Shown: in pieces, positions 1 through 64,000 of the stretch
Layout: each line of letters opens with the position of its first letter
How positions within the stretch are numbered: the stretch's first letter is position 1
Translations under genes and position numbers: made by a program
Sequence record: ON075799
Length of the DNA: 64,000 nucleotides
Origin: Escherichia phage vB_EcoM_TH18
Reading direction: 5' to 3' (one strand)
The notes under the pieces: model-generated
What the model was told of the DNA's origin: nothing
The model's database searches: none
The model's input: only the letters and a program-made list of their open reading frames with translations

Positions 1-575
1 GCAAGTTTTGCAAAAGGTGTAAATCTTGTTAATTTTGATTTATTGGTTGGTGTAGGATCTTTTTCTACTGTAAATCCTTCCGCTATTAGTTCACGAGAGC
101 TTGTTAAAAATTCACTTATTCCTGCTTGTCCTGGGTCAACACTGAAAATTATGGTAACATCATCACCATCAAAATAAGCCTGTTTCTTAATGATAACATC
201 ACGTTCCCCAGCTTTTTTACAGAATCTCCCCTGCGTTTGAGTTGAATATCTACCATCATCAAAAAATTCAGGACAATAATCACCAGACAAATAGTAAAAG
301 CCATCATTGTCTTTACTTACCTTAACAGATGCTGTAAAGTCAGGATATCTGTTTCCAGATGTTCTTTCTGTACCTGCTTTATCATACGGACGAACAGATA
401 CAACACCGAGAGGTAAGCAGGGAACCTCTTTTAAATAAGATCTCTGGAAATAGTTTGCCCCTTCAGGTCTTGCGTTCCAGTTTCCATGCAATAACTGGGC
501 TTTTTCTACCTCTGGAAGACCTTCAAGGAATGCTAGATAATCTGGGTTATTCTCCAGCATGGGAGGATTATCGAA
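1..575 (-). CDS. terminase large subunit-like protein, 3' exon (partial, continues beyond window start)
   Basis: Minus-strand frame open from ~575 to position 1, translating DNPPMLENNPDYLAFLEGLPEVEKAQLLHGNWN...VTIIFSVDPGQAG; follows the putative intron 3' end; in-frame stop just upstream marks exon start. Confidence 0.5.
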
Positions 576-1570
576 TCCTTGTATTCAAGGTTGGACGCAA
601 CGCCAACCCCCGCACCACTACGTGCTGCTGCATGTCACCATGCAGAGTAGACTATATCACCACCCACACATAATGGGTGCTTCGCTTTTCGAACGCCATT
701 AGCTTGCGATCTACTCCCTTGCGGGATAGTCGTTGAACTACATTACCATTCATAGTTGTTTGAGATATAGATGTAAGTTTTTCTATCTTTTATTCTTCTA
801 ACAAGATTAAAACTAACACCCCATTTTTTAGATATCTTATTAATGCTTAGGATACCGTCTCTCAGATCTTCACATATCCCTATAACTTTGGATTCACTAA
901 TTCTGTTGGAAGAAGGAACCATCCTGAAATTAAACTCTTTAGAAATGTCTGGGTAGACTCTCCCAGCTTTGATACTACTAACCACAGTCTGCCCAATACC
1001 AAACATCTCACTGATATCCTTTACTCTAGCACCCTGCTCAAGTAATCTGCATATCTCAAGGGCAGTGTTATCATCAAGAGGCCTGTAACTGTTTACATAA
1101 GACTTCTTAAGCCCTATTTCATGTGCGTGATGTGTGCTTTCCTTTGCAGTTGTCCACTCAAGATTCCACGCTGCGTTATTAAGTTTGTTTCCATCTAAAT
1201 GGTTCACTTGAGTTTTTGTATCAGGGCTATCATTCTCGACAAAAGCAAAAGCAATAACCCTATGGACAAGAACTTGAAACTTTTTACCATCCTCACACAA
1301 CGTTAACATTGCATAGCCAGTTTTCTTATGGACATTAGGATGTAAAAATTTGTGGGAATACAAACTATAAATTCTTCCATCATACGTCGCACAATAATGG
1401 GAATACCCTAAAAATCCTAAATTTTTCATCTCAAACATTCTCCCTACTACAGTTTCGGAAAAGTAATTATAGCTGCTGATTGCCCTTATACAAAGGGTTT
1501 CCCAGCAATTAACGAAGTTATTCGACATGCATTACTGCATGAAGCCACTATTCTTTTAATGGTTGCGGAA
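576..1570 (-). mobile_element. putative group I intron carrying an HNH homing endonuclease ORF (boundaries approximate)
   Basis: Separates two coding segments of one ATPase gene; R-like (revcomp of gatagtcgtt ~725) and S-like (revcomp of agactatatc ~650) elements in correct order at the 3' end. Confidence 0.5.
743..1528 (-). CDS. HNH homing endonuclease (intron-encoded)
   Basis: 261 aa ORF with HNH motif HRVIAFAFVEN...VNHLDGNKLNN; sits inside the intervening sequence; start codon uncertain. Confidence 0.7.
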   Translation of the reverse strand: MSNNFVNCWETLCIRAISSYNYFSETVVGRMFEMKNLGFLGYSHYCATYDGRIYSLYSHKFLHPNVHKKTGYAMLTLCEDGKKFQVLVHRVIAFAFVENDSPDTKTQVNHLDGNKLNNAAWNLEWTTAKESTHHAHEIGLKKSYVNSYRPLDDNTALEICRLLEQGARVKDISEMFGIGQTVVSSIKAGRVYPDISKEFNFRMVPSSNRISESKVIGICEDLRDGILSINKISKKWGVSFNLVRRIKDRKTYIYISNNYEW

Positions 1571-1902
1571 ATGAAGGAAAATGAAAGCGGTTTAGGCTTT
1601 CTTTTCTCATCCTTGCCATCCCAATACTTTTCAATTAATTCTTGCTCTGAGTCACCCCAGATAAATTCTCCGTCACGTCTTATAAACCATCTAATCACCC
1701 CATCTCGTTCAGGTATAGGATATCCCTCATCGTCTAAATACCAAGAAATCAACTCCTTAATCTTATGATCTGGATCAGGGTTACAAGAGATAACCATCCT
1801 GCTCGGATATTTAGAGTTTGAACGTAGACGAGATATCAGATAATCTATCTGTGACCATGTGAATTGTGTTCCCTCATCAAAGCCGATGAAGGTATACTGC
1901 AA
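1486..1902 (-). CDS. terminase large subunit-like protein, central exon (Walker B region); ORF ends likely run into introns
   Basis: Translation FIGFDEGTQF (hhhhDE Walker B-like) ...IWGDSEQELIEKYWDG; no plausible own start; flanked by intron-like sequence. Confidence 0.5.
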   Translation of the reverse strand: MQYTFIGFDEGTQFTWSQIDYLISRLRSNSKYPSRMVISCNPDPDHKIKELISWYLDDEGYPIPERDGVIRWFIRRDGEFIWGDSEQELIEKYWDGKDEKRKPKPLSFSFISATIKRIVASCSNACRITSLIAGKPFV

Positions 1903-1904
1903 CT

Positions 1905-2160
1905 TATTGTCCCCTCAGTTCGCTACACTGAGGCGGTGTGCCAAGACACCCGCCACATGTTTCCATGTGGAACAGACTATATCTTCCATCCTTGGCGTGC
2001 CGTTTGGATCACCAATCGCTTGTGATTCTACTCTCCTACACTCATCGGAGATAGTCGTTACACCCAGATTTTATATTTCCATATTCTGTGGCACGGTATT
2101 TTCCCATAGGGAGTTCCACCGTTATAGGCACGAAGGGCAAGCTATTCACCCTGATGATCT
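1905..2160 (-). mobile_element. putative small group I intron, no ORF (boundaries approximate)
   Basis: ~250 nt non-coding insert between exons; same R-like (gatagtcgtt ~2052) and S-like (agactatatc ~1975) motifs as the other three intervening sequences. Confidence 0.45.
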
Positions 2161-3512
2161 AATTTGTTATTCTCATACTCCATGTGTCTCCACAACACCT
2201 TTGCCCCAGATGGGAAAATTGCTTCCAGAGCTTTCTCCCTGAACTTCGGCTTCCATTCCTTATCGAGTTGCAAATAAATACTTTTTGCTGTATCAAAAAG
2301 CCCACCTGCACCTGTCAATTGAGGTGTTGTCCTACGAAACATTATACATGCTGTCTGCGGGTCATCGACATAAGCAAGCGGCATCAATTGTAGGAGATAT
2401 GATTTTCCACTATTCCCAGTGACAACCACACAATCTTCTAGTCTGGTAACAAAGAAACCTGTTTGTGTTACAAAGCAGTATTTAAACCCATCCGTAGGTA
2501 TAAACTCTTTAAACTCAGCTTTTCTGTCTTTATTAGCCAGTGACCTTAATCCTTTTCCTCTAGCCATAATATTAACAGTATAACTGTCCTTTCCACTTCT
2601 TGTATCATGGTTTATGGTGGTATTATAACCAAGAGAAGATCCTACAAACTGAACAAAATCAGCGTTCATCTTATGGACAGTAAAATATCTACCTGTAAAG
2701 CTGTTATGTGTTTTACCGCCATATGGCTTACAAAAAGAACCATCCCAATGAAAAATCTCATCAAGTATTATCTCCAGTTGTTCATTTGAACACTGATAGT
2801 ATTTCTCTGTAAATTTTTTATCAGGATATTTAGGCCATACAATAACCTCGTACTGTTCCCCAGTGGTATATCTTTCACTGGGTTTTGATCCTCTATCTTC
2901 ATATCTTAATCCAAACTTTTTACAAAGTTCGATTAAGCGGTCATATTTACGCTTTTTAGCAAAGCGCATCTGTGTATAATTATCTTTCCCTTCTTTAACA
3001 ACTCTCCCATCAGCCATGACAGCAACCTGAAGCCGTAATTCCCCTTCTGTCATGTCTATCCCAGGACCATCATAGTTAAATGTAGTTATGAACTTACCTG
3101 TCCAACCTTTTTTAACAGAGTTGTTATGTCTTTCTGCCACTTCAGAAAAAGAAAGTGTTCTTGGCTGTGATTTATAGTCTGGTTTATAAATCACAGTATG
3201 TTCGTCAGATAGCTCTTGACAAATGCCATTACCTTCTATTCTTGTAAGTTTTTCGCAAGGGAGTTTAACAAACTCTAAAGGGGGGATAAATTTAGCCTCC
3301 CCAGTGGCTTTGTCATATTGCAGAATGTCCTGCCCTGACCATTCTGATATCTTAATCCAGCCAGATGGTGTCAACACCTCGTGGTCTTTAGACAAACACC
3401 CGGCGGCCCCACCAATTATTAGAATTTGGGCTTTACTCTCCAAAATCATTTTTTGCTTAGGACTGGCAGGTCCAAATACTTTACTCAAAAGACCTCCATA
3501 TTTTCTATTCAT
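2142..3512 (-). CDS. terminase large subunit-like protein, 5' exon, with in-frame intein
   Basis: N-terminus ...ILIIGGAAG then intein then SGKSYLLQLM: extein junction reconstitutes a GGAAGSGKS P-loop (Walker A). Confidence 0.6.
   Translation of the reverse strand: MNRKYGGLLSKVFGPASPKQKMILESKAQILIIGGAAGCLSKDHEVLTPSGWIKISEWSGQDILQYDKATGEAKFIPPLEFVKLPCEKLTRIEGNGICQELSDEHTVIYKPDYKSQPRTLSFSEVAERHNNSVKKGWTGKFITTFNYDGPGIDMTEGELRLQVAVMADGRVVKEGKDNYTQMRFAKKRKYDRLIELCKKFGLRYEDRGSKPSERYTTGEQYEVIVWPKYPDKKFTEKYYQCSNEQLEIILDEIFHWDGSFCKPYGGKTHNSFTGRYFTVHKMNADFVQFVGSSLGYNTTINHDTRSGKDSYTVNIMARGKGLRSLANKDRKAEFKEFIPTDGFKYCFVTQTGFFVTRLEDCVVVTGNSGKSYLLQLMPLAYVDDPQTACIMFRRTTPQLTGAGGLFDTAKSIYLQLDKEWKPKFREKALEAIFPSGAKVLWRHMEYENNKLDHQGE
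2412..3398 (-). mobile_element. putative intein with LAGLIDADG-type endonuclease domain (residues ~39-367)
   Basis: Begins CLSKDHEVLTP (block A-like), contains LQVAVMADGR and LEIILDEIFHWDGSF, ends ...VVVTGN before Ser+1; interrupts the P-loop. Confidence 0.6.
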
Positions 3513-3583
3513 ACCATAGAGGGTAGTTTACCACGAATAACGATAAAAATAAAGCCCTTATCATTAAATAAGGGCATTGTCAA

Positions 3584-3877
3584 CTATTTATCTGAAGTAA
3601 ATATTGTCTTTACATACTGTTGTAGCGTTCTTAATTTCATACGATCTTCAGCAGCCTTAATGTTGTTTTTCTTGATCACCTCTATAGCATCCGCATTACT
3701 AAGACCACCTGGCAATTTTTCAGGTTCTTTCGGTGGTATCATAGCTTCAGCGGGTGGTCTTGCTAAGATATCGCTTATTATGATCTCTTTTGCAACAGGA
3801 ACAACTCTCTCAGGCGGTGAAGTGCACCCTGTTAACATCAATAATAGAAAAGGAACCATGATGACACACTTTTTCAT
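3584..3877 (-). CDS. o-spanin-like outer-membrane lipoprotein
   Basis: Signal peptide with lipobox LTGC, proline-rich mature part; overlaps the upstream i-spanin-like gene by 4 nt. Confidence 0.55.
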   Translation of the reverse strand: MKKCVIMVPFLLLMLTGCTSPPERVVPVAKEIIISDILARPPAEAMIPPKEPEKLPGGLSNADAIEVIKKNNIKAAEDRMKLRTLQQYVKTIFTSDK

Positions 3878-4275
3878 TTCACCCCCAGACTATCGTTATA
3901 AATATCAACAAACTGGTTATCTAGGCAAACCTGTTTTCCTGCTTGTGTTTTGCTATAACTTTTAACCTTTTTATCAAGGTCTTCTTTCAGTTGGTTATTA
4001 ATTTCTCTCTCTTTCACCAACATGGTTGACAACTCATCGATCTTATCCTGCTGTTGTTTTTTAAAAGCGTTGTTGTGATCTCTAACTTGCTGGTTAATCC
4101 TCTCCCATTTAAGGTCAGTATCGCTGACACCTGCGTTGTAGGATGATGTTAACTGGTCATTATACCAATGCTTTATCTCCACAACACCCCAAACGAGCAT
4201 CACACAACACAAAACGACACCTATCTGTTTTATGTTCTTAGAAAAGAAAGTTAACAGCGTTTTAAACCATATCAT
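3874..4275 (-). CDS. i-spanin-like protein (N-terminal TM helix plus coiled coil)
   Basis: 133 aa; hydrophobic N-terminus (IGVVLCCVMLVWGVV) followed by charged heptad-rich region. Confidence 0.55.
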   Translation of the reverse strand: MIWFKTLLTFFSKNIKQIGVVLCCVMLVWGVVEIKHWYNDQLTSSYNAGVSDTDLKWERINQQVRDHNNAFKKQQQDKIDELSTMLVKEREINNQLKEDLDKKVKSYSKTQAGKQVCLDNQFVDIYNDSLGVK

Positions 4276-5609
4276 GATATATCACCATCACACTCAATAA
4301 TATTTTCAATCTTCAACGTTGTTTTTCTGTTTTCAGAAATACACAGACTATTAAAATTGCTAATATCGTACTGGATCTTAGATGTATCGCTTACAGAAAC
4401 CTCTAACAGAACTGCTCCAGGCTGATATATTGTAAACCCATAACTATCTCCCTCCCCGTTCTCACACAGAATTTTGTACTCTCCTCTTGCCTCCGCTTCA
4501 TCAACATAAAGTCTGAGAGTTGGAAAATTATTTGCTATATCTTCTTTGTGAAGCCCAACATGATGTTTATCTTTTGTTGGCATCATGAGATAGAAAACTT
4601 CCGCAGGACAAACTCCATATAGTTTTGTAAAATATTTCCTACCTGTTGCTTTTCTTAATCTTTGGAAAATACTGAACATATTAACTTTAGATACATCATT
4701 AAACGGCAACGGTTGCACAGGGGTAACATTTTTGTCTACCTGCTGGCAACAAGATTCTAATCTGTCTAGGAACTCAACCAAAGAATCAAGTGAAAACTGT
4801 TTTGTCTCATCAAAGATATCTGACAGTTTCATTCCGTACATCCCGCTAAGATGTGACTTTGCCGATTCCCAACTTTCTATCTGAAGGCTGGCAATAGCCA
4901 TAGCCAGTTTCATTGTCTCTTTTTTCGAAATTGTATAGCCACGAGATTTGTATTTTTCAGATCTCAAAAGTGATATAATCGGGTATTCAGTCTTATGATT
5001 TACAACTAAGACTCTTTGAGCAATATGTTTTAAGAAATTGCTATCAAATTCCCACACACCATCCTTGAAGTTAAAAGCGCCCATGTTGATTGTAAAATCA
5101 ACTTTGCTAAAGATATCTTCTGTTGTTTTGAACACATCCACAGCAACACACTGTAATACAGGATCCTGCCCAAAGTACAGCGTTACGCTCTTATCTGTCA
5201 CACCAACTCTGGTAAGATTTGGGAGATCATCTTCTTCAAGATGAAAATTTTCACATCTGGACAAAGGGTCTGTGAAACATAAATGCGTATCCTGCCCATT
5301 ATCAAGGTTATAAAAATACCTAAAAGTTCTTTTTTGATTTTCCCATCCGTTTGTCTGTGCGGTTAAATCATACTTTCCACTTAAAAGATTTTTATCCATC
5401 ATGTACGCAATGAATATCTCAAGATTTTCCCAAGATGGGAAATACAAATCAAGATCGTTGACTTTACTATTAGAGAACAAAGAGGTTATTGCCCCGCCAG
5501 CTATCTTAACATCCAGCTTCGACAATAAATCATAAACACCTTTTGGTATAAAAGAGCACAAAATGTCGTACTCTCTTTGAAAATCTTCTTTTTTGAAAAC
5601 ATGCAACAT
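4272..5609 (-). CDS. Pol-beta-superfamily nucleotidyltransferase-fold protein, function unknown
   Basis: Start refined to MLHVFKK (ATG at 5609); motif IAGGAITSLFSNSKVNDLDLYF fits the hG[GS]-x9-13-DhD nucleotidyltransferase signature; long C-terminal domain unassigned. Confidence 0.55.
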   Translation of the reverse strand: MLHVFKKEDFQREYDILCSFIPKGVYDLLSKLDVKIAGGAITSLFSNSKVNDLDLYFPSWENLEIFIAYMMDKNLLSGKYDLTAQTNGWENQKRTFRYFYNLDNGQDTHLCFTDPLSRCENFHLEEDDLPNLTRVGVTDKSVTLYFGQDPVLQCVAVDVFKTTEDIFSKVDFTINMGAFNFKDGVWEFDSNFLKHIAQRVLVVNHKTEYPIISLLRSEKYKSRGYTISKKETMKLAMAIASLQIESWESAKSHLSGMYGMKLSDIFDETKQFSLDSLVEFLDRLESCCQQVDKNVTPVQPLPFNDVSKVNMFSIFQRLRKATGRKYFTKLYGVCPAEVFYLMMPTKDKHHVGLHKEDIANNFPTLRLYVDEAEARGEYKILCENGEGDSYGFTIYQPGAVLLEVSVSDTSKIQYDISNFNSLCISENRKTTLKIENIIECDGDIS

Positions 5610-5660
5610 CTTAGCTATCCTTAAGTACAAAACAAGATGCGTAGAGACTAGCACATAAAG

Positions 5661-5682
5661 AAAAACCCCGCAAGAGGCGGGG
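5661..5682 (-). terminator. rho-independent terminator downstream of the tRNA cluster
   Basis: Hairpin ccccgc-aagag-gcgggg with A-run on plus strand (U-run on minus-strand transcript). Confidence 0.55.
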
Positions 5683-5814
5683 TTAGGCATAGGAGAGGAG
5701 ATTGATTGGATTATTATTATAGTTATTTGAGAAAAGTGGCGAAGGAACCTTTACATGTCGAGAGTGTCTTACCGTTTACTCAGCCACGACCCTCCTTAGT
5801 GTCCACTTTAATTC

Positions 5815-5893
5815 TGGTTGCGAGTATTGGAATCGAACCTGCAATCTTCAGGGTATGAACCTAACATGGTAAATCCATTTCCACCAATCTGCA
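5815..5893 (-). tRNA. degenerate tRNA-like element (anticodon-loop CAU; weak acceptor and T stems)
   Basis: Canonical T-loop GGTTCGATTCC, D stem and anticodon arm TTAGG-TTCATAC-CCTGA present, but T stem and acceptor have several mismatches. Confidence 0.3.
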
Positions 5894-5899
5894 ATAATT

Positions 5900-5975
5900 T
5901 GGTGTGACGGACAGGATTCGAACCTGTGACCACCTAGTCTTCAGCAAGGCACTCTACCAACTGAGTTACCGTCAC
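5900..5975 (-). tRNA. tRNA-Phe (anticodon GAA)
   Basis: Manual cloverleaf: acceptor GTGACGG/CCGTCAC, D arm ACTC/GAGT, anticodon loop CTGAAGA, T loop TTCGAAT, encoded CCA. Confidence 0.8.
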
Positions 5976-5980
5976 ATAAT

Positions 5981-6057
5981 TGGTGGGCGATGAGGGACTC
6001 GAACCCCCAAAATTCAGGTTCTAAGCCTGACATGTATACCAATTCCATCAATCGCCC
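5981..6057 (-). tRNA. tRNA with anticodon UAG (Leu-reading) but short variable arm
   Basis: Acceptor GGGCGAT/ATCGCCC, anticodon arm TCAGG-CTTAGAA-CCTGA, T arm GGGGG-TTCGAGT-CCCTC, CCA encoded; D stem has one mismatch. Confidence 0.55.
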
Positions 6058-6071
6058 ATCTATATTAACAG

Positions 6072-6263
6072 TTATGGTTTTCCACGATACACAGAAATAG
6101 TTTTCCCATTAGCATTGATAACATAAGCGGTCTGATCCTCAGACAAAAACACTTTTTGATCAATGCCGGAAATAGCTATAGACTTTTGATGAGCACAATA
6201 CCCAACAATTTTCCCACAAAAAATTTGTTCATCATTTGGAGAGACGACTTTAACTGTTAACAT
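6072..6263 (-). CDS. small hypothetical protein (63 aa) inside the tRNA cluster
   Basis: Start refined to MLTVKVV with RBS agagga 6 nt upstream; the longer ORF-track start would overlap tRNA-Pro. Confidence 0.45.
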   Translation of the reverse strand: MLTVKVVSPNDEQIFCGKIVGYCAHQKSIAISGIDQKVFLSEDQTAYVINANGKTISVYRGKP

Positions 6264-6305
6264 GGTATCCTCTGTACATTTCTGCTTTGATATGTTTATG
6301 TTTGT

Positions 6306-6383
6306 TGGTCTGTCCGGTTGGATTTGAACCAACGACCTGGTCATCCCAAGTGACCCGCGCTACCCAAGCTGCGCTACGGACAG
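6306..6383 (-). tRNA. tRNA-Pro (anticodon UGG)
   Basis: Perfect cloverleaf: acceptor CTGTCCG/CGGACAG, D arm GCGC/GCGC, anticodon arm GGTCA-CTTGGGA-TGACC, T loop TTCAAAT, CCA encoded. Confidence 0.85.
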
Positions 6384-6467
6384 AGAAATGTAGATTTTAA
6401 TTGTCCCAGAATCTACTAACTGGTATCGCTGGCTAGGTGATATCTGTGACTTGATTAAGTCAAGAAT

Positions 6468-6559
6468 TGGCGGTTCCTGAAGGATTCGAACCTTCGGTGG
6501 GGAGATTCATTCCCAACGGCTTAACAGGCCGTCACCATCGACCACTCGGTCAAAGAACC
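6468..6559 (-). tRNA. type II (long variable arm) tRNA with anticodon GUU; identity uncertain
   Basis: 92 nt; acceptor GGTTCTT/AGGAACC (one G-U), anticodon arm ACGGC-CTGTTAA-GCCGT, ~20 nt variable arm, T arm GAAGG-TTCGAAT-CCTTC, CCA encoded. Confidence 0.55.
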
Positions 6560-6568
6560 TGAATATTT

Positions 6569-6645
6569 TGGTGGATCTGGTTGGGGTCGAACCAACAATC
6601 TCTCGATTAAAAGTCGAGTGACTTAAACCATTTGGCTACAAATCC
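6569..6645 (-). tRNA. tRNA-Lys (anticodon UUU), weak D arm
   Basis: Acceptor GGATTTG/CAGATCC, anticodon arm CTCGA-CTTTTAA-TCGAG, T arm GTTGG-TTCGACC-CCAAC, CCA encoded; D stem poorly paired. Confidence 0.55.
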
Positions 6646-6663
6646 GTTAAATTATCTTTAAAA

Positions 6664-6691
6664 TAGCTAATTACTCGCACATAATTAGCTA
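6664..6691 (-). terminator. hairpin plus U-run (terminator-like) within tRNA cluster
   Basis: Inverted repeat tagctaatt...aattagcta followed on the minus strand by TTTTAAAGA. Confidence 0.3.
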
Positions 6692-6878
6692 TACGCAACA
6701 ACTCTCCAAGGAGAGCACACTAATGATCGATTACGATTATATGACTAAATTTAGACCATCATAAGTGTTTGGCTTACGCCAGTAAAGAGCGGACTGCTCT
6801 GGGGTATCGGTAAGATGGTTGCAGCCATCTACCGAAAAATCACACCAAGCAACTAAACAAGCTACATTAAAGATAACT

Positions 6879-6967
6879 TGGAGGAGGCTGACAGAATCGA
6901 ACTGTCACCATATCTCTACAGCGGGACTGGGTTCAAACCAGCTTGTGCACCATGCACCCCAGCCTCC
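6879..6967 (-). tRNA. tRNA-Ser (anticodon UGA), type II
   Basis: 89 nt; acceptor GGAGGCT/AGCCTCC, anticodon arm GCTGG-TTTGAAC-CCAGT, long variable arm, T arm GACAG-TTCGATT-CTGTC, CCA encoded. Confidence 0.7.
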
Positions 6968-7038
6968 AAAGATAGCCTCTGCCGAGGATATACACCCAAC
7001 AAAGGAGGCGCTCAGGTCAGAAGAAATCTGAGCCTTAA

Positions 7039-7132
7039 TGGAGGAAGATGCCAGACTTGAACTGGCACACCCATTTCTGGGTTACTATCTCCTTAGCAGG
7101 GAGATCCCTTACCAAATTAGGGTTAATCTTCC
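7039..7132 (-). tRNA. tRNA-Ser (anticodon GCU), type II
   Basis: 94 nt; acceptor GGAAGAT/ATCTTCC, 3-bp D stem, anticodon arm TCTCC-CTGCTAA-GGAGA, T arm GCCAG-TTCAAGT-CTGGC, CCA encoded. Confidence 0.75.
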
Positions 7133-7153
7133 AATACCTTAGTAATTAAAAAC

Positions 7154-7243
7154 TGGTGGAGAAGGAGAGAATCGAACTCTCAAGCCGTTTTACCAGTCAG
7201 CACATTTCCAATGTGCTTTCGTCGCCAATCGATTTGCTTCTCC
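7154..7243 (-). tRNA. tRNA-Ser (anticodon GGA), type II
   Basis: 90 nt; acceptor GGAGAAG/CTTCTCC, anticodon arm GCACA-TTGGAAA-TGTGC, long variable arm, T arm GAGAG-TTCGATT-CTCTC, CCA encoded. Confidence 0.65.
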
Positions 7244-7252
7244 GTTTTAACT

Positions 7253-7328
7253 TGGCAGGGGATGGTTGATTCGAACAACCGATCACGGGGTCAAAGCCCG
7301 TTGCATTAGGCCACTATGCTAATCCCCT
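7253..7328 (-). tRNA. tRNA-Gln (anticodon UUG)
   Basis: Perfect cloverleaf: acceptor AGGGGAT/ATCCCCT, D arm GCAT/ATGC, anticodon arm ACGGG-CTTTGAC-CCCGT, T loop TTCGAAT, CCA encoded. Confidence 0.85.
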
Positions 7329-7333
7329 TTTGC

Positions 7334-7410
7334 ACGAGAGTGAGGAATAGAACCTCTTAGTCACTGGTTTTGGAGGCCAGCCTTCACCCAGTGAAGTTAC
7401 GCTACTCTCA
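7334..7410 (-). tRNA. non-canonical tRNA-like element
   Basis: Good acceptor (TGAGAGT/ACTCTCG) and T-loop-like GGTTCTATTCC, but D and anticodon regions do not fold into standard arms; no encoded CCA. Confidence 0.3.
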
Positions 7411-7417
7411 TTAAAAA

Positions 7418-7975
7418 CTATTTTCGAAAAGGACTTATGAAAAATGCCAACATCACTCTCTCTCTTGAAAAAGCTCTGTCTTCAGGAACCACACTCTTCA
7501 GTTTCCAACCGACATAAATTCGCCAGTAAAATTGTTTTCCAAACAATCTAAAAGACGGGACAAACGCGAATACACCCCACGCATTGTCATTCCACATCAA
7601 CAAATAGCCTTGTTGGTTATCCTCCACATCAGAGCTTACATGGAGGTTTCCTTTCCACTTTGTCACAGATGTGATTTCACGTCCAAGTACGTGATAGGAG
7701 AAATTGTAGGCTTTATTTCTCCACAACCAAGCAACTCGTTGTAGGTAAACACCAAAACTTCCTATTTTACGGACTTCTTCCCATCTCTCTATGTGTCCTC
7801 TATCACCGTCTATAGGATTATCATATGTCTCCATCCACCTGAAAATATAAGGCAGATGCCCTGTCTTCTCATTATAGAACGGAACAACAAAAGGAGCCAG
7901 AATAACACAGAGAACCGACATAACTGGGTCAAGAGGTGCTAACAGGATCCACGATAAATATTTTAAGTATCTCAT
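7418..7975 (-). CDS. hypothetical protein (185 aa, hydrophobic N-terminus)
   Basis: ORF from six-frame track; start overlaps stop of upstream gene (ATGA). Confidence 0.5.
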   Translation of the reverse strand: MRYLKYLSWILLAPLDPVMSVLCVILAPFVVPFYNEKTGHLPYIFRWMETYDNPIDGDRGHIERWEEVRKIGSFGVYLQRVAWLWRNKAYNFSYHVLGREITSVTKWKGNLHVSSDVEDNQQGYLLMWNDNAWGVFAFVPSFRLFGKQFYWRIYVGWKLKSVVPEDRAFSRERVMLAFFISPFRK

Positions 7976-8202
7976 GCAGGATCAAGCCTAGATATAATGT
8001 ACTGGTTTAAATCTGAATATGGGAAGATACTTTCAAAGATAACCTGTTTAAATCTGAAGCCGCACAAACCGAAAAGTACCTTCTGACACTCACCAAAAGA
8101 GCAATCTTTACCAACTTTTATCACAACCGTATCGGCAATCTGCACACTTTCTATCTCTTTAGATTCATGATGCCGTACTATGATTACTTTAGAAACCATC
8201 AT
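7972..8202 (-). CDS. hypothetical protein (76 aa)
   Basis: ORF from six-frame track; translationally coupled to downstream gene. Confidence 0.45.
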   Translation of the reverse strand: MMVSKVIIVRHHESKEIESVQIADTVVIKVGKDCSFGECQKVLFGLCGFRFKQVIFESIFPYSDLNQYIISRLDPA

Positions 8203-8327
8203 ACTCGTCCATATTAAAGCCTTCTACTAAAGATAGTAGATGTCTAGGGTTGGACCGCAAACGCAACCCCATGGAATTTGTTACGGTCTTCAGTTGACCC
8301 AAGCGGATTTCATTGACATCTTTTAAC

Positions 8328-8402
8328 TGGAGCATCCAGAGGGTATCGAACCCTCGACTTCAGCTTGGAAGGCTGTAGTTTTCCCAATTAAACTATGGAT
8401 GC
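8328..8402 (-). tRNA. tRNA-Gly (anticodon UCC)
   Basis: Acceptor GCATCCA/TGGATGC, D arm GTTT/AAAC, anticodon arm (A)CAGC-CTTCCAA-GCTG, T arm GAGGG-TTCGATA-CCCTC, CCA encoded. Confidence 0.75.
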
Positions 8403-8407
8403 ATATT

Positions 8408-8483
8408 TGGTGGGAGTGGTAGGCTCTGCCCCTACGTCCTCTCGATTATCGGTCGAGCGATCTACTAACTGATCTACACTCCC
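8408..8483 (-). tRNA. tRNA-like cloverleaf with Ile-type anticodon GAU but non-canonical D and T loops and C at position 33
   Basis: All four stems perfectly paired, CCA encoded, but D loop AGTTAGTA lacks GG, T loop is GGCAGAG (no TTC), anticodon loop is CCGATAA. Confidence 0.5.
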
Positions 8484-8546
8484 AAACTGTACTGGCCCAA
8501 CAACCACGATTGGAGGGTATCGTCACACATCAAAGCCAGTACAGTT
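8484..8546. other. long perfect hairpin (13-bp stem, ~37-nt loop) between two tRNA genes
   Basis: aaactgtactggc (8484-8496) and gccagtacagttt (8534-8546) are exact reverse complements. Confidence 0.6.
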
Positions 8547-8551
8547 TTAGT

Positions 8552-8641
8552 TGGTGTGCCGTGATAGAGTCGAACTACCCGAGTCCCTTTCGAGACAGGA
8601 GATTTACAGTCTCCCCCGCTACCCCTACGGTCTAACGACAC
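8552..8641 (-). tRNA. tRNA-Tyr (anticodon GUA), type II
   Basis: 90 nt; acceptor GTGTCGT/ACGGCAC (one G-U), anticodon arm GGAGA-CTGTAAA-TCTCC, long variable arm, T loop TTCGACT, CCA encoded. Confidence 0.7.
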
Positions 8642-8642
8642 A

Positions 8643-8990
8643 TTAACCTTGTTTGAATTGAACAATATCCGTCGAGAACGGTTTAGCTGCCTTAATAGGT
8701 GCTTTTTCTGAGTTATCTTTTTCGAGTAACTCTTCGTTTTCCTCATCAAAGTAATCAGAAAGCATCTGCTCACCTTTCTCAATAACATAACGAGCTATAT
8801 TTTCTCTGATATTGTCTTTTGTATTCACATTCTTCATCAAATCCCTAAGAACCTGATGAGCTTCAGGAATCATTGCAATCAGATTCGTTTTTAAATCTAG
8901 GATATTTTTCTCTAACTGAATTGCATTAGATTCCTCTTTCAGAGGACGACCTTTTCCTCTTCTACGTTTTGTAAGCTGCTTAGTAGCCAT
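8643..8990 (-). CDS. hypothetical protein (116 aa, basic N-terminus)
   Basis: Start refined to MATKQLTKRRRGKG; the longer ORF-track N-terminus overlaps the tRNA cluster; sigma70-like promoter just upstream. Confidence 0.5.
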   Translation of the reverse strand: MATKQLTKRRRGKGRPLKEESNAIQLEKNILDLKTNLIAMIPEAHQVLRDLMKNVNTKDNIRENIARYVIEKGEQMLSDYFDEENEELLEKDNSEKAPIKAAKPFSTDIVQFKQG

Positions 8991-9009
8991 TTTAAAACCC
9001 CACTTAATG

Positions 9010-9039
9010 ATATTATCAAATAAAAACATATCTGTCAAG
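9010..9039 (-). promoter_or_regulatory. sigma70-like promoter (TTGACA, 18-nt spacer, TAATAT)
   Basis: Minus strand reads TTGACA...TAATAT shortly upstream of the ATG at 8990. Confidence 0.5.
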
Positions 9040-9075
9040 TGGTATTTTAACATATTTACCAAGAAATTGAAAGTT

Positions 9076-9152
9076 TGGAGCACGGTGTCGGACTTGAACC
9101 GACATATATCTGTTTTGCAGACAGATCCGTAACCAAATTCCAGCAACCGTGC
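9076..9152 (-). tRNA. tRNA-Cys (anticodon GCA)
   Basis: Acceptor GCACGGT/ACCGTGC, anticodon arm TCTGT-CTGCAAA-ACAGA, T arm GTCGG-TTCAAGT-CCGAC, CCA encoded; D stem weak. Confidence 0.65.
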
Positions 9153-9228
9153 AATAAGTACCCCAGGTAGAGAACCTATAGAGTGGGTCTTACGAGCCGC
9201 GCTGACGATTCTCAAGTTGGGGTTAATC

Positions 9229-9305
9229 TGGTCGAGGAGACAGGATTCGAACCTGTGACCTACGGCTTAGAAGGCCGCTGCTCTATCCAACTGAGCTACA
9301 CCCCG
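9229..9305 (-). tRNA. tRNA-Arg (anticodon UCU)
   Basis: D arm GCTC-AGTTGGATA-GAGC, anticodon arm GCGGC-CTTCTAA-GCCGT, T arm ACAGG-TTCGAAT-CCTGT, CCA encoded; acceptor has one mismatch. Confidence 0.7.
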
Positions 9306-9505
9306 AAAATAAGAATGCTTTATAGTGTATGGTTACTCAACCTCACTCCAACTTCCACAGTTGGTGCTCTACGAGCATGACTACGTTTGAAATCAACGTT
9401 GCGCACCGATAGCTTTCTCACGCATTGTATGCCTCATTCCCAACAAATGCTGATCAGACATTTATATCGAATAATATAAGCTAATACACTATAAAACAAA
9501 CTTGT

Positions 9506-9602
9506 GGCTGGGTGATGGAATCGAACCACCTATGTATTCAACGGCTTCCCCGTCTATTTTCAGGATTATAAATCCTCGCCCTTGCCAAAGGGCTTACCCA
9601 GC
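9506..9602 (-). tRNA. over-long (97 nt) tRNA-like element, anticodon arm ambiguous
   Basis: Perfect acceptor (GCTGGGT/ACCCAGC), D arm GCCC-TTTGGCAA-GGGC, T arm GGTGG-TTCGATT-CCATC; central region has only a 4-bp stem with loop TTTATAA and ~30 extra nt; no encoded CCA. Confidence 0.35.
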
Positions 9603-9604
9603 AT

Positions 9605-9679
9605 TGGTGCTCGCAGCAGGTTTCGAACCTGCAACCCCCTGCTTACAAGGCAGGTGCTCTACCGTTGAGCTATACGAGC
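9605..9679 (-). tRNA. tRNA-Thr (anticodon UGU)
   Basis: Acceptor GCTCGTA/TGCGAGC, D arm GCTC/GAGC, anticodon arm CCTGC-CTTGTAA-GCAGG, T arm GCAGG-TTCGAAA-CCTGC, CCA encoded. Confidence 0.85.
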
Positions 9680-10044
9680 AATAAGACATTGCTTCCGATT
9701 AACAGCCTTGAGGCTTTACAGACCATATCTTGTGAGCCATAACCTGTGCCAAGGATTTCAGATGATAAACGAAATTTTATCTTTCAAGAGTCAACTTTCA
9801 AGTTTCATCTTTTACATTTAACCATTGACCTTTATTGTATGAACTTTTACTTAGTGGAAACAACAAGGCATCTTCGTGTGCCTCGCTGCATCTATGTCCT
9901 GTATTATCCTCATACATATACGATACATGGTGGGGGATATTTAACCTCCAACCCCCAGGAGGCAAGATGATGTAAACTTCGTTAATCAAAAGCAATGTTT
10001 TAAATTTCAAAACAAAGGAACGATAATGATATTATCAGAGCCTT

Positions 10045-10692
10045 TTAGAGAGAGTGCTCAATCTCAATTTCTGTCTTAGCGTTTGACTCAGACAACGCAA
10101 AATCAACGTTAGACAAGAAATCTTCAATCTCTTCTTCAAGAGAACGAATCTTAGAAGCCAGTTCAAGAGGATCCACAACCGATGGTGTGTTCATCATTCG
10201 AATAGGAGCTTCCACAGTCTTAATCTGCTCTGCATCTGGCGCTTTATCACGTTGGATATATGGCGCTCTTGCATTTTCAAGTTTATCTTCCAGAGATTTT
10301 TCTTCTTTTGCCAGAAGAAGCTGTGCAGAAGCACGCTGTGCACAAAGTTTGTTTAACAACTCTTGTTTAAAGCAAATCGTCCGTTTGCGTTCGATTGCCT
10401 CAGCAACTGTCATAGACACATTACCAATTTTGACAATTGTCTCAGCATTAGACTTAACAATTTTTGCTTTCAGTTCATCACGCACTGCCAAGAGGTCTTG
10501 CAGACTTTGATAGTCGTTGATCGCAGATTTCTTAAAATCATCAACAGAGCCGATATAACCCGGAATCTTACAATTATTCTCAGTTCCTTTTGCAATCTTA
10601 ATACAATCAAGATTGTAGATACGCTTATTGATCTTATCTTCAATTTTAGAGATAGAAGCAAGTGCACGAGTTACGGAAATCTTAGTAGACAT
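10045..10692 (-). CDS. hypothetical protein (215 aa, charged coiled-coil-like)
   Basis: ORF from six-frame track; charged, heptad-like composition. Confidence 0.55.
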   Translation of the reverse strand: MSTKISVTRALASISKIEDKINKRIYNLDCIKIAKGTENNCKIPGYIGSVDDFKKSAINDYQSLQDLLAVRDELKAKIVKSNAETIVKIGNVSMTVAEAIERKRTICFKQELLNKLCAQRASAQLLLAKEEKSLEDKLENARAPYIQRDKAPDAEQIKTVEAPIRMMNTPSVVDPLELASKIRSLEEEIEDFLSNVDFALSESNAKTEIEIEHSL

Positions 10693-10765
10693 GCGATCTC
10701 TCCTATGTAAATCAGCTTTGATAAAGTAACTATCCAGAAAAACAAAAACTATGTCAAGAAAAATT

Positions 10766-10957
10766 TTAATCTTTTACAGCATCTTTTATAGAATCACAAA
10801 GATCTTGAACAACATCAGATGTCGGTGACAAAATCATCTCGTCGGCTGCTGCTATAGCATCTGATGCTAAATCAACAAACGGAGTTGTTACCGCAGAAGT
10901 CACTTCAACAGCCGTTATTGTTACTTCGCTTGCAATCTTAAGCAAAGATCCTATCAT
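10766..10957 (-). CDS. hypothetical small acidic protein (63 aa)
   Basis: ORF from six-frame track in an otherwise gene-free gap. Confidence 0.4.
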   Translation of the reverse strand: MIGSLLKIASEVTITAVEVTSAVTTPFVDLASDAIAAADEMILSPTSDVVQDLCDSIKDAVKD

Positions 10958-11033
10958 AATCTCAACCCTCCTGAATATCCGTGATTCCCTTTATTTAACG
11001 ACGCTGGCTCACGGTGGCACTCTCGTCAATAAA

Positions 11034-11357
11034 CTATTTTTTAGTTTTCTTACCGTTTTCTACAGAAATGCTTGTTTTCTGTTTCGCTTCTCGTTCGCGC
11101 TTTGTTTTCCCAGTGCGAATACGATATGAAGCAGAAATAACTTCACCACCAATGACACGAGACACAGATTCGTAATACATTTCAGTATTACCGTCTTCAT
11201 CTTTGCGTTTTTTCAGAACTGCTACAGTTTGCGTTTTACCACCAAGGCGCACATCGTGCGGTGCAGAATGTGTCTGCGTGGATTTTGATCCAAACTGAAA
11301 AGGTTGCTTTATCGCCTCGATAGCTGACACCTTTTTAGCAGACTGTTTCTTAGCCAT
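11034..11357 (-). CDS. hypothetical basic protein (107 aa)
   Basis: Start refined to MAKKQSAKK with strong RBS ggagga upstream; lysine/arginine-rich. Confidence 0.55.
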   Translation of the reverse strand: MAKKQSAKKVSAIEAIKQPFQFGSKSTQTHSAPHDVRLGGKTQTVAVLKKRKDEDGNTEMYYESVSRVIGGEVISASYRIRTGKTKREREAKQKTSISVENGKKTKK

Positions 11358-11408
11358 TAAGTTTTCTCCTCCGAAAACAATAAACATAGTTTATTTCGTG
11401 TGCCACAT

Positions 11409-11485
11409 TTGGTGGCCCCTGCTGGACTTGAACCAGCGACCAAGCGATTATGAGTCACCTGCTCTATCCAACTGAGCTAAGGGGC
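11409..11485 (-). tRNA. tRNA-Met (anticodon CAU; initiator/elongator/Ile2 not distinguished)
   Basis: Acceptor GGCCCCT/AGGGGCC, D arm GCTC-AGTTGGATA-GAGC, anticodon loop CTCATAA, T arm GCTGG-TTCAAGT-CCAGC, CCA encoded. Confidence 0.8.
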
Positions 11486-11818
11486 CGAATCTCTTAATAT
11501 GAGATGATATTATCCTGTATGATCTACATTGTCAAGAGATATTTTAAAATTTTATACATCCCAGTTTTCTTCTTGATAACAACCTTCCCCGAATCCAACT
11601 TCTTTTTCAAAATCAATACCTTTTTTCATACATTCCTCACATTAACAGATATTGTTTTCAAACTCAAAACGTAAAATACGAACTCTGTCAATACACTGCT
11701 GTAATCTACAAAGCAACAACTCAACTTGTTTATGCGTCTCTTCAGTATACGTTTTGGTCATCTTGCTTTTCTCCGTGATCTTTTCATTGCAGCTTCTGCA
11801 CGTCTTTGTTTACGATTT

Positions 11819-12067
11819 TTAGATGGTTGTTCTAAGGATCCTGATAACGTACTTTGTTGTGCTAATCCCTTCGATGGGGTAGAAATAATATAATCCCCCT
11901 TCTTCACCGAACGATGCAATATATTTCCAGGATTCAATTCCAAAACCAGTTGTAGAAAAAGCGACATCATCCGCTTCTTCAAGCGCATCATCATGTGTTT
12001 TATGGAAAGACTCATGTTCTACGTACTCCCCGTTATCAGACTTAAGAACCATTTTTAATTTAAACAT
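11819..12067 (-). CDS. hypothetical acidic protein (82 aa)
   Basis: ORF from six-frame track with ggtga RBS-like sequence upstream; preferred over the overlapping frame 11758..12015. Confidence 0.45.
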   Translation of the reverse strand: MFKLKMVLKSDNGEYVEHESFHKTHDDALEEADDVAFSTTGFGIESWKYIASFGEEGGLYYFYPIEGISTTKYVIRILRTTI

Positions 12068-12135
12068 AACAAATCACCACTAATTTTATTTTTATCTTGT
12101 TATTAGATCTTATCAGTGGTGTTTATTTTTGTCAA

Positions 12136-12342
12136 TTAAACTATTCCAAAAGCCTTGACACCACGCTCGTATTCTGCTACTGCAAGCTCATGAGGAGAAA
12201 GGTCACATGAGGCATCCTTGCAAAGACCGACTTCGATGTAATGTTCTTCTAGTCCATCAAGGATATCTGGCTCCCACGCTTTTTTCATGTCTGGATGGAC
12301 TGATGCACGATTTCTATCGTACTTCGCTACGAGATTTCTCAA
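12136..12342 (-). CDS. hypothetical protein (68 aa)
   Basis: ORF from six-frame track, downstream of the nadV terminator. Confidence 0.45.
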   Translation of the reverse strand: MRNLVAKYDRNRASVHPDMKKAWEPDILDGLEEHYIEVGLCKDASCDLSPHELAVAEYERGVKAFGIV

Positions 12343-12354
12343 AACATTCTCCTC

Positions 12355-12382
12355 AAAATAAAAACCCCTCCATGTGGAGGGG
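12355..12382 (-). terminator. rho-independent terminator after nadV
   Basis: Hairpin cccctcca/tggagggg preceded on the plus strand by an A-run (U-run on the minus transcript). Confidence 0.55.
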
Positions 12383-12395
12383 AATGATTATGGTG

Positions 12396-14111
12396 TTAAA
12401 GCTGTGATAAGGCTCTTTGGCGAATTTCTTCAAGATCCTCATCCACAAGCAGCTTACCATTAACAAAAACTGTTCTAAGCTCGTTATCATGGTCAGATAC
12501 TTGGTTAATACCAAGATTATCTACCAGCTTCAACTCGCCATCATCACCACGAATAACTTTAACAAAACCTTTCGCAGATTTCTTCCCAAGATCAGTCTTA
12601 GGCTCTTTTACGACCATTACTTGTCTGCCATCAATCACAGCACCAGTAGCTTTTACAGCCATCCCAAGAGAATCACGGGTTGTATATTGCGTTGTATAAG
12701 ACCCTACACCAAACACAATGTTACTGGAAGCAAACCCTCGTTCTTCAAGGCGCTCAAAGATCTCTTTAGCACGGGAGATTGTGATAGAGTCTCCGTAGAT
12801 TAAACCAACATGGCTATCAAGAACTTTGTAACCCAAAGAGTTTACACTACCACCAAAGATTTCCCACAAGCATTGTACAGCACCCTTAACTTCCTCTTTT
12901 GTCAGATAATTTGTAAATTCATCACCTGTCAAAGATTTCCAATCTACGAGGTTGCCTTCCGAATCTCGCATCCATGAAGTGTCTCTGGACATCTCGTATA
13001 AAGTGACATATTTGCCATTTTTAAACAGCACAGCATCCATGTCACAGCACTGCCCCGTTGCCCATTCTTCCTGAGAGCACACGCGATAACCAGCAATGAT
13101 GTGCTCTGGGATCCCACTGTCAGGTCGGAAGACCAGCTTGCCATCACGAGACATAATCTCATCTTTCAGGATTTTTGCTGCCTGTGTAATGATTGCCCAA
13201 AAATCATAGCTGTCAGCGACGTATGAAGCATAACCTGATGGGAAAATCTCTGTCACATAACGCTTTAAGAACTCAACTTCAGCACGAAAACGTGCTTCAT
13301 CAAGCGGCATATCAGGATTTTCCTGCTGGATACGCTCAACAATAAAACCAATGTTCGTTGTCGCTACGCTATGCTCAGATGCGGGAATAGACCCAGCAAC
13401 AAAGCGACCTTTCATGTTGTAATAGCGATTTGCGTAAACAATCGCTGGAATTGTATCTGTGCCCATTGAGCTAATCAGTTGCCCAAATTCGCTCTGTGCT
13501 GCGTCATGTGTTCCAGCTTCACCACGGTATGCAAAACAATGGTTCTGGAAAGGAACATGATCGTTGTTATCACATGTTTTCTTTGCCCACAGTTCTGATA
13601 GTTTACGGTATTGCCAGAAAGTCGTTGCCGTGGTAATTGTCTTCCAAGTCTCCGATGAGATCACGCTCTCAAGGAAGTTCGGCAGCCAGTAAAAATCAGG
13701 ATGCGTGTTCTGAATCGTGAACATGGGAACCTGAACAGGAACAAGAGTTCCTTCAGGCAAAGCCCTAATTTCAATTGGGAGATAACCAAGGTCATGCAAT
13801 TTCTCAAAACCCCAAGTTTCAACAGCATCCTTCCCAATGCTCAAATCACAAATCTCTTTGTAATCCTGAATCGCCTTTTCTTTCGGTAAAGCGAAGAAAT
13901 TATTATTAAACATGTCGATCAGGAACCACTTGATAAATCCCTGAAGACCTGCAAACATCACACGATGGTCATCATCTGCAAAGTGTACAAAGTGTTTCAC
14001 ATTGCGTGGGGTCATGTTGTCTTGAACAAACTGTGAACGTCTATCGTACATCGAGATGTGACTTGGTTTATAAAAATCTGCGAACAGCAATGGACTTTCT
14101 TTGTGAAGCAT
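12396..14111 (-). CDS. nadV: nicotinamide phosphoribosyltransferase (NAMPT/NadV family)
   Basis: 571 aa; overall resemblance to the NAMPT family by eye (not searched); adjacent to a PRPP synthetase gene. Confidence 0.7.
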   Translation of the reverse strand: MLHKESPLLFADFYKPSHISMYDRRSQFVQDNMTPRNVKHFVHFADDDHRVMFAGLQGFIKWFLIDMFNNNFFALPKEKAIQDYKEICDLSIGKDAVETWGFEKLHDLGYLPIEIRALPEGTLVPVQVPMFTIQNTHPDFYWLPNFLESVISSETWKTITTATTFWQYRKLSELWAKKTCDNNDHVPFQNHCFAYRGEAGTHDAAQSEFGQLISSMGTDTIPAIVYANRYYNMKGRFVAGSIPASEHSVATTNIGFIVERIQQENPDMPLDEARFRAEVEFLKRYVTEIFPSGYASYVADSYDFWAIITQAAKILKDEIMSRDGKLVFRPDSGIPEHIIAGYRVCSQEEWATGQCCDMDAVLFKNGKYVTLYEMSRDTSWMRDSEGNLVDWKSLTGDEFTNYLTKEEVKGAVQCLWEIFGGSVNSLGYKVLDSHVGLIYGDSITISRAKEIFERLEERGFASSNIVFGVGSYTTQYTTRDSLGMAVKATGAVIDGRQVMVVKEPKTDLGKKSAKGFVKVIRGDDGELKLVDNLGINQVSDHDNELRTVFVNGKLLVDEDLEEIRQRALSQL

Positions 14112-14174
14112 GATCTCAACCCTCCAACCTAAAAGCGTATTTTTTCACTAAAACGTATCTTTGTCAAGATGTAA

Positions 14175-14984
14175 TTAAAAATTTTCTGTCCAGTCGTAGT
14201 ACGCATAGATTTCGTCAACGCCACCGTTGAGAATAAATTCTTTCCCACGAGAGAAAATCCCATGCGTGACATACAAGATAACACGTTTAGCACCAGCAGC
14301 TTTCAAGGCTTGAGCTAAGTTTGTAAACGTAAACCCACCATCGCAGATATCATCAACAATCAGGCACATCTTCCCATCGACATCACCAAACACTGTTGTG
14401 CCTGTGATTGCCCCTGTTCCCACATCACGGATTTTACCAGCTTCAACCACAGATAGTTCCAAGGCATCAGCTACCTTCTGGGTCTTCTTGCGTGCACCTG
14501 CATCTGGAGCAACCAACACAAGCGATTCGTCCGTAAGCAGATCAAAATCAAACTTCATGTTCAAGAACAATTCAGTCTGAGAACGAATTTTCACGTTATC
14601 AAGCAGTGCTGCGGATACGTCACTGTGTGGGTCATCGACGATGACTTTGTGGAAACCCAGCGAGTTAATCATTGTGGCAAAGACTTTCACCGACAGAGCT
14701 TCACCAGGGTTCATAACTCGGTCTTGTCGAGCATACGGGATGTACGGCAGGTGTAAAACCTTTTCCACACCAACATCCAAATTGCCAAGACGATTGACTG
14801 CATCAACAAGCAACGCAAGACACATCACATCTTGGGAGTGCTTAATGCGAGCGAAGATATCCACAAAACCAATCGAACCCTTAGGGATATAGTGCATATC
14901 GATCTTCACCTGCTCCTCACCACCACTGAAGGTAAAATGGTCAACTGGAACATGCAACTTGTTCAAACTCAAACGAATATTCAT
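14175..14984 (-). CDS. prs: ribose-phosphate pyrophosphokinase (PRPP synthetase)-like
   Basis: Motifs PYIPYARQDR, VAPDAGARKK and PRPP-binding LIVDDICDGGFT match the Prs family pattern. Confidence 0.7.
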   Translation of the reverse strand: MNIRLSLNKLHVPVDHFTFSGGEEQVKIDMHYIPKGSIGFVDIFARIKHSQDVMCLALLVDAVNRLGNLDVGVEKVLHLPYIPYARQDRVMNPGEALSVKVFATMINSLGFHKVIVDDPHSDVSAALLDNVKIRSQTELFLNMKFDFDLLTDESLVLVAPDAGARKKTQKVADALELSVVEAGKIRDVGTGAITGTTVFGDVDGKMCLIVDDICDGGFTFTNLAQALKAAGAKRVILYVTHGIFSRGKEFILNGGVDEIYAYYDWTENF

Positions 14985-15382
14985 GATTTATCTCCTCTAG
15001 CACGATTGACGATAATATAATTTCTTGGTTTCACGTTACCATCAGAATCCTGAAATCCTGATCTGACACGCCTGACATAACCAAAGCTCTCCATCCGAGA
15101 CAGAAATTCAGACACTTTGGTTCGTGAGTTTTCGTTCCACCCCAACAGACCACACAAGGATTGCTGTGACGGAAAGAATACCAGTTCCCCACCCAAGGGG
15201 TTCCGACTCTTGAAATACTCGTATCTCCACAACAAGCGTATCAGTCTTTGCAGATCGCTTGGTGATAACCGTTCATCAAAAACCCACTCTGTCGGCACAG
15301 CGATGTACGACCCAGCTTTCGGATTTACATGGAAACCCCCAACATTCGATTTCAAGGCAAACTCCGGTGTGTAATTCAACAC
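14981..15382 (-). CDS. hypothetical protein (133 aa)
   Basis: ORF from six-frame track; first minus-strand gene beside the AT-rich strand-switch region. Confidence 0.5.
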   Translation of the reverse strand: MLNYTPEFALKSNVGGFHVNPKAGSYIAVPTEWVFDERLSPSDLQRLIRLLWRYEYFKSRNPLGGELVFFPSQQSLCGLLGWNENSRTKVSEFLSRMESFGYVRRVRSGFQDSDGNVKPRNYIIVNRARGDKS

Positions 15383-15452
15383 CGAGAATGCTACTCATAA
15401 CACCACACAATGTCAACCCCTCCCATATGTCCCCATTTCAGGGACATTATGA

Positions 15453-15540
15453 TCTAATATAATATATATTATATAATATAATTTAATATAATACTACGTA
15501 TTATATATATTATAATATATATATATAATTTATATAAAAT
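15453..15540. repeat. AT-only low-complexity repeat tract (TA/ATA-type)
   Basis: ~90 nt of taatataatatatattatataatataatttaatataat... between divergent gene blocks. Confidence 0.8.
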
Positions 15541-15640
15541 ACACTAAGTCTTGAAGAATGTCAAGACTTGATTTTAAATATTTTTGTTGATATGATTCGA
15601 TTGAGTCGAATCGTATGGTTCGATGATTTCGAATCATAGA
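15541..15640. promoter_or_regulatory. cluster of palindromes at the divergent intergenic region
   Basis: agtcttga-agaatg-tcaagact, gattcga-ttgag-tcgaatc and atgattTCGAAtcat dyads next to the AT tract. Confidence 0.5.
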
Positions 15641-15976
15641 GTTCATGTTGTTTTGCCTGAAATCGTGAGTCGATGAGACTCTTCAGGCAATACGTGAGTG
15701 TGTAAGATGCTCACTGCGCTGATAGCTTGTGATCATCTAACCCTCATGAGCCATTCTGAGATAAACCCACATCAACAAACCCCACAGGTTTGTCTCTGTG
15801 TGTTAATCTCAATCATGGATTCGGGTTGTCACAAGTCACTATGTGACTCTGTGTGGGGATTTCGAATGTGTACCGGAGCATGGCGCACAGGACTGGTTCA
15901 TCTGTCCGTCTCAACTGGGGCGCGGCGGGGGTTAAGGTTTAGTTTTACGTTTTGTGTGGGTGTGGAGGAGAGTTTT

Positions 15977-16255
15977 ATGGCCTACGATGAAAATTCTATC
16001 CGGGTGCTGTCACCTGATGATATCAAACAACGATTTGACTGGGTACGCATCGGGGATTTGGTTCACGAATATAACTTACCTGTGGATTGGGTCAGACGTG
16101 GCTTTGAAGCGTGCTGGAGGTTAAACATCGAGCCTGATTATTTTATCAACAAGTACATCCTCAAGCAGGATGTTGAACCTGTACCTGATTTCGAGGTTGT
16201 TTTTAAAGAGATTGTTATGGAGTCTCGATTCAAGGATCAGGTATGCTCCAGGTAG
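15977..16255 (+). CDS. hypothetical protein (92 aa)
   Basis: Start refined to MAYDEN with RBS ggaggag 6 nt upstream. Confidence 0.55.
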   Translation: MAYDENSIRVLSPDDIKQRFDWVRIGDLVHEYNLPVDWVRRGFEACWRLNIEPDYFINKYILKQDVEPVPDFEVVFKEIVMESRFKDQVCSR

Positions 16256-16373
16256 TCTCAAAAACGCACCTGTGAATCAGATTTGCAAATGTAGTCCACA
16301 GATAGGTAAAAACATCAACGCAAATCGATTCTCCGCTGGATCTACAGAGTAAATTTTCAATTTTCGGAGAAAA

Positions 16374-16748
16374 ATGATGAAACGTACCATGACAGACAAA
16401 GAGCGCGAAATTGCCCTCCAGTTAGCAAGAGAAAAAAGAGAGCAACAAAAGCGAGAATGGGCTGCGCTGGCAGAAGCGGGAAAAATACGCCAACATTTCG
16501 CTGACGCTAATCACTGGGCAAGGCTCCGTAGTCAATACGGGATTACATCTCCGTACAAATTAGCTCCGGCAGAAAGTGATCATGGCATGAAAATTCTTAG
16601 ACGAACGATCAGACTGACCGGAGGATTCGAGTGGTTCAATGAGTCTTTCGGTATGGACATCAAGCAGTTTGTCAGAATGAACCCTACGTGGTCTGCATAC
16701 GCTATTCAGGGGGTAATCCTTGAAGAGTGGGATGATTATCAGAATTGA
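16374..16748 (+). CDS. hypothetical protein (124 aa)
   Basis: ORF from six-frame track with ggaga RBS. Confidence 0.55.
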   Translation: MMKRTMTDKEREIALQLAREKREQQKREWAALAEAGKIRQHFADANHWARLRSQYGITSPYKLAPAESDHGMKILRRTIRLTGGFEWFNESFGMDIKQFVRMNPTWSAYAIQGVILEEWDDYQN

Positions 16749-16841
16749 TTTTTGTTGTGTTTCTGGTAATCAACTGGTATGTTTATTACAGGGAGTGATA
16801 ACCACTCCCGTGTTACTTGTTTTATACAGGAGTATTAATAT

Positions 16842-17465
16842 ATGTCTTGGCCTTTTTTGATTTATCTTATTGATGTTCTTAGCACAGACGGGAAGTATGA
16901 AGGTTGGGGATTCTTGTTGTTTCTGTGTGTTATTGTATACATGCTGATGCGTATTCTTCCAAAGATCCTCGAAGAACCTAAGCTGGATATCTATCCAGGA
17001 CAAAACCTTGTTTTAGCACAAGACTGGTCACGATTTAAAGCCGGAGATGTTCTTGTTGTGAAGGATACTGCGGGTGGTGATGTTCTTCTTCGCCACGGGG
17101 AGGAATCACTTGGTTCTTGGGTGAGTAAGAGCATTTTACGAAAAGTGTGTAAACTTGATGAAAAACAAGGATATATCCCACAGCAAGATGCGATGGAAAC
17201 ACCGCGAAAGTTAACTGTGATTGCTATGGTTGTCTGTGTGATGGGTATTCTATACGCCAACTTCATGCCGCAGAAAGAGACTTCTTACAAGATGCTTGCT
17301 GCGTATGTTGGTCAAAACATTGTAGAATCTCCAAGGACTCAACAACTTGCGGATAGCACAATCAAGTATCTGGATGCCCAAATCAAGAAGTACACTCAAG
17401 AATTAGGTGATACTTCAGGAGTGGCGAGTAAGGATTCTAAGCCTGGTGAGAAGGTGAAAGAGTGA
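16842..17465 (+). CDS. hypothetical membrane protein (207 aa, 2-3 predicted TM segments)
   Basis: Hydrophobic stretches FLLFLCVIVYMLM and LTVIAMVVCVMGILYANF; aggag RBS. Confidence 0.55.
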   Translation: MSWPFLIYLIDVLSTDGKYEGWGFLLFLCVIVYMLMRILPKILEEPKLDIYPGQNLVLAQDWSRFKAGDVLVVKDTAGGDVLLRHGEESLGSWVSKSILRKVCKLDEKQGYIPQQDAMETPRKLTVIAMVVCVMGILYANFMPQKETSYKMLAAYVGQNIVESPRTQQLADSTIKYLDAQIKKYTQELGDTSGVASKDSKPGEKVKE

Positions 17466-17827
17466 TGGGAAAGTCATTTGAAACAAAACGAATAGCGTTG
17501 GACTTTGATGATACTTTCACGCTAGAGCCTGAGAGATGGTCACAATTTGTTGCTCTATTTGCAGCAAAGGATTCAGGTTGGTGTGTTAAATTTGTTACTT
17601 ATCGCTTCGATTCAGATGATAACTCTGATATCCAGTTTTGGGCTGAAAAACTAGGTATCGGAATAATTTATTGCAATGGTGTCCAGAAAGCACAAGTTTG
17701 TGCGGAACTTGGCTGGATCCCAGATGTGTGGATAGACGATTTTCCTGTTCTCATCCCTGTGAAACAACAACTACAGGGTATGCTTTTAGGGATAGAAAAT
17801 AACGAAGAAAAACATAATGTTAAGTAG
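17462..17827 (+). CDS. hypothetical protein (121 aa)
   Basis: ORF from six-frame track; start overlaps upstream stop (translational coupling). Confidence 0.5.
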   Translation: MMGKSFETKRIALDFDDTFTLEPERWSQFVALFAAKDSGWCVKFVTYRFDSDDNSDIQFWAEKLGIGIIYCNGVQKAQVCAELGWIPDVWIDDFPVLIPVKQQLQGMLLGIENNEEKHNVK

Positions 17828-18064
17828 TTTAAGGGGGAGTGTTGAGAAGCATTGCGTATTACAAATTCAAATGTTGGGAGAAACTCTATGATTTGAGCTA
17901 CCTTATTTTTGGGAATCTCCCTGTCACTGAAGACATTAAACACAAAATGTATCTTTCATACATGAAATACCGTCTCCACGAAAGAAAGAGTGGTTGATGA
18001 GAATGTTATAATGCCCTGTAGAGAGTGTCTACAGGGCTTTAATGCTTAATCACAGGACTTACCA

Positions 18065-18895
18065 ATGACAAGTATTTTACACACGACAGGTATTTTACCA
18101 CACTATCAGAAGGAATATTCTTTCCCTGATTTATCTGGGGATATGTTGCAAATATACGACAAAGTGCAAGGCGAAGTGTCGGAGCTACAATTTAGTTCAG
18201 ACCCTGATGATGAGCAAGAGTTTGATAAACAGATTTGTCGTGTAGAAAACGAGCTTATAGAGCTACAATCATTAGCCAAATCAACAGATATCGAAGACTT
18301 AAGGCGACACGTTGAGAATCTTGAAAATTTAGTGTTCGGGCTTTCGCAAGCTATTATAAACATTGGTGAAATTGCTAAAATTGCCTCTGACAAGTTGCCA
18401 GACAACACAGAAGATATTGAAGAAGCGTTGCAGAATATCTGCTATGAAGGAAGTTCTGCTCTCGGTTGTGAATGTAATCTAGGAAATGCTCTTGAAGAGC
18501 GTGGGTGGAACCTGTTCCAAAAAACTTTTGTTTATCGTGTTATTGGTGGTGAGTTTCCTCGGCTCATACAACTTAATGCCCTTTTTGGAAACAGCCAGGG
18601 TGATAATATTGCATTAGGTATTGATGGCTGGTTCTGTTTAAGAGGTAAAGAATTAGCATTTTGTTGTGGCGATGATGTGTTAATTCTCAATGCTTATAAA
18701 CCAGGTGTTGAAATAACAACAAAATTAAATGGTAAGTCCACTAAATTTCACACCAGAGAGTTGGAAGATATTTTCATGGACATATTTGATCCTACAGAAG
18801 ACGAAATTCTTATGTATGAAATGACCAGTGGAAAAAGATATGATATTTTGTCGTGGAGAAATATTTTTGGCAAGAAGAGAAAGCCTGTAGCGTGA
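18065..18895 (+). CDS. hypothetical acidic protein (276 aa)
   Basis: Long ORF from six-frame track on the plus strand. Confidence 0.55.
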   Translation: MTSILHTTGILPHYQKEYSFPDLSGDMLQIYDKVQGEVSELQFSSDPDDEQEFDKQICRVENELIELQSLAKSTDIEDLRRHVENLENLVFGLSQAIINIGEIAKIASDKLPDNTEDIEEALQNICYEGSSALGCECNLGNALEERGWNLFQKTFVYRVIGGEFPRLIQLNALFGNSQGDNIALGIDGWFCLRGKELAFCCGDDVLILNAYKPGVEITTKLNGKSTKFHTRELEDIFMDIFDPTEDEILMYEMTSGKRYDILSWRNIFGKKRKPVA

Positions 18896-19158
18896 TATTT
18901 TATCACTGATATTTGTTTTCCCTGTGATATTTTTGTCACAGGGAAAGTTTCAATAGTGGATATTTTCTTGATACTTTAAATTCCTACCAGAAATTTAAAT
19001 TCTGTAAATTTAGAAAACTATTACTTATAGGCGTTTCGACACAATTTTGTTATGAAAGCCTTGTTTTTATATAAAAACCTGTTTTAGCATGGGTGGTAGG
19101 ATCACACTCCATACTACCTTTATTCCTACAGATGAGCATCTCCATGTTCGAAAACTCG

Positions 19159-19370
19159 GTTCTCGATCGAAAATTCATTTTCCAGATCGTATTTGCTCCT
19201 TACGGAGAAAATTTTTTAGGGCTACAAGTTTCAGTTCTCGATCGGTTTTTCGATTTCAAAATCGTATTTGTTTTTTCTTGCGAAATTTTTCGCACGCTCA
19301 GTTCTCGATCGAGTTTTCAAAATCGAAATCGTATTTGCTCTATAGTGCGAAAAAATTTTTATGGGTATCA
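19159..19370. repeat. three tandem ~67-75 bp repeats with internal dyads
   Basis: Units begin gttctcgatcg at ~19159, 19234, 19301 and share ...atcgtatttg...gcgaaa; internal palindrome tgcgaaatttttcgca. Confidence 0.75.
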
Positions 19371-19742
19371 TAATTCTATCACACACTTAAACGCAAAGCA
19401 ACATAAAAATTTTTGTTGAATGATAATCATTCTCATTTGCAGAATGACAGGTAGGATCAGTGTCTTATCCTCCCCCGTTGACCATCGTCGCCGTAGTTTG
19501 AAGTTTATAGCCGTTCTCGGCTTATCTCTTTGTTAGAGATAGATTACCATAATTGATAAAGAAAGCAAGCGTTAATTGTAATCTTTACGTTTCTTTACAA
19601 ATTTATTTTAGACAAACTACCGGCGATCGACCTTCCAACCAGCGCCCTGGTATGTTAGCCCCGCCTTTACGCCGTGGGGATGGCGTTGCCTCTTCTGTAT
19701 GTTAGGCATTATAAGCCCAATCCCTGGGCTTGTCAAACATTT

Positions 19743-20006
19743 TTATTTATTTTCTTGCCAGGTTAGGACACCTAACCAGAAATGGCAATCACCTTTCGCC
19801 CATTGTGGTATATTGCTTTCTTTCCCACCTTCCCGCGCCCAGGAATAACCGCCCGTGTAACTTTGTAATTGATAACTATCCTCGACCTTATAATCTGACA
19901 GGTTGAGAACTGTTTCTACCTTTAAGCCTGTTGCGCTCGCTACCTGGTGGATAGTTCCCCCTTGCCAGCCTAACGCGTGCATAAGGTGCATTGTGGTAGT
20001 GGTCAT
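19743..20006 (-). CDS. hypothetical protein (87 aa)
   Basis: ORF from six-frame track with gagga RBS upstream on the minus strand; isolated between plus-strand blocks. Confidence 0.45.
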   Translation of the reverse strand: MTTTTMHLMHALGWQGGTIHQVASATGLKVETVLNLSDYKVEDSYQLQSYTGGYSWAREGGKESNIPQWAKGDCHFWLGVLTWQENK

Positions 20007-20102
20007 TTTTTCTATTCCTCTGTTAGTTGGTTGTCAGAATTGTATCTATAACCAACCAGGTTAGCAAGATAAATAAAAGAGAAAAATTTTTTAAAAATAC
20101 TA

Positions 20103-20131
20103 TTGACAGCTAGATAGTATAGGTCTACTAT
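20103..20131 (+). promoter_or_regulatory. sigma70-like promoter (TTGACA, 17-nt spacer, TACTAT)
   Basis: Consensus -35 and near-consensus -10 about 55 nt upstream of the ATG at 20186. Confidence 0.55.
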
Positions 20132-20185
20132 GTGCACATCAAGGCGATACACCGCCACCAACCAACCTAAAAGGGGTAAATCAAT

Positions 20186-20809
20186 ATGAAAACCATTGTT
20201 AACGCTGAGAATGTATCTTTCGATAAGTTGAACGACGCACAAAAAGAAAAAGCCATTGATCTTATTCGTGAGCGTGAAAGAGAAAGCGCCGATAATTTCT
20301 TTGCGGATAGTGTCATTGAAGACTATAAGAATGACATTTTACCAGAGTACGGGATCGATGACGCGGTTATCTATTGGTCAGGATTCTGGTCGCAAGGCGA
20401 CGGCGCATCTATCAGCACTGATCGCGTGGATATTGAAAAATTTTTAAGAAAAGTTAAATCTTTAACAAAATTTAGAGGTATCCGCAAACTATTTGATCTT
20501 GGTGAATATAGTCAGTTATACGCAAGCATTGAGCGGGATAATTACAGCCGCTACCATCATGAAAATACTGTTTCCGGTTACGTTGAAACTATGTATTGTG
20601 GTGATTTAACGGCAAAACAGGAAGATCTAGCCAATCAGCTTGAAAACTTGTTAACTGAAACGATCCGCGATCTGTCTTGTAAACTTTACAGAGATTTAGA
20701 ATCAGCCTATGATGACCAGTTTACAGATGAAGCCATCACCGAATCAATTGAAGCCAATGATTATCGTTTTGATATTGATGAAGATGGAGAAGTTTACGCT
20801 ATCGCTTAA
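20186..20809 (+). CDS. hypothetical acidic protein (207 aa)
   Basis: ORF with RBS aaaggggtaaatcaat-ATG and own promoter. Confidence 0.6.
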   Translation: MKTIVNAENVSFDKLNDAQKEKAIDLIRERERESADNFFADSVIEDYKNDILPEYGIDDAVIYWSGFWSQGDGASISTDRVDIEKFLRKVKSLTKFRGIRKLFDLGEYSQLYASIERDNYSRYHHENTVSGYVETMYCGDLTAKQEDLANQLENLLTETIRDLSCKLYRDLESAYDDQFTDEAITESIEANDYRFDIDEDGEVYAIA

Positions 20810-20896
20810 AAGTACTTGCATTCAGTTTTAAAATAGTATTATACTACTAAAACAGGACGGGGAACTGCTCCCCGTCACATTCAGGAGATCATCAAA

Positions 20897-21109
20897 ATGG
20901 CTAATATTCGCACCTTGTTAAAAAATGCAAAGCAAGTTTTATTTTCCGATCACGATTATTTCAATAAAGACATTACAGGCGTAAAGAATATCAAAGACGT
21001 AAAAAATGTCATGGGTATCTATTGCAATATGAAGCGAGTAGGCACATTTGGCAATAAAGTATTATATCAGGCAGGTGACTATAATTTTACTTTGACAATT
21101 ATTTCATAA
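20897..21109 (+). CDS. hypothetical protein (70 aa)
   Basis: ORF with RBS caggaga; GC hairpin in 5' UTR. Confidence 0.5.
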   Translation: MANIRTLLKNAKQVLFSDHDYFNKDITGVKNIKDVKNVMGIYCNMKRVGTFGNKVLYQAGDYNFTLTIIS

Positions 21110-21174
21110 AACCACTTGCAAAGTTATATAGCTCTGTTATACTACCAACATTGACAAACGAGAGGTAAATAAAA

Positions 21175-21531
21175 ATGGCAATCCAGGCAATCATGTTAGA
21201 ACTTACAGATTTCCGTAATACTGTAAAAAATTTATCTAAGAAACAGGTTGACAATATCATCAACGGATACCGTAGCAAGATTAAAGATCTTCCGCTTAAA
21301 CGCGATCAACATGCGGCTAATATGATGTTTAATGCTATGATTAAAAAGATGATCCAATGTGATCTTTCTCTGGCTTATGAATACGCTGGCGATCTCTTTG
21401 CAACGTATAACAAGCCCGTGCTAGGTATGAGCACCACGGAAGAATTACACGCCTTAAATCTGCGGCAAGATGCTTGGGATAATATGCACCGCGTTATGGT
21501 GTGGGTAGAAAGCGGTAAAATTTATCAATAA
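21175..21531 (+). CDS. hypothetical protein (118 aa)
   Basis: ORF with RBS gagaggtaaat. Confidence 0.55.
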   Translation: MAIQAIMLELTDFRNTVKNLSKKQVDNIINGYRSKIKDLPLKRDQHAANMMFNAMIKKMIQCDLSLAYEYAGDLFATYNKPVLGMSTTEELHALNLRQDAWDNMHRVMVWVESGKIYQ

Positions 21532-21586
21532 AAGTAGTTGACTTTTAGTTATGCCGTGATAGAATACACGGCATAGATAAGAGAAA
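21531..21586 (+). promoter_or_regulatory. promoter with dyad operator-like element, copy 1 of a 56-nt direct repeat
   Basis: TTGACT-17-TAGAAT with inverted repeat atgccgtg...cacggcat bracketing the -10; near-identical copy at 25765-25820. Confidence 0.6.
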
Positions 21587-21607
21587 CTACTTATCAGAGT
21601 TTAAAAG

Positions 21608-21826
21608 ATGAAAAATATTACGGGTAAAACCGAACTATTAAAGGCGCTTTCTGTTGGTGAGTCAGCTTTATGGGTATGTGAAAAAGATCGCCTACCATCG
21701 CGAGAGATGGCCTTATTTAAGGCTTTATCTCTGAAGCTGAAAATTAAATTATCCCAAAAATTAGCGGTTGTTGCCGCACCGAGGGAAACCGCTTTCAGTG
21801 TTGTAATGGTTAAACGGTTGGAGTAG
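21608..21826 (+). CDS. hypothetical protein (72 aa)
   Basis: ORF downstream of the repeat promoter; RBS weak. Confidence 0.45.
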   Translation: MKNITGKTELLKALSVGESALWVCEKDRLPSREMALFKALSLKLKIKLSQKLAVVAAPRETAFSVVMVKRLE

Positions 21827-21912
21827 AAAAAAATTAAAAATTATCTTGACAAGCAAAACAGCAAAAATTAAACTTACACACAGTTAAACAAACAATATTG
21901 ACGAGGTAAATC

Positions 21913-22284
21913 ATGAAACAGTTAACCGCTTCCCAAAAAACAATGATCCGTGAGTATGTTTTAAATTCTCTTTCTTTTGATCTTGAATCTGATCTCAAAC
22001 AAGATCAGATTCAAGAATTAAAAAACCGCTTTGAATCTGAATACTGGTACGATAGCAACAAGAAACGCTATCAAAATGATAAAGTACAAGGCCTTAAAAA
22101 CTGGCTACAAGGCTTGCCAAGCGGTGTTGATATTGATTTCACTTATTACGATATTGAGCAACGCCTTAAGGATTTTGGAATCATCACCGACACGACCAGA
22201 GAAAGCACCATTGAAAAATATGTTTCTGAGTGGTGGGATCTAGTAGCGCCGTTTTATGTGGGTCTGATCGTAAACTTAAAATAA
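21913..22284 (+). CDS. hypothetical protein (123 aa)
   Basis: ORF with RBS gaggtaaatc and upstream TTGACA-17-TAAACT. Confidence 0.55.
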   Translation: MKQLTASQKTMIREYVLNSLSFDLESDLKQDQIQELKNRFESEYWYDSNKKRYQNDKVQGLKNWLQGLPSGVDIDFTYYDIEQRLKDFGIITDTTRESTIEKYVSEWWDLVAPFYVGLIVNLK

Positions 22285-22361
22285 TTCTTGAAAACTGTTT
22301 TAAATTGGCTTAAATTAAAGGGGTGAATTTAATCACCCCCAACATGAAAGAGGTTAATCAA

Positions 22362-22673
22362 ATGAATACTTATTTTTCTACTCGTTCACTTGCACGCATT
22401 GCAGCGAAAGAAACAGGCGGTAAAGTTTTAGACAATGGCAAAGATTCACCGATCGGTAAACGTTGGCAGGTTATCCCCGGTTATGTTGTCGAAGCCTCCC
22501 AGGATACAGCAAAACAACGCGCGGAGATGGAAAATAAACCAGTAGTTACCTTATCCATCGGCAAGCGTAGCAATGTAGCGAATAAAGCCCGTAAGGCGCT
22601 TTATTACGCCATCAATTACGCAAGAAATAATAAAACTGTACCAGTTTATCATAAGCGTTCATTTAAGAAATAA
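22362..22673 (+). CDS. hypothetical basic protein (103 aa)
   Basis: Start refined to MNTYF (RBS agaggttaatcaa); ORF-track start is a GTG inside the 5' UTR hairpin. Confidence 0.5.
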   Translation: MNTYFSTRSLARIAAKETGGKVLDNGKDSPIGKRWQVIPGYVVEASQDTAKQRAEMENKPVVTLSIGKRSNVANKARKALYYAINYARNNKTVPVYHKRSFKK

Positions 22674-22743
22674 TTTTTAATTAGATAAAAAAGCGCCCTA
22701 GGAAATGGGCGCTAAACAAAAACACTTAAAGAGGTAAATTATT

Positions 22744-23094
22744 ATGACTAATATTGCAGAAGCTTTTCAAAAAGCTATCGAAAATAAAAACGCTGAGTTG
22801 TCTTTAACTTCTCTGGATTTTACGGATGTGTACGGTAACACTTATTTTGTTTATGAGCTTGCTTTTACTTGTCCTGAGTTAAAAACATGGGAAACGTTGC
22901 ATAAATCTCGCGAGCTGCAATATGGTTATGGCGATCATGTTCTTCATGTTGCAATGAAAGACCTTTCAACTATCGCCGAGGTAAAATCTGAGGCCGCATA
23001 TATTACCCGTTGGGCGCATGACAACGGCTTAAAAATTAGTGTCAACAAGCGCACCAATTGCCGGAAAAAAGATTTAAAACAGTTTATCGCTTGA
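22744..23094 (+). CDS. hypothetical protein (116 aa)
   Basis: ORF with RBS agaggtaaatt; GC hairpin in 5' UTR. Confidence 0.55.
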
Positions 23095-23119
23095 TCCTGT
23101 TAATCATCTTGGTGGTTGT

Positions 23120-23470
23120 ATGATTCAGTTTTATATAATCATCGCGGCGCTTGCAATTTACTTAGGATTGCACAAAAAAGTATTCAGGTTAATTCTCTGG
23201 TTTTATTACGAGTACAGGATCAGAATGGTTTTCCATTATATTGAATACTCTTTCCACGGTGAGAGATACCACACAAGGAGATCCGGCCCATTAAATGATC
23301 TTGAGGGAAACGGTTTAATCTGTGAGGTTAAAAAGCGTGGCGGGAAAATTCTTTACCACAAAGAGGGCACTTTTGATTATATTGATGAGGTGATTAATTT
23401 TAGGCAACAAGCCGTAAAAGATCACGCAAGCAAAATAATCAACGGCAGCTATAAACGCAAAGCGGGGTAA
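23120..23470 (+). CDS. hypothetical protein with N-terminal TM helix (116 aa)
   Basis: N-terminus MIQFYIIIAALAIYLGL hydrophobic. Confidence 0.5.
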   Translation: MIQFYIIIAALAIYLGLHKKVFRLILWFYYEYRIRMVFHYIEYSFHGERYHTRRSGPLNDLEGNGLICEVKKRGGKILYHKEGTFDYIDEVINFRQQAVKDHASKIINGSYKRKAG

Positions 23471-23471
23471 T

Positions 23472-23654
23472 ATGCGGAATTTTGAAAAAATTGTTAAAGC
23501 TAATCGCCTGGAATACGGGGAAACAGACGAAAAACGGGAACGGGTAGGCAAACGCCACAAGCCTAAAAAGGTTCCTAAATTGTGGTGCCCTGATAAATAC
23601 GACCACAAATTAAAACAACGCATCGCTGAAAAACAGCGATTAAATGCAAGATAA
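23472..23654 (+). CDS. hypothetical basic protein (60 aa)
   Basis: ORF immediately followed by a rho-independent terminator. Confidence 0.45.
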   Translation: MRNFEKIVKANRLEYGETDEKRERVGKRHKPKKVPKLWCPDKYDHKLKQRIAEKQRLNAR

Positions 23655-23660
23655 CAGACA

Positions 23661-23686
23661 AGGCCGGAACTATCCGGCCTTTTTAG
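23661..23686 (+). terminator. rho-independent terminator
   Basis: aggccgga-actat-ccggcct followed by TTTT. Confidence 0.7.
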
Positions 23687-23873
23687 CACCTAGTAGCGCC
23701 TGTAACGATTAAAAAGGCCAACGGTGGCATGATGCACCACAAAATAAAATAGCTCGTTAGAGAGTGTTTTAGAGGCCTTAAAATCGATCCGAAAAATATC
23801 TATAAAAATGCTTGCAATGCTTTCCCGCTATCGTTATAGTGTTCCCAACAAGCAAGCAAACGAGGTAACGGCA

Positions 23874-24011
23874 ATGATTGAGATTCTTAAAAATCCTATT
23901 TTGTGTGGTATGGTTGTTTCTGTGTCACTTCCGATCGTGCTGTTAGTCGTTAGCGAAATAGATGATTTTATTTTCAATAAAAGACTTGCCAACAAGTCAA
24001 AAACAAATTAA
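23874..24011 (+). CDS. small membrane peptide (45 aa)
   Basis: Start refined to MIEIL with RBS gaggtaacggca; hydrophobic core LCGMVVSVSLPIVLLVV. Confidence 0.4.
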   Translation: MIEILKNPILCGMVVSVSLPIVLLVVSEIDDFIFNKRLANKSKTN

Positions 24012-24048
24012 TATAGTACCAACATACTAACTAGCGAGGTGATTTAAT

Positions 24049-24267
24049 ATGTTTGGTTTTATTGTTCTATCTTGTTCTCTTTCTGTTACTGCTGCAAAGG
24101 TAGAATGTAACTACACTGTAAAAGAGACTTTTAATGATGAAAAGTCTTGCAATGTATACGAAAATAATTATAAACTAGGAGACGGGGAGCAGTTCGGGAT
24201 CTGTGATGAATTAAAGGACGGTATCAAGAAAGGCGATAAGCGCCCGATCTTGGTCCTGAAAAAATAA
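24049..24267 (+). CDS. small secreted or lipo-protein (72 aa)
   Basis: N-terminal hydrophobic segment MFGFIVLSCSLSVTAA; RBS gaggtga. Confidence 0.5.
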   Translation: MFGFIVLSCSLSVTAAKVECNYTVKETFNDEKSCNVYENNYKLGDGEQFGICDELKDGIKKGDKRPILVLKK

Positions 24268-24308
24268 TTTTTCTAATCATGTTGATCAATTTTTAAGAGG
24301 TGAATAAA

Positions 24309-24596
24309 ATGTTTGAAGTTTTCGCGGGTATGTGTTTTTATACAGCTTTGGCAATTCGTCAGTGTGATGATTATATCGTTGAATCATACGATGATCAGCT
24401 GACTTGCGAAATAGTCGCTAATGACTACGGCAAAAAAGATCGCTGGATTAATCCGGCTTGCATACCATCCCCAGAGGTAGAAGCCATGCCGGAAGGGGAA
24501 GAGGTATCAGATCCAGTTGTGGCGGTATCCTCCTTTTTCGTTGACAACCTGGACGCCCAAGAATTGATCGACATGTATGTAAAAAATCAAAAATAA
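24309..24596 (+). CDS. hypothetical acidic protein (95 aa)
   Basis: Start refined to MFEVF (RBS aagagg 8 nt upstream); ORF-track GTG start lies in the RBS. Confidence 0.5.
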   Translation: MFEVFAGMCFYTALAIRQCDDYIVESYDDQLTCEIVANDYGKKDRWINPACIPSPEVEAMPEGEEVSDPVVAVSSFFVDNLDAQELIDMYVKNQK

Positions 24597-24602
24597 CGCT
24601 TG

Positions 24603-24640
24603 ACGTTGATTTGTGCCGCTTTATAATAGGCGGCATAGGC
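24603..24640 (+). promoter_or_regulatory. sigma70-like promoter (TTGACG-17-TATAAT) with dyad around the -10
   Basis: Inverted repeat tgccgc...gcggca flanks TATAAT; shares CGGCATA motif with other promoters of this block. Confidence 0.5.
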
Positions 24641-24686
24641 AAGCGAAAGCGGATATAAATCTTAAACAAGTTAAGAGAGGTAAATC

Positions 24687-25007
24687 ATGGAACAAGCGAA
24701 TAAATTTTTCTTTCTGGCTGGGATCGTGGATAATGTGAAATGTGATTTCAAGCGTGAAAATGATAAGACGTTACTCACTTTCTGCGATATGCTTGATCAT
24801 GAGAATGCCGACACGTTACGAATCGAGATCCGCACGATAACCAATATCGACAATTTAAGCCGTTTAATTTATAAATCTCATTCTATAGCCTACAACCTGG
24901 AAACATCAACAAGCTGCCTCCAACAAGGAGAGAGCTTGCCCATTCTAAATAGTGCCGATGTATTTGGCGCGGTTGTTGCAATTGTAAATGATGTTTTTTC
25001 TCGTTGA
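24687..25007 (+). CDS. hypothetical protein (106 aa)
   Basis: ORF with RBS agagaggtaaatc. Confidence 0.55.
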   Translation: MEQANKFFFLAGIVDNVKCDFKRENDKTLLTFCDMLDHENADTLRIEIRTITNIDNLSRLIYKSHSIAYNLETSTSCLQQGESLPILNSADVFGAVVAIVNDVFSR

Positions 25008-25223
25008 TTGGTGTTAATATTATGTTAGAGAATATTGTGTTCTTGTGTGGTGTCGTTCTTGCTGTTGTGGTTGGCCTCCTGGCGACGATGGCGAATATTG
25101 TGATCTCAAACAACCTGGCAGGGTAAAAATTTTTAAAAATAGTATTGACATACTTGCGGCATATGGTATTATTTACCACATGAAGGGGCAAGATTGACTT
25201 GCCTCACTAACGAAAGGTAAATA

Positions 25224-25493
25224 ATGATGAACATTTCTAAAACTACTTTTAACTTTGCTAAAAAGCGCGGTATTGAGCTTGAGCTGATCGAAGCGGATGA
25301 TCGCTTGGTCCTGGCTTTTTATGAGGCTAAAAATGAATGTGAATGGATGTTCTCTTATAATGTTAATCATGATTGCCTAACATGGCGCGGCAATATCTAT
25401 CTTTCAAACGAAGTAAAAGAGGAGTTACCCGCCACGATCACGACTGAGAAAAAACTACGTGAGGTTATTGATTTCATCTCTAAAAATATCTAA
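25224..25493 (+). CDS. hypothetical protein (89 aa)
   Basis: ORF with RBS aaaggtaaat and TTGACA-17-TATTAT promoter upstream. Confidence 0.55.
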   Translation: MMNISKTTFNFAKKRGIELELIEADDRLVLAFYEAKNECEWMFSYNVNHDCLTWRGNIYLSNEVKEELPATITTEKKLREVIDFISKNI

Positions 25494-25540
25494 GATTACA
25501 TGAAAAGGGGCGAAAGCCCCTACCGAAGAAGGTAATAAAA

Positions 25541-25765
25541 ATGGATAAAGTAACAAAGATTGAGCATGAGGTAATTGACTTGGCACGGGCCAACAAGCCA
25601 TTTGATAAGATTTATTCTAAGGAGAATAAAGAGATCTTGAAAGACCTAACGCAAGGTCAAAAAGATGGCTTGCGCCGCTTATATCGTGAGGCGTATGACT
25701 ATTTTCGTTGGTGGGAAATAGAAGAGGCTAACGCGAAAATAGAAGGCCTAGAAAATTTAGTATAA
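25541..25765 (+). CDS. hypothetical protein (74 aa)
   Basis: ORF with RBS gaaggtaat; GC hairpin ggggcgaaagcccc in 5' UTR. Confidence 0.5.
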   Translation: MDKVTKIEHEVIDLARANKPFDKIYSKENKEILKDLTQGQKDGLRRLYREAYDYFRWWEIEEANAKIEGLENLV

Positions 25766-25820
25766 AAGTAGTTGACTTTTAGTTATGCCGTGATAGAATG
25801 CACGGCATAGATAAGAGAGA
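25765..25820 (+). promoter_or_regulatory. promoter with dyad operator-like element, copy 2 of the 56-nt direct repeat
   Basis: Differs from the 21531-21586 copy by a single base (tagaatG vs tagaatA). Confidence 0.6.
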
Positions 25821-25860
25821 CGGCACAAGCCATTGATTAAACTTAAAGAGGTAAATTATT

Positions 25861-26262
25861 ATGAATACTTACAAAACTGTTTTTAATTTCGACAATTTCA
25901 AAGCTATCTGCGACGACCAGATCGGCAAGTGCCGTAAAGAAAAAGGATTCTATAAATCTTATAAGTTGATTGCGGTTGTTGATGAAGAGATCACCGAAGT
26001 GGCAACGCTCAACCTGTACCACACTAACGCTACTAATTACGCTTGCTTATGGATGCACTGGGCCAATATTAAAGGTTGGGATCATGGCTATGTTGGCGGG
26101 AAAGCAAGCGGATACGGTTACAACAGGGAGGAGGCCGCGATCCATGTCGCAGCTAATAAACTCGGTATCACTGGCAACTGGTTTAACGGTGAACAATTGT
26201 TAGATGCAATGGCACGTAATTTTGATATGAAAGGCGCGAAGGTTATCTGCTGCAACGCGTGA
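25861..26262 (+). CDS. hypothetical protein (133 aa)
   Basis: ORF with RBS agaggtaaatt downstream of repeat promoter copy 2. Confidence 0.55.
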   Translation: MNTYKTVFNFDNFKAICDDQIGKCRKEKGFYKSYKLIAVVDEEITEVATLNLYHTNATNYACLWMHWANIKGWDHGYVGGKASGYGYNREEAAIHVAANKLGITGNWFNGEQLLDAMARNFDMKGAKVICCNA

Positions 26263-26309
26263 TCACTCAATAGCGGGGAATATTCCCCGCTTATAGATAG
26301 GGCATAATC

Positions 26310-26768
26310 ATGATTTACGATCTTAAATATTACGACGAATTGAGTATTGCAGCACAATTAACCGCCCGTGTCAATATTATAGCAGACCTGGAAAATCACC
26401 ATAGAAAGCGCATAGTCCAGACTATAGCCAGTTTTAAAAATGATCCTCATAAAGTGATTAATGACACGAAGCACATTCAACGCCTCATAAACGGCGCAAA
26501 GACGCTTTATAGTGTACGTCATTACGGGGATGATTACCTTATAAAGTTTATTCGTGATAATCGTTTGATCTTTACCCCTGGTGGTAGCTATATAACCTAT
26601 AGCGACGGCTTTATGATGATTATTGGAGGTAAGGAATACACCCCCACGGCCTCACAACAAAAAGCATTGAGAGAGCTTTATATAGCCATTAATGAGCGTG
26701 GTCAATCATATCATGATTGGTTATATAGAATGCACCACAAAATAAAAATTTTTATGATTCCCGCTTGA
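26310..26768 (+). CDS. hypothetical protein (152 aa)
   Basis: ORF from six-frame track; GC hairpin agcgggga...tccccgct upstream. Confidence 0.5.
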   Translation: MIYDLKYYDELSIAAQLTARVNIIADLENHHRKRIVQTIASFKNDPHKVINDTKHIQRLINGAKTLYSVRHYGDDYLIKFIRDNRLIFTPGGSYITYSDGFMMIIGGKEYTPTASQQKALRELYIAINERGQSYHDWLYRMHHKIKIFMIPA

Positions 26769-26846
26769 CACCTACATAAAAACGCCTTATTATCTATCTC
26801 ATAAGGCGGGGAGCGGTTCCCCGCCACACTTAAGAGGTAAATAATC

Positions 26847-27236
26847 ATGCGTAACCTGGTTCATGTTTCCAACGTTGAAAAATTCCAATCTTTACAGGCT
26901 ATCGTAAACGATACAGCGCCTTTTATCGTTAAAGGCTTGATTGCCAGAATGCAACAGAAAAAACCTGAAATCTGGGCTAATTATTGCCTTGATAATGATG
27001 ATCAGGCTGCCGCTTTCATGGTTGGCGAACTGCTGGGAAGTGTAGGGAACATGCTACCGGAAAACATCGCAGAAGAGATCACCTACCGTTATAATATGGC
27101 GATAACTTATCAGGAAGTCGCACAATTTAACCTGATGGATGACGACGAACAACAGGATCAGGAAATTTTCTGGGAGTATGCCGACCGCCAAGCCGTTTTT
27201 GATGAGCGGTTAGAGATGTACTATAACGAATGGTAA
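26847..27236 (+). CDS. hypothetical acidic protein (129 aa)
   Basis: ORF with RBS agaggtaaat; promoter TTGACA-17-TTATTA with dyad cgccttat/ataaggcg. Confidence 0.55.
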   Translation: MRNLVHVSNVEKFQSLQAIVNDTAPFIVKGLIARMQQKKPEIWANYCLDNDDQAAAFMVGELLGSVGNMLPENIAEEITYRYNMAITYQEVAQFNLMDDDEQQDQEIFWEYADRQAVFDERLEMYYNEW

Positions 27237-27332
27237 TAAACAGGCCGCTAATATGCGGCCTTTAATTTTTCTATTGACAATATCGCACTAACCTTTAAAA
27301 TGTTCTTTGTTAAGTATCTTTAAAGGTGTAAC

Positions 27333-27512
27333 ATGTTCCAATCAATCATTGATATTCTATCAGTCGCTAATAACGTGATGAACGTAATTACAATGATTAA
27401 ACTTGTTGCGTGGTTTGTTTCCGGGGATTATCGCTATATTAAATGGCGCAAGCCAACCATAAAAGACGTAGTGAAGATCTCATTTGAAGCAATGACAGAA
27501 TATTATCTATAA
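27333..27512 (+). CDS. hypothetical small protein (59 aa), not in ORF track (<60 aa)
   Basis: ATG at 27333 with RBS aaaggtg; translation MFQSIIDILSVANN... Confidence 0.4.
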   Translation: MFQSIIDILSVANNVMNVITMIKLVAWFVSGDYRYIKWRKPTIKDVVKISFEAMTEYYL

Positions 27513-27868
27513 CGATTATTTTTTGTTGACATCCAAAAGATTTTTCAATACCATTGATCACATAAGGGCGGCAATGATGCTGCCCACAACTGAAAGAGAA
27601 ATCACCATGGCGCTTAAAAAACTAACAAGTAATACACGTTGGGATGAAATCGGCGGGGAAGTATACATTTTTACCCGTAAACCAGGTGACCAAAAATGAT
27701 CAAAGGCTTTTACTTGCCACCCTGCAACCATAGACCTGATAAAAAGGGAAGGTTTACGCGAAGCAGTAGCAAGAAGTTTACTGATCCCTTATAAAAAATA
27801 GTTTGAAATTAATTTCACTATTGATAAAATATTATATAAAACTTTAACCTAAAAAGGGGTAAATTAAT

Positions 27869-28069
27869 ATGAAACGTTTTACTTATGGTGTGGTTGATGG
27901 TTATGTATCTAACCGTTTTTACAATACCGAGCGTGGTGCTAAAAATGCGGCTACCCGTGAACATGGCAATAGTGTAAATTTACAAGTTGGCTATATTAGC
28001 AAAATTAGCGGTATGTTTATTCCGGTTGCTCAACGCGGCATGTATTGCATAAACTGGATGCCAATGTAA
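27869..28069 (+). CDS. hypothetical protein (66 aa)
   Basis: ORF with RBS aaaggggtaaat. Confidence 0.5.
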   Translation: MKRFTYGVVDGYVSNRFYNTERGAKNAATREHGNSVNLQVGYISKISGMFIPVAQRGMYCINWMPM

Positions 28070-28084
28070 AAAGGAGTAATAAAA

Positions 28085-28276
28085 ATGGATGTATCACAAG
28101 TTAGAAAGGTATTAGCAGCGTTACGCTATCACAATCATAGCAAGGTGAAGAATGATCCTGATTATGTTGATTCAAGTCTGGAGGAAGACACCTTGCAAGC
28201 TATAAGCCATATGCAGGAATTGCTTAAGCGTATGACAGAGAAGAACAGATCTGACTATATAGGTGACGAGATCTAA
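28085..28276 (+). CDS. hypothetical protein (63 aa)
   Basis: ORF with RBS aaaggagtaat. Confidence 0.5.
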   Translation: MDVSQVRKVLAALRYHNHSKVKNDPDYVDSSLEEDTLQAISHMQELLKRMTEKNRSDYIGDEI

Positions 28277-28372
28277 TCTTTACAATCTCGCCTATTGACA
28301 CCGGATCACGCTTACATTATTATCTATCTTGTAGGGCAAGCAATACCGCAAGCCCACAAAGAGGACAATAAA

Positions 28373-28741
28373 ATGAGCAAATCAGCAATTAAAGCACTTG
28401 AAAAAGCGCAAAAAGTGATCGCTACTTCCACCACTGGCGCAAGTATTAATCTGATCGCTTACTTGGAAGATGAAACTATCCGTAAAAATTGGCGTAATAC
28501 TGATTTGCTGGCTTGCTTATTGATTAATAGTGTTGCTAATGCTTTCCAGTGTGAAACAGCCGAGAGCCTGGAAGAAAACTTGTTTGACAATATGGATCAA
28601 GCCATTGAAACCTATATCCAATCAAATCTGGATAGCTGGAACAGTAAAACATGGCCCGACAGCTTACGCGATACAACTGACCAACTGATCCGCCTTGCGG
28701 TGATGGTTGAACGCGATAACGTTTACAGCCGCACAAAGTAA
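28373..28741 (+). CDS. hypothetical protein (122 aa)
   Basis: Start refined to MSKSAIK with RBS aagagga; promoter TTGACA-17-TATTAT upstream. Confidence 0.55.
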   Translation: MSKSAIKALEKAQKVIATSTTGASINLIAYLEDETIRKNWRNTDLLACLLINSVANAFQCETAESLEENLFDNMDQAIETYIQSNLDSWNSKTWPDSLRDTTDQLIRLAVMVERDNVYSRTK

Positions 28742-28750
28742 GATAGTACA

Positions 28751-28779
28751 AAGGGCGCTTAATGCGCCCTTTCTTTTTG
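28751..28779 (+). terminator. strong rho-independent terminator closing the plus-strand block
   Basis: aagggcgc-ttaa-tgcgccctt followed by TTCTTTTT. Confidence 0.75.
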
Positions 28780-29165
28780 CCCTAACAAACATGATAAGTT
28801 TTATCTATCAAAACACCACACAGAAAGAAAGTGAATAAAACGCGGTATCGAGCTAAACGAGGGTGGGCAATACAACGGCAAGGCTAAACAATTAAGGCTG
28901 TTATAACGCGATTTAGGCCGCTTAAAATCGATCCCCACCACAAACAACACCCACAAAATGACCAAAACGACACAACATGACTTAAATGATAACCATTCCC
29001 AACAACATAAGCATTTTTATGCAATTTGAGTGAATATCTATTTAAATGATAATGACTCTCAACAACAAACTAACACGACCGAAGCGATTCAATCGCCTAC
29101 CACAAAATTAATCACTTGTAAAGAGTAATTTGAAAAAAGCTGCGTAGGTGGCGCGACCGTAGGGA

Positions 29166-29440
29166 GCGACACAATAACGCAGTAGTAGCCCCTCACCCCT
29201 CCTTCCAGTCGCCCCCGGTATCGGGGCAGCGTTATTGTGTCGCTAAGCGACAACGCGTTAACAATTTTGCAAGATTTTATTAATACTTTAACTGTTATAA
29301 TTTTATTGCAAAATTGTTAACCTACTGCGTTATTGTGTCACGTAGTGATTAGTTACATATGTAACTAACAGCTATCACTGCAAAATTGTGTCACGTAGTG
29401 ATTAGCTGAGAATCAGCTAACCCGTAAAACGGGCTAAATT
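29166..29440. repeat. cluster of inverted and direct repeats flanking an AT-rich core (candidate origin or regulatory hub)
   Basis: gcgacacaataacgcagtag at 29166-29185 with reverse-complement copies at 29229-29243 and 29321-29340; 16-bp dyad 29257-29272/29306-29321; direct repeat attgtgtcacgtagtgattag at 29332 and 29385; palindromes gttacatatgtaac and agctgagaatcagct. Confidence 0.7.
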
Positions 29441-30604
29441 GTGTCCGGTACGGATGAGATAATCTCTCATTAATCCCCGATTATTACGCAGTAAATCACC
29501 ATGAATCACCTGTTTTTAACCCTGTTATTGTGTTCTTGCCCAGGGATAACCGCTTACTATGCGGTTAAATGCTGTATAGTCGCTACGCGATTAAGCGCGA
29601 TGCGCTTAACCTGCAAAGCAGGCTTCTAAGTGCCTGAAATGCCAGATCAATTTGGTCACTGCGTGATCATGATTGCGACAATAATTTGCTTATGATTTGC
29701 TATTTATTTGTTTGTAGTTGGTTATAGTTGTTATGGTTTGTTTGTTAATAGTTGCTATAATTTTGCTTTATTTGATTTTATTTGTTAAACACCCTTTTAT
29801 CATTCCTCTTACATTTTCGCAATATTTATTTTTGTTATCGTTTTCCCTCATTTCATTTCGTTATTGAAAACAAGAATTATTATCAATGCGCCTTAACAGG
29901 CTGACAGGTCTGTTAGTGGGCTAGCTCTCTGTGTGGTTATGTGTCGGCTGTTATTGTTAGCTTGCTTATTGTTGTGTGGTGTATGTACCAGTTAACTAGT
30001 ACATTGTGTGGTGCGCATAACGTGTATTATGTTAAATCGCTAAGCCCACAAATCAGGTGACTTGTCAATAACAATAAGTGCTGTGTGCGGTAGGTCTGAC
30101 CTATCAGTGTGCCCCTTTGTTGTGTGGTGCTTCCAATGGCTGGTCTGCCTGCTGTCTGTGCTGCGTCAGGAATCGAGGGGACTCGATCGCAATAGCTGTA
30201 AGATATTTTGTAAAGATTCGTAGTTTTTCTTGACACCCACAATCGTCTGCCTAACCCTTCAGAGATAAATACTTCAGAGATTTATCTGGGCTTTTTACCC
30301 TTCAGGTATAGAGACGTGTGTTTTATCCCTCACTTCTGAGATAAAGCCGTAGATATTTTCACTCTTCACATCATGTGCAAGTTAATACATGTATGTCTTT
30401 ACAGACGGGGTGGGGTAACAATCAGGAAGTGGTCTGGCAGTGATAACGCACTGGATAAAAGCTCTGTGTGGATTGTCGATGATATTTGTGTGTGTGGGAA
30501 ATGCTGATAGGCAAGAGATAAGACACTTGTCTCCGGCAGGGGTGGGGTGTGGAAAAGAAATGGGCCTGTCCGACCCATTGTGTTACAGAGATGAAACGCC
30601 TATC

Positions 30605-30856
30605 TCACCATTGACCAGGTAAGCCAATATCAAGGCCAAATTCGTGACATTCATCCCAGTCAAGACTTTGATTCCAGTTTGTAACTGTTTGCTCTGTGTG
30701 GTGGGTGTGTGATGCTCTCTGTGACTGCTTGGGCATCTTTTTTGTCTGGGATTTCCCGAAGAGAGGTGTGTTGTCATTAAGTCTTCCGGCAGCCTTTTCA
30801 CCCTTTTTGACTTGTCTCCCACGGGCATTCCACTGCTCCAGTGTCCTGTAACACAT
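30605..30856 (-). CDS. possible small basic protein (83 aa)
   Basis: ORF with aggaga RBS ~9 nt upstream; lies in an otherwise low-complexity non-coding region. Confidence 0.3.
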   Translation of the reverse strand: MCYRTLEQWNARGRQVKKGEKAAGRLNDNTPLFGKSQTKKMPKQSQRASHTHHTEQTVTNWNQSLDWDECHEFGLDIGLPGQW

Positions 30857-31247
30857 AAAATGATTCTCCTGTAATATCTGGTGTGGGAATGATAGTGGAG
30901 AATGTCAGTCGTGTCAAGTAGGTTGCTCAGAGGCGCTATTATAAAAATTTTTTGGTGGCTTTCTGGGGCTTGTTGTGGGACTGTAAACAAGCTGTGGAGC
31001 CAGATGTGACGGGGCTTTCAGCCATGTTGTGTGTTGATAGCAAATAAGGATAAAATAATCAATATAAATGCGGATAAATGTTGTTTTATTGCGGTTGTGT
31101 GACTAGTGTGTCAATTCTTGATAGGCTATGTCTTGTACATATTTTGTACAATTGTGTGGTGTGTGGAGTTTGGGTGGCAATTCCCCAGACGGGGTAGGGT
31201 AGGTTATGGTGGGGAGCAGGGGCATGGTTAGCCCCATATGATCAGGG

Positions 31248-31565
31248 TTATGCGTCTGTTTGTTTGAACTGGTCTTTTGAACGTATTATATAGCTGCATC
31301 CGTATTTTCTTAGCCAGACAAGTTCCCATGGACTATCACTCAGGTTCTTCCTGTTTATCTCTTTTAGCTGGGCAACCGCATCGTCCCATGATGTGACTTC
31401 GAGATAACCGATAAGACAGTCCTCTCCAAAATCTCCGTAATCAAATGTGCATCTGACCTTGGCGATAAACTCTGTTTGTGGGCTTGTTGGTTTTACAAAA
31501 GCCCGGTGAAAGATTTGTTCTGTGCAGTGCTCATTAACCCATCTGATTTGTGTGGTCATAATCAC
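31248..31565 (-). CDS. hypothetical protein (105 aa)
   Basis: ORF from six-frame track; last gene of the minus-strand block. Confidence 0.55.
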   Translation of the reverse strand: MIMTTQIRWVNEHCTEQIFHRAFVKPTSPQTEFIAKVRCTFDYGDFGEDCLIGYLEVTSWDDAVAQLKEINRKNLSDSPWELVWLRKYGCSYIIRSKDQFKQTDA

Positions 31566-31568
31566 CCC

Positions 31569-32192
31569 TCATCGTATAATTTCGCCTCGGAAAACTGTCT
31601 CTTGCTCCTGAAGATGCCTTGTCATGTAGTCTTTGATCCGATCATCAACCCATTTAATACGTTCTGGGTTGGTGTGGCAATTAGCGTTGGTACTTTCCAA
31701 CCAGTAAGCCGCCTGGTCCGTGGCGAATGGAAAATTCAATGGACGACCCGCAGCTACGAATTGTGCTTGCATCTCCCGAAGTAAGTTATCCCTTTCTCGC
31801 CATGACCAGCGCCATTCTGCATAAGCCTTCAGATTGTTTTTCAGGCCTGTCTGTGTTGAAAACTTATACCCTAAATATTTGTCAGGGTCATTAAGCCATT
31901 TCTGGTAAGCCGTGTAAAACTCATACAGTTTTTCACTTGAAACTTTTATCTTTGTTGCCTGTGTGGGTGGCAGAGGCAGATATCTCCAGTGTGTTGGTTC
32001 ACACACAATACGCGTGTCATCGTGGTAAGCATACTGAAACACACCTTGCCCAATATGAGCACCAACAAACATTTCTTTAGTGTCTGAACAGAACACCAGA
32101 ACATCTACAAAATCTTGTGGTAACTTATCGGAACACATTGCCCATGTATCTTGATGATAGGTTTTTAATTCCGCAAAAAATTTATTTTCCAT
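31569..32192 (-). CDS. hypothetical protein (207 aa)
   Basis: Start refined to MENKFF with gagggtg RBS. Confidence 0.55.
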   Translation of the reverse strand: MENKFFAELKTYHQDTWAMCSDKLPQDFVDVLVFCSDTKEMFVGAHIGQGVFQYAYHDDTRIVCEPTHWRYLPLPPTQATKIKVSSEKLYEFYTAYQKWLNDPDKYLGYKFSTQTGLKNNLKAYAEWRWSWRERDNLLREMQAQFVAAGRPLNFPFATDQAAYWLESTNANCHTNPERIKWVDDRIKDYMTRHLQEQETVFRGEIIR

Positions 32193-32194
32193 AC

Positions 32195-32383
32195 CTACAC
32201 CCTCAAAAATAAGGAAAACAGACAGGCAATCCCACCGAATACACTGACGCAACTTAGAAGAATACCCCTGAGCCTTTTCCAACCTTTAACAGAGGCACTT
32301 TCCCAGAGTCCACTGACTGCCAATACGAAATTGGCAATCCCAAGAAAGGCTAGTAGTAAATTTAATAGTATATCCATTATCGG
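32195..32383 (-). CDS. small membrane protein (~62 aa)
   Basis: Two hydrophobic segments; start ambiguous (overlaps upstream gene). Confidence 0.35.
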   Translation of the reverse strand, partial: PIMDILLNLLLAFLGIANFVLAVSGLWESASVKGWKRLRGILLSCVSVFGGIACLFSLFLRV

Positions 32384-32385
32384 CA

Positions 32386-32742
32386 TCACCCAAACCACAT
32401 TACTATCCCCAGTACCACGAAAAGAAACCCAAGTAAACAAAAGGAGGTCATTCTCTCTTTCTTTTTAAACTCTTTTGTTGGGTTGTAATTTTCCTGTTTT
32501 AATACAAGGTTCTCATCATACCAAGTAATCCGTTGCCCGTTCAGGTTATAATACCGCTTATGAAGCTGCACAGCTTTTTTGGCAATATCTCCTGTTGGGT
32601 ATGGGTTTGAGTACATGGCATCGCCATCATCTGAAACTACTGTTTGATTTATCGCATTACCATCGTAGTACACTTCCCAGCAGGATTTAGTTATAACCCC
32701 ATCAACCATGTCTTCTATGTGGTATATATTGTACTTGCTCAT
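32386..32742 (-). CDS. hypothetical protein with C-terminal TM anchor (118 aa)
   Basis: C-terminus FCLLGFLFVVLGIVMWFG hydrophobic. Confidence 0.5.
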   Translation of the reverse strand: MSKYNIYHIEDMVDGVITKSCWEVYYDGNAINQTVVSDDGDAMYSNPYPTGDIAKKAVQLHKRYYNLNGQRITWYDENLVLKQENYNPTKEFKKKERMTSFCLLGFLFVVLGIVMWFG

Positions 32743-33092
32743 ACGTACTCTTTTATCTCCTGGATTGCATCTTTCGATAGCCAGTTATCAACAGGAATAC
32801 TACTGAAATCCTTGTGCCCCTCCCTATGGTCAAGGGGACATATATCCTCTGGCACTTTAAAATGAATGCCTTCGATATCGTAATAGTTTCCGTCTATAAG
32901 GGTATAGACGTGTCCTTGTATCCTGCTATAGCATATTTGTGCTTGTGGAAAAATGTGTTTAAGTACTAATGCCACCTGGTAGCACTTTCCATTCTGACCA
33001 ACCCACACACTATCTACTTGTGGTGGGAAAATATCTCTGATTTTTCTTATCAAAGATGTTATATGGTTCTCTACACAACCTGCCATACTCAT
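32739..33092 (-). CDS. hypothetical protein (117 aa)
   Basis: ORF from six-frame track; coupled overlaps with neighbours. Confidence 0.5.
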   Translation of the reverse strand: MSMAGCVENHITSLIRKIRDIFPPQVDSVWVGQNGKCYQVALVLKHIFPQAQICYSRIQGHVYTLIDGNYYDIEGIHFKVPEDICPLDHREGHKDFSSIPVDNWLSKDAIQEIKEYV

Positions 33093-33385
33093 CGCCTTGT
33101 TTTTAGCAGTGCCTTGAAAAATTTTCTCGCTGCTTTTTCTGCTTGCCCCTTACGAGAAAACTCATTCTCTCTGAATCTCCATTTCCCAGTGTCCTCGTCC
33201 TTCCAGACTTCTGTGTCAAGGAAATCAAGGATAGTCATCTTGTCTATGTACATAGTGCTTGGAATCATTCCAATATCCTCATCTGTAAACCAGTATTTTA
33301 TAACTCCGTTATAGACTTCTCGGAGGTACTCTCTACGATCATTACCAGAAATCATATTTTTCCCTGATAGCTGCTCCCAGTCCAA
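33089..33385 (-). CDS. hypothetical protein (98 aa)
   Basis: ORF from six-frame track. Confidence 0.5.
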   Translation of the reverse strand: MDWEQLSGKNMISGNDRREYLREVYNGVIKYWFTDEDIGMIPSTMYIDKMTILDFLDTEVWKDEDTGKWRFRENEFSRKGQAEKAARKFFKALLKTRR

Positions 33386-33527
33386 TACCGATAGCTAATA
33401 ATACTGCCACAGTGATCAACCAAAAGAGATAAGCATTGCCAAAAATGGTTGTTGGAAACACAACAATGAACAAAACAAGCAGTACGACAGGAACCCCGAT
33501 ACACAAATTCTTCAGCACTTCCTTCAT
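33342..33527 (-). CDS. small membrane protein (61 aa, two TM helices)
   Basis: Sequence almost entirely hydrophobic (VVLLVLFIVVF...LITVAVLLAIGIGLGAAI). Confidence 0.5.
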   Translation of the reverse strand: MKEVLKNLCIGVPVVLLVLFIVVFPTTIFGNAYLFWLITVAVLLAIGIGLGAAIREKYDFW

Positions 33528-33529
33528 AA

Positions 33530-33820
33530 TTACAAACTATCCTCTTTCTTTGGTAAAGGTTTAAAGCATGGCGGTAATTCACCACCTAACGACCAACGTA
33601 GAAGATAATTATATCCTGGAAGTCTCTTGATACCGCCTTCTCCTTTATACACCCACGGAACAAGCGTAGATTCAAATTTTCTCTTGCCTGTCTTTGACTC
33701 ATACAATAGCCACATACCTTTGGTATTGGTTCCTGTATCCGTCCAGTTTATCTGCCACTCTGATGTTCCCACTAATTCGAAATTGTCTGTTTCTTTCTTT
33801 TTCTTAAACCATCCAAACAT
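33530..33820 (-). CDS. hypothetical protein (~96 aa)
   Basis: Start tentatively MFGWFKKKK; ORF from six-frame track. Confidence 0.45.
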   Translation of the reverse strand: MFGWFKKKKETDNFELVGTSEWQINWTDTGTNTKGMWLLYESKTGKRKFESTLVPWVYKGEGGIKRLPGYNYLLRWSLGGELPPCFKPLPKKEDSL

Positions 33821-33977
33821 TACTCTATCCTTACTGATACATATCGCCATGTTCTTTTGTAATATTCTACAGTTTCCTTCAGTTTGTCAAGAGGTACTTT
33901 GGTTTTCAACACCCACCAGTTTCCCAAGTATTCGGCAGAACATGCACTCATCCTGCCACATATGGTATACGTTGCCA

Positions 33978-34178
33978 CTACATCCTCCACGTTAGTTTCT
34001 GAGCGATCTCTAACAAGGCATCTATCTTGTGCATATACTCTTTCCTTTTCTCACTACCAGGAGGGAATTGGTCTCTCGTTTGCATCAAGGTTTTTATCTC
34101 TTCAGACAGATGATTAAGGATTTCAACGCGCTCACGTTTTCGACCTAGTTGCTCAATTTCTTTATCACGACAATTCAT
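33978..34178 (-). CDS. hypothetical protein (66 aa)
   Basis: ORF from six-frame track; divergent from the plus-strand gene at 34258. Confidence 0.45.
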   Translation of the reverse strand: MNCRDKEIEQLGRKRERVEILNHLSEEIKTLMQTRDQFPPGSEKRKEYMHKIDALLEIAQKLTWRM

Positions 34179-34194
34179 AATACACCCTACAGTG

Positions 34195-34223
34195 TTGTCA
34201 AACTATGAGAGTATGATAATATA
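34195..34223 (+). promoter_or_regulatory. sigma70-like promoter (TTGTCA, ~16-nt spacer, TAATAT)
   Basis: Upstream of the lone plus-strand gene starting at 34258. Confidence 0.45.
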
Positions 34224-34257
34224 TGGTGCAACAACTTACAATAGCAGGAGACGATTT

Positions 34258-34539
34258 ATGACTGTAAAAATCCCTAAAGGTGGCAGACCAGATAGAAATG
34301 CATGTGACATGCGTGTAAGGGTAGGGAGAATGTGTCTAATTTATGGAATAACTTATCCACCAATGGTGCGACTTAATGGTAAAATATGTAAGGTCATCGA
34401 CATACCAAAAGATAACACAACACGCTTCTTGTGCAAGGTCAAAGATGAAGAGAAGGTTTTTAACATCCCACACAAAAACCTAACAGTTTTGGATCTTAAT
34501 GACAACATTGTTATCTCTAAATACCGTTGTATAAGCTAA
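34258..34539 (+). CDS. hypothetical protein (93 aa), lone plus-strand gene within the minus-strand block
   Basis: Start refined to MTVKIPKGG with RBS aggag; own promoter and terminator. Confidence 0.5.
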   Translation: MTVKIPKGGRPDRNACDMRVRVGRMCLIYGITYPPMVRLNGKICKVIDIPKDNTTRFLCKVKDEEKVFNIPHKNLTVLDLNDNIVISKYRCIS

Positions 34540-34542
34540 CAT

Positions 34543-34566
34543 AAAAGCCCCGCATGGGGCTTTTAT
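34543..34566. terminator. bidirectional rho-independent terminator
   Basis: aaaagccccg-cat-ggggctttt with A-run and T-run on either side, between convergent genes. Confidence 0.7.
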
Positions 34567-34568
34567 GT

Positions 34569-35309
34569 TTATTCAAAATCATCAACACCACTATCGGTAA
34601 GGTTTTCTCTGCTTGAAGGTTTTGTCGAAAGAACTTGCTCAAGCAGAGAGGAAAATTTCTGCAAATTACTTACAGAAGAAGTACCTGCTGCCATGGCAAG
34701 CATATCCACTTCTTTTTCGGTAGGTTGAGCCCAGTCTAGAAACATCTCTTTCATGTACAACGTTGATGACCCTATTGGTGTGGCGAGGTCAACCCTATCA
34801 GCATAGATCCAGAAAAGAACCTCTTTCTCTATACATACACACAAAGCAGCACCCAACGAGTATCCTGTAACGATGGATGGATATCTTGCAACGAGGATCT
34901 CGACATTCAGGTCATCCCAGTGAAATACAACACCCAAATACTTCATACCCACAATGTCTTCCACTGCGGGTTTTAGCTCCTCATGGGAAGAAAGGGAGTC
35001 ATAGTTAATATTCTTTATGAATTTAAGAACGTCTTGGCGGTTGTAGGCACAATCGTTATCACCTTGCTTCCAATAACCCCAAAATGAAGTCGATAAATTC
35101 AACCAAAAACTTGCAGTTGTCCCTAATGTCTCAGCCAGTTTTTCAGCCACATCTTCTGATACTTCTTCCATGTTATAAAGGATGGTTCTCAACTTATTTA
35201 CCGGTATACCAGATTTGTCGGCAAGATCATCCACACACCAACCTAATGGATCTAGATATTCGTGGATAATAACCTCACCTGGTGATACTGGTGCTCTTTC
35301 TTTTAACAT
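34569..35309 (-). CDS. HTH (XRE/HigA-like) DNA-binding domain fused to an unknown C-terminal domain
   Basis: Start refined to MLKERAP; N-terminus PGEVIIHEYLDPLGWCVDDLADKSGIPVNKLRTIL resembles HigA/XRE HTH; ~180 aa C-terminal part unassigned. Confidence 0.55.
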   Translation of the reverse strand: MLKERAPVSPGEVIIHEYLDPLGWCVDDLADKSGIPVNKLRTILYNMEEVSEDVAEKLAETLGTTASFWLNLSTSFWGYWKQGDNDCAYNRQDVLKFIKNINYDSLSSHEELKPAVEDIVGMKYLGVVFHWDDLNVEILVARYPSIVTGYSLGAALCVCIEKEVLFWIYADRVDLATPIGSSTLYMKEMFLDWAQPTEKEVDMLAMAAGTSSVSNLQKFSSLLEQVLSTKPSSRENLTDSGVDDFE

Positions 35310-35365
35310 TCTTGCTCCTCTATCTATATCAGAAAACCCTGCAAAGCAGCAGGGTTCTGTCACTC

Positions 35366-35569
35366 TTAACACTTAGGTGAGCATTTATCGCACGAACATG
35401 AAATTCCGTGGAAACACAATCCTGTCCCGTCTTTCTTGACCCCTGTTCCACCACACTGGGGACAACTATCGTGTAAACATTTTGTTTTTGTTGTCTCCTC
35501 TTTATCTTTATTAAAGAGGTTTTTCATAATCATTTTCTGTTGTTCAATCGTAAACATTTGCGTCCCCAA
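35366..35569 (-). CDS. small Cys-rich (zinc-binding-like) protein (67 aa)
   Basis: CPQCGG...CFHGISCSCDKCSPKC cysteine pattern. Confidence 0.5.
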   Translation of the reverse strand: MGTQMFTIEQQKMIMKNLFNKDKEETTKTKCLHDSCPQCGGTGVKKDGTGLCFHGISCSCDKCSPKC

Positions 35570-35850
35570 AATCTTTCAAGTGCTTCTGCCTCTTCCATGT
35601 TCGGGAAGATACCGTAGAAACAGAACTTACCTTTAGAGAAGTACGGAATAAATACCCGCCCATCACTGGTTTCAAACATCTTATCAAAATTTGGTAGCTT
35701 CAGGTGTGATTTTATAGCCTCTTTAATACTTTTATCCCATTGATGCTGCCATTTACAGGCTTTTAGGTATTCACTAATATTGTAAGAACCTACTCTCCTC
35801 AAAATACTGGTGAGAAACTTTTTGTTTTTACGAATAATCTTCTTTTTCAC
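35530..35850 (-). CDS. hypothetical protein (106 aa), paralog of the next gene
   Basis: N-terminus MKKKIIRKNKKFLTSIL similar to MKKKLARRNKLFLSKSL of 35828..36133. Confidence 0.5.
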   Translation of the reverse strand: MKKKIIRKNKKFLTSILRRVGSYNISEYLKACKWQHQWDKSIKEAIKSHLKLPNFDKMFETSDGRVFIPYFSKGKFCFYGIFPNMEEAEALERFWGRKCLRLNNRK

Positions 35851-36133
35851 TCAAAAGCCTCATTTCTTCAAACTGCTCTGGTGTCAATAAACTTGTTCCT
35901 ACACGACTGCCATTACCACACATAAGAGGTACGGCAATCATATGGCTATCCTTTTCTGCATTACCTAAATCAAGGTACTCCCCATAACGTTTGATAAGTC
36001 GAATGCTCATTTTTGAATTAGCTAAAGCCCTTGTGTTATAGAGATAATCCTCAAGGTACAAATGTAGATCGTTTGCCACCTTTAAAGATTTTGATAAGAA
36101 TAATTTATTACGCCGTGCCAGTTTTTTCTTCAT
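35828..36133 (-). CDS. hypothetical protein (101 aa), paralog of the previous gene
   Basis: Shared N-terminal basic motif with 35530..35850. Confidence 0.5.
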   Translation of the reverse strand: MKKKLARRNKLFLSKSLKVANDLHLYLEDYLYNTRALANSKMSIRLIKRYGEYLDLGNAEKDSHMIAVPLMCGNGSRVGTSLLTPEQFEEMRLLSEKEDYS

Positions 36134-36326
36134 ACACCCCTCGCTTGTGCCTGTACATTGCCAGAGGCCATACAGAACTCACTATAAAGCATTTCCATGC
36201 CCAACCCCATGCAGTTTTTGGTGCATAGACCTGTTCAAGTGTTTTACTATTCTCCATCTCTGCGGTATGCACAAACCATACCGCAATATACAATGTAACT
36301 GTAATGTAGATAAAGCTATTAATCAT
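36108..36326 (-). CDS. small membrane protein (72 aa)
   Basis: Two hydrophobic segments (FIYITVTLYIAVWFV; CFIVSSVWPLAM). Confidence 0.45.
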   Translation of the reverse strand: MINSFIYITVTLYIAVWFVHTAEMENSKTLEQVYAPKTAWGWAWKCFIVSSVWPLAMYRHKRGVYEEKTGTA

Positions 36327-37380
36327 TCATCTTATCCCAACACATTTGTTGCGCTGTCATCAAGACGTCAGCAGCAAAATCAAGGTCTGTTGACTTCGGT
36401 AAATGCGTGCTCTTGTACAGAGTGTTACGAATATAATCATCCTTCTCTTCTGCCCAAGCCAAGAGCTTCTCCAAAGACCATGCACCATTCCTGATTGCAA
36501 GAAGCTCCTGAGCATCAGGTCTTTTTACTAAGACTTTACCTTCTGCTAGGATCTCCTCAGCCATACGCATCAATCTTACCAAATGGAGAGCATGTTTGCA
36601 ATCGTACCCGTACTTTTCTTCTAAGTCATGCCGAACCAGATTTCTGTTTTTAACCCATGCCCAGTAGTTCTTATGTTTTTCCTTTGCTTGTTTATGCTCC
36701 TCTGCCAGATATTTAACAATTAAAATTGGCTTACGTCTCTTATCCTCGTCAGAGAACTGCTCGTAAGGAACTTTACGAATAGAACCATCAGAGTTAAACA
36801 AGCCAGCATTGTCGTGTGTTCCGATCACGCCATAGATATTATCACCCATGGGTAAAAAGACACACAACTTGTTAAGATCATCCAACATTTTCTGGAAGTC
36901 TTTGTGTTTTGTAAGATTATCATCCATCCACGAGTGTGTCAAGCGCATGAACTCTTTTTGTGTTGGTTGCTCTTTAGGTTGCGGGTTATTAATCCATTTA
37001 TTATGGCCTTTGATACGCTTAAGTTGCGCCATCGCATACCCAGAAAAAGTAAAAGCAACTTTGCTGGATAGGAGTTTTGGCGCTTGCTCGCGTAGGTACT
37101 CGTAAACATCTGAAGTTTGCAGAATGTCACCTCTATCAACAAACATAAGCTCGATGATGTTTGGGTTCATATCAACGAACAACTTCATGTAGTTTGTTAG
37201 CTCATACAGCTTACCATCCTCTTCATCAATAAGGGTCATTTCTCTGTCAACGAAAAATGGGGTAAGAATGCTTTTAGGCTCTGCACAATAAATTCCGCGA
37301 ATATCCACATCGGATGTTGGTAAGTTAGTTCCATATGCAATGCTGCCGGAGTAACAGCGCATTAGTTCTAGTTTCTTCAT
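36319..37380 (-). CDS. Pol-beta-superfamily nucleotidyltransferase, function unknown
   Basis: N-terminal signature YSGSIAYGTNLPTSDVDIRGIY (GS-x9-13-DhD) typical of minimal and cGAS/DncV-like nucleotidyltransferases; 353 aa. Confidence 0.6.
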   Translation of the reverse strand: MKKLELMRCYSGSIAYGTNLPTSDVDIRGIYCAEPKSILTPFFVDREMTLIDEEDGKLYELTNYMKLFVDMNPNIIELMFVDRGDILQTSDVYEYLREQAPKLLSSKVAFTFSGYAMAQLKRIKGHNKWINNPQPKEQPTQKEFMRLTHSWMDDNLTKHKDFQKMLDDLNKLCVFLPMGDNIYGVIGTHDNAGLFNSDGSIRKVPYEQFSDEDKRRKPILIVKYLAEEHKQAKEKHKNYWAWVKNRNLVRHDLEEKYGYDCKHALHLVRLMRMAEEILAEGKVLVKRPDAQELLAIRNGAWSLEKLLAWAEEKDDYIRNTLYKSTHLPKSTDLDFAADVLMTAQQMCWDKMND

Positions 37381-37739
37381 TCTCGTACCTTTGTGCTTTT
37401 TCTTACATTATCCCAAAAATCAAGGATATTTTGGTATCGGATCTTGTCTTCCATATATTCAGCCTCATCACGAAGATCGCATACATGGTCTATTAAGGCA
37501 CACACTTCATTATAGTGTTCTGTATCACTTGTGATGTGCTTAATCATACAAGATCCTGCTTTCCACTTTGAAAGTGAGTATCTCAGATTATCATCTTTCT
37601 CTGTGGGGGACGCGTCAACTAATATTTTTGCCTTATTGCCTTTTATCTTTTGTACCACCCCTCTGCGCAATTCATTATTACCCCAATAGATAAATACTGT
37701 ATCGCCAACAAACAGTTTTGTTCCGCTTGCGTCTCTCAT
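37377..37739 (-). CDS. hypothetical protein (120 aa)
   Basis: ORF from six-frame track; coupled to the nucleotidyltransferase gene (overlapping stop/start). Confidence 0.5.
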   Translation of the reverse strand: MRDASGTKLFVGDTVFIYWGNNELRRGVVQKIKGNKAKILVDASPTEKDDNLRYSLSKWKAGSCMIKHITSDTEHYNEVCALIDHVCDLRDEAEYMEDKIRYQNILDFWDNVRKSTKVRE

Positions 37740-37740
37740 T

Positions 37741-38085
37741 TTAAGACCCTAGTAAGAAGAAATAATAAATGGTTATTGCTGCAAAGTAAGTAATCCCGCT
37801 CAATAACCCAAACCAACATTGCTTGGCAGTATAAACTTTCTCTGACAAAAGATTATTCCCTGCTACAATATGCCTACACAACCAAACTCCCATCAAGAAT
37901 CCACCTATTAAGCCACCCGTCGGAGGTGTTAACATGGTGATCATTGCAAGACCTTCAAGCAAAGAGAATATTAAAAAACATGGGAATGCTTTTCTTTTAC
38001 ATTTAAAACCTTTTCCATCGACACAAACTTTGGCTAGGCTTGCTATGCAAAAGACCGTCCAAAGCACATACAATGTATAAACCAT
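37741..38085 (-). CDS. membrane protein (114 aa, 3-4 TM helices)
   Basis: Highly hydrophobic throughout. Confidence 0.5.
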   Translation of the reverse strand: MVYTLYVLWTVFCIASLAKVCVDGKGFKCKRKAFPCFLIFSLLEGLAMITMLTPPTGGLIGGFLMGVWLCRHIVAGNNLLSEKVYTAKQCWFGLLSGITYFAAITIYYFFLLGS

Positions 38086-38149
38086 AATCCACTTAACCTT
38101 CGAATGTTAACCTCTCCTATTCTATCAGAGAGGTTTCAAAAATGATCTA

Positions 38150-38647
38150 CTACTCACCTTTTAGCTTAAAACTTTTCAACGTTTTGATAAAGTCTTTCTC
38201 TGCTGGTGTGTAAGTGTGAACTAAACCTGTTTCTTCACAGGTGTAGGTATCATTAACCTCCATTGCATGTTGAGGGATAAATGTACCTTCAGGAACAGGC
38301 TTATATTCTGGGTTGTAGATAAACTCCGGCAGCACAACAGCCACAGCAGTCATTGCTCCATTCAAGGCTTCCTCTTCTTCACGCCACCAAGCATATGGAT
38401 AAGTTTTGAGAGGCATAAGTTGAGCAAGAAAATCTTGGAGTACTGACTGATAACCACCATTTAAAATAATGATGGTCTTATCTTTTTCTCTCCAACATTT
38501 CAACCAGTGGTGTGCGGTTAACTCCTCTGGCGCTCCTGCTGGTTGGTCATACCATGTCATGAGTTCCGCAATAGCATGTGCCGATTGGATACCTGCATGG
38601 ATACCGGAGATATACTGATTAACAACACAATACATTCTTGTTTTCAT
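38150..38647 (-). CDS. hypothetical protein (165 aa)
   Basis: ORF from six-frame track. Confidence 0.5.
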   Translation of the reverse strand: MKTRMYCVVNQYISGIHAGIQSAHAIAELMTWYDQPAGAPEELTAHHWLKCWREKDKTIIILNGGYQSVLQDFLAQLMPLKTYPYAWWREEEEALNGAMTAVAVVLPEFIYNPEYKPVPEGTFIPQHAMEVNDTYTCEETGLVHTYTPAEKDFIKTLKSFKLKGE

Positions 38648-38862
38648 TTTTCTTTCTTCCTAAAGATTATTCTATCTTCACTAAAAATTTCCTGTAACCC
38701 AGCAGCTATCAGTGCAAATATTGCTACCCACCATACAACTAACAGGAGTACCCCAACAAGCAAATCTCTACCTGTGATCTGTTGCTCAACCCTGTAGGTA
38801 ATAATAAAGAAAGCTACGGATACTAAAGCACCAACAAAGAAGTAGATAAACACTTCAGTCAT
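38644..38862 (-). CDS. small membrane protein (~73 aa)
   Basis: Start refined to MTEVFIYFF (ggaga RBS) to remove the frame overlap with the upstream gene. Confidence 0.45.
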   Translation of the reverse strand: MTEVFIYFFVGALVSVAFFIITYRVEQQITGRDLLVGVLLLVVWWVAIFALIAAGLQEIFSEDRIIFRKKEK

Positions 38863-39173
38863 TATCTCTTTTCTCCAAGTACCTTTTTTACCATAAGGGC
38901 CACAACGTAAATTCCCACAAGACAAATCCAGAATGTGAAAATAATAGGTAAAAGCATTACCGCAAGCGTTATAAACAGTGGTCCTGCAACAGTGACGAAT
39001 GCTGTTCCAAGCAACAACAAAAATACTACATATCTAACCGTTTCATCCACCTTCTTAAGATACACACCTAAACACACAGAAGACAATAGGAATGATAGAA
39101 TGGACAGCAACAGATACCAATTATCAATGAAAATGACAATTGGACTAGCAACATTTTCTAACCACCACATCAT
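38862..39173 (-). CDS. membrane protein (103 aa, 3 TM helices)
   Basis: Hydrophobic throughout. Confidence 0.5.
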   Translation of the reverse strand: MMWWLENVASPIVIFIDNWYLLLSILSFLLSSVCLGVYLKKVDETVRYVVFLLLLGTAFVTVAGPLFITLAVMLLPIIFTFWICLVGIYVVALMVKKVLGEKR

Positions 39174-39187
39174 ATATTCATACCTCT

Positions 39188-40432
39188 TTAGAATAACATA
39201 TCCCTGCTAATTGCTTTACGAATAGCATCAATACGGGCTACTCGCACAGCTTCACCAATCTCTTTACCCTTCTTACCTTTTTCCAGAAGAGGGTTTGTGA
39301 TAGCTTTAGAATCAACTTTTGTCATAGCGTCATAGGCTTCCAACAAAATATGACCTTGAAGGTAAGGTTTATGCCTAAAATCACCACCTCTTCCTTTAGC
39401 ATCACAATAACATGCATCTGCAAGTGTGTAAACCTTCATTTTCTGATCAGCTTGTCCAGCAGCTTCAAATATTTTCATGATGCTTTTTGGTTTCAAACCG
39501 TTGTTACCATCTGTGGGAGAGATGGCGTGCACTTTTGTGTGATTTTCTGCAACATATTTTGCCGTGTCACGATAGATATTATAAATCTTTAACCTTTCGC
39601 ACAAAGATTGGATAACATCCGCACCAGCTTTTTCATGACCATGCAAATTACCATTGTTCTTGTAAGTTACAGCTTTGCCAAAATCATGGCAAAGCACAGC
39701 AAACTTGGTCAGTGGATCAGCTTCTAATTCATCGGCAACCCGTAACGCTAGAATTGTATGAGTGTAAGCATCCCCTTCTGGGTGGTGTTCTTTAGGTTGT
39801 TGTACACGACGCAGGGCTTCCAGTTCAGGAAGCTCGCCAATACGTCCCATATTGACAGCAAAAGATCTGAAATAATCACTCTTTAAGGCTTTCAACATTT
39901 CATTCCATTTACGCTCGGCGCTTATTTCTGCCAAAGAGTGTCGGTTGTCATAAGCCAGTTTAAAAGTCTCTGGGTGGATATGCCATTCTTCCCCAAGCTG
40001 GGCTTTAAATCTAAACAGGCGTAGAATACGTAACGGGTCTTCAATAAATGCCTGTGATGTATGACGTAATGTTTTAAGTCCTAAATCAACCTGGCCACCA
40101 AAAGGATCAATAATCTCACCACTGTCAACATCCATCGCCATGGAGTTGATGGTTAGATCTCTACGTGCCAAATCCTCTTCCAGAGTTACATCTGGGCTAA
40201 AGCATACCTCAAATCCTTTATGGCCTTCGCCTGTTTTTCTTTCTGTGCGTGCAAGAGCGTACTCTTCTTTTGTTTCTGGGTGAAGATAAACTGGAAAAGA
40301 TGCGCCAACTTGTGTGAACCCTCTTTTCAACATCTCTTCATGCGTAGCTCCAACAACAACATAATCACGGTCTGATAATTCACGACCCAATAATTTATCT
40401 CTAACCGCCCCACCTACCAAATATACCTTCAT
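39188..40432 (-). CDS. cca: tRNA nucleotidyltransferase (CCA-adding enzyme) with HD domain
   Basis: Start MKVYLVGGAVRDKLLG...DRDYVVVG (class II head) and HD-domain region; ATGA overlap with upstream stop. Confidence 0.85.
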   Translation of the reverse strand: MKVYLVGGAVRDKLLGRELSDRDYVVVGATHEEMLKRGFTQVGASFPVYLHPETKEEYALARTERKTGEGHKGFEVCFSPDVTLEEDLARRDLTINSMAMDVDSGEIIDPFGGQVDLGLKTLRHTSQAFIEDPLRILRLFRFKAQLGEEWHIHPETFKLAYDNRHSLAEISAERKWNEMLKALKSDYFRSFAVNMGRIGELPELEALRRVQQPKEHHPEGDAYTHTILALRVADELEADPLTKFAVLCHDFGKAVTYKNNGNLHGHEKAGADVIQSLCERLKIYNIYRDTAKYVAENHTKVHAISPTDGNNGLKPKSIMKIFEAAGQADQKMKVYTLADACYCDAKGRGGDFRHKPYLQGHILLEAYDAMTKVDSKAITNPLLEKGKKGKEIGEAVRVARIDAIRKAISRDMLF

Positions 40433-40701
40433 TTCTTCACCCACATGTTCATATAATTAACAATATCTTTTATGGTTCTCTTGCCGTCCAGTGGATAAAC
40501 CATGTCATCGCTCATCCCACCGTGTTTTAGCATTGCTACCAGCCTAGTATATACCCCTTTTGGTCTTTTGCAAGTTCTTTTCTTCCATTTATGACCGTCT
40601 GGGGAGTACTCCTTATCTTCAAGAGAGATATGAAGTATATCTCCTATAAACTCTTTTGCCTGTGTGCTGTAAAGTGGACGGTAGAATATGTAGAATTTCA
40701 T
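40429..40701 (-). CDS. hypothetical protein (~90 aa)
   Basis: Start tentatively MKFYIFYRPLY; stop overlaps cca start. Confidence 0.45.
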   Translation of the reverse strand: MKFYIFYRPLYSTQAKEFIGDILHISLEDKEYSPDGHKWKKRTCKRPKGVYTRLVAMLKHGGMSDDMVYPLDGKRTIKDIVNYMNMWVKK

Positions 40702-40760
40702 CGCTTGCTCCTTTGTTGTAATAACAATACCAGTGCAAGCCACCTGTGTCAACACATAAA

Positions 40761-40785
40761 GAAAAACCCGCTAAAAAGCGGGTTA
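40761..40785 (-). terminator. rho-independent terminator (hairpin usable in both directions)
   Basis: aacccgc-taaaaa-gcgggtt flanked by A/T runs. Confidence 0.6.
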
Positions 40786-40790
40786 ATCTC

Positions 40791-41072
40791 TTACCATGTT
40801 ACAAATATGTTTATAGATGTGCCTTGTTTTGTTGGTTGATAGCTAATAATATCCACCATGAAACCACCACCACGAAGATCGCCAACAATATGAGGCAGGT
40901 AATCACCCATTTCCTCCGGGAACTGTAGTGACATACCCATTCCAAATAGACCTTTCTTTGCACATTGGCTTATCCCGTTTACTATCTGGTCGTACAGTTC
41001 CACCAGAGATTTTGGGGTATCCTTCTTTGACTTGTTCGCTATCTCTCTCATTTTGCTGGCGACATTTGCCAT
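40791..41072 (-). CDS. hypothetical protein (93 aa)
   Basis: Strong RBS aagaggtaaaga upstream; overlaps the 3' end of the methyltransferase ORF in another frame. Confidence 0.5.
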   Translation of the reverse strand: MANVASKMREIANKSKKDTPKSLVELYDQIVNGISQCAKKGLFGMGMSLQFPEEMGDYLPHIVGDLRGGGFMVDIISYQPTKQGTSINIFVTW

Positions 41073-41583
41073 CTTTACCTCTTAAAAAATAGAAAGGCTT
41101 CAAATTAAGGGTGTTCTTTTTGTCCCACACATACCATGCATACCCGCTTCCATCTGTCTTACCATCCTCTGTAAAAGATGGTCTTTGAGAAAGTACAAGC
41201 AGAGATGTTGGGGGATTATCTTGCCACCACTCCCACCTTTTCATACTTTCAAGAAAACCAAGACGTAGAAGCATGATAACGACATCAGCATCACGTAGAG
41301 CTTTCTCAACAAACTCTTGAGCCAGTGAGTATGGAGGGTTAGAGATTATGATGTCTGTGTGATTATACTCTGTTGTCAGATAATCAACACCTTGGCGTAT
41401 TTCTCCCCAAGCACTTCCGATTGGTAGAAAATTATAAATCCTACCGGAAGCTCTGCACGGCTCCATATATTTCTTTTTCATATCTATGGGGATGACTTCC
41501 AACAGGGCTTCAACAGCCCATACTGGGGTTTCATACGTGTCGTACTCTCTCCGATCACCCTTCCTTTTCAGAGGTGCTACCAT
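40903..41583 (-). CDS. DNA N6-adenine methyltransferase
   Basis: Motif IV DIIISNPPY; the last ~55 residues are low-complexity and overlap the next gene, so the true 3' end is uncertain. Confidence 0.65.
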   Translation of the reverse strand: MVAPLKRKGDRREYDTYETPVWAVEALLEVIPIDMKKKYMEPCRASGRIYNFLPIGSAWGEIRQGVDYLTTEYNHTDIIISNPPYSLAQEFVEKALRDADVVIMLLRLGFLESMKRWEWWQDNPPTSLLVLSQRPSFTEDGKTDGSGYAWYVWDKKNTLNLKPFYFLRGKDGKCRQQNERDSEQVKEGYPKISGGTVRPDSKRDKPMCKERSIWNGYVTTVPGGNG

Positions 41584-42530
41584 CAGTTACCAACCTTTTC
41601 GATAGTTTCTTTCAAAATATCTTCGGAAACACTAAGAATTTGATTCAGTAGAATGTCTCTTTTGTGTGGTATTACTCTGGTCTCATTCTCACCATATTGC
41701 AGGTTGTTTAATTGCGCAAGAATTTCTTTTAGCTCGTCAACGTTAAAACCATCAAAATCACGGTCGTTCAAAGTTGACATATTGAAACTAAAATTCTCGC
41801 CACCAACGGTAATGTTCATAAGCATTTCTTGTACCTCACCCTTAGGAACGGCATCTATGTTTTTGGGTGTGACATTCTTAACCACTGTTGTTTTTGTGGT
41901 TTTTAGGCCAGTTACATACCGCAAACCTTGCTGTTCTCTTCGGATATTCTCTTTATCCAGTAAAGCGGCTTCAGTGCGTACCAAAATATCTTCTTCTGTC
42001 AGCCAAACTTCCCCACCACCTTTAATGGTTTCCATTTCTTCAGGTGTTAGCACATCCTTATAGAAATGATCGAAGACACGATCAAAGTAGTCTTTTTGGA
42101 ACACAGCTTGGCGGTAAATGTTGGATCCGTCCCCGCCTATCCAACCCTGATAGTTATGGAACATAAAAATTGTCAATGGTGAGACAGTTCTGCGCTCACA
42201 TGCCAACCATAATACTGTTCCTGCTGAACACACTTGGCCTTCTGCATGAACAATAACCATGGCCTGACTTTCTCGGATGGCGCTAACGTATGCCATAGCA
42301 ATAGCAACATCCCCACCCAATGTATTTATAATAATGCGTACTGTATCCTCTGGATTGGCTGCACGAATTGTTTGTAATCGCTCTTGGTGGTCTTCCAACC
42401 AATGCATCTCATTAACGTATATGACATGATTATTAGCATGAGCACGATATGTAAAAACGTTAGCAGTCTCTACACGGTTAACATTAAAACCATTATTCAG
42501 TTTTTGCATTACAACCTTCTCCGTTTTCAA
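41583..42530 (-). CDS. ClpP-family (S14) serine protease-like protein
   Basis: TLGGDVAIAMAYVSAI and GQVCSAGTVL resemble the ClpP fold and active-site serine region; 315 aa. Confidence 0.55.
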   Translation of the reverse strand: MKTEKVVMQKLNNGFNVNRVETANVFTYRAHANNHVIYVNEMHWLEDHQERLQTIRAANPEDTVRIIINTLGGDVAIAMAYVSAIRESQAMVIVHAEGQVCSAGTVLWLACERRTVSPLTIFMFHNYQGWIGGDGSNIYRQAVFQKDYFDRVFDHFYKDVLTPEEMETIKGGGEVWLTEEDILVRTEAALLDKENIRREQQGLRYVTGLKTTKTTVVKNVTPKNIDAVPKGEVQEMLMNITVGGENFSFNMSTLNDRDFDGFNVDELKEILAQLNNLQYGENETRVIPHKRDILLNQILSVSEDILKETIEKVGN

Positions 42531-42990
42531 TGAGGATGCCCCTCAAAATATGACTATTACTCAAAAGCCAATCTATGTTTATGCCACACTCCTCATCAAC
42601 AATAACTTTGTCGCTGTACATGGAGCACCGGATAACTCTACGGGCATATTCAGCCGCTATAGCTGCTTGGTGTATAATTGTAAACCTATCGAGATCTTTT
42701 TTAGCAAGATAAATGAACTTAGATTTGCCATTCATACAGATAAGGTGCTCTAGCAACTCAATTCTGTTAGAGAACATCAATTCGGCATCCCTCTTAGCAG
42801 CACTTTCAGAATAAAACATACTAGCCAAGAAGCCTTTATTAACAATTCTCAAAGAATTAGCTACTGTGATCATATATCTATTATAAAGCTCAGTAGCCAT
42901 CTCTTCAAACACGTCAGGCTCTACAACCCCACAATTCTGTAACTTTACCAAGGTATCGTTTGTTAAGACACTGTAGACAGTACTTTTCAT
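42493..42990 (-). CDS. hypothetical protein (165 aa)
   Basis: ORF from six-frame track. Confidence 0.5.
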   Translation of the reverse strand: MKSTVYSVLTNDTLVKLQNCGVVEPDVFEEMATELYNRYMITVANSLRIVNKGFLASMFYSESAAKRDAELMFSNRIELLEHLICMNGKSKFIYLAKKDLDRFTIIHQAAIAAEYARRVIRCSMYSDKVIVDEECGINIDWLLSNSHILRGILIENGEGCNAKTE

Positions 42991-42996
42991 TGTCCC

Positions 42997-43326
42997 CTAC
43001 CTAGCAATTAAATATCGTATCTTTCCGTCATCTTCCTGATACCCGACATCTACAACATAGTATTCTCCAACATCAGGAATCAACAACTTATCCCCAACTT
43101 CATACTCTTTTTGGGTATGATACACCATTGACTCTGTAAAATATTTGTACTTATTTGTATCGTTAATGTTGCATGAAACTTCCATTTCTCCGCTCTTGTT
43201 GAGGATAAGAATATCCTCACCATTCTTTTTTCCAACCACATAACCGCCAGCCAATGTCTTGACCAAGCACAGTGTTTTATTGAGTTTGTCTTGGAACTTT
43301 GGCAAAAGAGTCCTCCATCTTGTCAA
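42997..43326 (-). CDS. hypothetical protein (109 aa)
   Basis: ORF from six-frame track. Confidence 0.5.
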   Translation of the reverse strand: MTRWRTLLPKFQDKLNKTLCLVKTLAGGYVVGKKNGEDILILNKSGEMEVSCNINDTNKYKYFTESMVYHTQKEYEVGDKLLIPDVGEYYVVDVGYQEDDGKIRYLIAR

Positions 43327-43921
43327 GGAAAGTTTTTAGGAGTTTTATTCTTTCTGGTGTGTTAAGATTAAGAGTTTTAATCCCTTTCATTTTGGCAAGG
43401 TTGACAGCAGTGGCTGTACCTCCTTTCGGGTTTCCGTTCTTATCTTCTTTTGCAAAGTAAAGCACAAAGGAAGATGGCTTTGGGTTGTTAATATTCACTC
43501 CCAATACTTGATGCACATTCCTGGAATGTAGAGCAAATGCTGCTCTGTTTCTCAGCAATGCTTGTGGGTTTGGATGCACCTTTTGTACTAACTCATTTCG
43601 GTATTCCATTTGCTCGATATACAGATGGTTAATATATTGTAAGTCATAATCCCAGTTATCGTACAAATCAGCTTCTTTATCACCAAAACCTTTCCATGGT
43701 ATGTAAATTTCTGCGAGTCTGTTACCATACAACATCTTTGTTTTATCGTCAAGGCTATTGAAATATCGCTGCATCCCTCTCTGGAACGCTGCATCGGCTC
43801 CTTCTGCCTTACCGCTCCGCAATGTAAACCCTAACCCAGCCAGTCTAAAAGCAGCGTCTTCCATGACGCTGATAACTTCTGGGGGTGTTTCACGAGAACC
43901 TACCCCAGTATAATAACGCAT
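43277..43921 (-). CDS. Rossmann-fold protein of the DprA/LOG-like (SLOG) type
   Basis: N-terminal YTGVGSRETP...SGKAEGADAAFQRG motif. Confidence 0.5.
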   Translation of the reverse strand: MRYYTGVGSRETPPEVISVMEDAAFRLAGLGFTLRSGKAEGADAAFQRGMQRYFNSLDDKTKMLYGNRLAEIYIPWKGFGDKEADLYDNWDYDLQYINHLYIEQMEYRNELVQKVHPNPQALLRNRAAFALHSRNVHQVLGVNINNPKPSSFVLYFAKEDKNGNPKGGTATAVNLAKMKGIKTLNLNTPERIKLLKTFLDKMEDSFAKVPRQTQ

Positions 43922-43929
43922 AAACCCCC

Positions 43930-44715
43930 TTATGATGCCATTGGTGTGTAAATACCTTTATCTCTGTCTTTCAACAATCCCTTGGCGATCTCCTTGACAA
44001 CACCACCACGGACTACATCCTGTAGTTGATTAAATTGAACAATACCCACACCAGAAATATTATGTCTGTGGAGAAAATCTTCAACCCATTCCAAACCAGA
44101 GACACCACGTATATCTTTTTGACTTTCATCCCCCATGATGACAAGAGTGCAATTATCTGAAATGCGAGTTACAATACTCAGCATTTCTTCTGGAGTGCTT
44201 TGTTGTGCCTCGTCAATCAGCAGGAAGCTGTTTTCATCAAACGATCTTCCTCTAATACTTTCCAACTCTTGCACCTCGATACGTCCATGCAATCCATCTT
44301 TCAATGAATTGTAATACGCCCCATCACCCATTCTTTTACGAATTGTGTCGAGCATATTTCTTACGTAAGGATATAGTTTCTCCAGAGTAGAACCAGGTTT
44401 GAAGCCTGAGGTCTTTCCCGTTTGCACATATGGTCTTGCCACAATGATTTTATCTATCTCATTTTTCCTGAGAAGATCAGCAGCATATGCAGAGGCGAGA
44501 TATGTCTTTCCTGTTCCAAAGATCCCTTTTGCTATAATGATGTTACAGGTCTTAAGTTTTTGGAGGTAATCTTGTTGCTTTCTATTCATGGCAACAAGTG
44601 CTGGGGCGCTGTTTCTATCTTCATCAAACTTAGGATTGTATTTCATCTTTCTTTCAGCGCGTGCTTTCTTCCTTGCGGCAAGTTTCAAAGCACGCGTCTC
44701 TTTACTTCTTCCCAT
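43930..44715 (-). CDS. phoH: PhoH-like ATPase
   Basis: Walker A GIFGTGKTYLA and Walker B LLIDEAQ in PhoH-typical context. Confidence 0.85.
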   Translation of the reverse strand: MGRSKETRALKLAARKKARAERKMKYNPKFDEDRNSAPALVAMNRKQQDYLQKLKTCNIIIAKGIFGTGKTYLASAYAADLLRKNEIDKIIVARPYVQTGKTSGFKPGSTLEKLYPYVRNMLDTIRKRMGDGAYYNSLKDGLHGRIEVQELESIRGRSFDENSFLLIDEAQQSTPEEMLSIVTRISDNCTLVIMGDESQKDIRGVSGLEWVEDFLHRHNISGVGIVQFNQLQDVVRGGVVKEIAKGLLKDRDKGIYTPMAS

Positions 44716-44727
44716 CAGAGGGTCTCC

Positions 44728-45432
44728 TTAAGAGTTCAGAACAGATTTAGCTTTATTATAGTATGCAGTTCTTTCAGACAGATGGTTTGTCCCACCATTC
44801 ACAAGTTTTGTTATTTTTACAATATCATCAGCATCACAAGCTGCATTAATATTCCTAGATTGCCAGTACCAACCAGCACTTAATACAGCATATTCCGGCT
44901 GCTCAAGAAGCTCTGGGTGATTAATCAAATCTATGCCTAGAGCTTTGCCACAATCTCTGTAATTGGCATAACCTGTAATCTGGATAAGGCCTCTTCCTTT
45001 ATACTTTGCCCCATCACCATCTTTTTCCGGTGTATTGCCGAGTTTTTTTGCTAGGCTACCTGTGTCATACTTGTCAAAATAGGAATCATTCCCAAGTTCC
45101 CTAACATATTTAAATTCAGCAGATTCAACCCCTATCTGGGATAGGAAACCAGCTATCCTGTTTGTGGTGTTTATATTTGTCTTTGAGAATAGCTCATTCA
45201 GAGGCTCAAGAAATTTAGAATTTCTGTTGGCTTTCGCACCTGTAGGAAAGATCTTATCTAGTTGCGATTGTGTTAGTAGTGTATTCCCCCCGTTTGTTGA
45301 GTTAGCTTTCTGTATGCATTTTTCCAATGCGGATTTAGTGGCGGGGCCATATATTCCATCAGCCCCTGATTTTCCTACACTAAAACCACCATTTATCAGC
45401 ATACGTTGAATTTCGGCTATCGCAGAGTTCAT
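44728..45432 (-). CDS. endolysin: peptidoglycan-binding domain plus GH19-type lysozyme/chitinase domain
   Basis: N-terminal ...GADGIYGPATKSAL (PG-binding-like) and C-terminal GRGLIQITGYANY (GH19 signature). Confidence 0.8.
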   Translation of the reverse strand: MNSAIAEIQRMLINGGFSVGKSGADGIYGPATKSALEKCIQKANSTNGGNTLLTQSQLDKIFPTGAKANRNSKFLEPLNELFSKTNINTTNRIAGFLSQIGVESAEFKYVRELGNDSYFDKYDTGSLAKKLGNTPEKDGDGAKYKGRGLIQITGYANYRDCGKALGIDLINHPELLEQPEYAVLSAGWYWQSRNINAACDADDIVKITKLVNGGTNHLSERTAYYNKAKSVLNS

Positions 45433-45447
45433 TTTCCCTCTTCTGTG

Positions 45448-45906
45448 TTAGCCCTCTCCAATTGCCTCACTAAAAGCTGTTTGAAAACTGGAAGCAACTC
45501 CAGCAAGTTTAATCGTAATTCTTTCTTGATAAATTGCATACGCTAGCTCATCTGGCGAGAGAGCTTCTTTCAAATGACCAGCCATTACACCCATTACTTT
45601 CTCAAGTGTATCTTCAGATAACATCTTCTTGAGCCGTTTCTGGGCTGTGTTTAACTCTTTCTCAAGAGTTGGATTAGAGTCTTTCTTAGCTTGCGCTTTC
45701 ATCATCTTCATGGAATCAATCATTAACTGAGTGTCCTCAGTCACCTGATTAATCAATCTTGGGAAGATCAATTCTGCGAAAATATAGGCCAACTCTTGAT
45801 GAGTTTTAAGGAGTAAACTATCAATCGCTAGTTTTGGTGCGTACAAGTTTTCTTCATTAATGATATCTGCCATGATATTATCCTCTACGGGTTGCTCGTG
45901 CTGCAT
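45448..45906 (-). CDS. hypothetical protein (152 aa)
   Basis: ORF from six-frame track. Confidence 0.5.
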   Translation of the reverse strand: MQHEQPVEDNIMADIINEENLYAPKLAIDSLLLKTHQELAYIFAELIFPRLINQVTEDTQLMIDSMKMMKAQAKKDSNPTLEKELNTAQKRLKKMLSEDTLEKVMGVMAGHLKEALSPDELAYAIYQERITIKLAGVASSFQTAFSEAIGEG

Positions 45907-46024
45907 TATCAGCCATTACCTGAAACAATTCCTCTTCGGTAATTTTTCTTTTCTTGCGTTTTCCACTGCGCAGCGCCAGCGCAAGCTCTTTTTCATATGC
46001 TTTTCGTAGAGTTTTCTTACTCAT
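45878..46024 (-). CDS. possible small basic protein (48 aa), not in ORF track
   Basis: ATG directly after nrdG stop with RBS aggaga; MSKKTLRKAYEKELALALRSGKRKKRK... Confidence 0.35.
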   Translation of the reverse strand: MSKKTLRKAYEKELALALRSGKRKKRKITEEELFQVMADNAARATRRG

Positions 46025-46498
46025 TTAAATCTCCTCTTTCCACAAACCATCTTTTTTAACCCACATTTTTTGGTTATCAGAACCCCTGAACCTTTTGGTT
46101 GTAGGCTTAGACATATCATACTTACCATCTATAACAATGTCAACAAGATTTTTAATACTTTCAGGTATTTCTTCAAATAAATATCCTGTCCACAGCCAAA
46201 TGTCTTTATCATCTCCGTAAACTGACCGTACCTTTAAAATAATCTTTATAACACCATCAATATTTTGTGGATCAAGTGGTTCCCCACCTAAAATTGAGAG
46301 TCCTTTTATTTGCTTACGTGCCAAATCCTTTATAATTCTATCTAAGTGTTCGTCTGTAAACATTTCACCATAGCTATATGACCAAGCTCTTTGGTTAAAG
46401 CATCCGCGACAACAATGACCACATCCGCTAACCCAGAGGGAGCATCGCACTCCCTCCCCGTTGATCATATCTGTTGGTTCATAACCGCAGAAATTCAT
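46025..46498 (-). CDS. nrdG: anaerobic ribonucleotide reductase activating protein
   Basis: Cys cluster SGCGHCCRGCFN typical of the NrdG glycyl-radical activase; adjacent to nrdD. Confidence 0.85.
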   Translation of the reverse strand: MNFCGYEPTDMINGEGVRCSLWVSGCGHCCRGCFNQRAWSYSYGEMFTDEHLDRIIKDLARKQIKGLSILGGEPLDPQNIDGVIKIILKVRSVYGDDKDIWLWTGYLFEEIPESIKNLVDIVIDGKYDMSKPTTKRFRGSDNQKMWVKKDGLWKEEI

Positions 46499-46875
46499 GT
46501 ATGTTTCACTCTCTCTACAACTTCTTGCATCTTACCCTTGTTATAAGGACGGCTGTTTGGAGCAGACAAATATCCAGACACACGTCTAATCACACTTATT
46601 GTTTCTTCATCATGATTGCCACAAGAAGGGCACTCGAATCCCTTAGCTGTGGCCTTGAACTCACCAGAGAAACCACACTCGTAACATCTATCTACAGGCT
46701 GATTTATACCAAAATAAGGGATGTGTTCATATCCATAATCCACTAAGGCTTCCAACGCTTGCATGTTGTTTCTTAGATTAGGAACTTCCACATAACCTAT
46801 GTTACCACCATTGCTTATCTCAGCAAACCCACATTCATAATCCCATTTGGAGAATGGATCAGACGTTTTCCACAC
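46495..46875 (-). CDS. nrdD: anaerobic ribonucleotide reductase NrdD, 3' exon (glycyl-radical and zinc-ribbon region)
   Basis: CYECGFSGEF...CPSCGNHD zinc ribbon and RRVSGYL glycyl-radical motif. Confidence 0.75.
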   Translation of the reverse strand: MWKTSDPFSKWDYECGFAEISNGGNIGYVEVPNLRNNMQALEALVDYGYEHIPYFGINQPVDRCYECGFSGEFKATAKGFECPSCGNHDEETISVIRRVSGYLSAPNSRPYNKGKMQEVVERVKHT

Positions 46876-46879
46876 TGGT

Positions 46880-47240
46880 TGATGAAACGAGTTTGTCAGA
46901 TAATCTCTTTCGATTAATCCTGGGTATGCTTCTTTAAGTTTTGTGGCAAATTTATAACACAGAGATTCTGCCGATGTACCGCTGCTTTCGCAGTATTTTC
47001 ACGGACTAGACTATATCACGATCTTGTGACCACTCACAAGACCCTCCACATTTCGCCATTCAAGGCTACTCTACTCGCTTCTTCACATCAGGTGAAGCTG
47101 ATGCTATGCTTTCGATAGTCGTTAGAGACAATCTCTTGCCTACGGGGTTAGCTCTGCCCCAACAGGGTTTAGCCTTTCTTACCAGCTTATTGTTTATTCA
47201 GCTATGCCCGTTTAGTGGAGTTATTCGACAACCATCACTG
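46880..47240 (-). mobile_element. putative group I intron in nrdD (no ORF; boundaries approximate)
   Basis: ~360 nt non-coding insert between nrdD segments; R-like gatagtcgtt (~47120) and S-like agactatatc (~47003) elements. Confidence 0.5.
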
Positions 47241-47753
47241 GTTGAAGGCCCAATTGTGTTTAGGCGTGCCATATAGGCTAAATGCTAAACCACTTCGCTC
47301 TTTAAAATCAGCACAAATATCCTTCATATATTTCAAGATATTCATTGCCATCTCTTTACGAACTGGTTCGCCATACAAAATTTCAACTGCTTCATAAAGA
47401 CCCACATAGCCAATACTGATTGATGCGTAGCCATTAAAGAAGAGTTTACTAATCTTTTCATCAGGTCCGAGCCGTGCAATAGCCCCCTCCATAAACATTG
47501 TGGGATTCTGGGATGCTTTTACATCCATCAATCTACCGACTCTAACCATGTGCGCTTTATACGCCATTTCCATGTGCTTTTCAAGCAATTCGGTAAACAG
47601 AGTTTTCTTAGATTTTGCTTCTGCTGCAATCATAGGTAAGTTTAGAGAGACAACACCAAGATTGAATCTACCATCATATTTCTCACCATGTTCTGTTGCA
47701 TAATAAGATAAGAAACTTCTACACATTATGTTCGAAGTGGTTCGCAAGGCCAC
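47235..47753 (-). CDS. nrdD: anaerobic ribonucleotide reductase NrdD, central exon (ORF ends extend into introns)
   Basis: In-frame segment between two intron-like inserts, assigned to nrdD by position; true exon limits likely ~47245-47725. Confidence 0.6.
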   Translation of the reverse strand: MALRTTSNIMCRSFLSYYATEHGEKYDGRFNLGVVSLNLPMIAAEAKSKKTLFTELLEKHMEMAYKAHMVRVGRLMDVKASQNPTMFMEGAIARLGPDEKISKLFFNGYASISIGYVGLYEAVEILYGEPVRKEMAMNILKYMKDICADFKERSGLAFSLYGTPKHNWAFNQ

Positions 47754-47985
47754 TCCCGCACCACTACGTGCTGCTGCATGTCACCATGCAGACCAGACCA
47801 TATCTTCATGCTTAAAGCATGTCTGCCGTTTGGGGTGTCATCAGCTTACACTCTACATCCCTACATTCATCAGGATTGGTCGTTAGGCATTTACGGTTGA
47901 TACCGATTTAGCACGGGATTCCCTCCATAGAGGATTCCCCCGTTTAGGCAGATTTTACATGAGCAGTTATAGTTTACCCATGCTT
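47726..47985 (-). mobile_element. putative group I intron in nrdD (no ORF; boundaries approximate)
   Basis: Non-coding insert with a 38-nt block (47755-47792) identical to one in the terminase intron (609-646); S-like agaccatatc and R-like ggtcgtta elements. Confidence 0.5.
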
Positions 47986-49142
47986 GTAACACGCCCGTCT
48001 GAAGAACCTGTTACCTTTTTATTCAACGGTACAGATATGAAATCTGGATAAATCCTTTCAACACAACACTCCATGGCTAATTGCTTTAAGTCGTAGTTGG
48101 GATCGCCAGGTTTCATGTTTACACCATCTTCCAAGAAGAAGATAACTTTTGGAAAAACAGGTGTGACTTTGTCTTTGCCAAGTCCGTTTTTGTGAACAAG
48201 AAGATAATTCTTTGTAATCATTCTCCCAAAATAGGAAGTATCAAGCCCAAGACTCAAGGTGATAAATGGGCATTGACCGTTAGCACTCATCAAGGTATTT
48301 ACCTGATAAAGCAATGTCTGCATAGCATCGTAAACATCTTTTTCCGTCATCTGCATAGCTACACCTTCTGGGTCTGGCAGCCATTGCTCCTGACAAAATT
48401 TTAGATTTTTATCGTAACTTGCCTTGGCATATTGTTTTAATCCTTCATCAATATGGGTGTATGACTGACCACCATATTGAACCGAAGAAACTGATTGGGA
48501 TATCTGGCTAAGAATGGTACAGGCAACACCTATCGATTTCGGCTTTTCTATTTTTGCATTGCCAATTTTAAAACCGTTCTCCAACATATCCCTATAATTT
48601 ACAAGACTGCAATTAGTTAATGGGCTTATCAAATAATCTAAGTCATGTATATGACCATAACCATTTGTATGCCATTCAGCCAATTCTTTTGGTAGAATTT
48701 GAGTTAGTGAGACGTGCTTGCTAAGGATACCCGCGAGAAGATCACGATGGCTACTAACCACCCCACTTGGTTTATTAGCGTTTTCTTTAGTAAATTCATC
48801 GGCAGTTTGTTCTAAGAATCCCGTAATATCTGCAAACAGTTTTCCTTTACCTTCCCTAACGTTATCACGCGTTTTACGATATTCAATATACGCCCGTGCA
48901 GCGTTCTTGAGGTCAAGATCCATTAGTGAATCTTCCACAATGCGGTGAATATCACAAACAGCCACTTTCTCTTGCGGTGGTTCTGATTTTTCCAGAGTTT
49001 CATAGGCTTGCTCGCCAACTGCACACGCCAGAGGATATGATTTCTCACCATAACCAGCAGCAATTAAAGCGGCTTCTGCCGCTTTAATAACTTTCACACC
49101 ATCATAATCTTCTTCACGCCCATCACGTTTAACAACTTTCAT
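47967..49142 (-). CDS. nrdD: anaerobic ribonucleotide reductase NrdD, 5' exon (N-terminal region)
   Basis: N-terminus MKVVKRDGREEDYDGVKVIKAAEAA (ATP-cone-like); ORF 3' end likely runs a few codons into the intron. Confidence 0.75.
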   Translation of the reverse strand: MKVVKRDGREEDYDGVKVIKAAEAALIAAGYGEKSYPLACAVGEQAYETLEKSEPPQEKVAVCDIHRIVEDSLMDLDLKNAARAYIEYRKTRDNVREGKGKLFADITGFLEQTADEFTKENANKPSGVVSSHRDLLAGILSKHVSLTQILPKELAEWHTNGYGHIHDLDYLISPLTNCSLVNYRDMLENGFKIGNAKIEKPKSIGVACTILSQISQSVSSVQYGGQSYTHIDEGLKQYAKASYDKNLKFCQEQWLPDPEGVAMQMTEKDVYDAMQTLLYQVNTLMSANGQCPFITLSLGLDTSYFGRMITKNYLLVHKNGLGKDKVTPVFPKVIFFLEDGVNMKPGDPNYDLKQLAMECCVERIYPDFISVPLNKKVTGSSDGRVTSMGKL

Positions 49143-49145
49143 TGT

Positions 49146-49415
49146 TTATTCCCCCAGTTCAGTATTAATAAACGCAATAAATTCATCTGCCGTGCCAACA
49201 TATACAGTATCGACACCGCACTCATAAAAAATCCGTGGGACTGTTTTTGGGATAACAGGAGAGCATTTTAAGACCAATTCCTCTTTGGTGAAATCTTCTC
49301 CTAATTTCTTATAGATAAAGTTAAGTCCTTTTTGTTTTGCAAACTCTTTTGCTCTTACACAATGAGGGCAATTATCTTTCCCATAAATTACAAACGTGCA
49401 TTCTTTAAAGTTCAT
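49146..49415 (-). CDS. glutaredoxin/thioredoxin-like redoxin
   Basis: Start refined to MNFKECTFVIYGKDNCPHC (CxxC active site); next to nrdB. Confidence 0.7.
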   Translation of the reverse strand: MNFKECTFVIYGKDNCPHCVRAKEFAKQKGLNFIYKKLGEDFTKEELVLKCSPVIPKTVPRIFYECGVDTVYVGTADEFIAFINTELGE

Positions 49416-49416
49416 C

Positions 49417-50505
49417 TTAAAAATCCCAGATTTCTTCTTCTGCATCATTCACCGTTGTGTTAACACGATAGTCTGTGTTGGACATTTCTTGGTTAGCCGT
49501 CTGCTGCAATGCAGGATTCATCCATACTTGCATTAACGGTAAAGGGTCTTTGGAAGGAGGGTTGAAGTCCCTATCAAATCCAAAATGGTCATAGATAGGA
49601 GCACAATTATAATCAACCCACTCTTTCAGCAATGATTCGTTAAGGCCAATGATTGCCCTACCATCACTGAAGATATAGTGACTCCAACTATACTCTTTAA
49701 ATCTAACTTCGTCAAGAATTTCTTTCAATTCATGTTTGATGGCATTAAAGCTGTTCAACCATACAGGATCTTCTAACAGAATTTCAATAATTGCAAAGTC
49801 GTTTTTTGTATGGAGAATCTCATCAAGCATTATTTTTTGCACAAGCTGTGCAACTTGAACAAAAATCCCCTGTTCCGCTAGAGCAAATGTGCACGCAAAA
49901 CTGGATATGAACTCTATGGCCTCTAGGCCAAGCAGAGCAAACATAGCTCTCAGAATACCTCTACGGATATCTTCTTTATCTATAGAAGCAGGATCCAGTC
50001 TGTATTTAGCACCAAGAACTTCTAGTTCACGCATATATTTGACAATGACACCAGATCTGTTTAAAACTTCTTGGTTGTTTTGTACTTCTTCAATAATTTC
50101 TCGTGCATTTGGCAAACACTGTCTGACAATTTCTGAGTATGTCAAAGCATGAAGCACTTCGATTTCTGCCTGTTTCATCATCAAAGCGTATAATTCACTG
50201 TTTGTGATGAATGGGGCAAATAAACAGATAATTGATTGCGCTGCAACACTATCAGCTTCCCATTGCCACATCAAAGTTTGCACCATAACATCATAGGTTG
50301 ATTTACTGCATGTAGCAAAATCTGAAATTGATTGTACTAAATCAACTTCGTCTTCTGACCAGTCTTGCTCTTTTTGTTTTTTATACAAATCGAAAAGTTT
50401 TGGGTATTTTTTATTAATGGAGTCATACATCCCCATCTGCTGACCAAGAAACAGAGGGTAATCCCCAGTTTTATGTGCTGTGTTTTCTGTATTGAATAAT
50501 GCCAT
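49417..50505 (-). CDS. nrdB: ribonucleotide reductase small subunit (class I beta)
   Basis: 362 aa; assigned by overall resemblance to the R2 family and position directly downstream of nrdA. Confidence 0.85.
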   Translation of the reverse strand: MALFNTENTAHKTGDYPLFLGQQMGMYDSINKKYPKLFDLYKKQKEQDWSEDEVDLVQSISDFATCSKSTYDVMVQTLMWQWEADSVAAQSIICLFAPFITNSELYALMMKQAEIEVLHALTYSEIVRQCLPNAREIIEEVQNNQEVLNRSGVIVKYMRELEVLGAKYRLDPASIDKEDIRRGILRAMFALLGLEAIEFISSFACTFALAEQGIFVQVAQLVQKIMLDEILHTKNDFAIIEILLEDPVWLNSFNAIKHELKEILDEVRFKEYSWSHYIFSDGRAIIGLNESLLKEWVDYNCAPIYDHFGFDRDFNPPSKDPLPLMQVWMNPALQQTANQEMSNTDYRVNTTVNDAEEEIWDF

Positions 50506-50516
50506 TTAAACCTCGA

Positions 50517-50539
50517 TGAAAAAGGGGCTTTCGCCCCTT
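50517..50539 (-). terminator. hairpin plus U-run between nrdA and nrdB (terminator/attenuator-like)
   Basis: aaaggggc-tttc-gcccctt; on the minus strand followed by TTTTTCATCGAGG and the nrdB RBS. Confidence 0.5.
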
Positions 50540-50545
50540 AATAAA

Positions 50546-52861
50546 TTACAATGCACAACTCTCGCAGTACGGATCTTCAACTGAACTGTCTGCAATCAAA
50601 GGATAGTTCTTTTTAGTTTCTTCCTCAGCTTGTCTCTTCGCGTGAAGTTCCGCTGTCAAGGAATCACCAGCACCAACCTTAGAATTTAGATAGTACCACG
50701 TTTTCATACCCACTTTTGTTGCTTTGATAAGATACCCTAGCTGCTCTTTCATAGAAATCTTACCATCTTTTTGTTTGGTGTAATCAAGGTAGAGATCTGC
50801 ACTGATCGTCTGCCCAGTAAATTTCTGGAATAGAGCATAGATATCTATCATGTCATTTGTTGGTGTATCCCAAGCAGATGTGTAGTAATCTTTTAATTCT
50901 TCATAATCAGGGACAATAAAAAGAACCTGACCTTGAGGTGATTTTTTAAAGATCACATGATCACGAACAGGGTATATACCATTTGTTGTGTTTGTTGCCA
51001 AAGACGAACTTTCGTTCGGCATGTAGGCTTCCAGCACACTGTTCCTTATTCCACCAAAATCAATAATCTCCTTGCGTAATGACTCCCAATCCTGTTTGAG
51101 TGTGGGATCCTCCACCACACTATCAATCGCCTTATTATAGGTATCGATCGGTAGCCAGCCAGACGGGTATTTTGTTTTACCAATCCACTCACAAACACCA
51201 CGTTCTTTAGCTAACCGCAGACTTGCCTTATGAAGGCTGTAGCTGTGCAATTCAGCTAAATCATGTACCAACTGTTTGCTCTCAGGAGAACCATAAGGAA
51301 CTCTATGTGTCGCAATATAATGTGCCACGTTTGTGATGCCAACACCAATAGACCTGCGTTTTTTAACTGTACTCTCCATATTTTCATACGGATAGGTCAT
51401 GATATCCATCACGTTGTCAATCATGAGTACGGTATAGTATGCCACATCTTCATATTCTTCTGGTTTAACTCTGCCAGCAACCAACGAGGCCAAGAAGCAC
51501 AAAGCAACTTCACCATCTTCAGCATCATACTTGAAGAGGTTACGCATATCTGAATAACCTTTTGTTGGGAGTGATATCTCACAACACAGATTGCTTGAAT
51601 AAATAATTTCCTTAAATGGGGTGTGTCTATTCATCTCGTCAGTCCAGTAAACATAAAGTCTACCAGTTTCTGTACGCTGGGTAATTATCTCTATTGCCAA
51701 ATCTCTTGCCTTAATCCAAGTTTTTGGAATAGAAGCATCTTTGGCAATCTTATCAACTTCAGAGTCAAACTCCTCCATTGTCATAGTGAACATCCCATCA
51801 TGGAGTTGTGGGGCATCTTTATAAGATACCAGCATCCAATCCAAGTTTTTCGCAACACGATTGACAAAAGATTTGTTAATACCAACGGAATAATCCATTG
51901 TGTTAATTCGCTTAGATGTCACAGTCATAGGGTTACGTAAGCGAATTAATTCATCAATTTGTGGATCAAGAGCTAAGAAAGAAACTGTTGCTGAACCACC
52001 TCTGGACTGTTGCCTATTCTCTTTTACCCCAGCATCAATACCACGATAGTAAGGTAGTTTGCCCATATGCTTGATTGTGTTCCCTCTAACACCATCACCA
52101 ATAGAGCGAGATGCTAGATAATAACCAATACCAGCTTGATTAACAGTCATCGTATATGCAACTTCTCGTGCAACACCGATGGATTTAGCTGTATCGTCTG
52201 CCTTGATTACACAACATGAAGCATATCCTGTTTTTCCGGTACGAAGCCCGTTAAGGTATGGTGTCGGGGCGTTAATCTTAAGATCAGACAAATATGTGTA
52301 CAATTTTGTCACATCTTTAATACGACGAGCCTTGGGCATATTCTTCATAACTGCCATTGCCATCCCCATAAACATCATCTGCGGGGATTCAAAAAGGATG
52401 TCATTAACAGCGTCCTTAATACCGTACTTATCACGGAACTGTTTCAATACAGCATACCCATAAGACAGGTCTTTACTATGGTCGATAACAGCTTCTAATG
52501 CTGTTAGTTCCAAACCTGTGTATTTCATATCTTCCCAATAGCCTGAATCAACCATACGGTGATAGAAATTTGGCAAACTAGGAATTTTTGTGAACCCACC
52601 AAAGGCTTCTTTATAAATCTGCCCGACTAAAACTCTACCAGCCATCCGTGCATGTGCTTCATCTTTACGGCTAATACACGCATCTATAATAGCTTGGTTA
52701 ACTTCTTTTGTTGTGCAACCATCATATAATCTTCTATATGCGTCAAGAGCAATGTGTGACCAGTTGCCGTTGCCATCATCACCAAAAATGGCAGCTTTGT
52801 TAAGACGCTCAGGATCGAACACTACCTCTGACCCATCGCTTTTAATAACTTTAGTAATCAA
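50546..52861 (-). CDS. nrdA: ribonucleotide reductase large subunit (class I alpha)
   Basis: 771 aa; ATP cone VIKSDGSEVVFDPERLNKA and catalytic region NLCCEISLPT. Confidence 0.9.
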   Translation of the reverse strand: MITKVIKSDGSEVVFDPERLNKAAIFGDDGNGNWSHIALDAYRRLYDGCTTKEVNQAIIDACISRKDEAHARMAGRVLVGQIYKEAFGGFTKIPSLPNFYHRMVDSGYWEDMKYTGLELTALEAVIDHSKDLSYGYAVLKQFRDKYGIKDAVNDILFESPQMMFMGMAMAVMKNMPKARRIKDVTKLYTYLSDLKINAPTPYLNGLRTGKTGYASCCVIKADDTAKSIGVAREVAYTMTVNQAGIGYYLASRSIGDGVRGNTIKHMGKLPYYRGIDAGVKENRQQSRGGSATVSFLALDPQIDELIRLRNPMTVTSKRINTMDYSVGINKSFVNRVAKNLDWMLVSYKDAPQLHDGMFTMTMEEFDSEVDKIAKDASIPKTWIKARDLAIEIITQRTETGRLYVYWTDEMNRHTPFKEIIYSSNLCCEISLPTKGYSDMRNLFKYDAEDGEVALCFLASLVAGRVKPEEYEDVAYYTVLMIDNVMDIMTYPYENMESTVKKRRSIGVGITNVAHYIATHRVPYGSPESKQLVHDLAELHSYSLHKASLRLAKERGVCEWIGKTKYPSGWLPIDTYNKAIDSVVEDPTLKQDWESLRKEIIDFGGIRNSVLEAYMPNESSSLATNTTNGIYPVRDHVIFKKSPQGQVLFIVPDYEELKDYYTSAWDTPTNDMIDIYALFQKFTGQTISADLYLDYTKQKDGKISMKEQLGYLIKATKVGMKTWYYLNSKVGAGDSLTAELHAKRQAEEETKKNYPLIADSSVEDPYCESCAL

Positions 52862-53136
52862 ACATTCTCCTTCTCTTCTACATCATATCTAGCCAAAAAT
52901 AAAGCAGCTTCATCATTAAGATCTTCTTTTAAAGAGTCTCTATCATCTGCAAGGATATTAATTACTTTTCCTGTGTATGCGTCATAATAAACATCATCAT
53001 ACATCTTGCTATCATCTGTAAGATCATTAAAATATAACCACCCAGCATAATGATATTTATCATCAAAACCGCGATCTTTCCATTTGGTCTTTTCTCGTGC
53101 CATTAATCCCCCAGACCAAACATATCGCCAAGCCAT
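52858..53136 (-). CDS. hypothetical protein (92 aa)
   Basis: ORF from six-frame track; coupled to nrdA. Confidence 0.5.
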   Translation of the reverse strand: MAWRYVWSGGLMAREKTKWKDRGFDDKYHYAGWLYFNDLTDDSKMYDDVYYDAYTGKVINILADDRDSLKEDLNDEAALFLARYDVEEKENV

Positions 53137-53579
53137 GATTCATCTTTAGAATCAAAGTTAATATCTAAACTCTGCTTTCTTTCTCCACGCTTTGTGTATT
53201 TTCTGACATTGACTTTTTCTGTCACAGGAAGATCATACGGAAGATCAATAACAAATTCCATATCCTTTTCTGAATACATTTCTACATCAAGAATATCTAT
53301 GCCATTATAAATTCCTGCGTATGGATAATCATTCCTCATATCACCTACAAAAATTGTTGTTTTTCTATAGGTTGATGGGTAGTTGGCACAACGAACATTC
53401 TTGTTGTGTAGCATTGTAATATGTTTAGGAAGTCCATCAGCATCACTGACTTGGAATCCAATAGCATACAACGCAGCACGAAGTTGATTTTCTTCTTTAA
53501 TATTAAAACCGGGGATTGTGCGAAGAAAGTCCAGCGTCACAGAAATATGCTGTGTAGGTTTACGTTTTGTTTTTTTCAT
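53103..53579 (-). CDS. hypothetical protein (158 aa)
   Basis: ORF from six-frame track, downstream of a sigma70-like promoter. Confidence 0.5.
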   Translation of the reverse strand: MKKTKRKPTQHISVTLDFLRTIPGFNIKEENQLRAALYAIGFQVSDADGLPKHITMLHNKNVRCANYPSTYRKTTIFVGDMRNDYPYAGIYNGIDILDVEMYSEKDMEFVIDLPYDLPVTEKVNVRKYTKRGERKQSLDINFDSKDESWLGDMFGLGD

Positions 53580-53638
53580 ATATTCTCCACCACATTTGCA
53601 AACTAGGGGACAAATAGCCCCCTATACATCATGCAAAC

Positions 53639-53668
53639 ATAATATGTATTTTTATTAAATTTGTCAAC
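53639..53668 (-). promoter_or_regulatory. sigma70-like promoter (TTGACA, ~18-nt spacer, TATTAT)
   Basis: Consensus hexamers on the minus strand ~50 nt upstream of the ATG at 53579; GC hairpin in the UTR. Confidence 0.55.
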
Positions 53669-55553
53669 CTGCCACAACATTGTTGGGAACTAGTTGGCGG
53701 TATTGTACCCACCCACGTAGATTTCCTGACCACATGTTTCCCTTTCTATCCATATGCGTCACGCCGTCACTTGCCTGTCCATCCCACCACAATGAAGCCT
53801 CATTCTCCAACATAGGTGTTGCAACATGCTCAAAAGGAGAGGCGTGTACCTTATCACCACTTGTTAACTTTTTATAGATATCAAGGGCTTTATCCTTAGT
53901 GTTGTTAAGCACGCGATAAGAGACTTGTGCACAACAAGACACAGAAATAGCAATTGCCTCATCAACACGTAGCATCACAGGTTCGTTGTTTTCGTCTAAA
54001 ACACAATACCCCTGAAATTCTCCAACACCCTCACCAACCTCAACTGTGTAGAGGTGCGCTACATATGGGGTGTGCCACTGCCCAGGTTCTAATGGTTCAG
54101 GTACAGACTCATCCACAGCTTGTTTCATGAGAGATGCTAGTTTATGGATCGTCGGGTCCGCATCTCCATCTTCGCGCAGATGGAAAAAATTATTCCAATC
54201 CGTAGCAGTAACAACAGTTTTCATCCTCTGGAACGGTTCCAGTAAGCGATTTGCCACCTGCTTGTGGTATCCAGCTTGTGAGTATGCTTCGGCAAAACGT
54301 GATGCACTTAAAGCCGCCAATTGCCACCAATCCTCTGGGGAATATCCAGCATCTATTTCAGCATTGTGATTACCATCATCTTGCATACCAGGTTTATTCT
54401 TACCAAATTGAACAGGCATGGCAGGATTTTTTCGTACTTGCTCAATCATCTTAGAGATTGGAATTGCTCTGCTACTCATGGCATTCCTGCTAAACAGTCT
54501 ATGCGTCATAAGTTCACAGTTCCCACTGATAAATACGACACCTTCCCTTCGAACAACCACGTAGGAGGTGTCTACACTTACACAATACACCTTCCCTACA
54601 TAGTCCTCATACTCGAAGATATCTTTATCCTGCCTTAGACTAATGTAGTTCGTAACTTTAAATGAGCATTTATACAGAGAGCCATACTTACGAATATTCA
54701 CAGAGTCACCATTCAGGTGAGCTAACACCTGAATTTGGTTAATCAGTGTTTTGGATGTGGTGTTATACTCCATGTTGTCAATATTGCCGTCTGAGAGTAG
54801 CAATGCTCTCTTAAATAAGCGGTACTGCTCCTTATTTAACCCTCTGATATATTTTGGTAATTTTTTCTCCCCTTCTCCAGTGTAACATGCTTCTGTTAAT
54901 GGGTTTTTATTAAAACTGATAACTATATCGTCCCCATATATAGAGGTGCTATATTCGTATCCACACTCTTCAAGGATACGTGTAACTTCCTGTACCTTCC
55001 GAGACTTTTTAAAGTGGAAGTTTGCCTTATTCCCCTTTTCTGGGGTATGCCCATCAGCAGCAAACCAAACACAAAATTCAATCTCCGCATCAGAAAGGTC
55101 ACACTTTGCATCCATTACCCCAGACTGCTCGATACGTAATGTTCCATAGTCTCCTACAAGTTCCTCAGCAAGAATCGTCTTACTTACAAATTTACCCCCA
55201 GTGGTCCTTTTTTTTTTCGTAAGGACTCGATGCTTGTCTGTAACAAGCATGGGGAACTTCTTCTTGTTCAGAGATACCATCCGATGACGACCTTCGTTCT
55301 CTATGTGTGCGGATGGGGTTACAAAGCTAATAGCTCCTGTTGTATCATCATACTGTGCTACCTTAGCATTGAGTGCAAATACTTCCCTGAAAGATCTGAA
55401 CTCTGGCAATTCCGAGTTAATCTGACTGAGTATCTCTGTCTTCTCGTCAAAGCAGTGAATAATGCGAGGGTATTCCAACTCAAAAGTGGTAATTCTGATA
55501 CCTTGTGGGGAAATACTGTCAGCTACGATATGTACAGAAATCTGATTATTCAT
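53664..55553 (-). CDS. thyX: ThyX-like (flavin-dependent thymidylate synthase family) protein containing an in-frame intein
   Basis: Extein motifs ELMTHRLFSRNAMSSR (RHR-x7-S-x-R spacing), NFFHLR and SPFEH; 312-aa insert with intein and LAGLIDADG features. Confidence 0.55.
   Translation of the reverse strand: MNNQISVHIVADSISPQGIRITTFELEYPRIIHCFDEKTEILSQINSELPEFRSFREVFALNAKVAQYDDTTGAISFVTPSAHIENEGRHRMVSLNKKKFPMLVTDKHRVLTKKKRTTGGKFVSKTILAEELVGDYGTLRIEQSGVMDAKCDLSDAEIEFCVWFAADGHTPEKGNKANFHFKKSRKVQEVTRILEECGYEYSTSIYGDDIVISFNKNPLTEACYTGEGEKKLPKYIRGLNKEQYRLFKRALLLSDGNIDNMEYNTTSKTLINQIQVLAHLNGDSVNIRKYGSLYKCSFKVTNYISLRQDKDIFEYEDYVGKVYCVSVDTSYVVVRREGVVFISGNCELMTHRLFSRNAMSSRAIPISKMIEQVRKNPAMPVQFGKNKPGMQDDGNHNAEIDAGYSPEDWWQLAALSASRFAEAYSQAGYHKQVANRLLEPFQRMKTVVTATDWNNFFHLREDGDADPTIHKLASLMKQAVDESVPEPLEPGQWHTPYVAHLYTVEVGEGVGEFQGYCVLDENNEPVMLRVDEAIAISVSCCAQVSYRVLNNTKDKALDIYKKLTSGDKVHASPFEHVATPMLENEASLWWDGQASDGVTHMDRKGNMWSGNLRGWVQYRQLVPNNVVAG
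54519..55454 (-). mobile_element. putative intein with LAGLIDADG-type endonuclease domain (residues ~34-345)
   Basis: Begins CFDEKTEIL, block-B-like VTDKHRVLT, LAGLIDADG-like FCVWFAADGHT and FKRALLLSDGNID, ends ...VVFISGN before Cys+1. Confidence 0.6.
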
Positions 55554-55873
55554 TATAAAGCCCCTTCCAGTTTCTTTAGAAAGTCATCTTTAAAACTATC
55601 TACCAGTTTCATATATTCTTCTGCAATCATATCCTCAATAATCCCACGGCGTTCAGAATATTTTTTATCGAAGGAGATCATTTCTTCGATTTCTTCTGCG
55701 GTGAAGATTTTTAAGTGCATATCGTTAATAATTTTAGTAACAAATTCCTCTGTGATACCCAGATCTTCAATTGTGATCCCTGTTCCTTCAAGGCCAAGGA
55801 TAGGGATGATTTTACCTGCACGAGCAATCATTTCAGTCTTAAGGTATTCAAAAGATTCTTTTTTCAACATCAT
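55553..55873 (-). CDS. hypothetical acidic protein (106 aa)
   Basis: ORF from six-frame track; stop overlaps the next start (TAATG). Confidence 0.5.
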   Translation of the reverse strand: MMLKKESFEYLKTEMIARAGKIIPILGLEGTGITIEDLGITEEFVTKIINDMHLKIFTAEEIEEMISFDKKYSERRGIIEDMIAEEYMKLVDSFKDDFLKKLEGAL

Positions 55874-56067
55874 CTTCCTCTCTTTTTTATCTTGAACTTT
55901 GTTTGTGGATCCATGCCAGCTTTAAAAACAAGATATCTTGTAAGAATATCGTTACACATATCGCTGGTAGCTTTAAAAGATATTAAGAAGTCTCCACTCT
56001 CTGTGAAAACTTCTACCCAATCTCCATATTTTACTACAAAATCACCTTTTGTGCATCGTCTAATCAT
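55870..56067 (-). CDS. hypothetical protein (65 aa)
   Basis: ORF from six-frame track. Confidence 0.45.
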   Translation of the reverse strand: MIRRCTKGDFVVKYGDWVEVFTESGDFLISFKATSDMCNDILTRYLVFKAGMDPQTKFKIKKRGR

Positions 56068-56669
56068 GCTATATCTAAAACAAAATCACGTATTGTATAC
56101 CAATCATCTGTTTCAAGGTCTAGGGATGTCTTTAATTCTTCAGACTGATCGTAAGGTGTTTTAAATTTAATTTTAATAACCTCTGGACCAAACTGATTAA
56201 GGAACTCATTCCTATCATCAATAATAACATCAACATCTACCCCAGCTTTATGCTTTGTTGCATAGAAAGCATGACCGGAACCAGGCTCTAGGCTGAAAAA
56301 CTCTTCTGTTTCTCTTTTTAGAAAGCGCACTTTAGATGAAAAATGACCTTTCATGCAATAAGAGACAAAATGATTAAAATGACCAGCTTTAGCCCATGCA
56401 GCCACGGCTTCCACTGCACCGGGGAGAGGTTTCAACTTATCGTAAAGATAAGGATCCTCCCAAAATTCATAAGGACTAAGCTGATGCACCTTCGCAGGTG
56501 GGAAATACTTAGAAACATTGTAATACAGCATACCTTGTGGATTAGGTGGTGGTAATGATAAATCCATTTTAACACCATAAACCTTTTCCAACCACTCAAT
56601 CCAAGGTGTTCCAGAGTCAACAAATGTCAAATCCACATCAATTCCGATCTTAAGCCTGTTCATCCTCAC
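56064..56669 (-). CDS. HAD-family phosphatase (5'-nucleotidase/deoxyribonucleotidase-like)
   Basis: N-terminal motif IGIDVDLTF (DxDxT HAD motif I). Confidence 0.55.
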   Translation of the reverse strand: MRMNRLKIGIDVDLTFVDSGTPWIEWLEKVYGVKMDLSLPPPNPQGMLYYNVSKYFPPAKVHQLSPYEFWEDPYLYDKLKPLPGAVEAVAAWAKAGHFNHFVSYCMKGHFSSKVRFLKRETEEFFSLEPGSGHAFYATKHKAGVDVDVIIDDRNEFLNQFGPEVIKIKFKTPYDQSEELKTSLDLETDDWYTIRDFVLDIA

Positions 56670-57274
56670 TTCACCTCACCAAGACCAGTTACTGAAAAAA
56701 CGAACCACTTATGGATTGATTTGGCACACTCTTCCATCTTACCATCAATATTCTCGAAATCTCTTTCGTACCCTCGGATCCCGTCTAAACAGAGCCAATT
56801 ACGACTATCATTGCCCCAGTCGCAACCTTCTCTGTGAATACGTGCCAAGAAGAATTTACCGCCAGTTTCATAGGCATAGTTGGAAAGCTCAAGAATCTCT
56901 TCTTTAAAACCACCATCTGAAAAAACAACCAACCACGCTTCTTGATAATTTTTCTTTAAGTTCTCTACAGCAGCTTTGCCAAATGCATTCTCACCGAAAA
57001 TTGGTTTAATCACATTCTCTGAACAATGGATCATCCATTCTCGTGGTGAAACATGCTTTCCATCAATTTGCAGGTAAGGGCACGGTTTTTCTTTGTATCT
57101 ACGGTCATAAAGACTGTTCCATAAATCTTTTGAAACTCCAGAAGACCTAACAGCAACTTCAAAAAGCAATTTCTTCACTTCTTCGTGAAAAACACCAGAA
57201 ATATTCTCACACAAATAAGAGCAAATAGCGTCTTTTCCAGCACCAGGTGGTGCATTTAAAACAAGAATATGCAT
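56666..57274 (-). CDS. P-loop kinase (deoxynucleoside monophosphate kinase-like)
   Basis: N-terminal Walker A ILVLNAPPGAGKD; size and context fit a phage dNMP kinase. Confidence 0.55.
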   Translation of the reverse strand: MHILVLNAPPGAGKDAICSYLCENISGVFHEEVKKLLFEVAVRSSGVSKDLWNSLYDRRYKEKPCPYLQIDGKHVSPREWMIHCSENVIKPIFGENAFGKAAVENLKKNYQEAWLVVFSDGGFKEEILELSNYAYETGGKFFLARIHREGCDWGNDSRNWLCLDGIRGYERDFENIDGKMEECAKSIHKWFVFSVTGLGEVK

Positions 57275-57288
57275 TCAATCTCCAACAA

Positions 57289-58263
57289 TCAGATGATATT
57301 GACAAGAGTATTAGCCATCTCTTCTTTGGTGCGGATATTACGTCTATCACGCATAACAGATCCGCAACATTCGCAACGGTAAGCCTGGAATTTTGATAAA
57401 TATGTTGTCCCTACCTTACCATCCATAACTGACAAATTATCAGAATTGCATCTTACGCAACGAAGCCCCACATTATCATCCGGCTCATTAAAAAGCGTAA
57501 CGTTAGGATGTTTTTTCATAAAAGGTCTTACTTTAAGGTAAATACCTTCCAGTGTTGGAATATCACCAATATTATAGTACTCCATTTCCTCAAACGCCTT
57601 AACATCTCCGTGGCAGCATCGTTTCCACAAAGAGATCCCTTCGTGGTGTCTTTTACGAGCTTCCAGTTGAAAGTAGTTACACGCAGCTTCTAAGGAGTTA
57701 GAAGGTAATGAAAAAGCATTCTTTAACTCAGCAAGAGTATCAATAACAATATATGGCGAGGGGGGGTTCATACCATGAAAAGCAAATCTTTGGTTTGCCC
57801 AACCCTTATCAAATTTAGCATTATGTGCAATAAAAATATCACACTCATCCAGAATATGCCACAAATCTTCCACAAGCTCTCTGTCATTATGGATATCTGT
57901 TTTAAATGTTTCGTAGTCAGGTAATTTACGACTTAATATTGCGGGGTTGTCTAACCACTTTCCTGCCCATGTTAACATATATGGTTCGCTCTCTACGTGG
58001 GACGGAGAGATGTTTTCTTTAACTCTTCTAAAAACCCAAGCCAATGTTGGTGCTACTTCCACATCACCAAGAAAAATCTTTGCCCCTGGTTTTTTAGTTA
58101 GGACTTCGACAATCTGTTTTGATGCCCCAGCATTCTGAGCGTGAGCTTTAAGAACTAACCTGATATGGGACTCTTTGCTTTCTTTTCCCAGATACCGACG
58201 AGCTATTTCTCTGTTGCTCAAGCCTTTAGATTTTAACTCTAGAATTTCTTCTGCACTAAGCAT
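57289..58263 (-). CDS. DEDD-family 3'-5' exonuclease with N-terminal HTH-like and C-terminal zinc-ribbon segments
   Basis: Exo motifs IFLGDVEV (DxE) and IAHNAKFD (H-x4-D); C-terminal CVRCN...CECCGS. Confidence 0.65.
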   Translation of the reverse strand: MLSAEEILELKSKGLSNREIARRYLGKESKESHIRLVLKAHAQNAGASKQIVEVLTKKPGAKIFLGDVEVAPTLAWVFRRVKENISPSHVESEPYMLTWAGKWLDNPAILSRKLPDYETFKTDIHNDRELVEDLWHILDECDIFIAHNAKFDKGWANQRFAFHGMNPPSPYIVIDTLAELKNAFSLPSNSLEAACNYFQLEARKRHHEGISLWKRCCHGDVKAFEEMEYYNIGDIPTLEGIYLKVRPFMKKHPNVTLFNEPDDNVGLRCVRCNSDNLSVMDGKVGTTYLSKFQAYRCECCGSVMRDRRNIRTKEEMANTLVNII

Positions 58264-58475
58264 TACACCTCTCTAACAAACTCGATGATATCGTTAACAG
58301 CAAAATCACGGACATCACCCTTGTCGATATCGTATGCCCTCATTAACCATTGGGGTTTTTTGTGATAAGGGGTCGTTCCAAACCACAATTTTGGGTCTAA
58401 AACATTCCTGTACCCACACTTACCTTTCCAGTTTTTATAATAAAAACGTAGAGGGTTATTCAAATCTTCAGCCAA
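58263..58475 (-). CDS. hypothetical protein (70 aa)
   Basis: ORF from six-frame track. Confidence 0.45.
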   Translation of the reverse strand: MAEDLNNPLRFYYKNWKGKCGYRNVLDPKLWFGTTPYHKKPQWLMRAYDIDKGDVRDFAVNDIIEFVREV

Positions 58476-58755
58476 ACTTCTCCTCCGTCTGCCTCACAAA
58501 TTCCTTCAAATACAAGATGATACTATCCTGCTTCTTAGCAGTTGAAGGAATGTCTAATCCAAGGTCTTGTTTTGCTCTTTCGATAATCTTTTCATTAGAG
58601 CATCTTCTTAAGAATTTTAGCATGTCATCCTTATATGAGGGATGTAATGGGTAACTGCTAAAATCCCTCTCAAGATAATCTGCAAGGTTTCTTAATGCTG
58701 TAGACAAAGATGTTTCTGTGTGAAGTGACACATACTTCATCCAAGCCTTCAACAC
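58468..58755 (-). CDS. hypothetical protein (95 aa)
   Basis: ORF from six-frame track. Confidence 0.45.
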   Translation of the reverse strand: MLKAWMKYVSLHTETSLSTALRNLADYLERDFSSYPLHPSYKDDMLKFLRRCSNEKIIERAKQDLGLDIPSTAKKQDSIILYLKEFVRQTEEKFG

Positions 58756-58979
58756 GTAACCTTCGAAAGTGTTAACACACTGACTAAGGACTCCACGGCA
58801 TTTTCCTTCAAAATGGTCATGATCAAGACAAGGGTTGCGAAGTGGCTCACCTAAAACAGGATCAAGACCATTCTGGTCTAAGATCAGATATTCTCTAAAC
58901 TCAGCTATTTGCTTAGGATTTTTTAACCAGAGACTATCGTTGAGAGGGACGCTTACTGCTTTCTTCCTTGGCTTACGTT

Positions 58980-59609
58980 TTACTTTCTGTTGTTTTTGTC
59001 TTTTTCTTGGGATAATTCCTCCAAGAATTTTTTACCTATTAGGTAAGCATCAGCATAATCGGATTTACCAGCAGCCAATGTAATACCATCTAACCAACCA
59101 GGACAAACACAATCAACAGCTCGTATCATGTGTGATTTTTCCATCTTTACTTTACGAGATGAGTATACCTTTTTCCCAGTCTTTTTGTCAAGTCTTTCTT
59201 TAACTATTTCTCTATCTTTTTCTGGGAGTAAGTTTCTGGCAAAAGACTTTAGAGAAGTTGGTGGTATTTTATGTATATTATCAAGCCACTCAGGTGATTT
59301 ATCACATAAGGCATAGACAATGCAATGGAACAAACCTGCCAAATCACGCGTCGCATTCCCTACAGATCCGAAACTCAAATCCTCCATCACATACTTATCT
59401 ATCTTGTACTTATCAACTAATTCCAAGATCTTTTGAACTATGTGTCTGATTTGTTCGTAGACTGTATCGTAATAAACGACATCTTTATTTTTCTTAGACC
59501 TGCTGGAGTTAGATCCTGTTCTAATCATCTCTCTATATATGGGAACACCATGCTCCCATATAACAACAGCGCAGTGGGAGATTGACTGGTCAACCGACAT
59601 CAGTCGCAT
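58980..59609 (-). CDS. RuvC-like Holliday junction resolvase
   Basis: N-terminal MSVDQSISHCAVVIWE, central VMEDLSFG...NATRDLAGL and C-terminal DYADAYLIG resemble RuvC catalytic motifs. Confidence 0.6.
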   Translation of the reverse strand: MRLMSVDQSISHCAVVIWEHGVPIYREMIRTGSNSSRSKKNKDVVYYDTVYEQIRHIVQKILELVDKYKIDKYVMEDLSFGSVGNATRDLAGLFHCIVYALCDKSPEWLDNIHKIPPTSLKSFARNLLPEKDREIVKERLDKKTGKKVYSSRKVKMEKSHMIRAVDCVCPGWLDGITLAAGKSDYADAYLIGKKFLEELSQEKDKNNRK

Positions 59610-59919
59610 CTAAACCCCCGCCAAAATCTTCAACAGCCTGATCTTTAAATAAAACTAAACCACATTCTAAATCACCATGCAACACACTTGTCAGAAGAAC
59701 TAGTCTTTCTCCTTCTACCAACTCACAATCTTCTAAAATCTGTGCAGCAAACATTTTATCCTTGTTTATAAAATCATCCTTAAAAAGGATATGATCACCA
59801 TTCTCATCTTCTACTAATTTCCACTGCCCTGTACCAACCAAGAACTTCGGTTTCAAAGACGATACAGAAAGTGCTTGGGAGTCCCTCATCACAGCTTCTA
59901 TAATCATCACATCTATCAT
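59590..59919 (-). CDS. hypothetical protein (109 aa)
   Basis: ORF from six-frame track. Confidence 0.5.
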   Translation of the reverse strand: MIDVMIIEAVMRDSQALSVSSLKPKFLVGTGQWKLVEDENGDHILFKDDFINKDKMFAAQILEDCELVEGERLVLLTSVLHGDLECGLVLFKDQAVEDFGGGLDATDVG

Positions 59920-61049
59920 AGTACCCCTACCCTTTTCAATTCTGTTGCTAGTGTTGTTTTATCATTGGGGTGTCTTTTCATGTAAACCATCTGGAAAATT
60001 ACAGATGCCCATTGACCAGCACTCATCTTTTTAAGGCTTCCATCCCAAGATGTAAATTCAACCCCGTTTGGAAACCATGCCTTATACTGGTCAACAATTG
60101 CTTCCCACATCTCTTTTTCTGTTCCAAGATGCCCGATCAAATTGAAAGCCGCAGTATCCCCAAATCTTCCGTTTATATCAAAGCACTGGTATGGCTTAAT
60201 ATTGTCAGAAATATCACCACAAAGCATCTGATAACCGAAGAACTTTTTGCCCCAGCCTTTAATCTTACTACCTTCCATCCATATTTCACCCATTGAGTCA
60301 TCAATCAGCATTGGGGTTGGATGTTTCCACTGCTTCTCCCCGTTATCGCGCATCGTATCAAATAGCAGACCTGGTGTTCCTTTCTGATCCTTATCGAAGG
60401 ATGCTATCAAGAAATTAAACTTACCTGTCTTCTTATAATTTTCCCACCCTGTGTACATTAGTACGGATAAGTAATCATCTGCTTCAACACCATTGATGAC
60501 TTTTGCATTGTACTTCTTCTTAACGTAATCTCGCGTTTCCTGTAAAAGCAACGGCCTGAGTAGATCTTCCCTATTACCTTTATATCTTTCTGGGGCAGGA
60601 AGCATAAGACGGAAATTATTCTCGCCACCAAGAACACCAACACCTTGCTTGCTGCTAATTTCAAGATGATCAAAAATAGCATTAATCTTCATTTTTAGGA
60701 GATGCAAGCAATTCTCAACAGGCTCTGGTGTTTGGATATCCTCAACAAGGAAGTCTTCCCTCGTCCATGGTGTAAATGATTTTCCTGCGGCCTTCGCTTT
60801 CATTTCCATATTAGCATTTTGGTCTTTTAGCCAACCGCCTACAACTTTTTTTGTTGATCCCCAAAACTCTGTGCGATTACGAAACTCTTTAGATTTCCCA
60901 GATTTAATATGCGTCGCTCGGATGGTTCTTTTTTCAGAGCCAGCAGCCGATACGTAACATGTTTGATCTAAATCCAAGACAATTACACAATCATTTGTGA
61001 TTTTATCTTTCCAGTTTTTATCGTATGGATACCCCACAACACCTCTCAA
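59916..61049 (-). CDS. 5'-3' exonuclease / flap endonuclease (FEN family)
   Basis: N-terminal VIVLDLDQT and the hallmark GVEADDYLSVL motif. Confidence 0.7.
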   Translation of the reverse strand: MRGVVGYPYDKNWKDKITNDCVIVLDLDQTCYVSAAGSEKRTIRATHIKSGKSKEFRNRTEFWGSTKKVVGGWLKDQNANMEMKAKAAGKSFTPWTREDFLVEDIQTPEPVENCLHLLKMKINAIFDHLEISSKQGVGVLGGENNFRLMLPAPERYKGNREDLLRPLLLQETRDYVKKKYNAKVINGVEADDYLSVLMYTGWENYKKTGKFNFLIASFDKDQKGTPGLLFDTMRDNGEKQWKHPTPMLIDDSMGEIWMEGSKIKGWGKKFFGYQMLCGDISDNIKPYQCFDINGRFGDTAAFNLIGHLGTEKEMWEAIVDQYKAWFPNGVEFTSWDGSLKKMSAGQWASVIFQMVYMKRHPNDKTTLATELKRVGVL

Positions 61050-61483
61050 GTATTACCTAAATAATCTTTCAAATAGCTAACGTCAAGTTCCCATTCCTGA
61101 CGCTTACTTCTCTCACGATACAAAGCAAATGCATCTTCAACATATTTTTCGGCTACATGTTGGGGGATGTTGTTGACTTTCATGAAATGCTTCAAAGCTA
61201 TATGCCCTCTACCTCGTAAACTAGCCAAACCGATATGTTTAACTTCGTGACACGATGGACATAGTGCAATAAGACCTTTCAGGGTGATCTTACCATCTTC
61301 AAAATCCCACACCTCGTGGCATTCAACAGGGTGTTTATGCCCTTTCCCTCCGCAGATTTCACATTTGTAACCTGCCTCTACATAACATTTCTTTCTTACC
61401 TTGTCCCATTCTGATTTTGATAAGTAAGAACGTAGATTGTTGAACCATGCCGTTTTAGGTACTAGCTCAATAGTTAATTTCAT
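61046..61483 (-). CDS. zinc-binding HNH-like protein (145 aa)
   Basis: CEICGGKGHKHPVECHEVWDF and CPSCHEVKH motifs. Confidence 0.45.
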   Translation of the reverse strand: MKLTIELVPKTAWFNNLRSYLSKSEWDKVRKKCYVEAGYKCEICGGKGHKHPVECHEVWDFEDGKITLKGLIALCPSCHEVKHIGLASLRGRGHIALKHFMKVNNIPQHVAEKYVEDAFALYRERSKRQEWELDVSYLKDYLGNT

Positions 61484-61661
61484 TCTTATTTCTCCCGAAG
61501 TACATATGCAAAATTCTCATCCAACTAGGCATTGGTAAAAGAGCCAGTAGAGAACATATCATTAATGCCTTCAAATCATAATCTTGGCAAACAAGCCATC
61601 CAATGCTTACCAAACATAAAGACAGGATAAAACTTAACAACATTATTAACATATTTTTCAT
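61467..61661 (-). CDS. small membrane protein (64 aa)
   Basis: Hydrophobic segments LIMLLSFILSLCLVSIGWL. Confidence 0.45.
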   Translation of the reverse strand: MKNMLIMLLSFILSLCLVSIGWLVCQDYDLKALMICSLLALLPMPSWMRILHMYFGRNKNEINY

Positions 61662-61681
61662 AACAATCTATGTTCTATGTT

Positions 61682-61879
61682 TTAATGAAAGGTTCTTTTT
61701 GATGGGCAGCTTCCAGCACCTTCTTTAACCACTGCTTCTGTTCTATGCCCGTCGCTATAGATACAGACTTTGGAATCACCATCACGATATTCTGCCTCAA
61801 GGCTCAAGGTGTTTGTGGTAGAAATTGCTAGAGGACTAAACAGAAGTGATGAGAAGAGGATAATGTTTTTAGCTTTCAT
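61682..61879 (-). CDS. small secreted protein (~65 aa)
   Basis: Start refined to MKAKNIILFSSLLFSPLAIS (signal-peptide-like). Confidence 0.45.
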   Translation of the reverse strand: MKAKNIILFSSLLFSPLAISTTNTLSLEAEYRDGDSKVCIYSDGHRTEAVVKEGAGSCPSKRTFH

Positions 61880-61892
61880 TTTTACCACCTTT

Positions 61893-61920
61893 GAAAAAGC
61901 CCGATGAAAGCTCATCGGGC
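61893..61920 (-). terminator. rho-independent terminator after the SPFH gene
   Basis: gcccgatga-aagc-tcatcgggc preceded on the plus strand by gaaaaa (U-run on the minus transcript). Confidence 0.65.
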
Positions 61921-61933
61921 ATACGGTATATTA

Positions 61934-62824
61934 TTACTTACCTGTAGGTAATGTTACAAACGGGGCTTGTGCTCCACTAGTCATATACACAGGTGTTACA
62001 CCATTCCATTTATTAATTGCTTCAAGCTGCATAATCTCTGGATTTTTACGCAGGGCAGCACCACGTAATTCAATAGACTCTGCATCACCTTTGGCAATCA
62101 GAATTTTGGCATCTGCCTCGCCTTGTGCCTGTAGACGTTTAGACTCAGCCTCACCACGAGCAGCCTCGATACGTTTCTGAGCTTCAGCTTTCACTTGCTG
62201 AATTTCGTTTTCACGAAGCAGTGCTTTTTGGGTTGCTTCGATCTTAGCATTGATGGAAGCCGTCACCTGTGGTGGATACACCAGATCGTCTGTATAAGAC
62301 AGCTTCACAAGCACAATACCAACAGGATCAAGTTTTTGTTTCAGATGCTTGGTTACACGCTCAAGCAGTTGTGTTTTTCCATCTCCAGCTAGTGTACCGA
62401 TATCCATTGAACCAGCTTCCTTGATCAAGGCATCAGAGATATTCTGGCGAATATTTACCTCTGTAATTTCTTGCACACCTTTACGGTACGTCTGGAAAAT
62501 AGTTGTTACTTTAGAACGATCAACATAATATTCAACACCAATTTTCGCAGAAACTGTCATAGAGTCTTTTGTCTGGAAATTGAATGGTTGATCATAGTTA
62601 TGCAACTGGTTAAAAGTCGGGAACTGATAAATCTCTTCGTTCCAAGTCAGCCAGTATTTACCTACCCCAACTTCTTGTTGTTGGACACCTTTTTCATCGC
62701 CGTACAGGTCAACTTTAACGCCAACGTAACCTGCTGGAACGGTTGCACGCTCACAACCTGTCAGACCAATTGCAGAGACTGCAAGAATACCTGCAAAAAT
62801 AACTCGTTTAATAGATTTAAACAT
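61934..62824 (-). CDS. SPFH/band-7 (stomatin/prohibitin/HflC-like) domain lipoprotein
   Basis: Signal peptide with lipobox LTGC, SPFH-like core, C-terminal coiled coil QKALLRENEIQQVKAEAQKRIEAARGEAESKRLQAQGEADAK. Confidence 0.7.
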   Translation of the reverse strand: MFKSIKRVIFAGILAVSAIGLTGCERATVPAGYVGVKVDLYGDEKGVQQQEVGVGKYWLTWNEEIYQFPTFNQLHNYDQPFNFQTKDSMTVSAKIGVEYYVDRSKVTTIFQTYRKGVQEITEVNIRQNISDALIKEAGSMDIGTLAGDGKTQLLERVTKHLKQKLDPVGIVLVKLSYTDDLVYPPQVTASINAKIEATQKALLRENEIQQVKAEAQKRIEAARGEAESKRLQAQGEADAKILIAKGDAESIELRGAALRKNPEIMQLEAINKWNGVTPVYMTSGAQAPFVTLPTGK

Positions 62825-62837
62825 TAAAACAATCTCC

Positions 62838-63050
62838 TTACTTTTTACGTTTCCCAGTCTTCTTCTTAGAAGACTTGCCTAAGAATACCTTACGCCCCCA
62901 GACAAAAATAATCATCGGAGACACAAGCAACATTGCAAATCCACACACTACCATCAGTGTGTCTTTTGCAGACAGCATTGTTGGCACTACAAATCCAATA
63001 ATGACACAGATAAAAACAAGAATACCAACGCAATTTAAATACGTCTTCAC
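62838..63050 (-). CDS. small membrane protein with basic C-tail (70 aa)
   Basis: Two TM-like segments then KSSKKKTGKRKK. Confidence 0.5.
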   Translation of the reverse strand: MKTYLNCVGILVFICVIIGFVVPTMLSAKDTLMVVCGFAMLLVSPMIIFVWGRKVFLGKSSKKKTGKRKK

Positions 63051-63052
63051 AA

Positions 63053-63370
63053 TTATCCCTCACTACCAAACAAAATATCCACCTCAGCCATTTGTTCGAT
63101 CTTCTCTTCAAGATCTTTACGTTTCTTTCCTGCTTGGTATTGTCGATCAAACAGAGCATTGATCATGGCATTAATAAATTTAGGATCGTAGCCGTGACTT
63201 TCTTTTTCTACTGAAACGATATCTTTAAGCATGTCACCTGCGTCTTTTTGCATGATGCGAGCTTCAACACCTTCCAAGATAACTTTTTTCAGTCGATCGC
63301 ACTCGACAGGATCAGAAGGTAAAGTATTTTTCAGTTCAATTTTTGTTTTAGGCATACGTGGCATTTTCAT
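63053..63370 (-). CDS. hypothetical protein (105 aa)
   Basis: ORF from six-frame track. Confidence 0.5.
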   Translation of the reverse strand: MKMPRMPKTKIELKNTLPSDPVECDRLKKVILEGVEARIMQKDAGDMLKDIVSVEKESHGYDPKFINAMINALFDRQYQAGKKRKDLEEKIEQMAEVDILFGSEG

Positions 63371-63428
63371 CTCCTCTGTCTACGTATAAATTTAATTATA
63401 AAATTTTTATATGGTTTGTCAAGGGGTG

Positions 63429-63635
63429 TTAAAGAAAATCTACACCAACCAAATCACCATCACAACGAGCAATATTATCTGCCACACTGCTAAGTTCATA
63501 GACATAGCAAGTATGAGCATATTTCTTAGCTCCACCCCAACGACGCTTCACAACAAAGCGTACAACACACTTCTGAAACAGTGTTTCTGTACCACCGCGT
63601 TGTTCTATCTTCTTGATAATATCTTCGATATTCAC
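63429..63635 (-). CDS. hypothetical protein (68 aa)
   Basis: ORF from six-frame track; hairpin agcccctcataaggggct downstream. Confidence 0.45.
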   Translation of the reverse strand: MNIEDIIKKIEQRGGTETLFQKCVVRFVVKRRWGGAKKYAHTCYVYELSSVADNIARCDGDLVGVDFL

Positions 63636-63690
63636 TTTTCACCACACTTCCAAAACAAGCCCCTCATAAGGGGCTATTGTTATAGATTGA

Positions 63691-63993
63691 TTATACTTTA
63701 ATAATTGGTTCAACAAAGGTAATTGGTTTCATAATTTTACCATTGCCATCCATAAAAGCAACACGTTCACCGACCTGAGCATGGATTACAGAATTATAAC
63801 GCCCTTTTGAACGGCGTTCAATCTCTTTACATTCAAACTCCAACATCTCAAGTTCTTTATCCTTGTAGTCAGGATATTTAACAAGTAGTTGTGTGATTGT
63901 TGGGAATTTAGAGTCGTTGGAATTAAGAACCTCTTCCATATTGTATCCAAGATTGATATCCAAATTATAGCATAAAGCCACAACTTGTTTCAA
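63691..63993 (-). CDS. hypothetical protein (100 aa)
   Basis: ORF from six-frame track near window end. Confidence 0.45.
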   Translation of the reverse strand: MKQVVALCYNLDINLGYNMEEVLNSNDSKFPTITQLLVKYPDYKDKELEMLEFECKEIERRSKGRYNSVIHAQVGERVAFMDGNGKIMKPITFVEPIIKV

Positions 63994-64000
63994 AATCTCT

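Follow-up and report, generated by a model that had tools for sequence, protein, structure and literature searches.

The concatemer junction of phages T7 and T3 carries a right-end secondary origin/promoter, phiOR, and repeat arrays flanking the terminal repeat; further details of this junction are said to go back to Dunn & Studier in 1983 and Chung & Hinkle in 1990. In T5, the injection-stop-signal region reportedly forms an extensive non-coding stretch of repeats and palindromes within the terminal repeat, as Davison is said to have described in 2015. In the known pac sites (SPP1 pacL/pacR, P1 pac, lambda cosB), short repeats are clustered near the packaging cleavage site; tens to ~200 bp separate them from the cut, and it is as double-stranded DNA that they are recognised. 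Iteron origins (lambda ori and others of plasmids and phages) combine helically phased short motifs with an adjacent AT-rich tract. The ssi and sso elements (G4/phiX-type ssi, plasmid sso) are imperfect nested hairpins of 150-250 nt with strictly DNA-level pairing, which are active only as single-stranded DNA and belong to ssDNA phages and rolling-circle plasmids. For T7-type phages, a hairpin intermediate has been described in the duplication of the terminal repeat (PMC4281155).

Phages of the rV5-like group (Vequintavirinae, Phapecoctavirus and relatives) are frequent candidates for therapy and biocontrol; for this group, the replication origin, the packaging signal and even the ends of the genome have been defined poorly and annotated inconsistently. 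The window, i.e. the whole stretch of 64 kb analysed here, is DNA of an Avunavirus-like (rV5-related) phage and contains a dense repeat cluster in an ORF-free gap of 1.86 kb (28742-30604), with convergent terminators at both edges. The left terminator has a 9-bp stem with 6 GC pairs and a CTTTTTG tail, and was kept in Av-05, L021 and L025, where loop and stem differ by compensatory changes. A placement in non-coding DNA between convergent transcription units, as proposed in the first-pass annotation, was thus borne out by the ORF-free gap with its intrinsic-terminator-like sites on both sides; the extent proposed there applied to a part only, the gap being larger than described and the repeat family running on to ~29690. 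The coordinates of all features are collected in Table 1.

The A/C-rich flank holds 58-60-nt direct repeats (28930-49/28988-29007 and 28982-29007/29042-67), and the GC skew left of the box was negative in 8/8 lineages compared. No tRNA or tmRNA was found in the gap. Small ORFs in it (29089-29253 on the minus strand, 29501-29629 on the plus strand, and others) were rejected as genes, close relatives carrying indels of 1, 2 and 53 nt there. The ORFs flanking the gap matched only families of unknown function (DUF551, YunG-like).

Table 1. Features of the gap and its repeat cluster, in coordinates of the 64-kb window.
Feature	Position	Strand	Remarks
Intrinsic-terminator-like hairpin with T-run	28750..28782	+	left edge of gap, end of rightward gene block
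A/C-rich, G-poor flank with direct repeats	28800..29110		A 129, C 73, G 45, T 64
GC-rich box, GGTGGCGCGACCGTAGGGAGCGACAC	29147..29172	+	100% conserved among Avunavirus-like sequences
Outer inverted repeat, left arm L, GACACAATAACGCAGTAG	29168..29185		18 bp, 100% complementary to R2
Inner inverted copy R1, GCGTTATTGTGTCGCT	29229..29244		16 nt, 100% complementary to 29165-29180
16-bp inverted repeat with spacer	29257..29321		spacer 33 nt, 12% G+C
Outer inverted repeat, right arm R2, CTACTGCGTTATTGTGTC	29322..29339		18 nt
Three tandem 53-bp modules (29332-84, 29385-437, 29438-90)	29332..29490	+
Further three-hairpin module M6	29574..29626	+	exact structural register with 29385-29437, stem sequences differ
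Conserved block with degenerate arm-motif copies (ACTGCGTGAT, 29658-67; GCGACAATAA, 29676-85)	29625..29690
T/G-rich tract of degenerate repeats, 61% T, 3% C	29690..29786		adjoins predicted terminal repeat
Predicted direct terminal repeat, 464 bp	29788..30251		by homology
Intrinsic-terminator-like hairpin	30550..30579	-	right edge of gap, end of leftward gene block

Every repeat that the first-pass annotation had named was recovered at its position. Three copies of GCGACACAATAACGCAGTAG are present, one direct (29166-29185) and two inverted (29229-29244 and 29322-29339). A perfect 16-bp inverted repeat (29257-29272/29306-29321) surrounds the 33-nt AT-rich spacer, in which TGTTATAAT lies at 29293-29301; among the Avunavirus-like sequences its arms are invariant and the spacer is variable. 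The 21-nt direct repeat ATTGTGTCACGTAGTGATTAG occurs at 29332-52 and 29385-405 and belongs to a four-copy family with spacings of 98, 53 and 53 nt, and perfect short hairpins are formed at 29213-26, 29238-52, 29349-68, 29402-20 and 29421-33. The arms L and R2 are separated by 136 nt and enclose R1 and the perfect 16-bp AT-rich palindrome. R2 is 100% conserved across all Avunavirus-like sequences; R1 carries a G-to-A change in L021, L024 and L025 and thus appears less constrained than R2.

The density of repeats is far beyond chance. The motif WWATTGTGTC occurs six times in the 64-kb window, with 1.0 expected, and five of the six copies fall within 29168-29445. Folding of 29140-29640 gave z values of -9.3 for DNA, -9.4 for plus-strand RNA and -8.6 for minus-strand RNA, and no shuffle of this segment folded as well as the native sequence. 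The motifs and modules of the cluster were found at one locus only in the window. A CRISPR-like mini-array was rejected, since the repeat units are non-identical and the would-be spacers are themselves hairpins or palindromes; so was a MITE or invertible segment, the element being syntenic across genera with no recombinase nearby.

The core of the cluster consists of the box fused to the 18-bp long-range inverted repeat L/R2, and both recur in at least eight phage lineages across two subfamilies. They lie in ORF-free gaps in Avunavirus, Septuagintavirus, Mydovirus, Seunavirus, Henunavirus, ChuuTotoro and KLEP7, and a diverged form is carried by Phapecoctavirus. The box is near-identical in Septuagintavirus, Mydovirus, Seunavirus, Serratia phage ChuuTotoro and Pseudaeromonas phage KLEP7, and recognisable though diverged in Hena1 and in Phapecoctavirus Mt1B1_P17. 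Scanning metagenomes and viral contigs with the box yielded three more Avunavirus-like sequences; a match in L020 was due to chance in GC-rich DNA and was discarded. The homologous gap of rV5-type Vequintavirus was not found: sought via the flanking proteins, the trail ended in Phapecoctavirus for the left flank and in unrelated phages for the right. Searches of the literature on Vequintavirinae termini, origins and transcriptomes brought up no description of an element made of this box and repeat.

In 11/11 arm variants found across loci, the two arms, 71-231 nt apart, were complementary at every position of their paired length. In a covariation alignment of ten variants over 18 fixed positions (180 cells), 98.3% of the cells were paired and 13 of the 18 pairs had changed on both sides, with no one-sided change and 0/180 G-U pairs. 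The observed pairing was reached by 0/500 shuffles, and slid controls were 30-56% paired. Double changes at 13/18 pairs and the lack of G-U pairs point to pairing at the DNA level. Among close Mydovirus genomes, the distal arm positions read GAGAG/CTCTC, GGGAG/CTCCC, GAGGG/CCCTC or CTAGGG/CCCTAG, which argues for selection on pairing and not on a protein's sequence readout. Judged from these alignments, the strict Watson-Crick covariation is more suggestive of pairing within a DNA strand than of a plain protein-binding array. Perfect inverted repeats can also be maintained by template switching or gene conversion without structural selection.

Right of the core, each 53-bp module is composed of ATTGTGTC, a hairpin with a 4-bp stem and 3-nt loop, and an 8-bp hairpin; module 2 (29385-437) has an additional 5-bp hairpin with an AAA loop. 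Copies of ATTGTGTC lie at 29232, 29330, 29383 and 29436, again spaced by 98, 53 and 53 nt. Other genera retain only the inverted pair without multiple ATTGTGTC copies, and the tandem three-hairpin modules, variable in number, are specific to this lineage in the sequences compared.

To place the cluster relative to the genome end, the window was compared with relatives whose terminal repeats are annotated. The boundaries in the window, TTGTTA|AACAC and GTCTGCC|TAACCC, match those of phage DP (GTGTTA|AACAC and GTCCGTC|TAGCAC) and of Hena1 (GTGCTA|AACAC and GTCCGTC|TAACAG), and a terminal repeat is therefore predicted at the corresponding positions. The left boundary of DP was set by the conserved TA|AACAC, since global alignment misplaced it in the low-complexity T/G tract; in the window, this tract (29690-29786) is hypervariable in length and sequence. 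The predicted repeat contains an ultraconserved 31-mer at 30007-30037, which in Hena1 falls inside the annotated 'direct terminal repeat 1', and GATATTTTGTAAAGAT at 30202-30217. By this homology the phage would have a 464-bp terminal repeat, with virion ends predicted at 29788 and 30251, ~350 bp right of the cluster; these are concrete, testable coordinates for the putative physical ends of this genome.

Terminal repeats are on record for relatives, with 514 bp in KPP-1 (from coverage and PhageTerm) and 475 bp in Jab. Where direct terminal repeats are documented (DP/KPP-1, Hena1, Mt1B1_P17), the element always lies 0.3-0.5 kb to the left: in DP, the box is 460 nt left of the annotated 514-bp repeat, in Hena1, 523 nt left of the annotated 519-bp repeat, and the Mt1B1_P17 record has an exact 328-bp terminal repeat that starts 188 nt after the right arm. 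In the window, 350-630 bp lie between the cluster and the predicted left cut. Over all, the distance from element to cut varies from 188 to 640 nt (188 to ~450 nt from the right arm), and indels, of 53 nt and others, shift it between and within genera, even among near-identical phages. Some PhageTerm reports call Vequintavirus genomes circularly permuted, and given these calls the packaging mode across the subfamily is not uniform or settled.

Tentatively, and with somewhat less than even confidence, we read the cluster as the Avunavirus version of a conserved, cis-acting DNA structural element of the genome-end (concatemer-junction) region. This reading is favoured because every related lineage examined has kept the core, with compensatory changes, because in relatives with documented ends the core is always found immediately left of the direct terminal repeat, and because the motifs at the repeat boundaries and the internal 31-mer are conserved in the window. 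The element more likely serves finishing, copying or packaging of the DNA end than main replication origin function. Its order is the box with the long-range repeat, the enclosed second dyad, an AT-rich or repeat-rich stretch and then the terminal repeat, which here is predicted, and in this lineage the R2 motif and hairpins have been amplified into the phased 53-bp three-hairpin modules. Upon strand separation near the right genome end, each strand would fold into a nested hairpin, and hairpin and adjoining box together would be the cis signal for genome-end maturation; both hairpin formation in vivo and this role are what we infer. The hairpin signal might trigger or boost the action of terminase on the concatemer or, alternatively, prime the DNA synthesis that duplicates the terminal repeat. 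The cuts themselves are probably specified by separate conserved motifs at 29787|29788 and 30251|30252, and since both predicted cut sites are so marked, the cluster is probably not the cleavage site itself. If required in cis, the element would be the handle needed for engineering, for vectors used in transduction or packaging and for linearising genomes of this phage group correctly; it would also be an uncommon example of structural selection acting on a hairpin of DNA, not RNA, in a large dsDNA phage. At any rate it is a conserved non-coding element near predicted genome ends, with unusually clean compensatory evolution in at least eight lineages.

A parallel would be the right end of T7, where an origin/promoter close to the end, repeat arrays and a hairpin intermediate occur beside the terminal repeat. 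As in T7-type concatemer junctions, non-coding repeat arrays and a hairpin-forming inverted repeat lie directly inboard of the right-hand terminal repeat, the inverted repeat a few hundred bp to its left; the terminal repeat is short and exact (here by prediction), and origin-like and packaging functions plausibly overlap. Unlike T7/T3, the locus has no sequence similarity to them and no known phage RNA polymerase promoter, its terminal repeat is of ~464 bp versus 160 bp, and it has a nested dyad with perfect 16-22-bp arms 71-231 nt apart and the conserved GC-rich box. With the T5 block it shares a large ORF-free extent near a genome end, dense direct and inverted repeats with palindromes, and conservation in the group; the block of T5 is contained in a 10-kb terminal repeat and has DnaA boxes, whereas the block described here is outside a repeat of ~0.46 kb and without them.

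Several observations stand against the genome-end reading. For a terminase-binding site of the classical kind, the distance from cluster to cut is large and loosely kept. The repeat itself contains better-conserved candidates for recognition, the 31-mer (30007-37) and GATATTTTGTAAAGAT. Box, dyad, AT-rich tract and a local skew switch would suit an origin equally well.

The first-pass annotation had proposed an origin or packaging-type hub, to be recognised by a skew inflection or terminus at the site and by repeats conserved in related phages. Cumulative GC skew over the 64-kb window does have an inflection near the cluster, the repeats are conserved in relatives and a terminus is predicted nearby. 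The proposal is partly supported: a link of the cluster to the genome terminus gains evidence, and the specific reading as an iteron origin is weakened. That the cluster is a replication origin, primary or end-proximal and secondary, is the main alternative, possible but rather unlikely; a packaging role could coexist with it, as at the right end of T7. Initiator binding or transcription would open the box and dyads, the AT spacer would melt, hairpins would extrude and leading-strand synthesis would begin on both strands. In line with this, the layout of GC-rich box, inverted repeat and AT-rich tract is conserved in all lineages, with AT-rich DNA following the right arm in each; in the window, the AT-rich tract adjoins the repeats, the spacer of 12% G+C lies between perfect dyads, and the ATTGTGTC copies are phased at 53 bp, i.e. 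~5 helical turns. Exactly at the element, C>G gives way to G>C in the GC skew and A>T to T>A in the AT skew, with the same sign in 8/8 lineages. The pentamer GTGTC is a preferred recognition sequence of T7 primase, and these phages carry T7-like family A polymerase genes, as the annotation of Av-05 also indicates; both would fit an origin.

Several findings oppose this. Over the 64 kb, which is all that the skew covers, the site is near the cumulative GC-skew maximum (~31 kb) and not the minimum (15-16 kb). The minimum coincides with a divergent intergenic region with ~95 nt of almost pure A+T tract and many hairpins, and a separate and much stronger AT-rich origin candidate lies there, at 15.45 kb. 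Scans of the 1.86-kb gap for DnaA, IHF and GATC sites returned one relaxed DnaA box, no IHF site and no enrichment, and a recognisable initiator gene is absent beside the gap. Iteron multiplicity is restricted to Avunavirus-like phages and, in contrast to iteron origins, the copies here are mostly inverted and covary as pairs. The local skew might alternatively reflect C-rich, G-poor Rho-utilisation-like zones that face transcription from both sides.

An improbable variant of the genome-end reading would be a structured-DNA initiation element. When the right end is single-stranded, the hairpin and flanking GTGTC would guide priming or a fold-back synthesis by which the terminal repeat is copied, coupling end replication to packaging across Vequintavirinae and Stephanstirmvirinae. 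With its imperfect nested hairpins of 150-250 nt, strictly DNA-level pairing and putative activity as single-stranded DNA, the element is akin to ssi and sso elements, with no sequence similarity seen, and no such role is known in large dsDNA myoviruses; an element of this kind would be one not yet described in large dsDNA phages.

It is quite improbable that the cluster is the recognition site proper of the terminase small subunit, of pac type, at which a protein would read the box and ATTGTGTC as double-stranded DNA and cleavage would follow ~0.4-1.1 kb downstream. The constant side and orientation relative to documented terminal repeats, the strong conservation of the box among phages with related terminases and the phasing of the repeats on one helix face agree with such a site. 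The distance to the cut is larger than at known pac sites and is variable, with indels even among near-identical phages, and the arms diverge completely between lineages, changing sequence freely, yet stay complementary, which is unexpected for the site of a conserved protein. Moreover, the cut sites and the repeat interior have conserved motifs of their own.

Very unlikely, in our estimate, is a structured non-coding RNA (or several) or a transcription-control region, for instance a hairpin-rich transcript started at a promoter in the AT spacer, or insulator or terminator hairpins. For both strands, the energy of RNA folding departs strongly from random, TGTTATAAT in the spacer is a perfect extended -10 element, and one module of Av-05 has a U-G pair (n = 1). 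Against this, both strands fold equally well and the conserved stem lacks G-U in all 180 cells, no Rfam family reached its gathering threshold in the gap, and in a permissive Rfam search the cluster was overlapped only by sub-threshold microRNA-precursor (hairpin) models. The sigma-70 scan found 7 promoter-like sites, with 6.4 expected from shuffles; by hand inspection, the lineages share no promoter upstream of the box, L021 and L025 have lost the TG of the extended -10 element, and the hairpins are without T-runs.

Equally small is the chance that the lineage-specific part, i.e. the 53-bp modules and extra inverted copies, consists of palindromic repeats without function that propagate themselves, a non-coding gap tolerating what slippage, template switching or unequal recombination produce. 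In favour of this, modules appear, disappear and change place among close relatives, Mydovirus hairpins show loop inversions (TCC vs GGA) and 29500-29625 is wholly replaced between relatives. Against it, the box and outer repeat, conserved across two subfamilies, would be left unexplained, ~3 phased copies are retained per Avunavirus-like sequence though individual modules differ, and double changes maintain the hairpin stems. When the three-hairpin modules were compared, 17/17 pairs were formed in all rows and 8 pairs had changed on both sides, so the module structure is kept while the stems change. Close relatives gain or lose modules as 53-nt indels. Av-05 has the M6 module within its AT spacer and carries an extra unit, and the window has one unit that is absent from the others.

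Sequence inspection and a repeat search recovered all repeats and dyads that the first-pass annotation had placed in the cluster, the repeat-dense non-coding region under study. Its location in non-coding DNA between convergent transcription units was likewise borne out, since it lies in an ORF-free gap with genes running rightward on the left and leftward on the right, and a terminator-like hairpin closes each gene block. The repeat signal is well above chance, with WWATTGTGTC occurring six times in the 64-kb window (1.0 expected) and five of the six copies falling within 29168-29445. Fold z-scores for 29140-29640 were -9.3 as DNA and -9.4 and -8.6 as RNA of the two strands, and the cluster also holds numerous short perfect hairpins. 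Scans of the gap for Rfam families, tRNAs, DnaA-box clusters and IHF sites were negative, and its flanking ORFs had no recognisable replication or packaging function.

Features of the cluster and of the terminal-repeat region (window coordinates unless a phage is named; slashes within sequences mark repeat boundaries)
Feature	Position	Description
GCGACACAATAACGCAGTAG	29166-29185	direct copy
Inverted copies of GCGACACAATAACGCAGTAG	29229-29244 (R1) and 29322-29339 (R2)	16 nt and 18 nt, both 100% complementary
AT dyad (perfect 16-bp inverted repeat)	29257-29272 / 29306-29321	33-nt spacer, 12% G+C; arms invariant or nearly so among close relatives, spacer varies freely
21-nt direct repeat	29332-29352 and 29385-29405	part of four-copy family, spacings 98, 53 and 53 nt
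GC-rich box	29147-29172	invariant or nearly so among close relatives
L arm and distal partner R2	29168-29185 and 29322-29339	invariant or nearly so among close relatives
ORF-free gap	28742-30604	1.86 kb, contains cluster
Predicted terminal repeat	29788-30251	464 bp
Predicted left boundary	29787/29788	TTGTTA/AACAC
Predicted right boundary	30251/30252	GTCTGCC/TAACCC
DP repeat boundaries		left GTGTTA/AACAC, right GTCCGTC/TAGCAC
Hena1 repeat boundaries		left GTGCTA/AACAC, right GTCCGTC/TAACAG

The source phage is Avunavirus-like, among the rV5-related phages. Over the cluster region, three partial Escherichia phage records (18-1-2, 19-1-2 and 24-2-1) are identical to it and Av-05 (KM190144) is ~90% identical. 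Right of the gap, Av-05 carries plus-strand tail and baseplate genes from ~41.7 kb, whereas leftward nucleotide-metabolism genes continue in the window; compared with the window genome, the 120.9-kb Av-05 record may contain a rearrangement or an assembly error, and the 18-1-2 scaffolds total ~134 kb.

A search with 29130-29260 as query retrieved 54 phage records that contain the box. It sits in a long ORF-free gap in every lineage inspected, namely Septuagintavirus (A5-4), Mydovirus (DP, KPP-1, KP12), Seunavirus (4MG, LNA4), Henunavirus (Hena1), Serratia phage ChuuTotoro, Pseudaeromonas phage KLEP7 and, in a diverged form, Phapecoctavirus (Mt1B1_P17). In every lineage inspected, the sequence into which the box continues is matched by a perfect complement 71-231 nt downstream; the arm sequences vary freely from lineage to lineage and differ even between near-identical Mydovirus genomes (GAGAG/CTCTC, GGGAG/CTCCC, GAGGG/CCCTC, CTAGGG/CCCTAG). 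In an alignment of 10 arm variants, 98.3% of cells were paired and 13 of the 18 pairs had changed on both sides, with zero one-sided changes and zero G-U pairs; no shuffle matched these values, and slid alignments were 30-56% paired. This perfect complementarity and the double changes identify L and R2 as the conserved pair in the window, with R1 and the AT dyad both inside its loop. An inner dyad is present in the loop of other lineages as well, e.g., Hena1 (GCGTTATCGTGGC / GCCACGATAACGC), so that the nested dyads of the first-pass annotation represent a conserved theme beyond the window's own lineage. Its proposed check for the repeats in related phages revealed the box and outer inverted repeat to be conserved across genera and the 53-bp modules, hairpin units to the right of R2, to be apparently lineage-specific. 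With no G-U pairs, both strands folding equally and neither promoter nor terminator present, the pairing appears to matter in DNA rather than in RNA, and intrastrand DNA pairing is probably what is selected; possibly, the arms are instead kept identical through homogenisation by template switching. The distance between the arms makes extrusion from duplex DNA unlikely, which points to an element active in single-stranded DNA.

Within the loop that the conserved arms enclose in Mydovirus sequences L008 (3040-3065), L007 and L023, the hairpin following the box is swapped between close relatives with its structure kept (AAATGATAA-TCC-TTATCATTT versus AATGCGA-ACAAA-TCGCATT), and in one Mydovirus contig its loop is inverted from TCC to GGA, as is characteristic of template switching at palindromes. 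A Mydovirus AATGATAAT..ATTATC-like sequence is similar to a Fur box, perhaps by coincidence.

DP, Hena1 and Mt1B1_P17 agree in the side and orientation of box and inverted repeat relative to the terminal repeat, with the box on the left, 460, 523 and 333 nt from the repeat's left boundary, respectively. The two ends of the DP record are annotated with identical 514-bp repeat_region features, the Hena1 record has annotated 519-bp direct terminal repeats, and in the Mt1B1_P17 record the opening 328 bp recur exactly at the end. A 514-bp direct terminal repeat was reported for KPP-1 from coverage and PhageTerm (PMC9862379), and a 475-bp repeat for phage Jab by CheckV (PMC13538427). Conserved boundary motifs predict the terminal repeat of the window, and the cluster would thus lie 350-630 bp inboard of the right-hand repeat. 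In agreement with this prediction, the predicted left boundary is the exact point at which hypervariable sequence gives way to high conservation among Avunavirus-like sequences, and the 31-mer TGTGGTGCGCATAACGTGTATTATGTTAAAT (30007-30037) falls within Hena1 'direct terminal repeat 1'. Cronobacter GAP31, Salmonella SPLA5a and Enterobacter EC152 share this 31-mer with 100% identity; it is the most conserved non-coding sequence of the gap and, inside the predicted repeat, a candidate for recognition by the terminase. The two predicted boundaries share a short motif (TA/AACAC left, C/TAAC.. right), likewise in DP, Hena1 and 4MG; Mt1B1_P17 also shares a motif, but a different one (G/AGCAT, T/AAGCAC). 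This suggests that a single sequence-specific nuclease may make both cuts.

The 9-mer TTGTAAAGA occurs at 29116-29124, ~30 nt upstream of the box, and again at 30208-30216, where it forms part of GATATTTTGTAAAGAT, a sequence conserved across genera, and precedes the predicted right boundary by ~40 nt. Several copies of GATATTT(T/G)G were seen right of the terminal repeat in several genera.

The cluster very probably belongs to a conserved element adjoining the terminal repeat. Repeat-rich non-coding DNA beside terminal repeats is of an already known kind; for the box and covarying nested dyad common to Vequintavirinae, Phapecoctavirus and KLEP7, no description was found in the searchable literature. 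Taking as a parallel the right end of T7, for which there is a report of a hairpin intermediate (PMC4281155), we tentatively read the cluster as an expanded version, in this lineage, of a conserved DNA-level nested-hairpin concatemer-junction element acting in cis in genome-end maturation. That the element serves end maturation rather than as primary origin is plausible, if slightly short of an even chance. It would initiate or enhance packaging or, alternatively, prime synthesis duplicating the terminal repeat.

A replication origin at the cluster, possibly additional to another role, is rather unlikely. The proposed GC-skew check, run on the 64-kb window, spoke both ways: an inflection lies near the cluster, and the local skew (300-nt resolution) switches as an origin would give, from C>G and A>T on the left to G>C and T>A on the right, with the same sign in 8/8 lineages. 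At 2-kb resolution, however, cumulative GC skew is lowest at 15-16 kb and peaks near 31 kb, and the cluster lies at a terminus-like inflection following gene orientation. Nor is the local polarity decisive, as it would equally fit C-rich, G-poor Rho-utilisation-like zones facing transcription from both sides. A stronger origin candidate on classical criteria, alternatively an early-promoter candidate, lies at 15440-15720 in the divergent intergenic region at the skew minimum. There, an almost pure A+T, TA-repeat-like tract of ~95 nt (15447-15545) precedes five or more perfect hairpins, the densest hairpin region of the window.

The scaffolds of 18-1-2, 19-1-2 and 24-2-1 break in or near this tract (18-1-2 at 15447/15448). 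ACCACACA(A/G) motifs, which could be phage-specific regulatory motifs, cluster on the minus strand at 29936-31166 (plus strand: TGTGTGG), coinciding with anomalously positive GC skew of up to +0.45 at 30950-31249, even across leftward genes; plus-strand copies lie at 28816, 15150 and 15403.

A classical double-stranded terminase binding site at the cluster is improbable. A non-coding RNA or a role in transcription control is very improbable.

In an alignment of the window, Av-05 and three Avunavirus-like metagenome contigs, the fluid parts of the cluster changed by 53-nt steps. Av-05 has a 53-nt hairpin module inserted within the AT spacer, which the window carries at 29574-29626; an extra ATTGTGTC unit is present in all aligned relatives and absent from the window, and one unit of the window is absent from the relatives. 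The stretch 29500-29625 is wholly replaced between relatives, and the T/G-rich tract 29690-29786 is hypervariable. Each unit consists of ATTGTGTC, a 4-bp hairpin with a 3-nt loop and an 8-bp hairpin, with a 5-bp/AAA-loop hairpin added in full units. Units 29385-29437 and 29574-29626 align structurally in perfect register with different stem sequences, and in the unit alignment 17/17 pairs formed in all rows, eight having changed on both sides. A functionless palindromic repeat expansion, proposed for these apparently lineage-specific three-hairpin modules only, is given little credence.

Elsewhere in the window, large-terminase families match only the last ~125 residues (331-455) of ORF 2142-3512 (minus strand), whose residues 15-373 are spanned by a PhoH-like ATPase family, and the next ORF downstream (743-1528, minus strand) encodes an HNH homing endonuclease. 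The partial match and this neighbour suggest that a homing-endonuclease insertion may interrupt or split the terminase gene. A group I intron (47774-48014, minus strand, 79.8 bits) abuts an NrdD-like anaerobic ribonucleotide reductase ORF (47967-49142), and 16 tRNA genes are clustered at 5815-11486 (minus strand).

Follow-up and report, generated by a model that had tools for sequence, protein, structure and literature searches.

What is the function of a gene-poor stretch of about 1.5 kb in which one strand carries a strong excess of G and T? The stretch (positions 29690-31250) comes from an Avunavirus (Vequintavirinae), a lytic myovirus with a 120-kb genome, of which the 64 kb analysed here are referred to as the window; this sequence matches Escherichia phages 18-1-2, 19-1-2 and 24-2-1 at 100% identity, and Av-05 at about 88%. 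A 'non-coding' box was already drawn in the rV5 genome map of 2013, in which the genome was treated as circularly permuted. With a probability that we put at roughly 0.8, the G+T-rich stretch represents, seen from the minus strand, the region in which a linear phage genome with short direct terminal repeats (DTRs) physically ends, a reading that is based on sequence comparison with related phages and would resolve this long-noted, unexplained non-coding block.

Strand skew, motifs and coding content

The compositional features that first drew attention to the locus are real. The G+T fraction of 29690-31250 is 0.603, the highest among all windows of the same size in the 64 kb (mean 0.490, sd 0.024), and a deviation from 0.5 as large as this occurs in just 0.16% of them. 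A mirror of the skew lies beyond these coordinates, at 28790-29150, where the plus strand is C+A-rich (G+T 0.374). The repeated motif, GTGTGGTG, has 11 copies in the window compared with 1.5 expected, including five exact copies on the plus strand between 29974 and 31161; TTGTGTGGTG, when up to one mismatch is allowed, has 23 matches (4.8 expected), six of them in the stretch, and the core shared by both motifs, CCACACA, has 31 matches (8.2 expected). Among the nine co-oriented CCACACA copies of the stretch (Table 1), one overlaps the XerC arm of the dif-like site described below and one is inside a gene for an 83-aa protein; about half are kept in Av-05, and similar co-oriented copies are found in the arm and the DTR of phage Gotham. 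The G-tracts quoted in the original prediction are present as a three-copy family of 16 nt, mostly kept in Av-05, with the copy at 30402-30417 diverging in its CAGACG part, and the reported T-rich tract was borne out as well.

Short, co-oriented minus-strand elements (nine copies of CCACACA, three of CCCCACCCCGTCTG, four of CTGAAG and an A-rich tail) add up, together with a bias of C over G, to the excess of G+T on the plus strand. The skew arises from short motifs that run in one direction and from sequence that is C-rich and G-poor along the incoming transcription. A strong strand skew is specific to Avunavirus; the trend in other genera has an equal sign but is weak, so that a terminus does not require the skew as such. 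Readings of the motifs as known signals were rejected: the copies of TTGTGTGGTG in the stretch are without usable hexamers, which disqualifies it as a plus-strand promoter element; a Chi-like reading of GTGTGGTG is contradicted, by inspection, by three mismatches to GCTGGTGG and inconsistent orientation; and the resemblance to Tus/Ter and matS sites is too weak by eye. Elsewhere in the window, one good promoter, at 15407, has TTGTGTGGTG in its spacer.

Table 1. Coordinates of the features in the gap between the converging gene blocks
Feature	Position	Strand	Details
Left sub-terminal arm	28742-29757	.	Outside the G+T-rich stretch; several components (next four lines)
Intrinsic terminator	28750-28772		Left arm
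Mirrored C+A-rich stretch	28790-29150		Left arm; homologous to the phAPEC8 gap
Hairpin cassette array	29160-29640		Left arm; ATTGTGTC units 53 nt apart; folding z to -4.4 on both strands
Perfect inverted repeat GCGACACAATAACGC/GCGTTATTGTGTCGC	29165-29244		Left arm; kept, with its flank, in KPP-1
T-rich tract	29690-29880	+	GC 0.24, T/A 2.45; corresponds to the A-rich distal part of the predicted DTR and the first bases of the left arm
Predicted DTR, about 494 bp	29758-30251	-	Bounds predicted from homology: about +/-5 nt at 30251, about +/-30 nt (soft) at 29758
Nine co-oriented CCACACA copies (GTGTGGTG from the other strand)	29936, 29979, 30011, 30127, 30471, 30497, 30701, 31159, 31166 (29930-31166)	-	
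dif-like XerC/XerD site GGTGCGCATAA-CGTGTA-TTATGTTAAAT	30010-30037	+	XerC arm 30010-30020, central region 30021-30026, XerD arm 30027-30037
Predicted terminase cut site and four direct (T/C)CTGAAG-type copies	30244-30348	-	Repeat family D6, copies within 30254-30348; last copy abuts the cut 30251/30250
Right sub-terminal arm	30252-31247	-	Separates the DTR from the stop codon (31248) of the last gene on the minus strand
Three CAGACGGGGT(G/A)GGGTA copies (G-tracts)	30402-30417, 30534-30549, 31186-31201	+	Family D8
83-aa gene	30856..30605	-	Sigma-70-like promoter 30917->30889, ribosome-binding site, intrinsic terminator 30579->30559
C-rich, G-poor stretch	30921-31247	-	Candidate Rho-utilisation zone just downstream of the last gene

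The view of the stretch as non-coding, with short low-complexity ORFs only, was not confirmed, as it contains one conserved gene; the other small ORFs are interrupted by frameshifting indels in close relatives. The 83-aa ORF is a real gene: it is free of indels among four phage variants, its product belongs to PHROG 25175 (E = 1e-36) and has homologs in other phage genera (e.g. 61% in Erwinia phage pEa_SNUABM_55), and the N-terminus gives a sub-threshold, ArdC_N-like match. Among the small ORFs, this is the only one that qualifies as a conserved, translated protein.

Two of the functions originally suggested for the stretch found no support. A structured non-coding RNA, or a set of small RNAs, expressed from the G+T-rich strand would fit the length of the ORF-poor stretch, its conservation with Av-05 and a few local palindromes, such as TGTACAAAATATGTACA near 31130 (z = -3.0); however, a search with the covariance models of Rfam 15 yielded no match at the gathering score or even at E <= 1, apart from chance microRNA matches outside the stretch, the mean folding z in sliding windows over 29690-31250 is about 0 on both strands, no convincing plus-strand promoter is present, and conservation is block-wise with many indels. 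We regard such an RNA as extremely unlikely. Rfam matches elsewhere in the window correspond to tRNAs and a group I intron. Hardly any credence can be given to G-quadruplex DNA as a regulatory or structural element either: 10 of the 92 runs of at least four G in the window fall in the stretch, and one four-tract candidate is found on the plus strand at 31191-31222 (loops of 2, 11 and 4), but this is the sole candidate at loops of up to 12, with zero at loops of up to 7, a 5-nt deletion in Av-05 removes one of its tracts, and the remaining G-tracts are only paired, as GGGGTGGGG. The third suggestion, a specialised cis-acting region, is supported by the match of the locus to a terminal-repeat and packaging region and by the dif-like recombination site that it contains.

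Correspondence to mapped terminal repeats

Terminal repeats have been mapped in several Vequintavirinae. That of vB_EcoM_Gotham (459 bp) was determined from sequencing coverage (PMC7471380) and is also annotated in the record, and that of Klebsiella phage KPP-1 (514 bp) from coverage and PhageTerm (PMC9862379); Erwinia phage Hena1 has an annotated repeat of 519 bp, perfectly repeated at both contig ends, and Jab has one of 475 bp. The repeats of Gotham and KPP-1 are each located where genes converge, in a gap whose arms measure about 1 kb. An equivalent gap of 2.5 kb (28742-31247) in the window separates the plus-strand genes, which end at 28741, from the minus-strand genes, which end at 31248, with intrinsic terminators closing both converging transcription units before the repeat; Gotham, KPP-1 and all related loci share this layout, and in the related loci the block is enclosed by a gene-poor gap of 1.2-3.5 kb. 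The gene at 28085-28276, which flanks the gap, matches the left-end gene of Gotham, the right arm of about 1 kb has a Gotham counterpart of 989 nt from the last gene to the DTR, and shared k-mers run colinear. Because both this geometry and the conserved blocks match the mapped DTR regions of Gotham, KPP-1 and Hena1, which belong to three other genera, we interpret the stretch as a predicted DTR followed by the right sub-terminal arm.

The start of the predicted repeat, ttag/GCAGACG (the slash marks the cut), aligns with the mapped starts cca/GGCGGACG in Gotham, cta/GACGGACA in KPP-1 and tta/GACGGACA at the contig end of Hena1. The shared cut junction is TCTGnnnnGYTA/GRCGGAC, and the window is off consensus in having GCAGACG in place of GACGGAC. 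Inside the repeat, the blocks GTCAA..ATCTTTACAAAATATC and a further block of 27 nt are in register with those of the mapped repeats, 213-214 nt from the start, and the end follows a rule in which a TTGACA-like hexamer is followed, after about 24 nt, by TAGCA (TTGACA-N18-19/TAGCA). Beyond the conserved blocks, there is little resemblance to the repeats of other genera. The alignment of the window with Av-05, the record of which was deposited as circular, shows near-perfect islands exactly at the conserved DTR blocks and indel-rich sequence between them; the block 30180-30305 is almost invariant, with unalignable flanks. Short repeats analogous to the CTGAAG copies of the window abut the cut in Gotham (cctgaagag, four copies) and in KPP-1 (caccatctg, two copies).

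Homology to the mapped terminal repeats, in both position and sequence, is evident from these alignments; the ends given here for this phage are predicted ones, and the CTGAAG repeats are putative binding sites of the terminase. The window shares with Gotham, KPP-1 and Hena1 the gap between converging blocks, the arms of about 1 kb, the cut-junction motif, the block spacing, the end motif, the repeat length (about 494 bp predicted) and the dif-like site, and differs from them in that its Avunavirus ends are predicted, the cut motif is slightly variant, the skew and the number of CCACACA copies are much stronger and a small gene is present in the arm. Two possible sources of direct information on the ends were rejected: the contigs of the assemblies of this phage continue through the region, so that contig ends cannot serve as a proxy for the physical ends, and the 'repeat_region' features in Danish phage records correspond to a 34-bp repeat. 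A 33-mer specific to Avunavirus had no match in the metagenome and genome collections that were searched.

Under the terminal-repeat reading, transcription of the right-hand block on the minus strand would stop at 31248 and then enter the arm of about 1 kb (31247->30252), with its C-rich, G-poor sequence, its one small autonomous gene and the intrinsic terminator at its end. The four CTGAAG repeats, the predicted terminase cut at 30251/30250 and the terminal repeat of about 0.5 kb (30251->~29758) would follow. The virion DNA would carry the repeat at both ends, the assembled sequence having collapsed it to a single copy. In the concatemer junction of phage T7, arrays of short repeats flank a terminal repeat of 160 bp; the likeness consists in a short exact terminal repeat, flanking non-coding arrays of co-oriented motifs and fixed cut sites, whereas the sequences and proteins are unrelated, the arms in the window are far longer, and KPP-1 was typed as 'T7-like' by PhageTerm only. 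The reading predicts the genome ends of Avunavirus phages, which have been deposited as circular or partial, and bears on annotation, genome engineering and quality control in phage therapy.

The C-rich part of the right arm has a composition that would fit a Rho-utilisation (rut) site, for which the criterion was an unstructured segment of at least 80 nt with C exceeding G on the transcript, 3' of a stop codon: the C/G ratio of the minus-strand RNA is 2.2-3.6 in consecutive 78-nt windows of 30921-31247 and 3.75 and 2.55 past the terminator of the 83-aa gene, with a fold z near 0, a composition that is non-diagnostic alone. Rho-dependent insulation may be one role of this segment. It is, in our view, very improbable that the whole region is only a transcription buffer, i.e. 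a spacer that halts the converging units via Rho acting on C-rich, G-poor RNA and has no role at the genome end. The C/G ratio of 2.2-3.75 on the transcribed strand past both the last gene and the 83-aa gene and the mirror-image bias on the opposite side agree with a buffer, as does phAPEC8, where the homologous gene with its terminator leads into a homologous C+A-rich stretch and transcription continues in the same direction. Such a spacer accounts neither for the blocks that keep register with the mapped terminal repeats nor for the dif-like site or the contig end at GACGGAC; intrinsic terminators are already there.

The left arm and the A+T-rich tract

The part of the gap that is really hairpin-rich, 29160-29640, adjoins the G+T-rich stretch and belongs to the left arm. 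A replication origin, which would be compatible with a terminus, can be read into this side of the locus: the A+T-rich tract at 29690-29880 would unwind, ATTGTGTC and CCACACA would act as iterons for a phage initiator, and the skew diverging from about 29200-29650 would reflect origin polarity. The GC content of the tract (0.24), three direct repeats of 26-29 nt placed 53 nt apart, perfect inverted repeats at 29165-29339 and the polarity of the skew, with the G-rich strand leading away on both sides, all fit, as does the finding that in some unrelated metagenomic contigs dif-like sites adjoin arrays of perfect DnaA boxes. However, DnaA boxes with up to one mismatch number 90 in the window compared with 90.5 expected, with no perfect box in 28700-31300; the iteron-like units are outside the G+T-rich stretch and differ among close strains through cassette indels; there is no adjacent initiator gene; and GC skew at the scale of the window follows gene orientation. 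Furthermore, the tract is largely within the predicted DTR, and an equally high A+T content is found distally in the mapped DTRs of KPP-1 and Hena1. An origin at this locus appears unlikely.

A dif-like site in the predicted terminal repeat

If the stretch is a genome end with a terminal repeat, the repeat contains a candidate recombination site. Both 11-bp arms of the dif-like site, in inverted orientation, are identical to those of the E. coli K12 dif sequence, GGTGCGCATAATGTATATTATGTTAAAT (PMC2731167), at 22 of 22 positions, and the match is unique in the window, with 0 expected. The central region CGTGTA differs from the TGTATA of the host dif at two of six positions, and its length of 6 bp, which is the same in all relatives, is in the range of 6-8 bp used as the criterion for the centre of a Xer site. 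The site is kept in the DTRs of all Vequintavirinae genera examined (records of Vequintavirus, Avunavirus, Mydovirus, Seunavirus, Certrevirus and Henunavirus), always within the repeat and in constant orientation to the cut. A TGTATA centre is absent among the IMG/VR matches, an absence that was partly built in by the initial search pattern.

The presence of a near-perfect dif copy in the repeat suggests that the phage borrows the XerC/XerD recombinase of the host. Judging from the sequence, the likely use of the site would be XerCD recombination between the two repeat copies, for circularisation or joining: once the genome is injected, host XerC/XerD would bind its two copies of the site, which are in direct repeat, and recombination between them would circularise the genome or join genomes head to tail without homologous recombination, and the mismatched 6-bp centre would disfavour a crossover with the host chromosome. 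More tentatively, and with doubts that outweigh our confidence, we propose that the whole subfamily Vequintavirinae, which consists of large virulent myoviruses, keeps a host-type Xer site in the repeat and may use the dimer resolvase of the host to circularise or concatenate the incoming genome, with the divergent centre guarding against exchange with the host chromosome.

Recombination at dif normally requires activation by FtsK. No FtsK-gamma-like or XafT-like phage protein was found, and the KOPS motif GGGNAGGG is not enriched (5 copies in the window compared with 3.3 expected), its one copy in the region pointing away from the site. The label 'DNA translocase FtsK' on a small Vequintavirus protein encoded beside the repeat was rejected, having no Pfam support; the neighbouring proteins of the window are without such a match.

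With dif and the plasmid sites ColE1 cer and pSC101 psi, the phage site shares the 28-bp architecture, in which a centre of 6 bp separates the XerC arm from the XerD arm (11 bp each and identical to E. coli dif), and the placement as direct repeats on one molecule, as in a plasmid dimer. Unlike dif, cer and psi, it is located in the terminal repeat of a virulent tailed phage, has CGTGTA rather than TGTATA at the centre, would be recombined on a linear substrate and is accompanied by no recognised accessory sequences or KOPS. A phage genome with a dif-like site that host XerCD should recognise is also the hallmark of IMEX (CTXphi, VGJphi, TLCphi and gokushovirus prophages), but these are small, mostly single-stranded DNA elements that integrate at the host dif, whereas here the site is in the terminal repeat of a 120-kb lytic myovirus and a comparison of 29300-31300 with 5,426 complete E. 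coli genomes revealed no integrated or episomal copy. Phage P1 cyclises its terminally redundant DNA by means of Cre-loxP. The arrangement is similar in that the site for site-specific recombination belongs to the terminal repetition of a linear virion DNA, so that two direct copies enter the cell and can be recombined to form a circle; P1, however, has its own recombinase and a variable, headful-generated redundancy, whereas this phage would use host XerCD and exact repeats.

A dif-like site with perfect arms is conserved in the terminal repeats of many candidate therapeutic phages of E. coli, Klebsiella, Salmonella, Cronobacter, Pectobacterium and Erwinia, and, if these phages depend on XerCD, this would amount to a new dependency on a host factor, through which resistance might arise and which engineering could exploit. 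If true, the proposal would add a new way in which a linear phage genome evades attack on its ends, by circularity, and a recombinase-free analogue of P1 Cre-lox; among the papers that could be searched, we found no account of Xer/dif in Vequintavirinae or in tailed lytic phages, and this would be the first case of a tailed lytic phage using Xer without integration. A dif-like site is also present on an uncultivated phage contig of 85 kb (L111) that has no relative among GenBank phages.

Conserved blocks of a predicted genome end

The window shares 100% identity with Escherichia phages 18-1-2, 19-1-2 and 24-2-1; its identity to Av-05, an Avunavirus (Vequintavirinae), is about 88%. Given that the plus-strand gene block ends at 28741 and the minus-strand block at 31248, the region 29690-31250 sits in a 2.5-kb gap between converging blocks, both of which finish with an intrinsic terminator. 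Packaged Vequintavirinae genomes bear short, exact direct terminal repeats. Those of vB_EcoM_Gotham (459 bp, also annotated in its record; PMC7471380) and KPP-1 (514 bp, from coverage and PhageTerm; PMC9862379) occupy the same convergent-gene gap, with about 1 kb of gene-poor DNA on each side; the repeat of Jab is 475 bp long, and that annotated in Hena1 (519 bp) corresponds to 519 identical bases at both contig ends. The window gene at 28085-28276 matches the left-end gene of Gotham, on the opposite strand, positions 30008-30040 match the interior of the Gotham repeat, and the 10-mers common to the two sequences are colinear.

When the region was aligned to the mapped repeats and 40 related loci were inspected, a series of conserved blocks emerged (see the table); they place the predicted repeat on the minus strand, so that the region would comprise this repeat and the right sub-terminal arm. 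The comparison with Av-05 revealed near-perfect islands at these blocks (30305-30180, 30040-29948 and 29700-29625) within indel-rich surroundings, a pattern that would be expected for protein-recognition sites. Every genus carries a short motif in two to four direct copies, the last one touching the cut; here these are the CTGAAG repeats, putative terminase recognition repeats. Judging from sequence comparison, the region is most likely a phage genome end, homologous in position and sequence to the mapped repeats, that is, a known kind of feature but previously unmapped in Avunavirus. Among the readings offered in the original prediction, that of a specialised cis-acting region is upheld by the blocks in register with mapped terminal repeats; a structured non-coding RNA found no support in Rfam searches and folding z-scores, nor did G-quadruplex-forming DNA in the G4 scan and the conservation check in Av-05.

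Features of the predicted genome end and other elements of the window (/, cut)
Feature	Position	Strand	Sequence or remark
Predicted direct terminal repeat	~30251 down to ~29758	minus	placed by conserved blocks
Right sub-terminal arm	30252-31247
CTGAAG repeats	30254-30348		four copies, last abuts predicted cut
Repeat-start junction			TCTGnnnnGYTA/GRCGGAC; in register across mapped repeats; Hena1 contig starts exactly at GACGGAC
Internal block			GTCAA...ATCTTTACAAAATATC; conserved, in register with mapped repeats
27-nt block	213-214 nt from repeat start (Vequintavirus 169-170)		conserved, in register
dif-like site	30010-30037		GGTGCGCATAA-CGTGTA-TTATGTTAAAT
Palindrome	29983-30004		ATGTACCAGTTAACTAGTACAT
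Distal repeat part			A+T-rich; common to mapped repeats
Repeat end			TTGACA, 18-19 nt, /TAGCA; conserved, in register
ORF, 83 aa	30856..30605	minus	promoter-like site, ribosome-binding site, intrinsic terminator
Hairpin array	29160-29640
Inverted repeat	29165-29244		perfect, 16 bp; AGCGACACAATAACGC / GCGTTATTGTGTCGCT
ORF, 148 aa	28295-28741		PHROG 15368
Second CCACACA/TGTGTGG cluster	15150-15959		four copies, orientation switches
tRNA cluster	5815-11486	minus	16 genes by ARAGORN
Group I intron	47774-48014	minus	Rfam RF00028, 79.8 bits

A Xer-type site within the predicted repeat

The 27-nt block also matched metagenomic contigs with wholly unrelated flanks, some of them G+C-rich, and was therefore recognised as a dif site. 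Set against E. coli K12 dif (GGTGCGCATAA-TGTATA-TTATGTTAAAT; PMC2731167), the site keeps every base of the two 11-bp arms and departs from it at two of the six central positions; the window has no second match, and chance would predict none. In all Vequintavirinae loci examined the XerD arm is perfect and the XerC arm agrees at 9-11 of its 11 positions. The centres at these pattern-derived loci are CGTGTA, TGGGTA, CGTGTT and GGTGTA, the search pattern having imposed nGnGTn, so that the absence of the host centre from this set is partly by construction. A BLAST search of GenBank phages with a 36-nt segment, free of this constraint, retrieved 276 records, the majority from Vequintavirinae (genera among the records: Vequintavirus, Seunavirus, Certrevirus, Mydovirus, Henunavirus and Avunavirus), along with CTXphi, which is known to exploit Xer, and a few other phages with the match near the record end. 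The site is invariably located within the repeat and keeps one orientation relative to the cut. The literature searched contained no description of Xer sites in Vequintavirinae phages; the rV5 paper draws the region only as an unexplained 'non-coding' box, and a conserved host-type Xer site in these phages appears to be undescribed.

Only from within the terminal repeat can a site found once per genome yield two copies in direct orientation on the injected molecule. Recombination of the two copies on one molecule would release a circular genome, resembling phage P1, which circularises its genome by Cre-lox; recombination across molecules would produce head-to-tail concatemers. A centre unlike that of the host would make exchange with the chromosomal dif less favourable; among 5,426 complete E. 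coli genomes, none contained an integrated phage copy. Speaking against such recombination, FtsK is normally required at dif, KOPS were not enriched and no FtsK-gamma-like phage protein was detected. Alternatively, XerCD may play an architectural part at the packaging site.

Partial dif-like matches were also observed near the record ends of unrelated phages, namely Escherichia SLUR75, SLUR26 and SHIN8 (~60 kb), Elizabethkingia EKP1, Ralstonia p2106 and Pseudomonas vB_PpS_SYP (two copies), and an uncultivated 85-kb phage contig (L111) carries three tandem 22-nt repeats followed by a dif-like site; Xer-type sites could have a wider distribution near the ends of phage genomes. In the metagenomic/IMG-VR sequences L013, L033, L055 and L071, paired dif-like sites precede arrays of 2-5 perfect DnaA boxes (TTATCCACA) together with LexA-box-like sequences; these look like Xer-exploiting elements or marine-bacterial replicons. 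The palindrome, 5 nt off the XerC arm and less perfect in Av-05 and contig L008, fits the TrpR operator consensus (GTACTAGTTAACTAGTAC) at 17 of 18 positions.

Strand skew, short motifs and coding content

The predicted skew and repeats are real: plus-strand G+T in the region reaches 60.3%, the most extreme value for any stretch of this size across the 64 kb (mean 49.0%, sd 2.4%), and the plus strand has five copies of GTGTGGTG within 29974-31161, against 1.5 expected over the whole window and both strands. Its core seen from the minus strand, CCACACA, is present in 31 copies versus 8.2 expected, nine of which (29930-31166) share the minus-strand orientation. The G-tracts proved to be three copies of a 16-nt unit, and the T-rich tract has a GC of 0.24. 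Just beyond the region the skew is mirrored, with a C+A-rich plus strand at 28790-29150; in the sense of incoming transcription the C/G ratio in the arm is 2.2-3.75, and the opposite side shows the mirrored bias. About half of the CCACACA copies are kept in Av-05 and Gotham has similar copies in shared orientation; the strong skew is confined to Avunavirus, and in other genera the trend has the same sign but is weak. The skew is the product of co-oriented minus-strand elements and a C>G bias along incoming transcription; this bias fits an insulation of the terminus in which we infer a role for Rho. A replication origin would account for the A+T-rich tract, the iteron-like repeats and the origin-like polarity of the skew but is unlikely, given the lack of DnaA boxes and the location of the strongest such features in the adjoining hairpin array, beyond the region.

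The non-coding assignment fails for the 83-aa ORF, a member of PHROG 25175 that is free of indels among four variants and homologs of which occur in other phage genera. All other small ORFs, two GenBank-annotated ones among them, contain frameshifting indels in close relatives.

One copy in the second CCACACA/TGTGTGG cluster, in a divergent promoter region, takes up the spacer in a strong promoter-like sequence at ~15407 (TTGACA-ttgtgtggtgttatgag-TAGCAT).

The left arm and other elements

The array consists of small hairpin cassettes, each preceded by a ATTGTGTC-type unit, and includes three direct repeats of 26-29 nt spaced exactly 53 nt, with folding z-scores down to -4.4 on both strands; cassettes were gained or lost among the window, L008 and Av-05. 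The inverted repeat, also present in sequence L009 (at ~3641 and 3831), has a flank, GTTATTGTGTCGCTC.CTACG.TCGCGCCAC, that is kept in Klebsiella phage KPP-1, of a different genus, and probably represents a protein-binding site of the left sub-terminal arm. The 148-aa ORF is missing in Av-05; its protein is at most ~92% (mostly 81-90%) identical to those of phAPEC8-like phages, from another subfamily, and the phAPEC8 homolog is likewise followed 3' by a terminator and a 1.5-kb C+A-rich gap. Remoter homologs lie near record ends in phiEco32-like phages and Klebsiella siphophages.

Elsewhere, Rfam adds a 17th tRNA gene (8411-8483) to the cluster, and the intron lies inside the minus-strand gene block. 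Contigs of this virulent phage, L007 (GCA_002972255.1) and L008 (GCA_002972075.1), occur within two NCBI genome assemblies; contamination or a carrier state might explain this.

Follow-up and report, generated by a model that had tools for sequence, protein, structure and literature searches.

Why does a single plus-strand gene, within a long block of minus-strand genes in a myophage, converge on a gene that opens with an antitoxin-type DNA-binding domain? The window analysed here, 64,000 nucleotides of Escherichia phage vB_EcoM_TH18 (ON075799), comes from an Avunavirus-like member of the Vequintavirinae, an rV5-like E. coli phage. Escherichia phages 18-1-2, 19-1-2 and 24-2-1 match the region with 100% identity, and Av-05 (Avunavirus) with 93.5%. 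A previous sequence-only reading had suggested that the two genes could form a regulatory switch or an antitoxin-like module. Its HTH, its fusion protein and its separate plus-strand unit have withstood our analysis, while the antitoxin-like module and the notion of a strand break peculiar to this genome have not. We consider it fairly probable that the locus is a conserved Vequintavirinae transcription-unit boundary holding two independent accessory genes, which are neighbours by inherited order and not a cognate pair.

Gene content of the locus

The features on which the argument relies are the following:

33978..34178, minus strand: 66-aa gene, homologue of PVP-SE1 gp174 (phrog_19160), predicted first gene of the restarted minus-strand unit
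34195..34222, plus strand: putative sigma-70-like promoter of the 93-aa gene (TTGTCA, 16-nt spacer, TG-n-TAATAT; pattern match)
34213..34241, minus strand: putative sigma-70-like promoter toward the 66-aa gene (TTGTAA, 17-nt spacer, TATCAT; pattern scan)
34258..34539, plus strand: 93-aa gene, ATG 34258, TAA 34539, assigned to the PVP-SE1 gp173 family (phrog_13562)
34538..34569, both strands: bidirectional intrinsic terminator, perfect 14-bp stem AACATAAAAGCCCC/GGGGCTTTTATGTT, 4-nt loop
34569..35309, minus strand: 246-aa fusion gene, ATG 35309, TAA 34569, predicted HigA-family HTH plus gp172-family domain (phrog_1381; homologue of Av-05 gp57)
34599..35030, minus strand: predicted gp172-family domain, about residues 94-237 (phrog_19128)
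35064..35297, minus strand: predicted HigA-type HTH domain, residues 5-82 (TIGR02607, PDB phmmer)
35335..35356, minus strand: hairpin AACCCTGC-N6-GCAGGGTT, followed by TTTTCTG on the minus strand, 26 nt upstream of the fusion ATG
35366..35569, minus strand: 67-aa gene, homologue of PVP-SE1 gp169 (phrog_17149), zinc-finger motif CxxCxGxG, next to the fusion gene on its upstream side

PHROG matches, conservation and purifying selection establish the two convergent ORFs as real genes, mostly ordinary accessory ones. Each protein matches a PHROG family, and both genes are kept in Av-05, in 18-1-2/19-1-2/24-2-1 and in the metagenomic relative L016. Purifying selection acts on the 93-aa gene (dN/dS 0.27), on the fusion gene (0.16) and on both halves of the latter (HTH part 0.07, C-terminal part 0.18). 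GTG-start versions of the two ORFs (115 aa from 34192; 267 aa from 35372) were dropped in favour of the ATG starts, since Shine-Dalgarno sequences are present (AGGAG at 34246-34250 ahead of the 93-aa ORF, GAGGAG before the ATG of the 246-aa ORF) and the N-termini of the homologues agree. According to a greedy ORF map, the genes from about 30 to 64 kb lie on the minus strand and the 93-aa gene is the only supported plus-strand gene among them; a PHROG search with the four remaining plus-strand ORFs of this block returned no match. The positions of both ORFs, their converging orientation and the description of a lone plus-strand gene, all proposed from the letters, are hence borne out. Neither an Rfam nor a tRNA scan found anything at the locus, and a literature search retrieved no transcriptomics or functional data for the 93-aa or the 246-aa gene.

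A shared terminator and a conserved spacer with putative promoters

A long minus-strand unit, which crosses the nucleotidyltransferase region, closes with the gp172-family gene at a strong bidirectional terminator, and the gp173-family gene on the opposite strand ends at the same terminator, a layout that is syntenic in four genera. The two arms (34538-34551 and 34556-34569), perfect over 14 nt, fill exactly the gap between the two stop codons. Folding energies amount to -21.6 kcal/mol (z -5.7) for the plus strand and -22.1 kcal/mol (z -6.5) for the minus strand, a U-rich tail follows on either strand, and the structure is the strongest inverted repeat between positions 30 and 40 kb. An equivalent bidirectional terminator is annotated between gp172 and gp173 in PVP-SE1. 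The earlier proposal that the plus-strand gene constitutes a separate unit closed by a bidirectional terminator is upheld.

On the other side of the 93-aa gene, the 79-bp spacer would carry two divergent sigma-70-type promoters. The plus-strand candidate, which matches 9 of 12 positions and has an extended -10 in the pattern scan, would drive the 93-aa gene as a monocistronic unit, while its minus-strand counterpart would restart minus-strand transcription. The region contains nine consensus promoter matches against a shuffled expectation of 6.2, a number not above expectation; the same spacer in PVP-SE1 holds a strong divergent pair, with 10 of 12 positions on the plus strand and 11 of 12 on the minus strand. 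The spacer is also unusually conserved, with 95-97% identity among relatives (Av-05, L016) compared to 82-88% in the flanking coding DNA. The two best promoter matches share overlapping -10 hexamers, the sole hint in favour of the regulatory-switch idea, and a search for inverted repeats in this divergent promoter spacer found none.

Synteny and distribution of the two families

The window could be linked ORF by ORF to PVP-SE1, KpS8, Hena1 and GAP31 by homologues of the nucleotidyltransferase, gp169, gp172, gp173, gp174 and gp175/176. The gp173-like gene was opposite in strand at all 12 loci inspected, and the inverted gene, the divergent promoter spacer and the terminator occupied the same syntenic place in Seuna-, Mydo-, Henuna- and Avunavirus. 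The strand break, formerly regarded as an oddity of this genome, is thus ancestral synteny common to four genera. What varies is the partner that converges on the gp173-like gene: a gp172-like gene in Seuna- and Avunavirus, an endonuclease-VII-like gp171 homologue in KpS8, and another gene in Hena1.

Genes of the gp173 type were found in 68 phage records, those of the gp172 type in 30, and the HTH fusion in five, which are Avunavirus records; among the 68, the HTH is missing from 63 and a gp172-like gene of any kind from 38. As most phages with the inverted gp173-like gene possess no HTH protein opposite it, and the gp172-like gene itself is absent from many, we conclude that the HTH was added, in Avunavirus only, to a gp172-family gene that already existed. 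Wherever both families occur they are adjacent and convergent in every record checked, for which reason a functional link between gp172-like and gp173-like proteins may exist. The range of these genes appeared narrow, as an IMG/VR scan with the 93-aa family alignment yielded only seven loci, in known genera throughout, and a search with the concatenated gp173 and gp172 alignment returned Vequintavirinae-like matches only.

The pair gp172 (phrog_19128) and gp173 (phrog_13562) of PVP-SE1 has the same families, order, convergence, divergent promoter spacer and terminator place as the window. The gp173 homologue of the window is 10 aa shorter than PVP-SE1 gp173. PVP-SE1 gp172, with 164 aa, carries no HTH, and its start overlaps the endonuclease-VII-like gp171, a gene missing from this window; the gp172 domain of the window, in turn, lacks the C-terminal 'FVEEY...VIVL' end of PVP-SE1 gp172 and has an acidic tail in its place.

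The 93-aa protein

Full-length homology and the same inverted syntenic position identify the 93-aa protein as a member of the gp173 family (40% identity to PVP-SE1 gp173, E 1e-19; phrog_13562, 7e-14 over residues 1-88), and no match was obtained against Pfam at E<=1. The AF2 model (mean pLDDT 70, about 80 in the core) presents an SH3/KOW-like beta-barrel core at approximately residues 20-80, and not a RelE/HigB fold. Small SH3-like barrels such as Spt5/NusG KOW, Tudor, PsaE and the B. subtilis SPbeta protein YorP (2heq) have 4-21% sequence identity with the 93-aa protein, which differs from them in its own conserved N-terminal tail, K-G-G-R-P-D-R-N-x-x-D, and in the absence of a KOW motif. With no KOW motif and no Pfam match, assignment to the KOW or NusG-Spt5 domains was discarded as a resemblance of fold only. 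The G-x-P-D-R-N tail is probably extended; its GGRP was considered as an AT-hook or Hin-type minor-groove arm, a reading that we rejected, as the KpS8 and Hena1 homologues do not keep the arginine. The SH3-like fold is too common to point to a function, and it is as a guess at fold level that we infer from the model a protein that binds a macromolecule of the host or the phage, either a nucleic acid or another protein, rather than an enzyme or a toxin.

A HigA-type HTH joined to a gp172-family protein

The N-terminus of the 246-aa protein had been read as an HTH of the HigA/XRE type, and profile and sequence comparisons support this assignment. TIGR02607 matches residues 5-74 with 5.9e-16 and 58.1 bits, over a cut-off of 47.7, and phmmer against PDB sequences retrieved YbaQ (2eby, 7e-11), GraA (6f8s, 6e-8) and VapI (3trb, 7e-8), with HigA also matched; Pfam HTH_3 reached 17.7 bits, below its cut-off of 23. 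With a mean pLDDT of 48, the AF2 model of the fusion is of poor quality, and the HTH fold therefore rests on sequence. Four helices (26-33, 37-46, 52-62 and 65-74) appear in the HTH part with pLDDT below 60, and Foldseek against the PDB matched this part only, finding GraA with probability 0.97 and a TM score (target) of 0.42, values that come from a low-confidence model with weak E-values; the HTH of AcrIIA15 was among the matches.

Residues 5-82 can be aligned over their whole length with the HigA family (TIGR02607; E. coli YbaQ 2eby, GraA 6f8s/6f8h of P. putida and Coxiella VapI 3trb), sharing the N-terminal PGE...L motif and the FWLNL helix. Unlike HigA, the window protein is 246 aa long and includes an extra domain of about 155 aa that is absent from every HigA; in contrast to HigA systems, its gene has no HigB/RelE gene upstream or adjacent, its carrier is a virulent-type myophage, and no autoregulatory operator was identified for it.

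The remainder of the protein had been described as an unknown domain of about 180 aa. The fusion itself stands, while the domain measures about 155-165 aa and can be placed in a family, since it belongs, by sequence and by its same place upstream of the terminator, to the gp172 family of PVP-SE1. This is indicated by phrog_19128 (2.9e-9, residues 97-227), by BLASTP of the 246-aa protein against PVP-SE1 gp172 (4e-12), and by an alignment of the C-terminal domain that covers the full 164-aa family length; a profile of the domain hits residues 94-237 of P0001, a protein 96% identical to that of the window, with 7.7e-45. Single-sequence homologue searches returned near-identical relatives only. 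An exhaustive profile search of 1.84 billion representatives found nine proteins and no tie to any known family, from which we conclude that the gp172 family is phage-only and tiny. The domain profile had no match among PDB sequences, and the gp172 domain was left unmatched by Foldseek against the PDB with the fusion model. A Pfam scan of all family members produced sub-threshold strays (DUF3489, 0.044, in one or two members; DprA_WH, 0.16), which at best suggest very faintly a winged-helix-like C-terminus and on which we do not rely.

Candidate DNA targets

An operator search covering inverted repeats in the spacer and the palindrome upstream of the fusion gene found no DNA target for the fusion protein. 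The hairpin at 35335-35356 is the sole palindrome upstream of that gene and is unique in the window; it is kept in Av-05, and one mismatch weakens the L016 copy. Because it occurs as a single copy in the window, an operator role is not supported, and from its sequence it looks like a terminator or attenuator.

More distant sites had also been connected with the fusion protein, namely the dyad-bearing promoters at 21531 and 25765; we considered whether it might repress these early promoters in an early-to-middle switch. These promoters are identical over 35 nt and each has a perfect 9-bp dyad centred on the -10 (TATGCCGTG-N8-CACGGCATA across this element), far above chance, and HigA-type HTH dimers are known to bind palindromes. 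However, promoter and dyad are also present in Klebsiella phages 05F01 and KP13-26 (Stephanstirmvirinae) and Salmonella phage SSBI34 (Vequintavirinae), with symmetric changes in both arms, and none of these phages has a homologue of the fusion protein at E<=1e-5; moreover, the vicinity of the fusion gene contains no copy of the dyad. Since those three phages have the dyad and not the protein, its reader is probably one common to all dyad-bearing phages. The proposed link is weakened accordingly, and a role of the fusion as repressor of the two promoters seems quite improbable.

Toxin-antitoxin and counter-defence alternatives

Could the 93-aa protein be a toxic or effector partner, with the HTH fusion as its antidote and regulator in a toxin-antitoxin-like or switch module? 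The genes lie side by side, both being conserved and under selection, gp172-like and gp173-like genes are always neighbours where both are present, and the N-terminal domain of the fusion is of the HigA family. Nevertheless, the genes converge on a bidirectional terminator of -22 kcal/mol and so do not form an operon, the 93-aa family does without the HTH in 63 of its 68 records and without a gp172-like gene in 38, and the HTH was added late to a gene already at this position. Neither neighbour of the fusion gene, the 67-aa zinc-finger protein or the 93-aa protein, matched RelE, ParE or HigB, and the latter had no match in Pfam or NCBIfam and no meaningful one in PADLOC. With convergence across a terminator, an HTH fusion in only five of the 68 records with the 93-aa family and no adjacent RelE/HigB-like gene, the antitoxin-like module of the sequence-only reading finds no confirmation, and we regard it as extremely improbable. 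A second possibility is an orphan antitoxin mimic acting in counter-defence, whose HigA-like domain would neutralise the HigB/RelE-type toxin of a host TA or TAC system that acts by abortive infection, while the gp172 domain stabilises it or adds a second activity. The domain exceeds the curated HigA equivalog cut-off, the protein is an orphan given that the phage has no cognate toxin gene, and the gene is limited to one genus, as is often the case for accessory anti-defence genes. Orphan antitoxin-like proteins directed against TA defences are known from phages (PMC11825919, PMC11481870), and HigBA-chaperone systems are reported to act as antiphage defences (bioRxiv 10.1101/2024.02.24.581848). 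The DarG-like AdfA/AdfN and T4 Dmd likewise exemplify an antitoxin-family domain in a lytic phage without its toxin (PMC11825919), but they come from different antitoxin families and their targets have been demonstrated, so that the likeness to the window protein is one of concept only. On the other hand, the HTH domain shares at most about 40% identity with plasmid HigA proteins, and a search of 5,426 E. coli genomes at the DNA level returned no match to it, so that nothing points to its recent acquisition from a TA locus of the host; the deposition of YbaQ, the nearest relative with a solved structure, calls it no more than a putative HTH regulator, PADLOC gave no noteworthy match, and toxin neutralisation by HigA proteins uses family-specific surfaces. 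Altogether, this mimicry appears rather unlikely. A broader version, which we hold to be improbable, would make the fusion a self-regulated counter-defence protein whose HTH neutralises host HigB/RelE-type abortive-infection toxins or autorepresses in an Aca-like manner, whose gp172 domain is a new anti-defence or host-takeover effector shared with Seunavirus, and whose functional partner is the SH3-like gp173 protein.

Proposed origin of the fusion and its implications

Returning to a conserved boundary with two independent accessory genes, the path to the present locus would have included the joining of a diverged HigA-family HTH to the N-terminus of an existing gp172-family protein, in Avunavirus only. 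This HTH would confer sequence-specific DNA binding and dimerisation on the fusion, and the gp172 domain would keep its accessory role within it. The most likely use of the acquired domain would be to repress the fusion's own transcription or other early phage transcription, as in other phage HTH-effector fusions. AcrIIA15 and AcrIIA1 consist of an autorepressing N-terminal HTH fused to an inhibitor domain. The window protein is like them in architecture, with a small N-terminal HTH, a phage-specific C-terminal domain and an accessory gene; the likeness is an analogy, as its C-terminal domain is not homologous to theirs and no operator was identified.

Should these steps hold, the locus would offer a clean natural case of a lytic phage that equipped an older accessory protein with a DNA-binding domain of the antitoxin type, and would define a conserved monocistronic 'reverse' gene between divergent promoters and a shared bidirectional terminator. 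Both families are confined to a narrow phage group, and no major question is opened or settled by them; the subfamily concerned is in use for biocontrol of E. coli O157 and Salmonella. For annotation, the result corrects the RefSeq/PHROG label 'plasmid antitoxin with HTH domain', which Av-05 gp57 (92% identical to the 246-aa protein) carries in RefSeq, together with the GenBank name 'putative pirin', labels that imply functions without support from the gene context.

Organization of the convergent gene pair

In a greedy ORF map the window divides into a plus-strand block (~15.7-28.7 kb) and a minus-strand block (~30 to 64 kb), and the convergent pair proposed within the latter by a sequence-only reading was recovered:

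34258-34539, plus: 93-aa gene, ATG 34258 to TAA 34539, AGGAG Shine-Dalgarno 8 nt upstream
34569-35309, minus: 246-aa fusion gene, ATG 35309 to TAA 34569, GAGGAG preceding the start

Purifying selection acts on both genes, dN/dS being 0.27 in the plus-strand gene and 0.16 in the fusion gene (0.07 in the HTH part, 0.18 in the C-terminal part). The 93-aa gene could indeed be regarded as a lone plus-strand gene, the remaining plus-strand ORFs of the minus block giving no PHROG match. Over the 3 kb around the pair, identity is 100% to Escherichia phages 18-1-2, 19-1-2 and 24-2-1 and falls to 93.5% for phage Av-05 (Vequintavirinae, genus Avunavirus).

The bidirectional terminator suspected between the genes was confirmed. 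The 29-nt gap between the stop codons is taken up exactly by an inverted repeat whose 14-nt arms (34538-34551 and 34556-34569) pair perfectly, the strongest such repeat at 30-40 kb of the window. The folding energies are -21.6 kcal/mol (z -5.7) for the plus strand and -22.1 kcal/mol (z -6.5) for the minus strand, and a U-rich run follows the hairpin on both strands. Two promoter-like matches lie in the 79-bp spacer (34179-34257) that precedes the 93-aa gene:

34195-34222, plus: TTGTCA-16-(TG)n-TAATAT, consensus match
34241-34213, minus: TTGTAA-17-TATCAT, consensus match

The claim that the 93-aa gene has its own promoter stood in part. Between the window, Av-05 and the metagenomic relative L016, spacer identity amounts to 95-97%, compared with only 82-88% for coding DNA, and Salmonella phage PVP-SE1 carries divergent promoters scoring 10/12 and 11/12 at the equivalent position; however, both sites are consensus matches only, and such matches are no more numerous in the region than expected from shuffling.

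Protein families and origin of the locus

The 93-aa protein falls into phrog_13562 (7e-14) and shares 40% identity with PVP-SE1 gp173 (E 1e-19). By tblastn, members of this family are encoded in 68 phage records, from the genera Seunavirus, Mydovirus, Henunavirus and Avunavirus. Conservation in the family is highest along the N-terminal tail, K-G-G-R-P-D-R-N-x-x-D, in which G-x-P-D-R-N-x-x-D is invariant across genera; model confidence is low in this tail, which is probably extended. In Av-05 (4758-5040 of its locus), one additional G in a G/T run (GAAGGGTTTTT vs GAAGGTTTTT) cuts the gene into an annotated 68-aa CDS and an unannotated conserved tail, which probably reflects either an error in sequencing or a frameshift that arose very recently.

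A HigA/XRE-type HTH had been proposed at the N-terminus of the fusion, and residues 5-82 indeed match the NCBIfam model TIGR02607 (antidote_HigA) with 58.1 bits, above the curated cut-off of 47.7. The phmmer matches among PDB sequences include E. coli YbaQ (7e-11), P. putida GraA (6e-8), Coxiella VapI (7e-8) and several HigA proteins, while Pfam HTH_3 and HTH_26 scored below threshold. Since identity to plasmid HigA proteins reaches at most about 40% and none of 5,426 E. coli genomes gave a DNA-level match, the domain is a diverged member of the HigA type and was not recently captured from a host. AF2 modelled the fusion poorly (mean pLDDT 48), and Foldseek recognised the HTH part alone.

The C-terminal domain, previously taken as unknown, proved not to be unique: residues ~94-237 match phrog_19128 (2.9e-9), and the domain can be aligned from end to end with the 164-aa PVP-SE1 gp172 (BLASTP 4e-12). 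No fold could be assigned to it by Foldseek, Pfam scan or profile comparison with PDB sequences. The gp172 family is tiny, occurring in 30 phage records by tblastn, all Seunavirus or Avunavirus, and only 9 members emerged when 1.84 billion representative proteins were searched exhaustively with a HMMER profile. Only the five Avunavirus records and four closely related metagenomic clusters contain the full fusion.

ORF-by-ORF comparison showed the window to be collinear with PVP-SE1, KpS8, Hena1 and GAP31 for the nucleotidyltransferase, the 67-aa zinc-finger protein (gp169), gp172, gp173, gp174 and gp175/176; gp170 and gp171 have no counterpart anywhere in the window. In each of the 12 loci inspected, the gp173-like gene runs against its neighbours, and the PVP-SE1 annotation includes a bidirectional terminator and divergent promoters at the corresponding sites. 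Its convergent partner varies, being gp172-like in Seunavirus and Avunavirus, a homologue (79% identity) of the endonuclease-VII-like gp171 in Mydovirus KpS8, and some other gene in Hena1. It follows that the small reverse-oriented gene was present in the ancestor of the subfamily. gp172 is accessory and limited to two genera, and the HTH was added to its N-terminus later, in Avunavirus only.

Other Vequintavirinae loci contain longer reverse units:

L005: 2265-2794
L006: 1945-3220
L007: 2235-2797
L008: 2018-2580
L009: 2027-3486
L011: 2028-3501

The extra genes, upstream of the gp173-like gene and on the same strand, encode a small phrog_16965 protein (~80 aa), a 190-aa protein in Hena1, and an HNH 'endonuclease' in SSE121 and FENT2. 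This site looks like a hot spot of gene gain and loss.

A 361-nt non-coding segment separates the 93-aa gene from the fusion in Av-05 (5040-5400) and L016 (1122-1484), with 97% identity and a 2-nt indel between them, compared with ~89% for the flanking genes. The segment carries a promoter-like site on the minus strand as well as a terminator of its own. As it is missing from the window (junction 34540-34568) and gave no match in Rfam and tRNA scans, it could represent a small RNA gene or a mobile-element remnant.

Possible functions of the pair

The suggestion of an antitoxin-like module found no support in these comparisons. A toxin-antitoxin pair is contradicted by the gene orientation with a terminator between the genes, by the SH3/KOW-like fold modelled for the 93-aa protein, by the failure of the two families to co-occur and by the absence of a HigB/RelE gene nearby. 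The fusion protein might, less probably, act as an orphan antitoxin mimic, since phages carry such proteins (PMC11825919); no result of this analysis favours it. The best-supported reading is a conserved transcription-unit boundary carrying two independent accessory genes.

Beyond the gene and terminator architecture, we can only infer a mechanism. The HTH would probably enable a gp172-type protein to dimerise and to bind DNA in a sequence-specific manner, and the fusion would most plausibly repress its own or other early transcription. The phage HTH-effector fusion AcrIIA15 has the same architecture, and its HTH was among the Foldseek matches. The single palindrome found upstream of the fusion gene,

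35335-35356: palindrome followed by a T-run,

appears to behave like a weak terminator or attenuator and not like a repeated operator. Public records label these genes as hypothetical proteins, 'plasmid antitoxin with HTH domain' or 'putative pirin'. Our literature searches found no description of the fusion architecture or its origin, which to our knowledge are described here for the first time.

Two distant promoters had also been named as possible targets of the fusion protein:

21531-21575, plus: sigma-70-type promoter TTGACT-17-TAGAAT
25765-25809, plus: sigma-70-type promoter TTGACT-17-TAGAAT

The sites are identical over 35 nt, and at both a perfect 9-bp dyad, TATGCCGTG-N8-CACGGCATA, straddles the -10 element, far beyond chance. 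Promoter and dyad also occur together in Klebsiella phages 05F01 and KP13-26 (Stephanstirmvirinae) and Salmonella phage SSBI34, where matched arm changes preserve the symmetry (e.g. TATGACCTG...CAGGTCATA). Because these three phages have no fusion homologue at E<=1e-5, the dyad is unlikely to be a private operator of the fusion protein. The presence of the same element in two phage subfamilies, with symmetric arm changes, suggests a conserved operator or DNA structure common to them, making the dyad an interesting feature in its own right.

Neighbouring genes and other features

Upstream of the pair and elsewhere in the window we found:

5903-11486, minus: 13 clustered tRNA genes (Rfam tRNA matches)
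35366-35569, minus: 67-aa zinc-finger gene, phrog_17149, DnaJ-like CxxCxGxG
35530-35850 and 35828-36133, minus: adjacent, slightly overlapping phrog_12809 paralogues (E 1.4e-4 and 1.5e-31)
36319-37380, minus: RlaP-type nucleotidyltransferase (Pfam PF10127, 2.6e-13)
38150-38647, minus: 'hydrolase', phrog_3668
39188-40444, minus: CCA tRNA nucleotidyltransferase, phrog_2244
47774-48014, minus: group I intron (Rfam RF00028, 79.8 bits)

The 67-aa protein, with the motif CPQCGGTG and further Cys pairs, is kept as gp169 in PVP-SE1, KpS8 and Hena1, and the phrog_12809 pair is a tandem duplication directly upstream of its gene. The proximity of the RlaP-type, 'hydrolase' and CCA genes suggests an RNA/tRNA repair set upstream of the pair. 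The intron interrupts an nrdD-like anaerobic ribonucleotide reductase gene, leaving ORFs 47967-49142 and 47235-47753, and resembles the known nrdD intron of T4.
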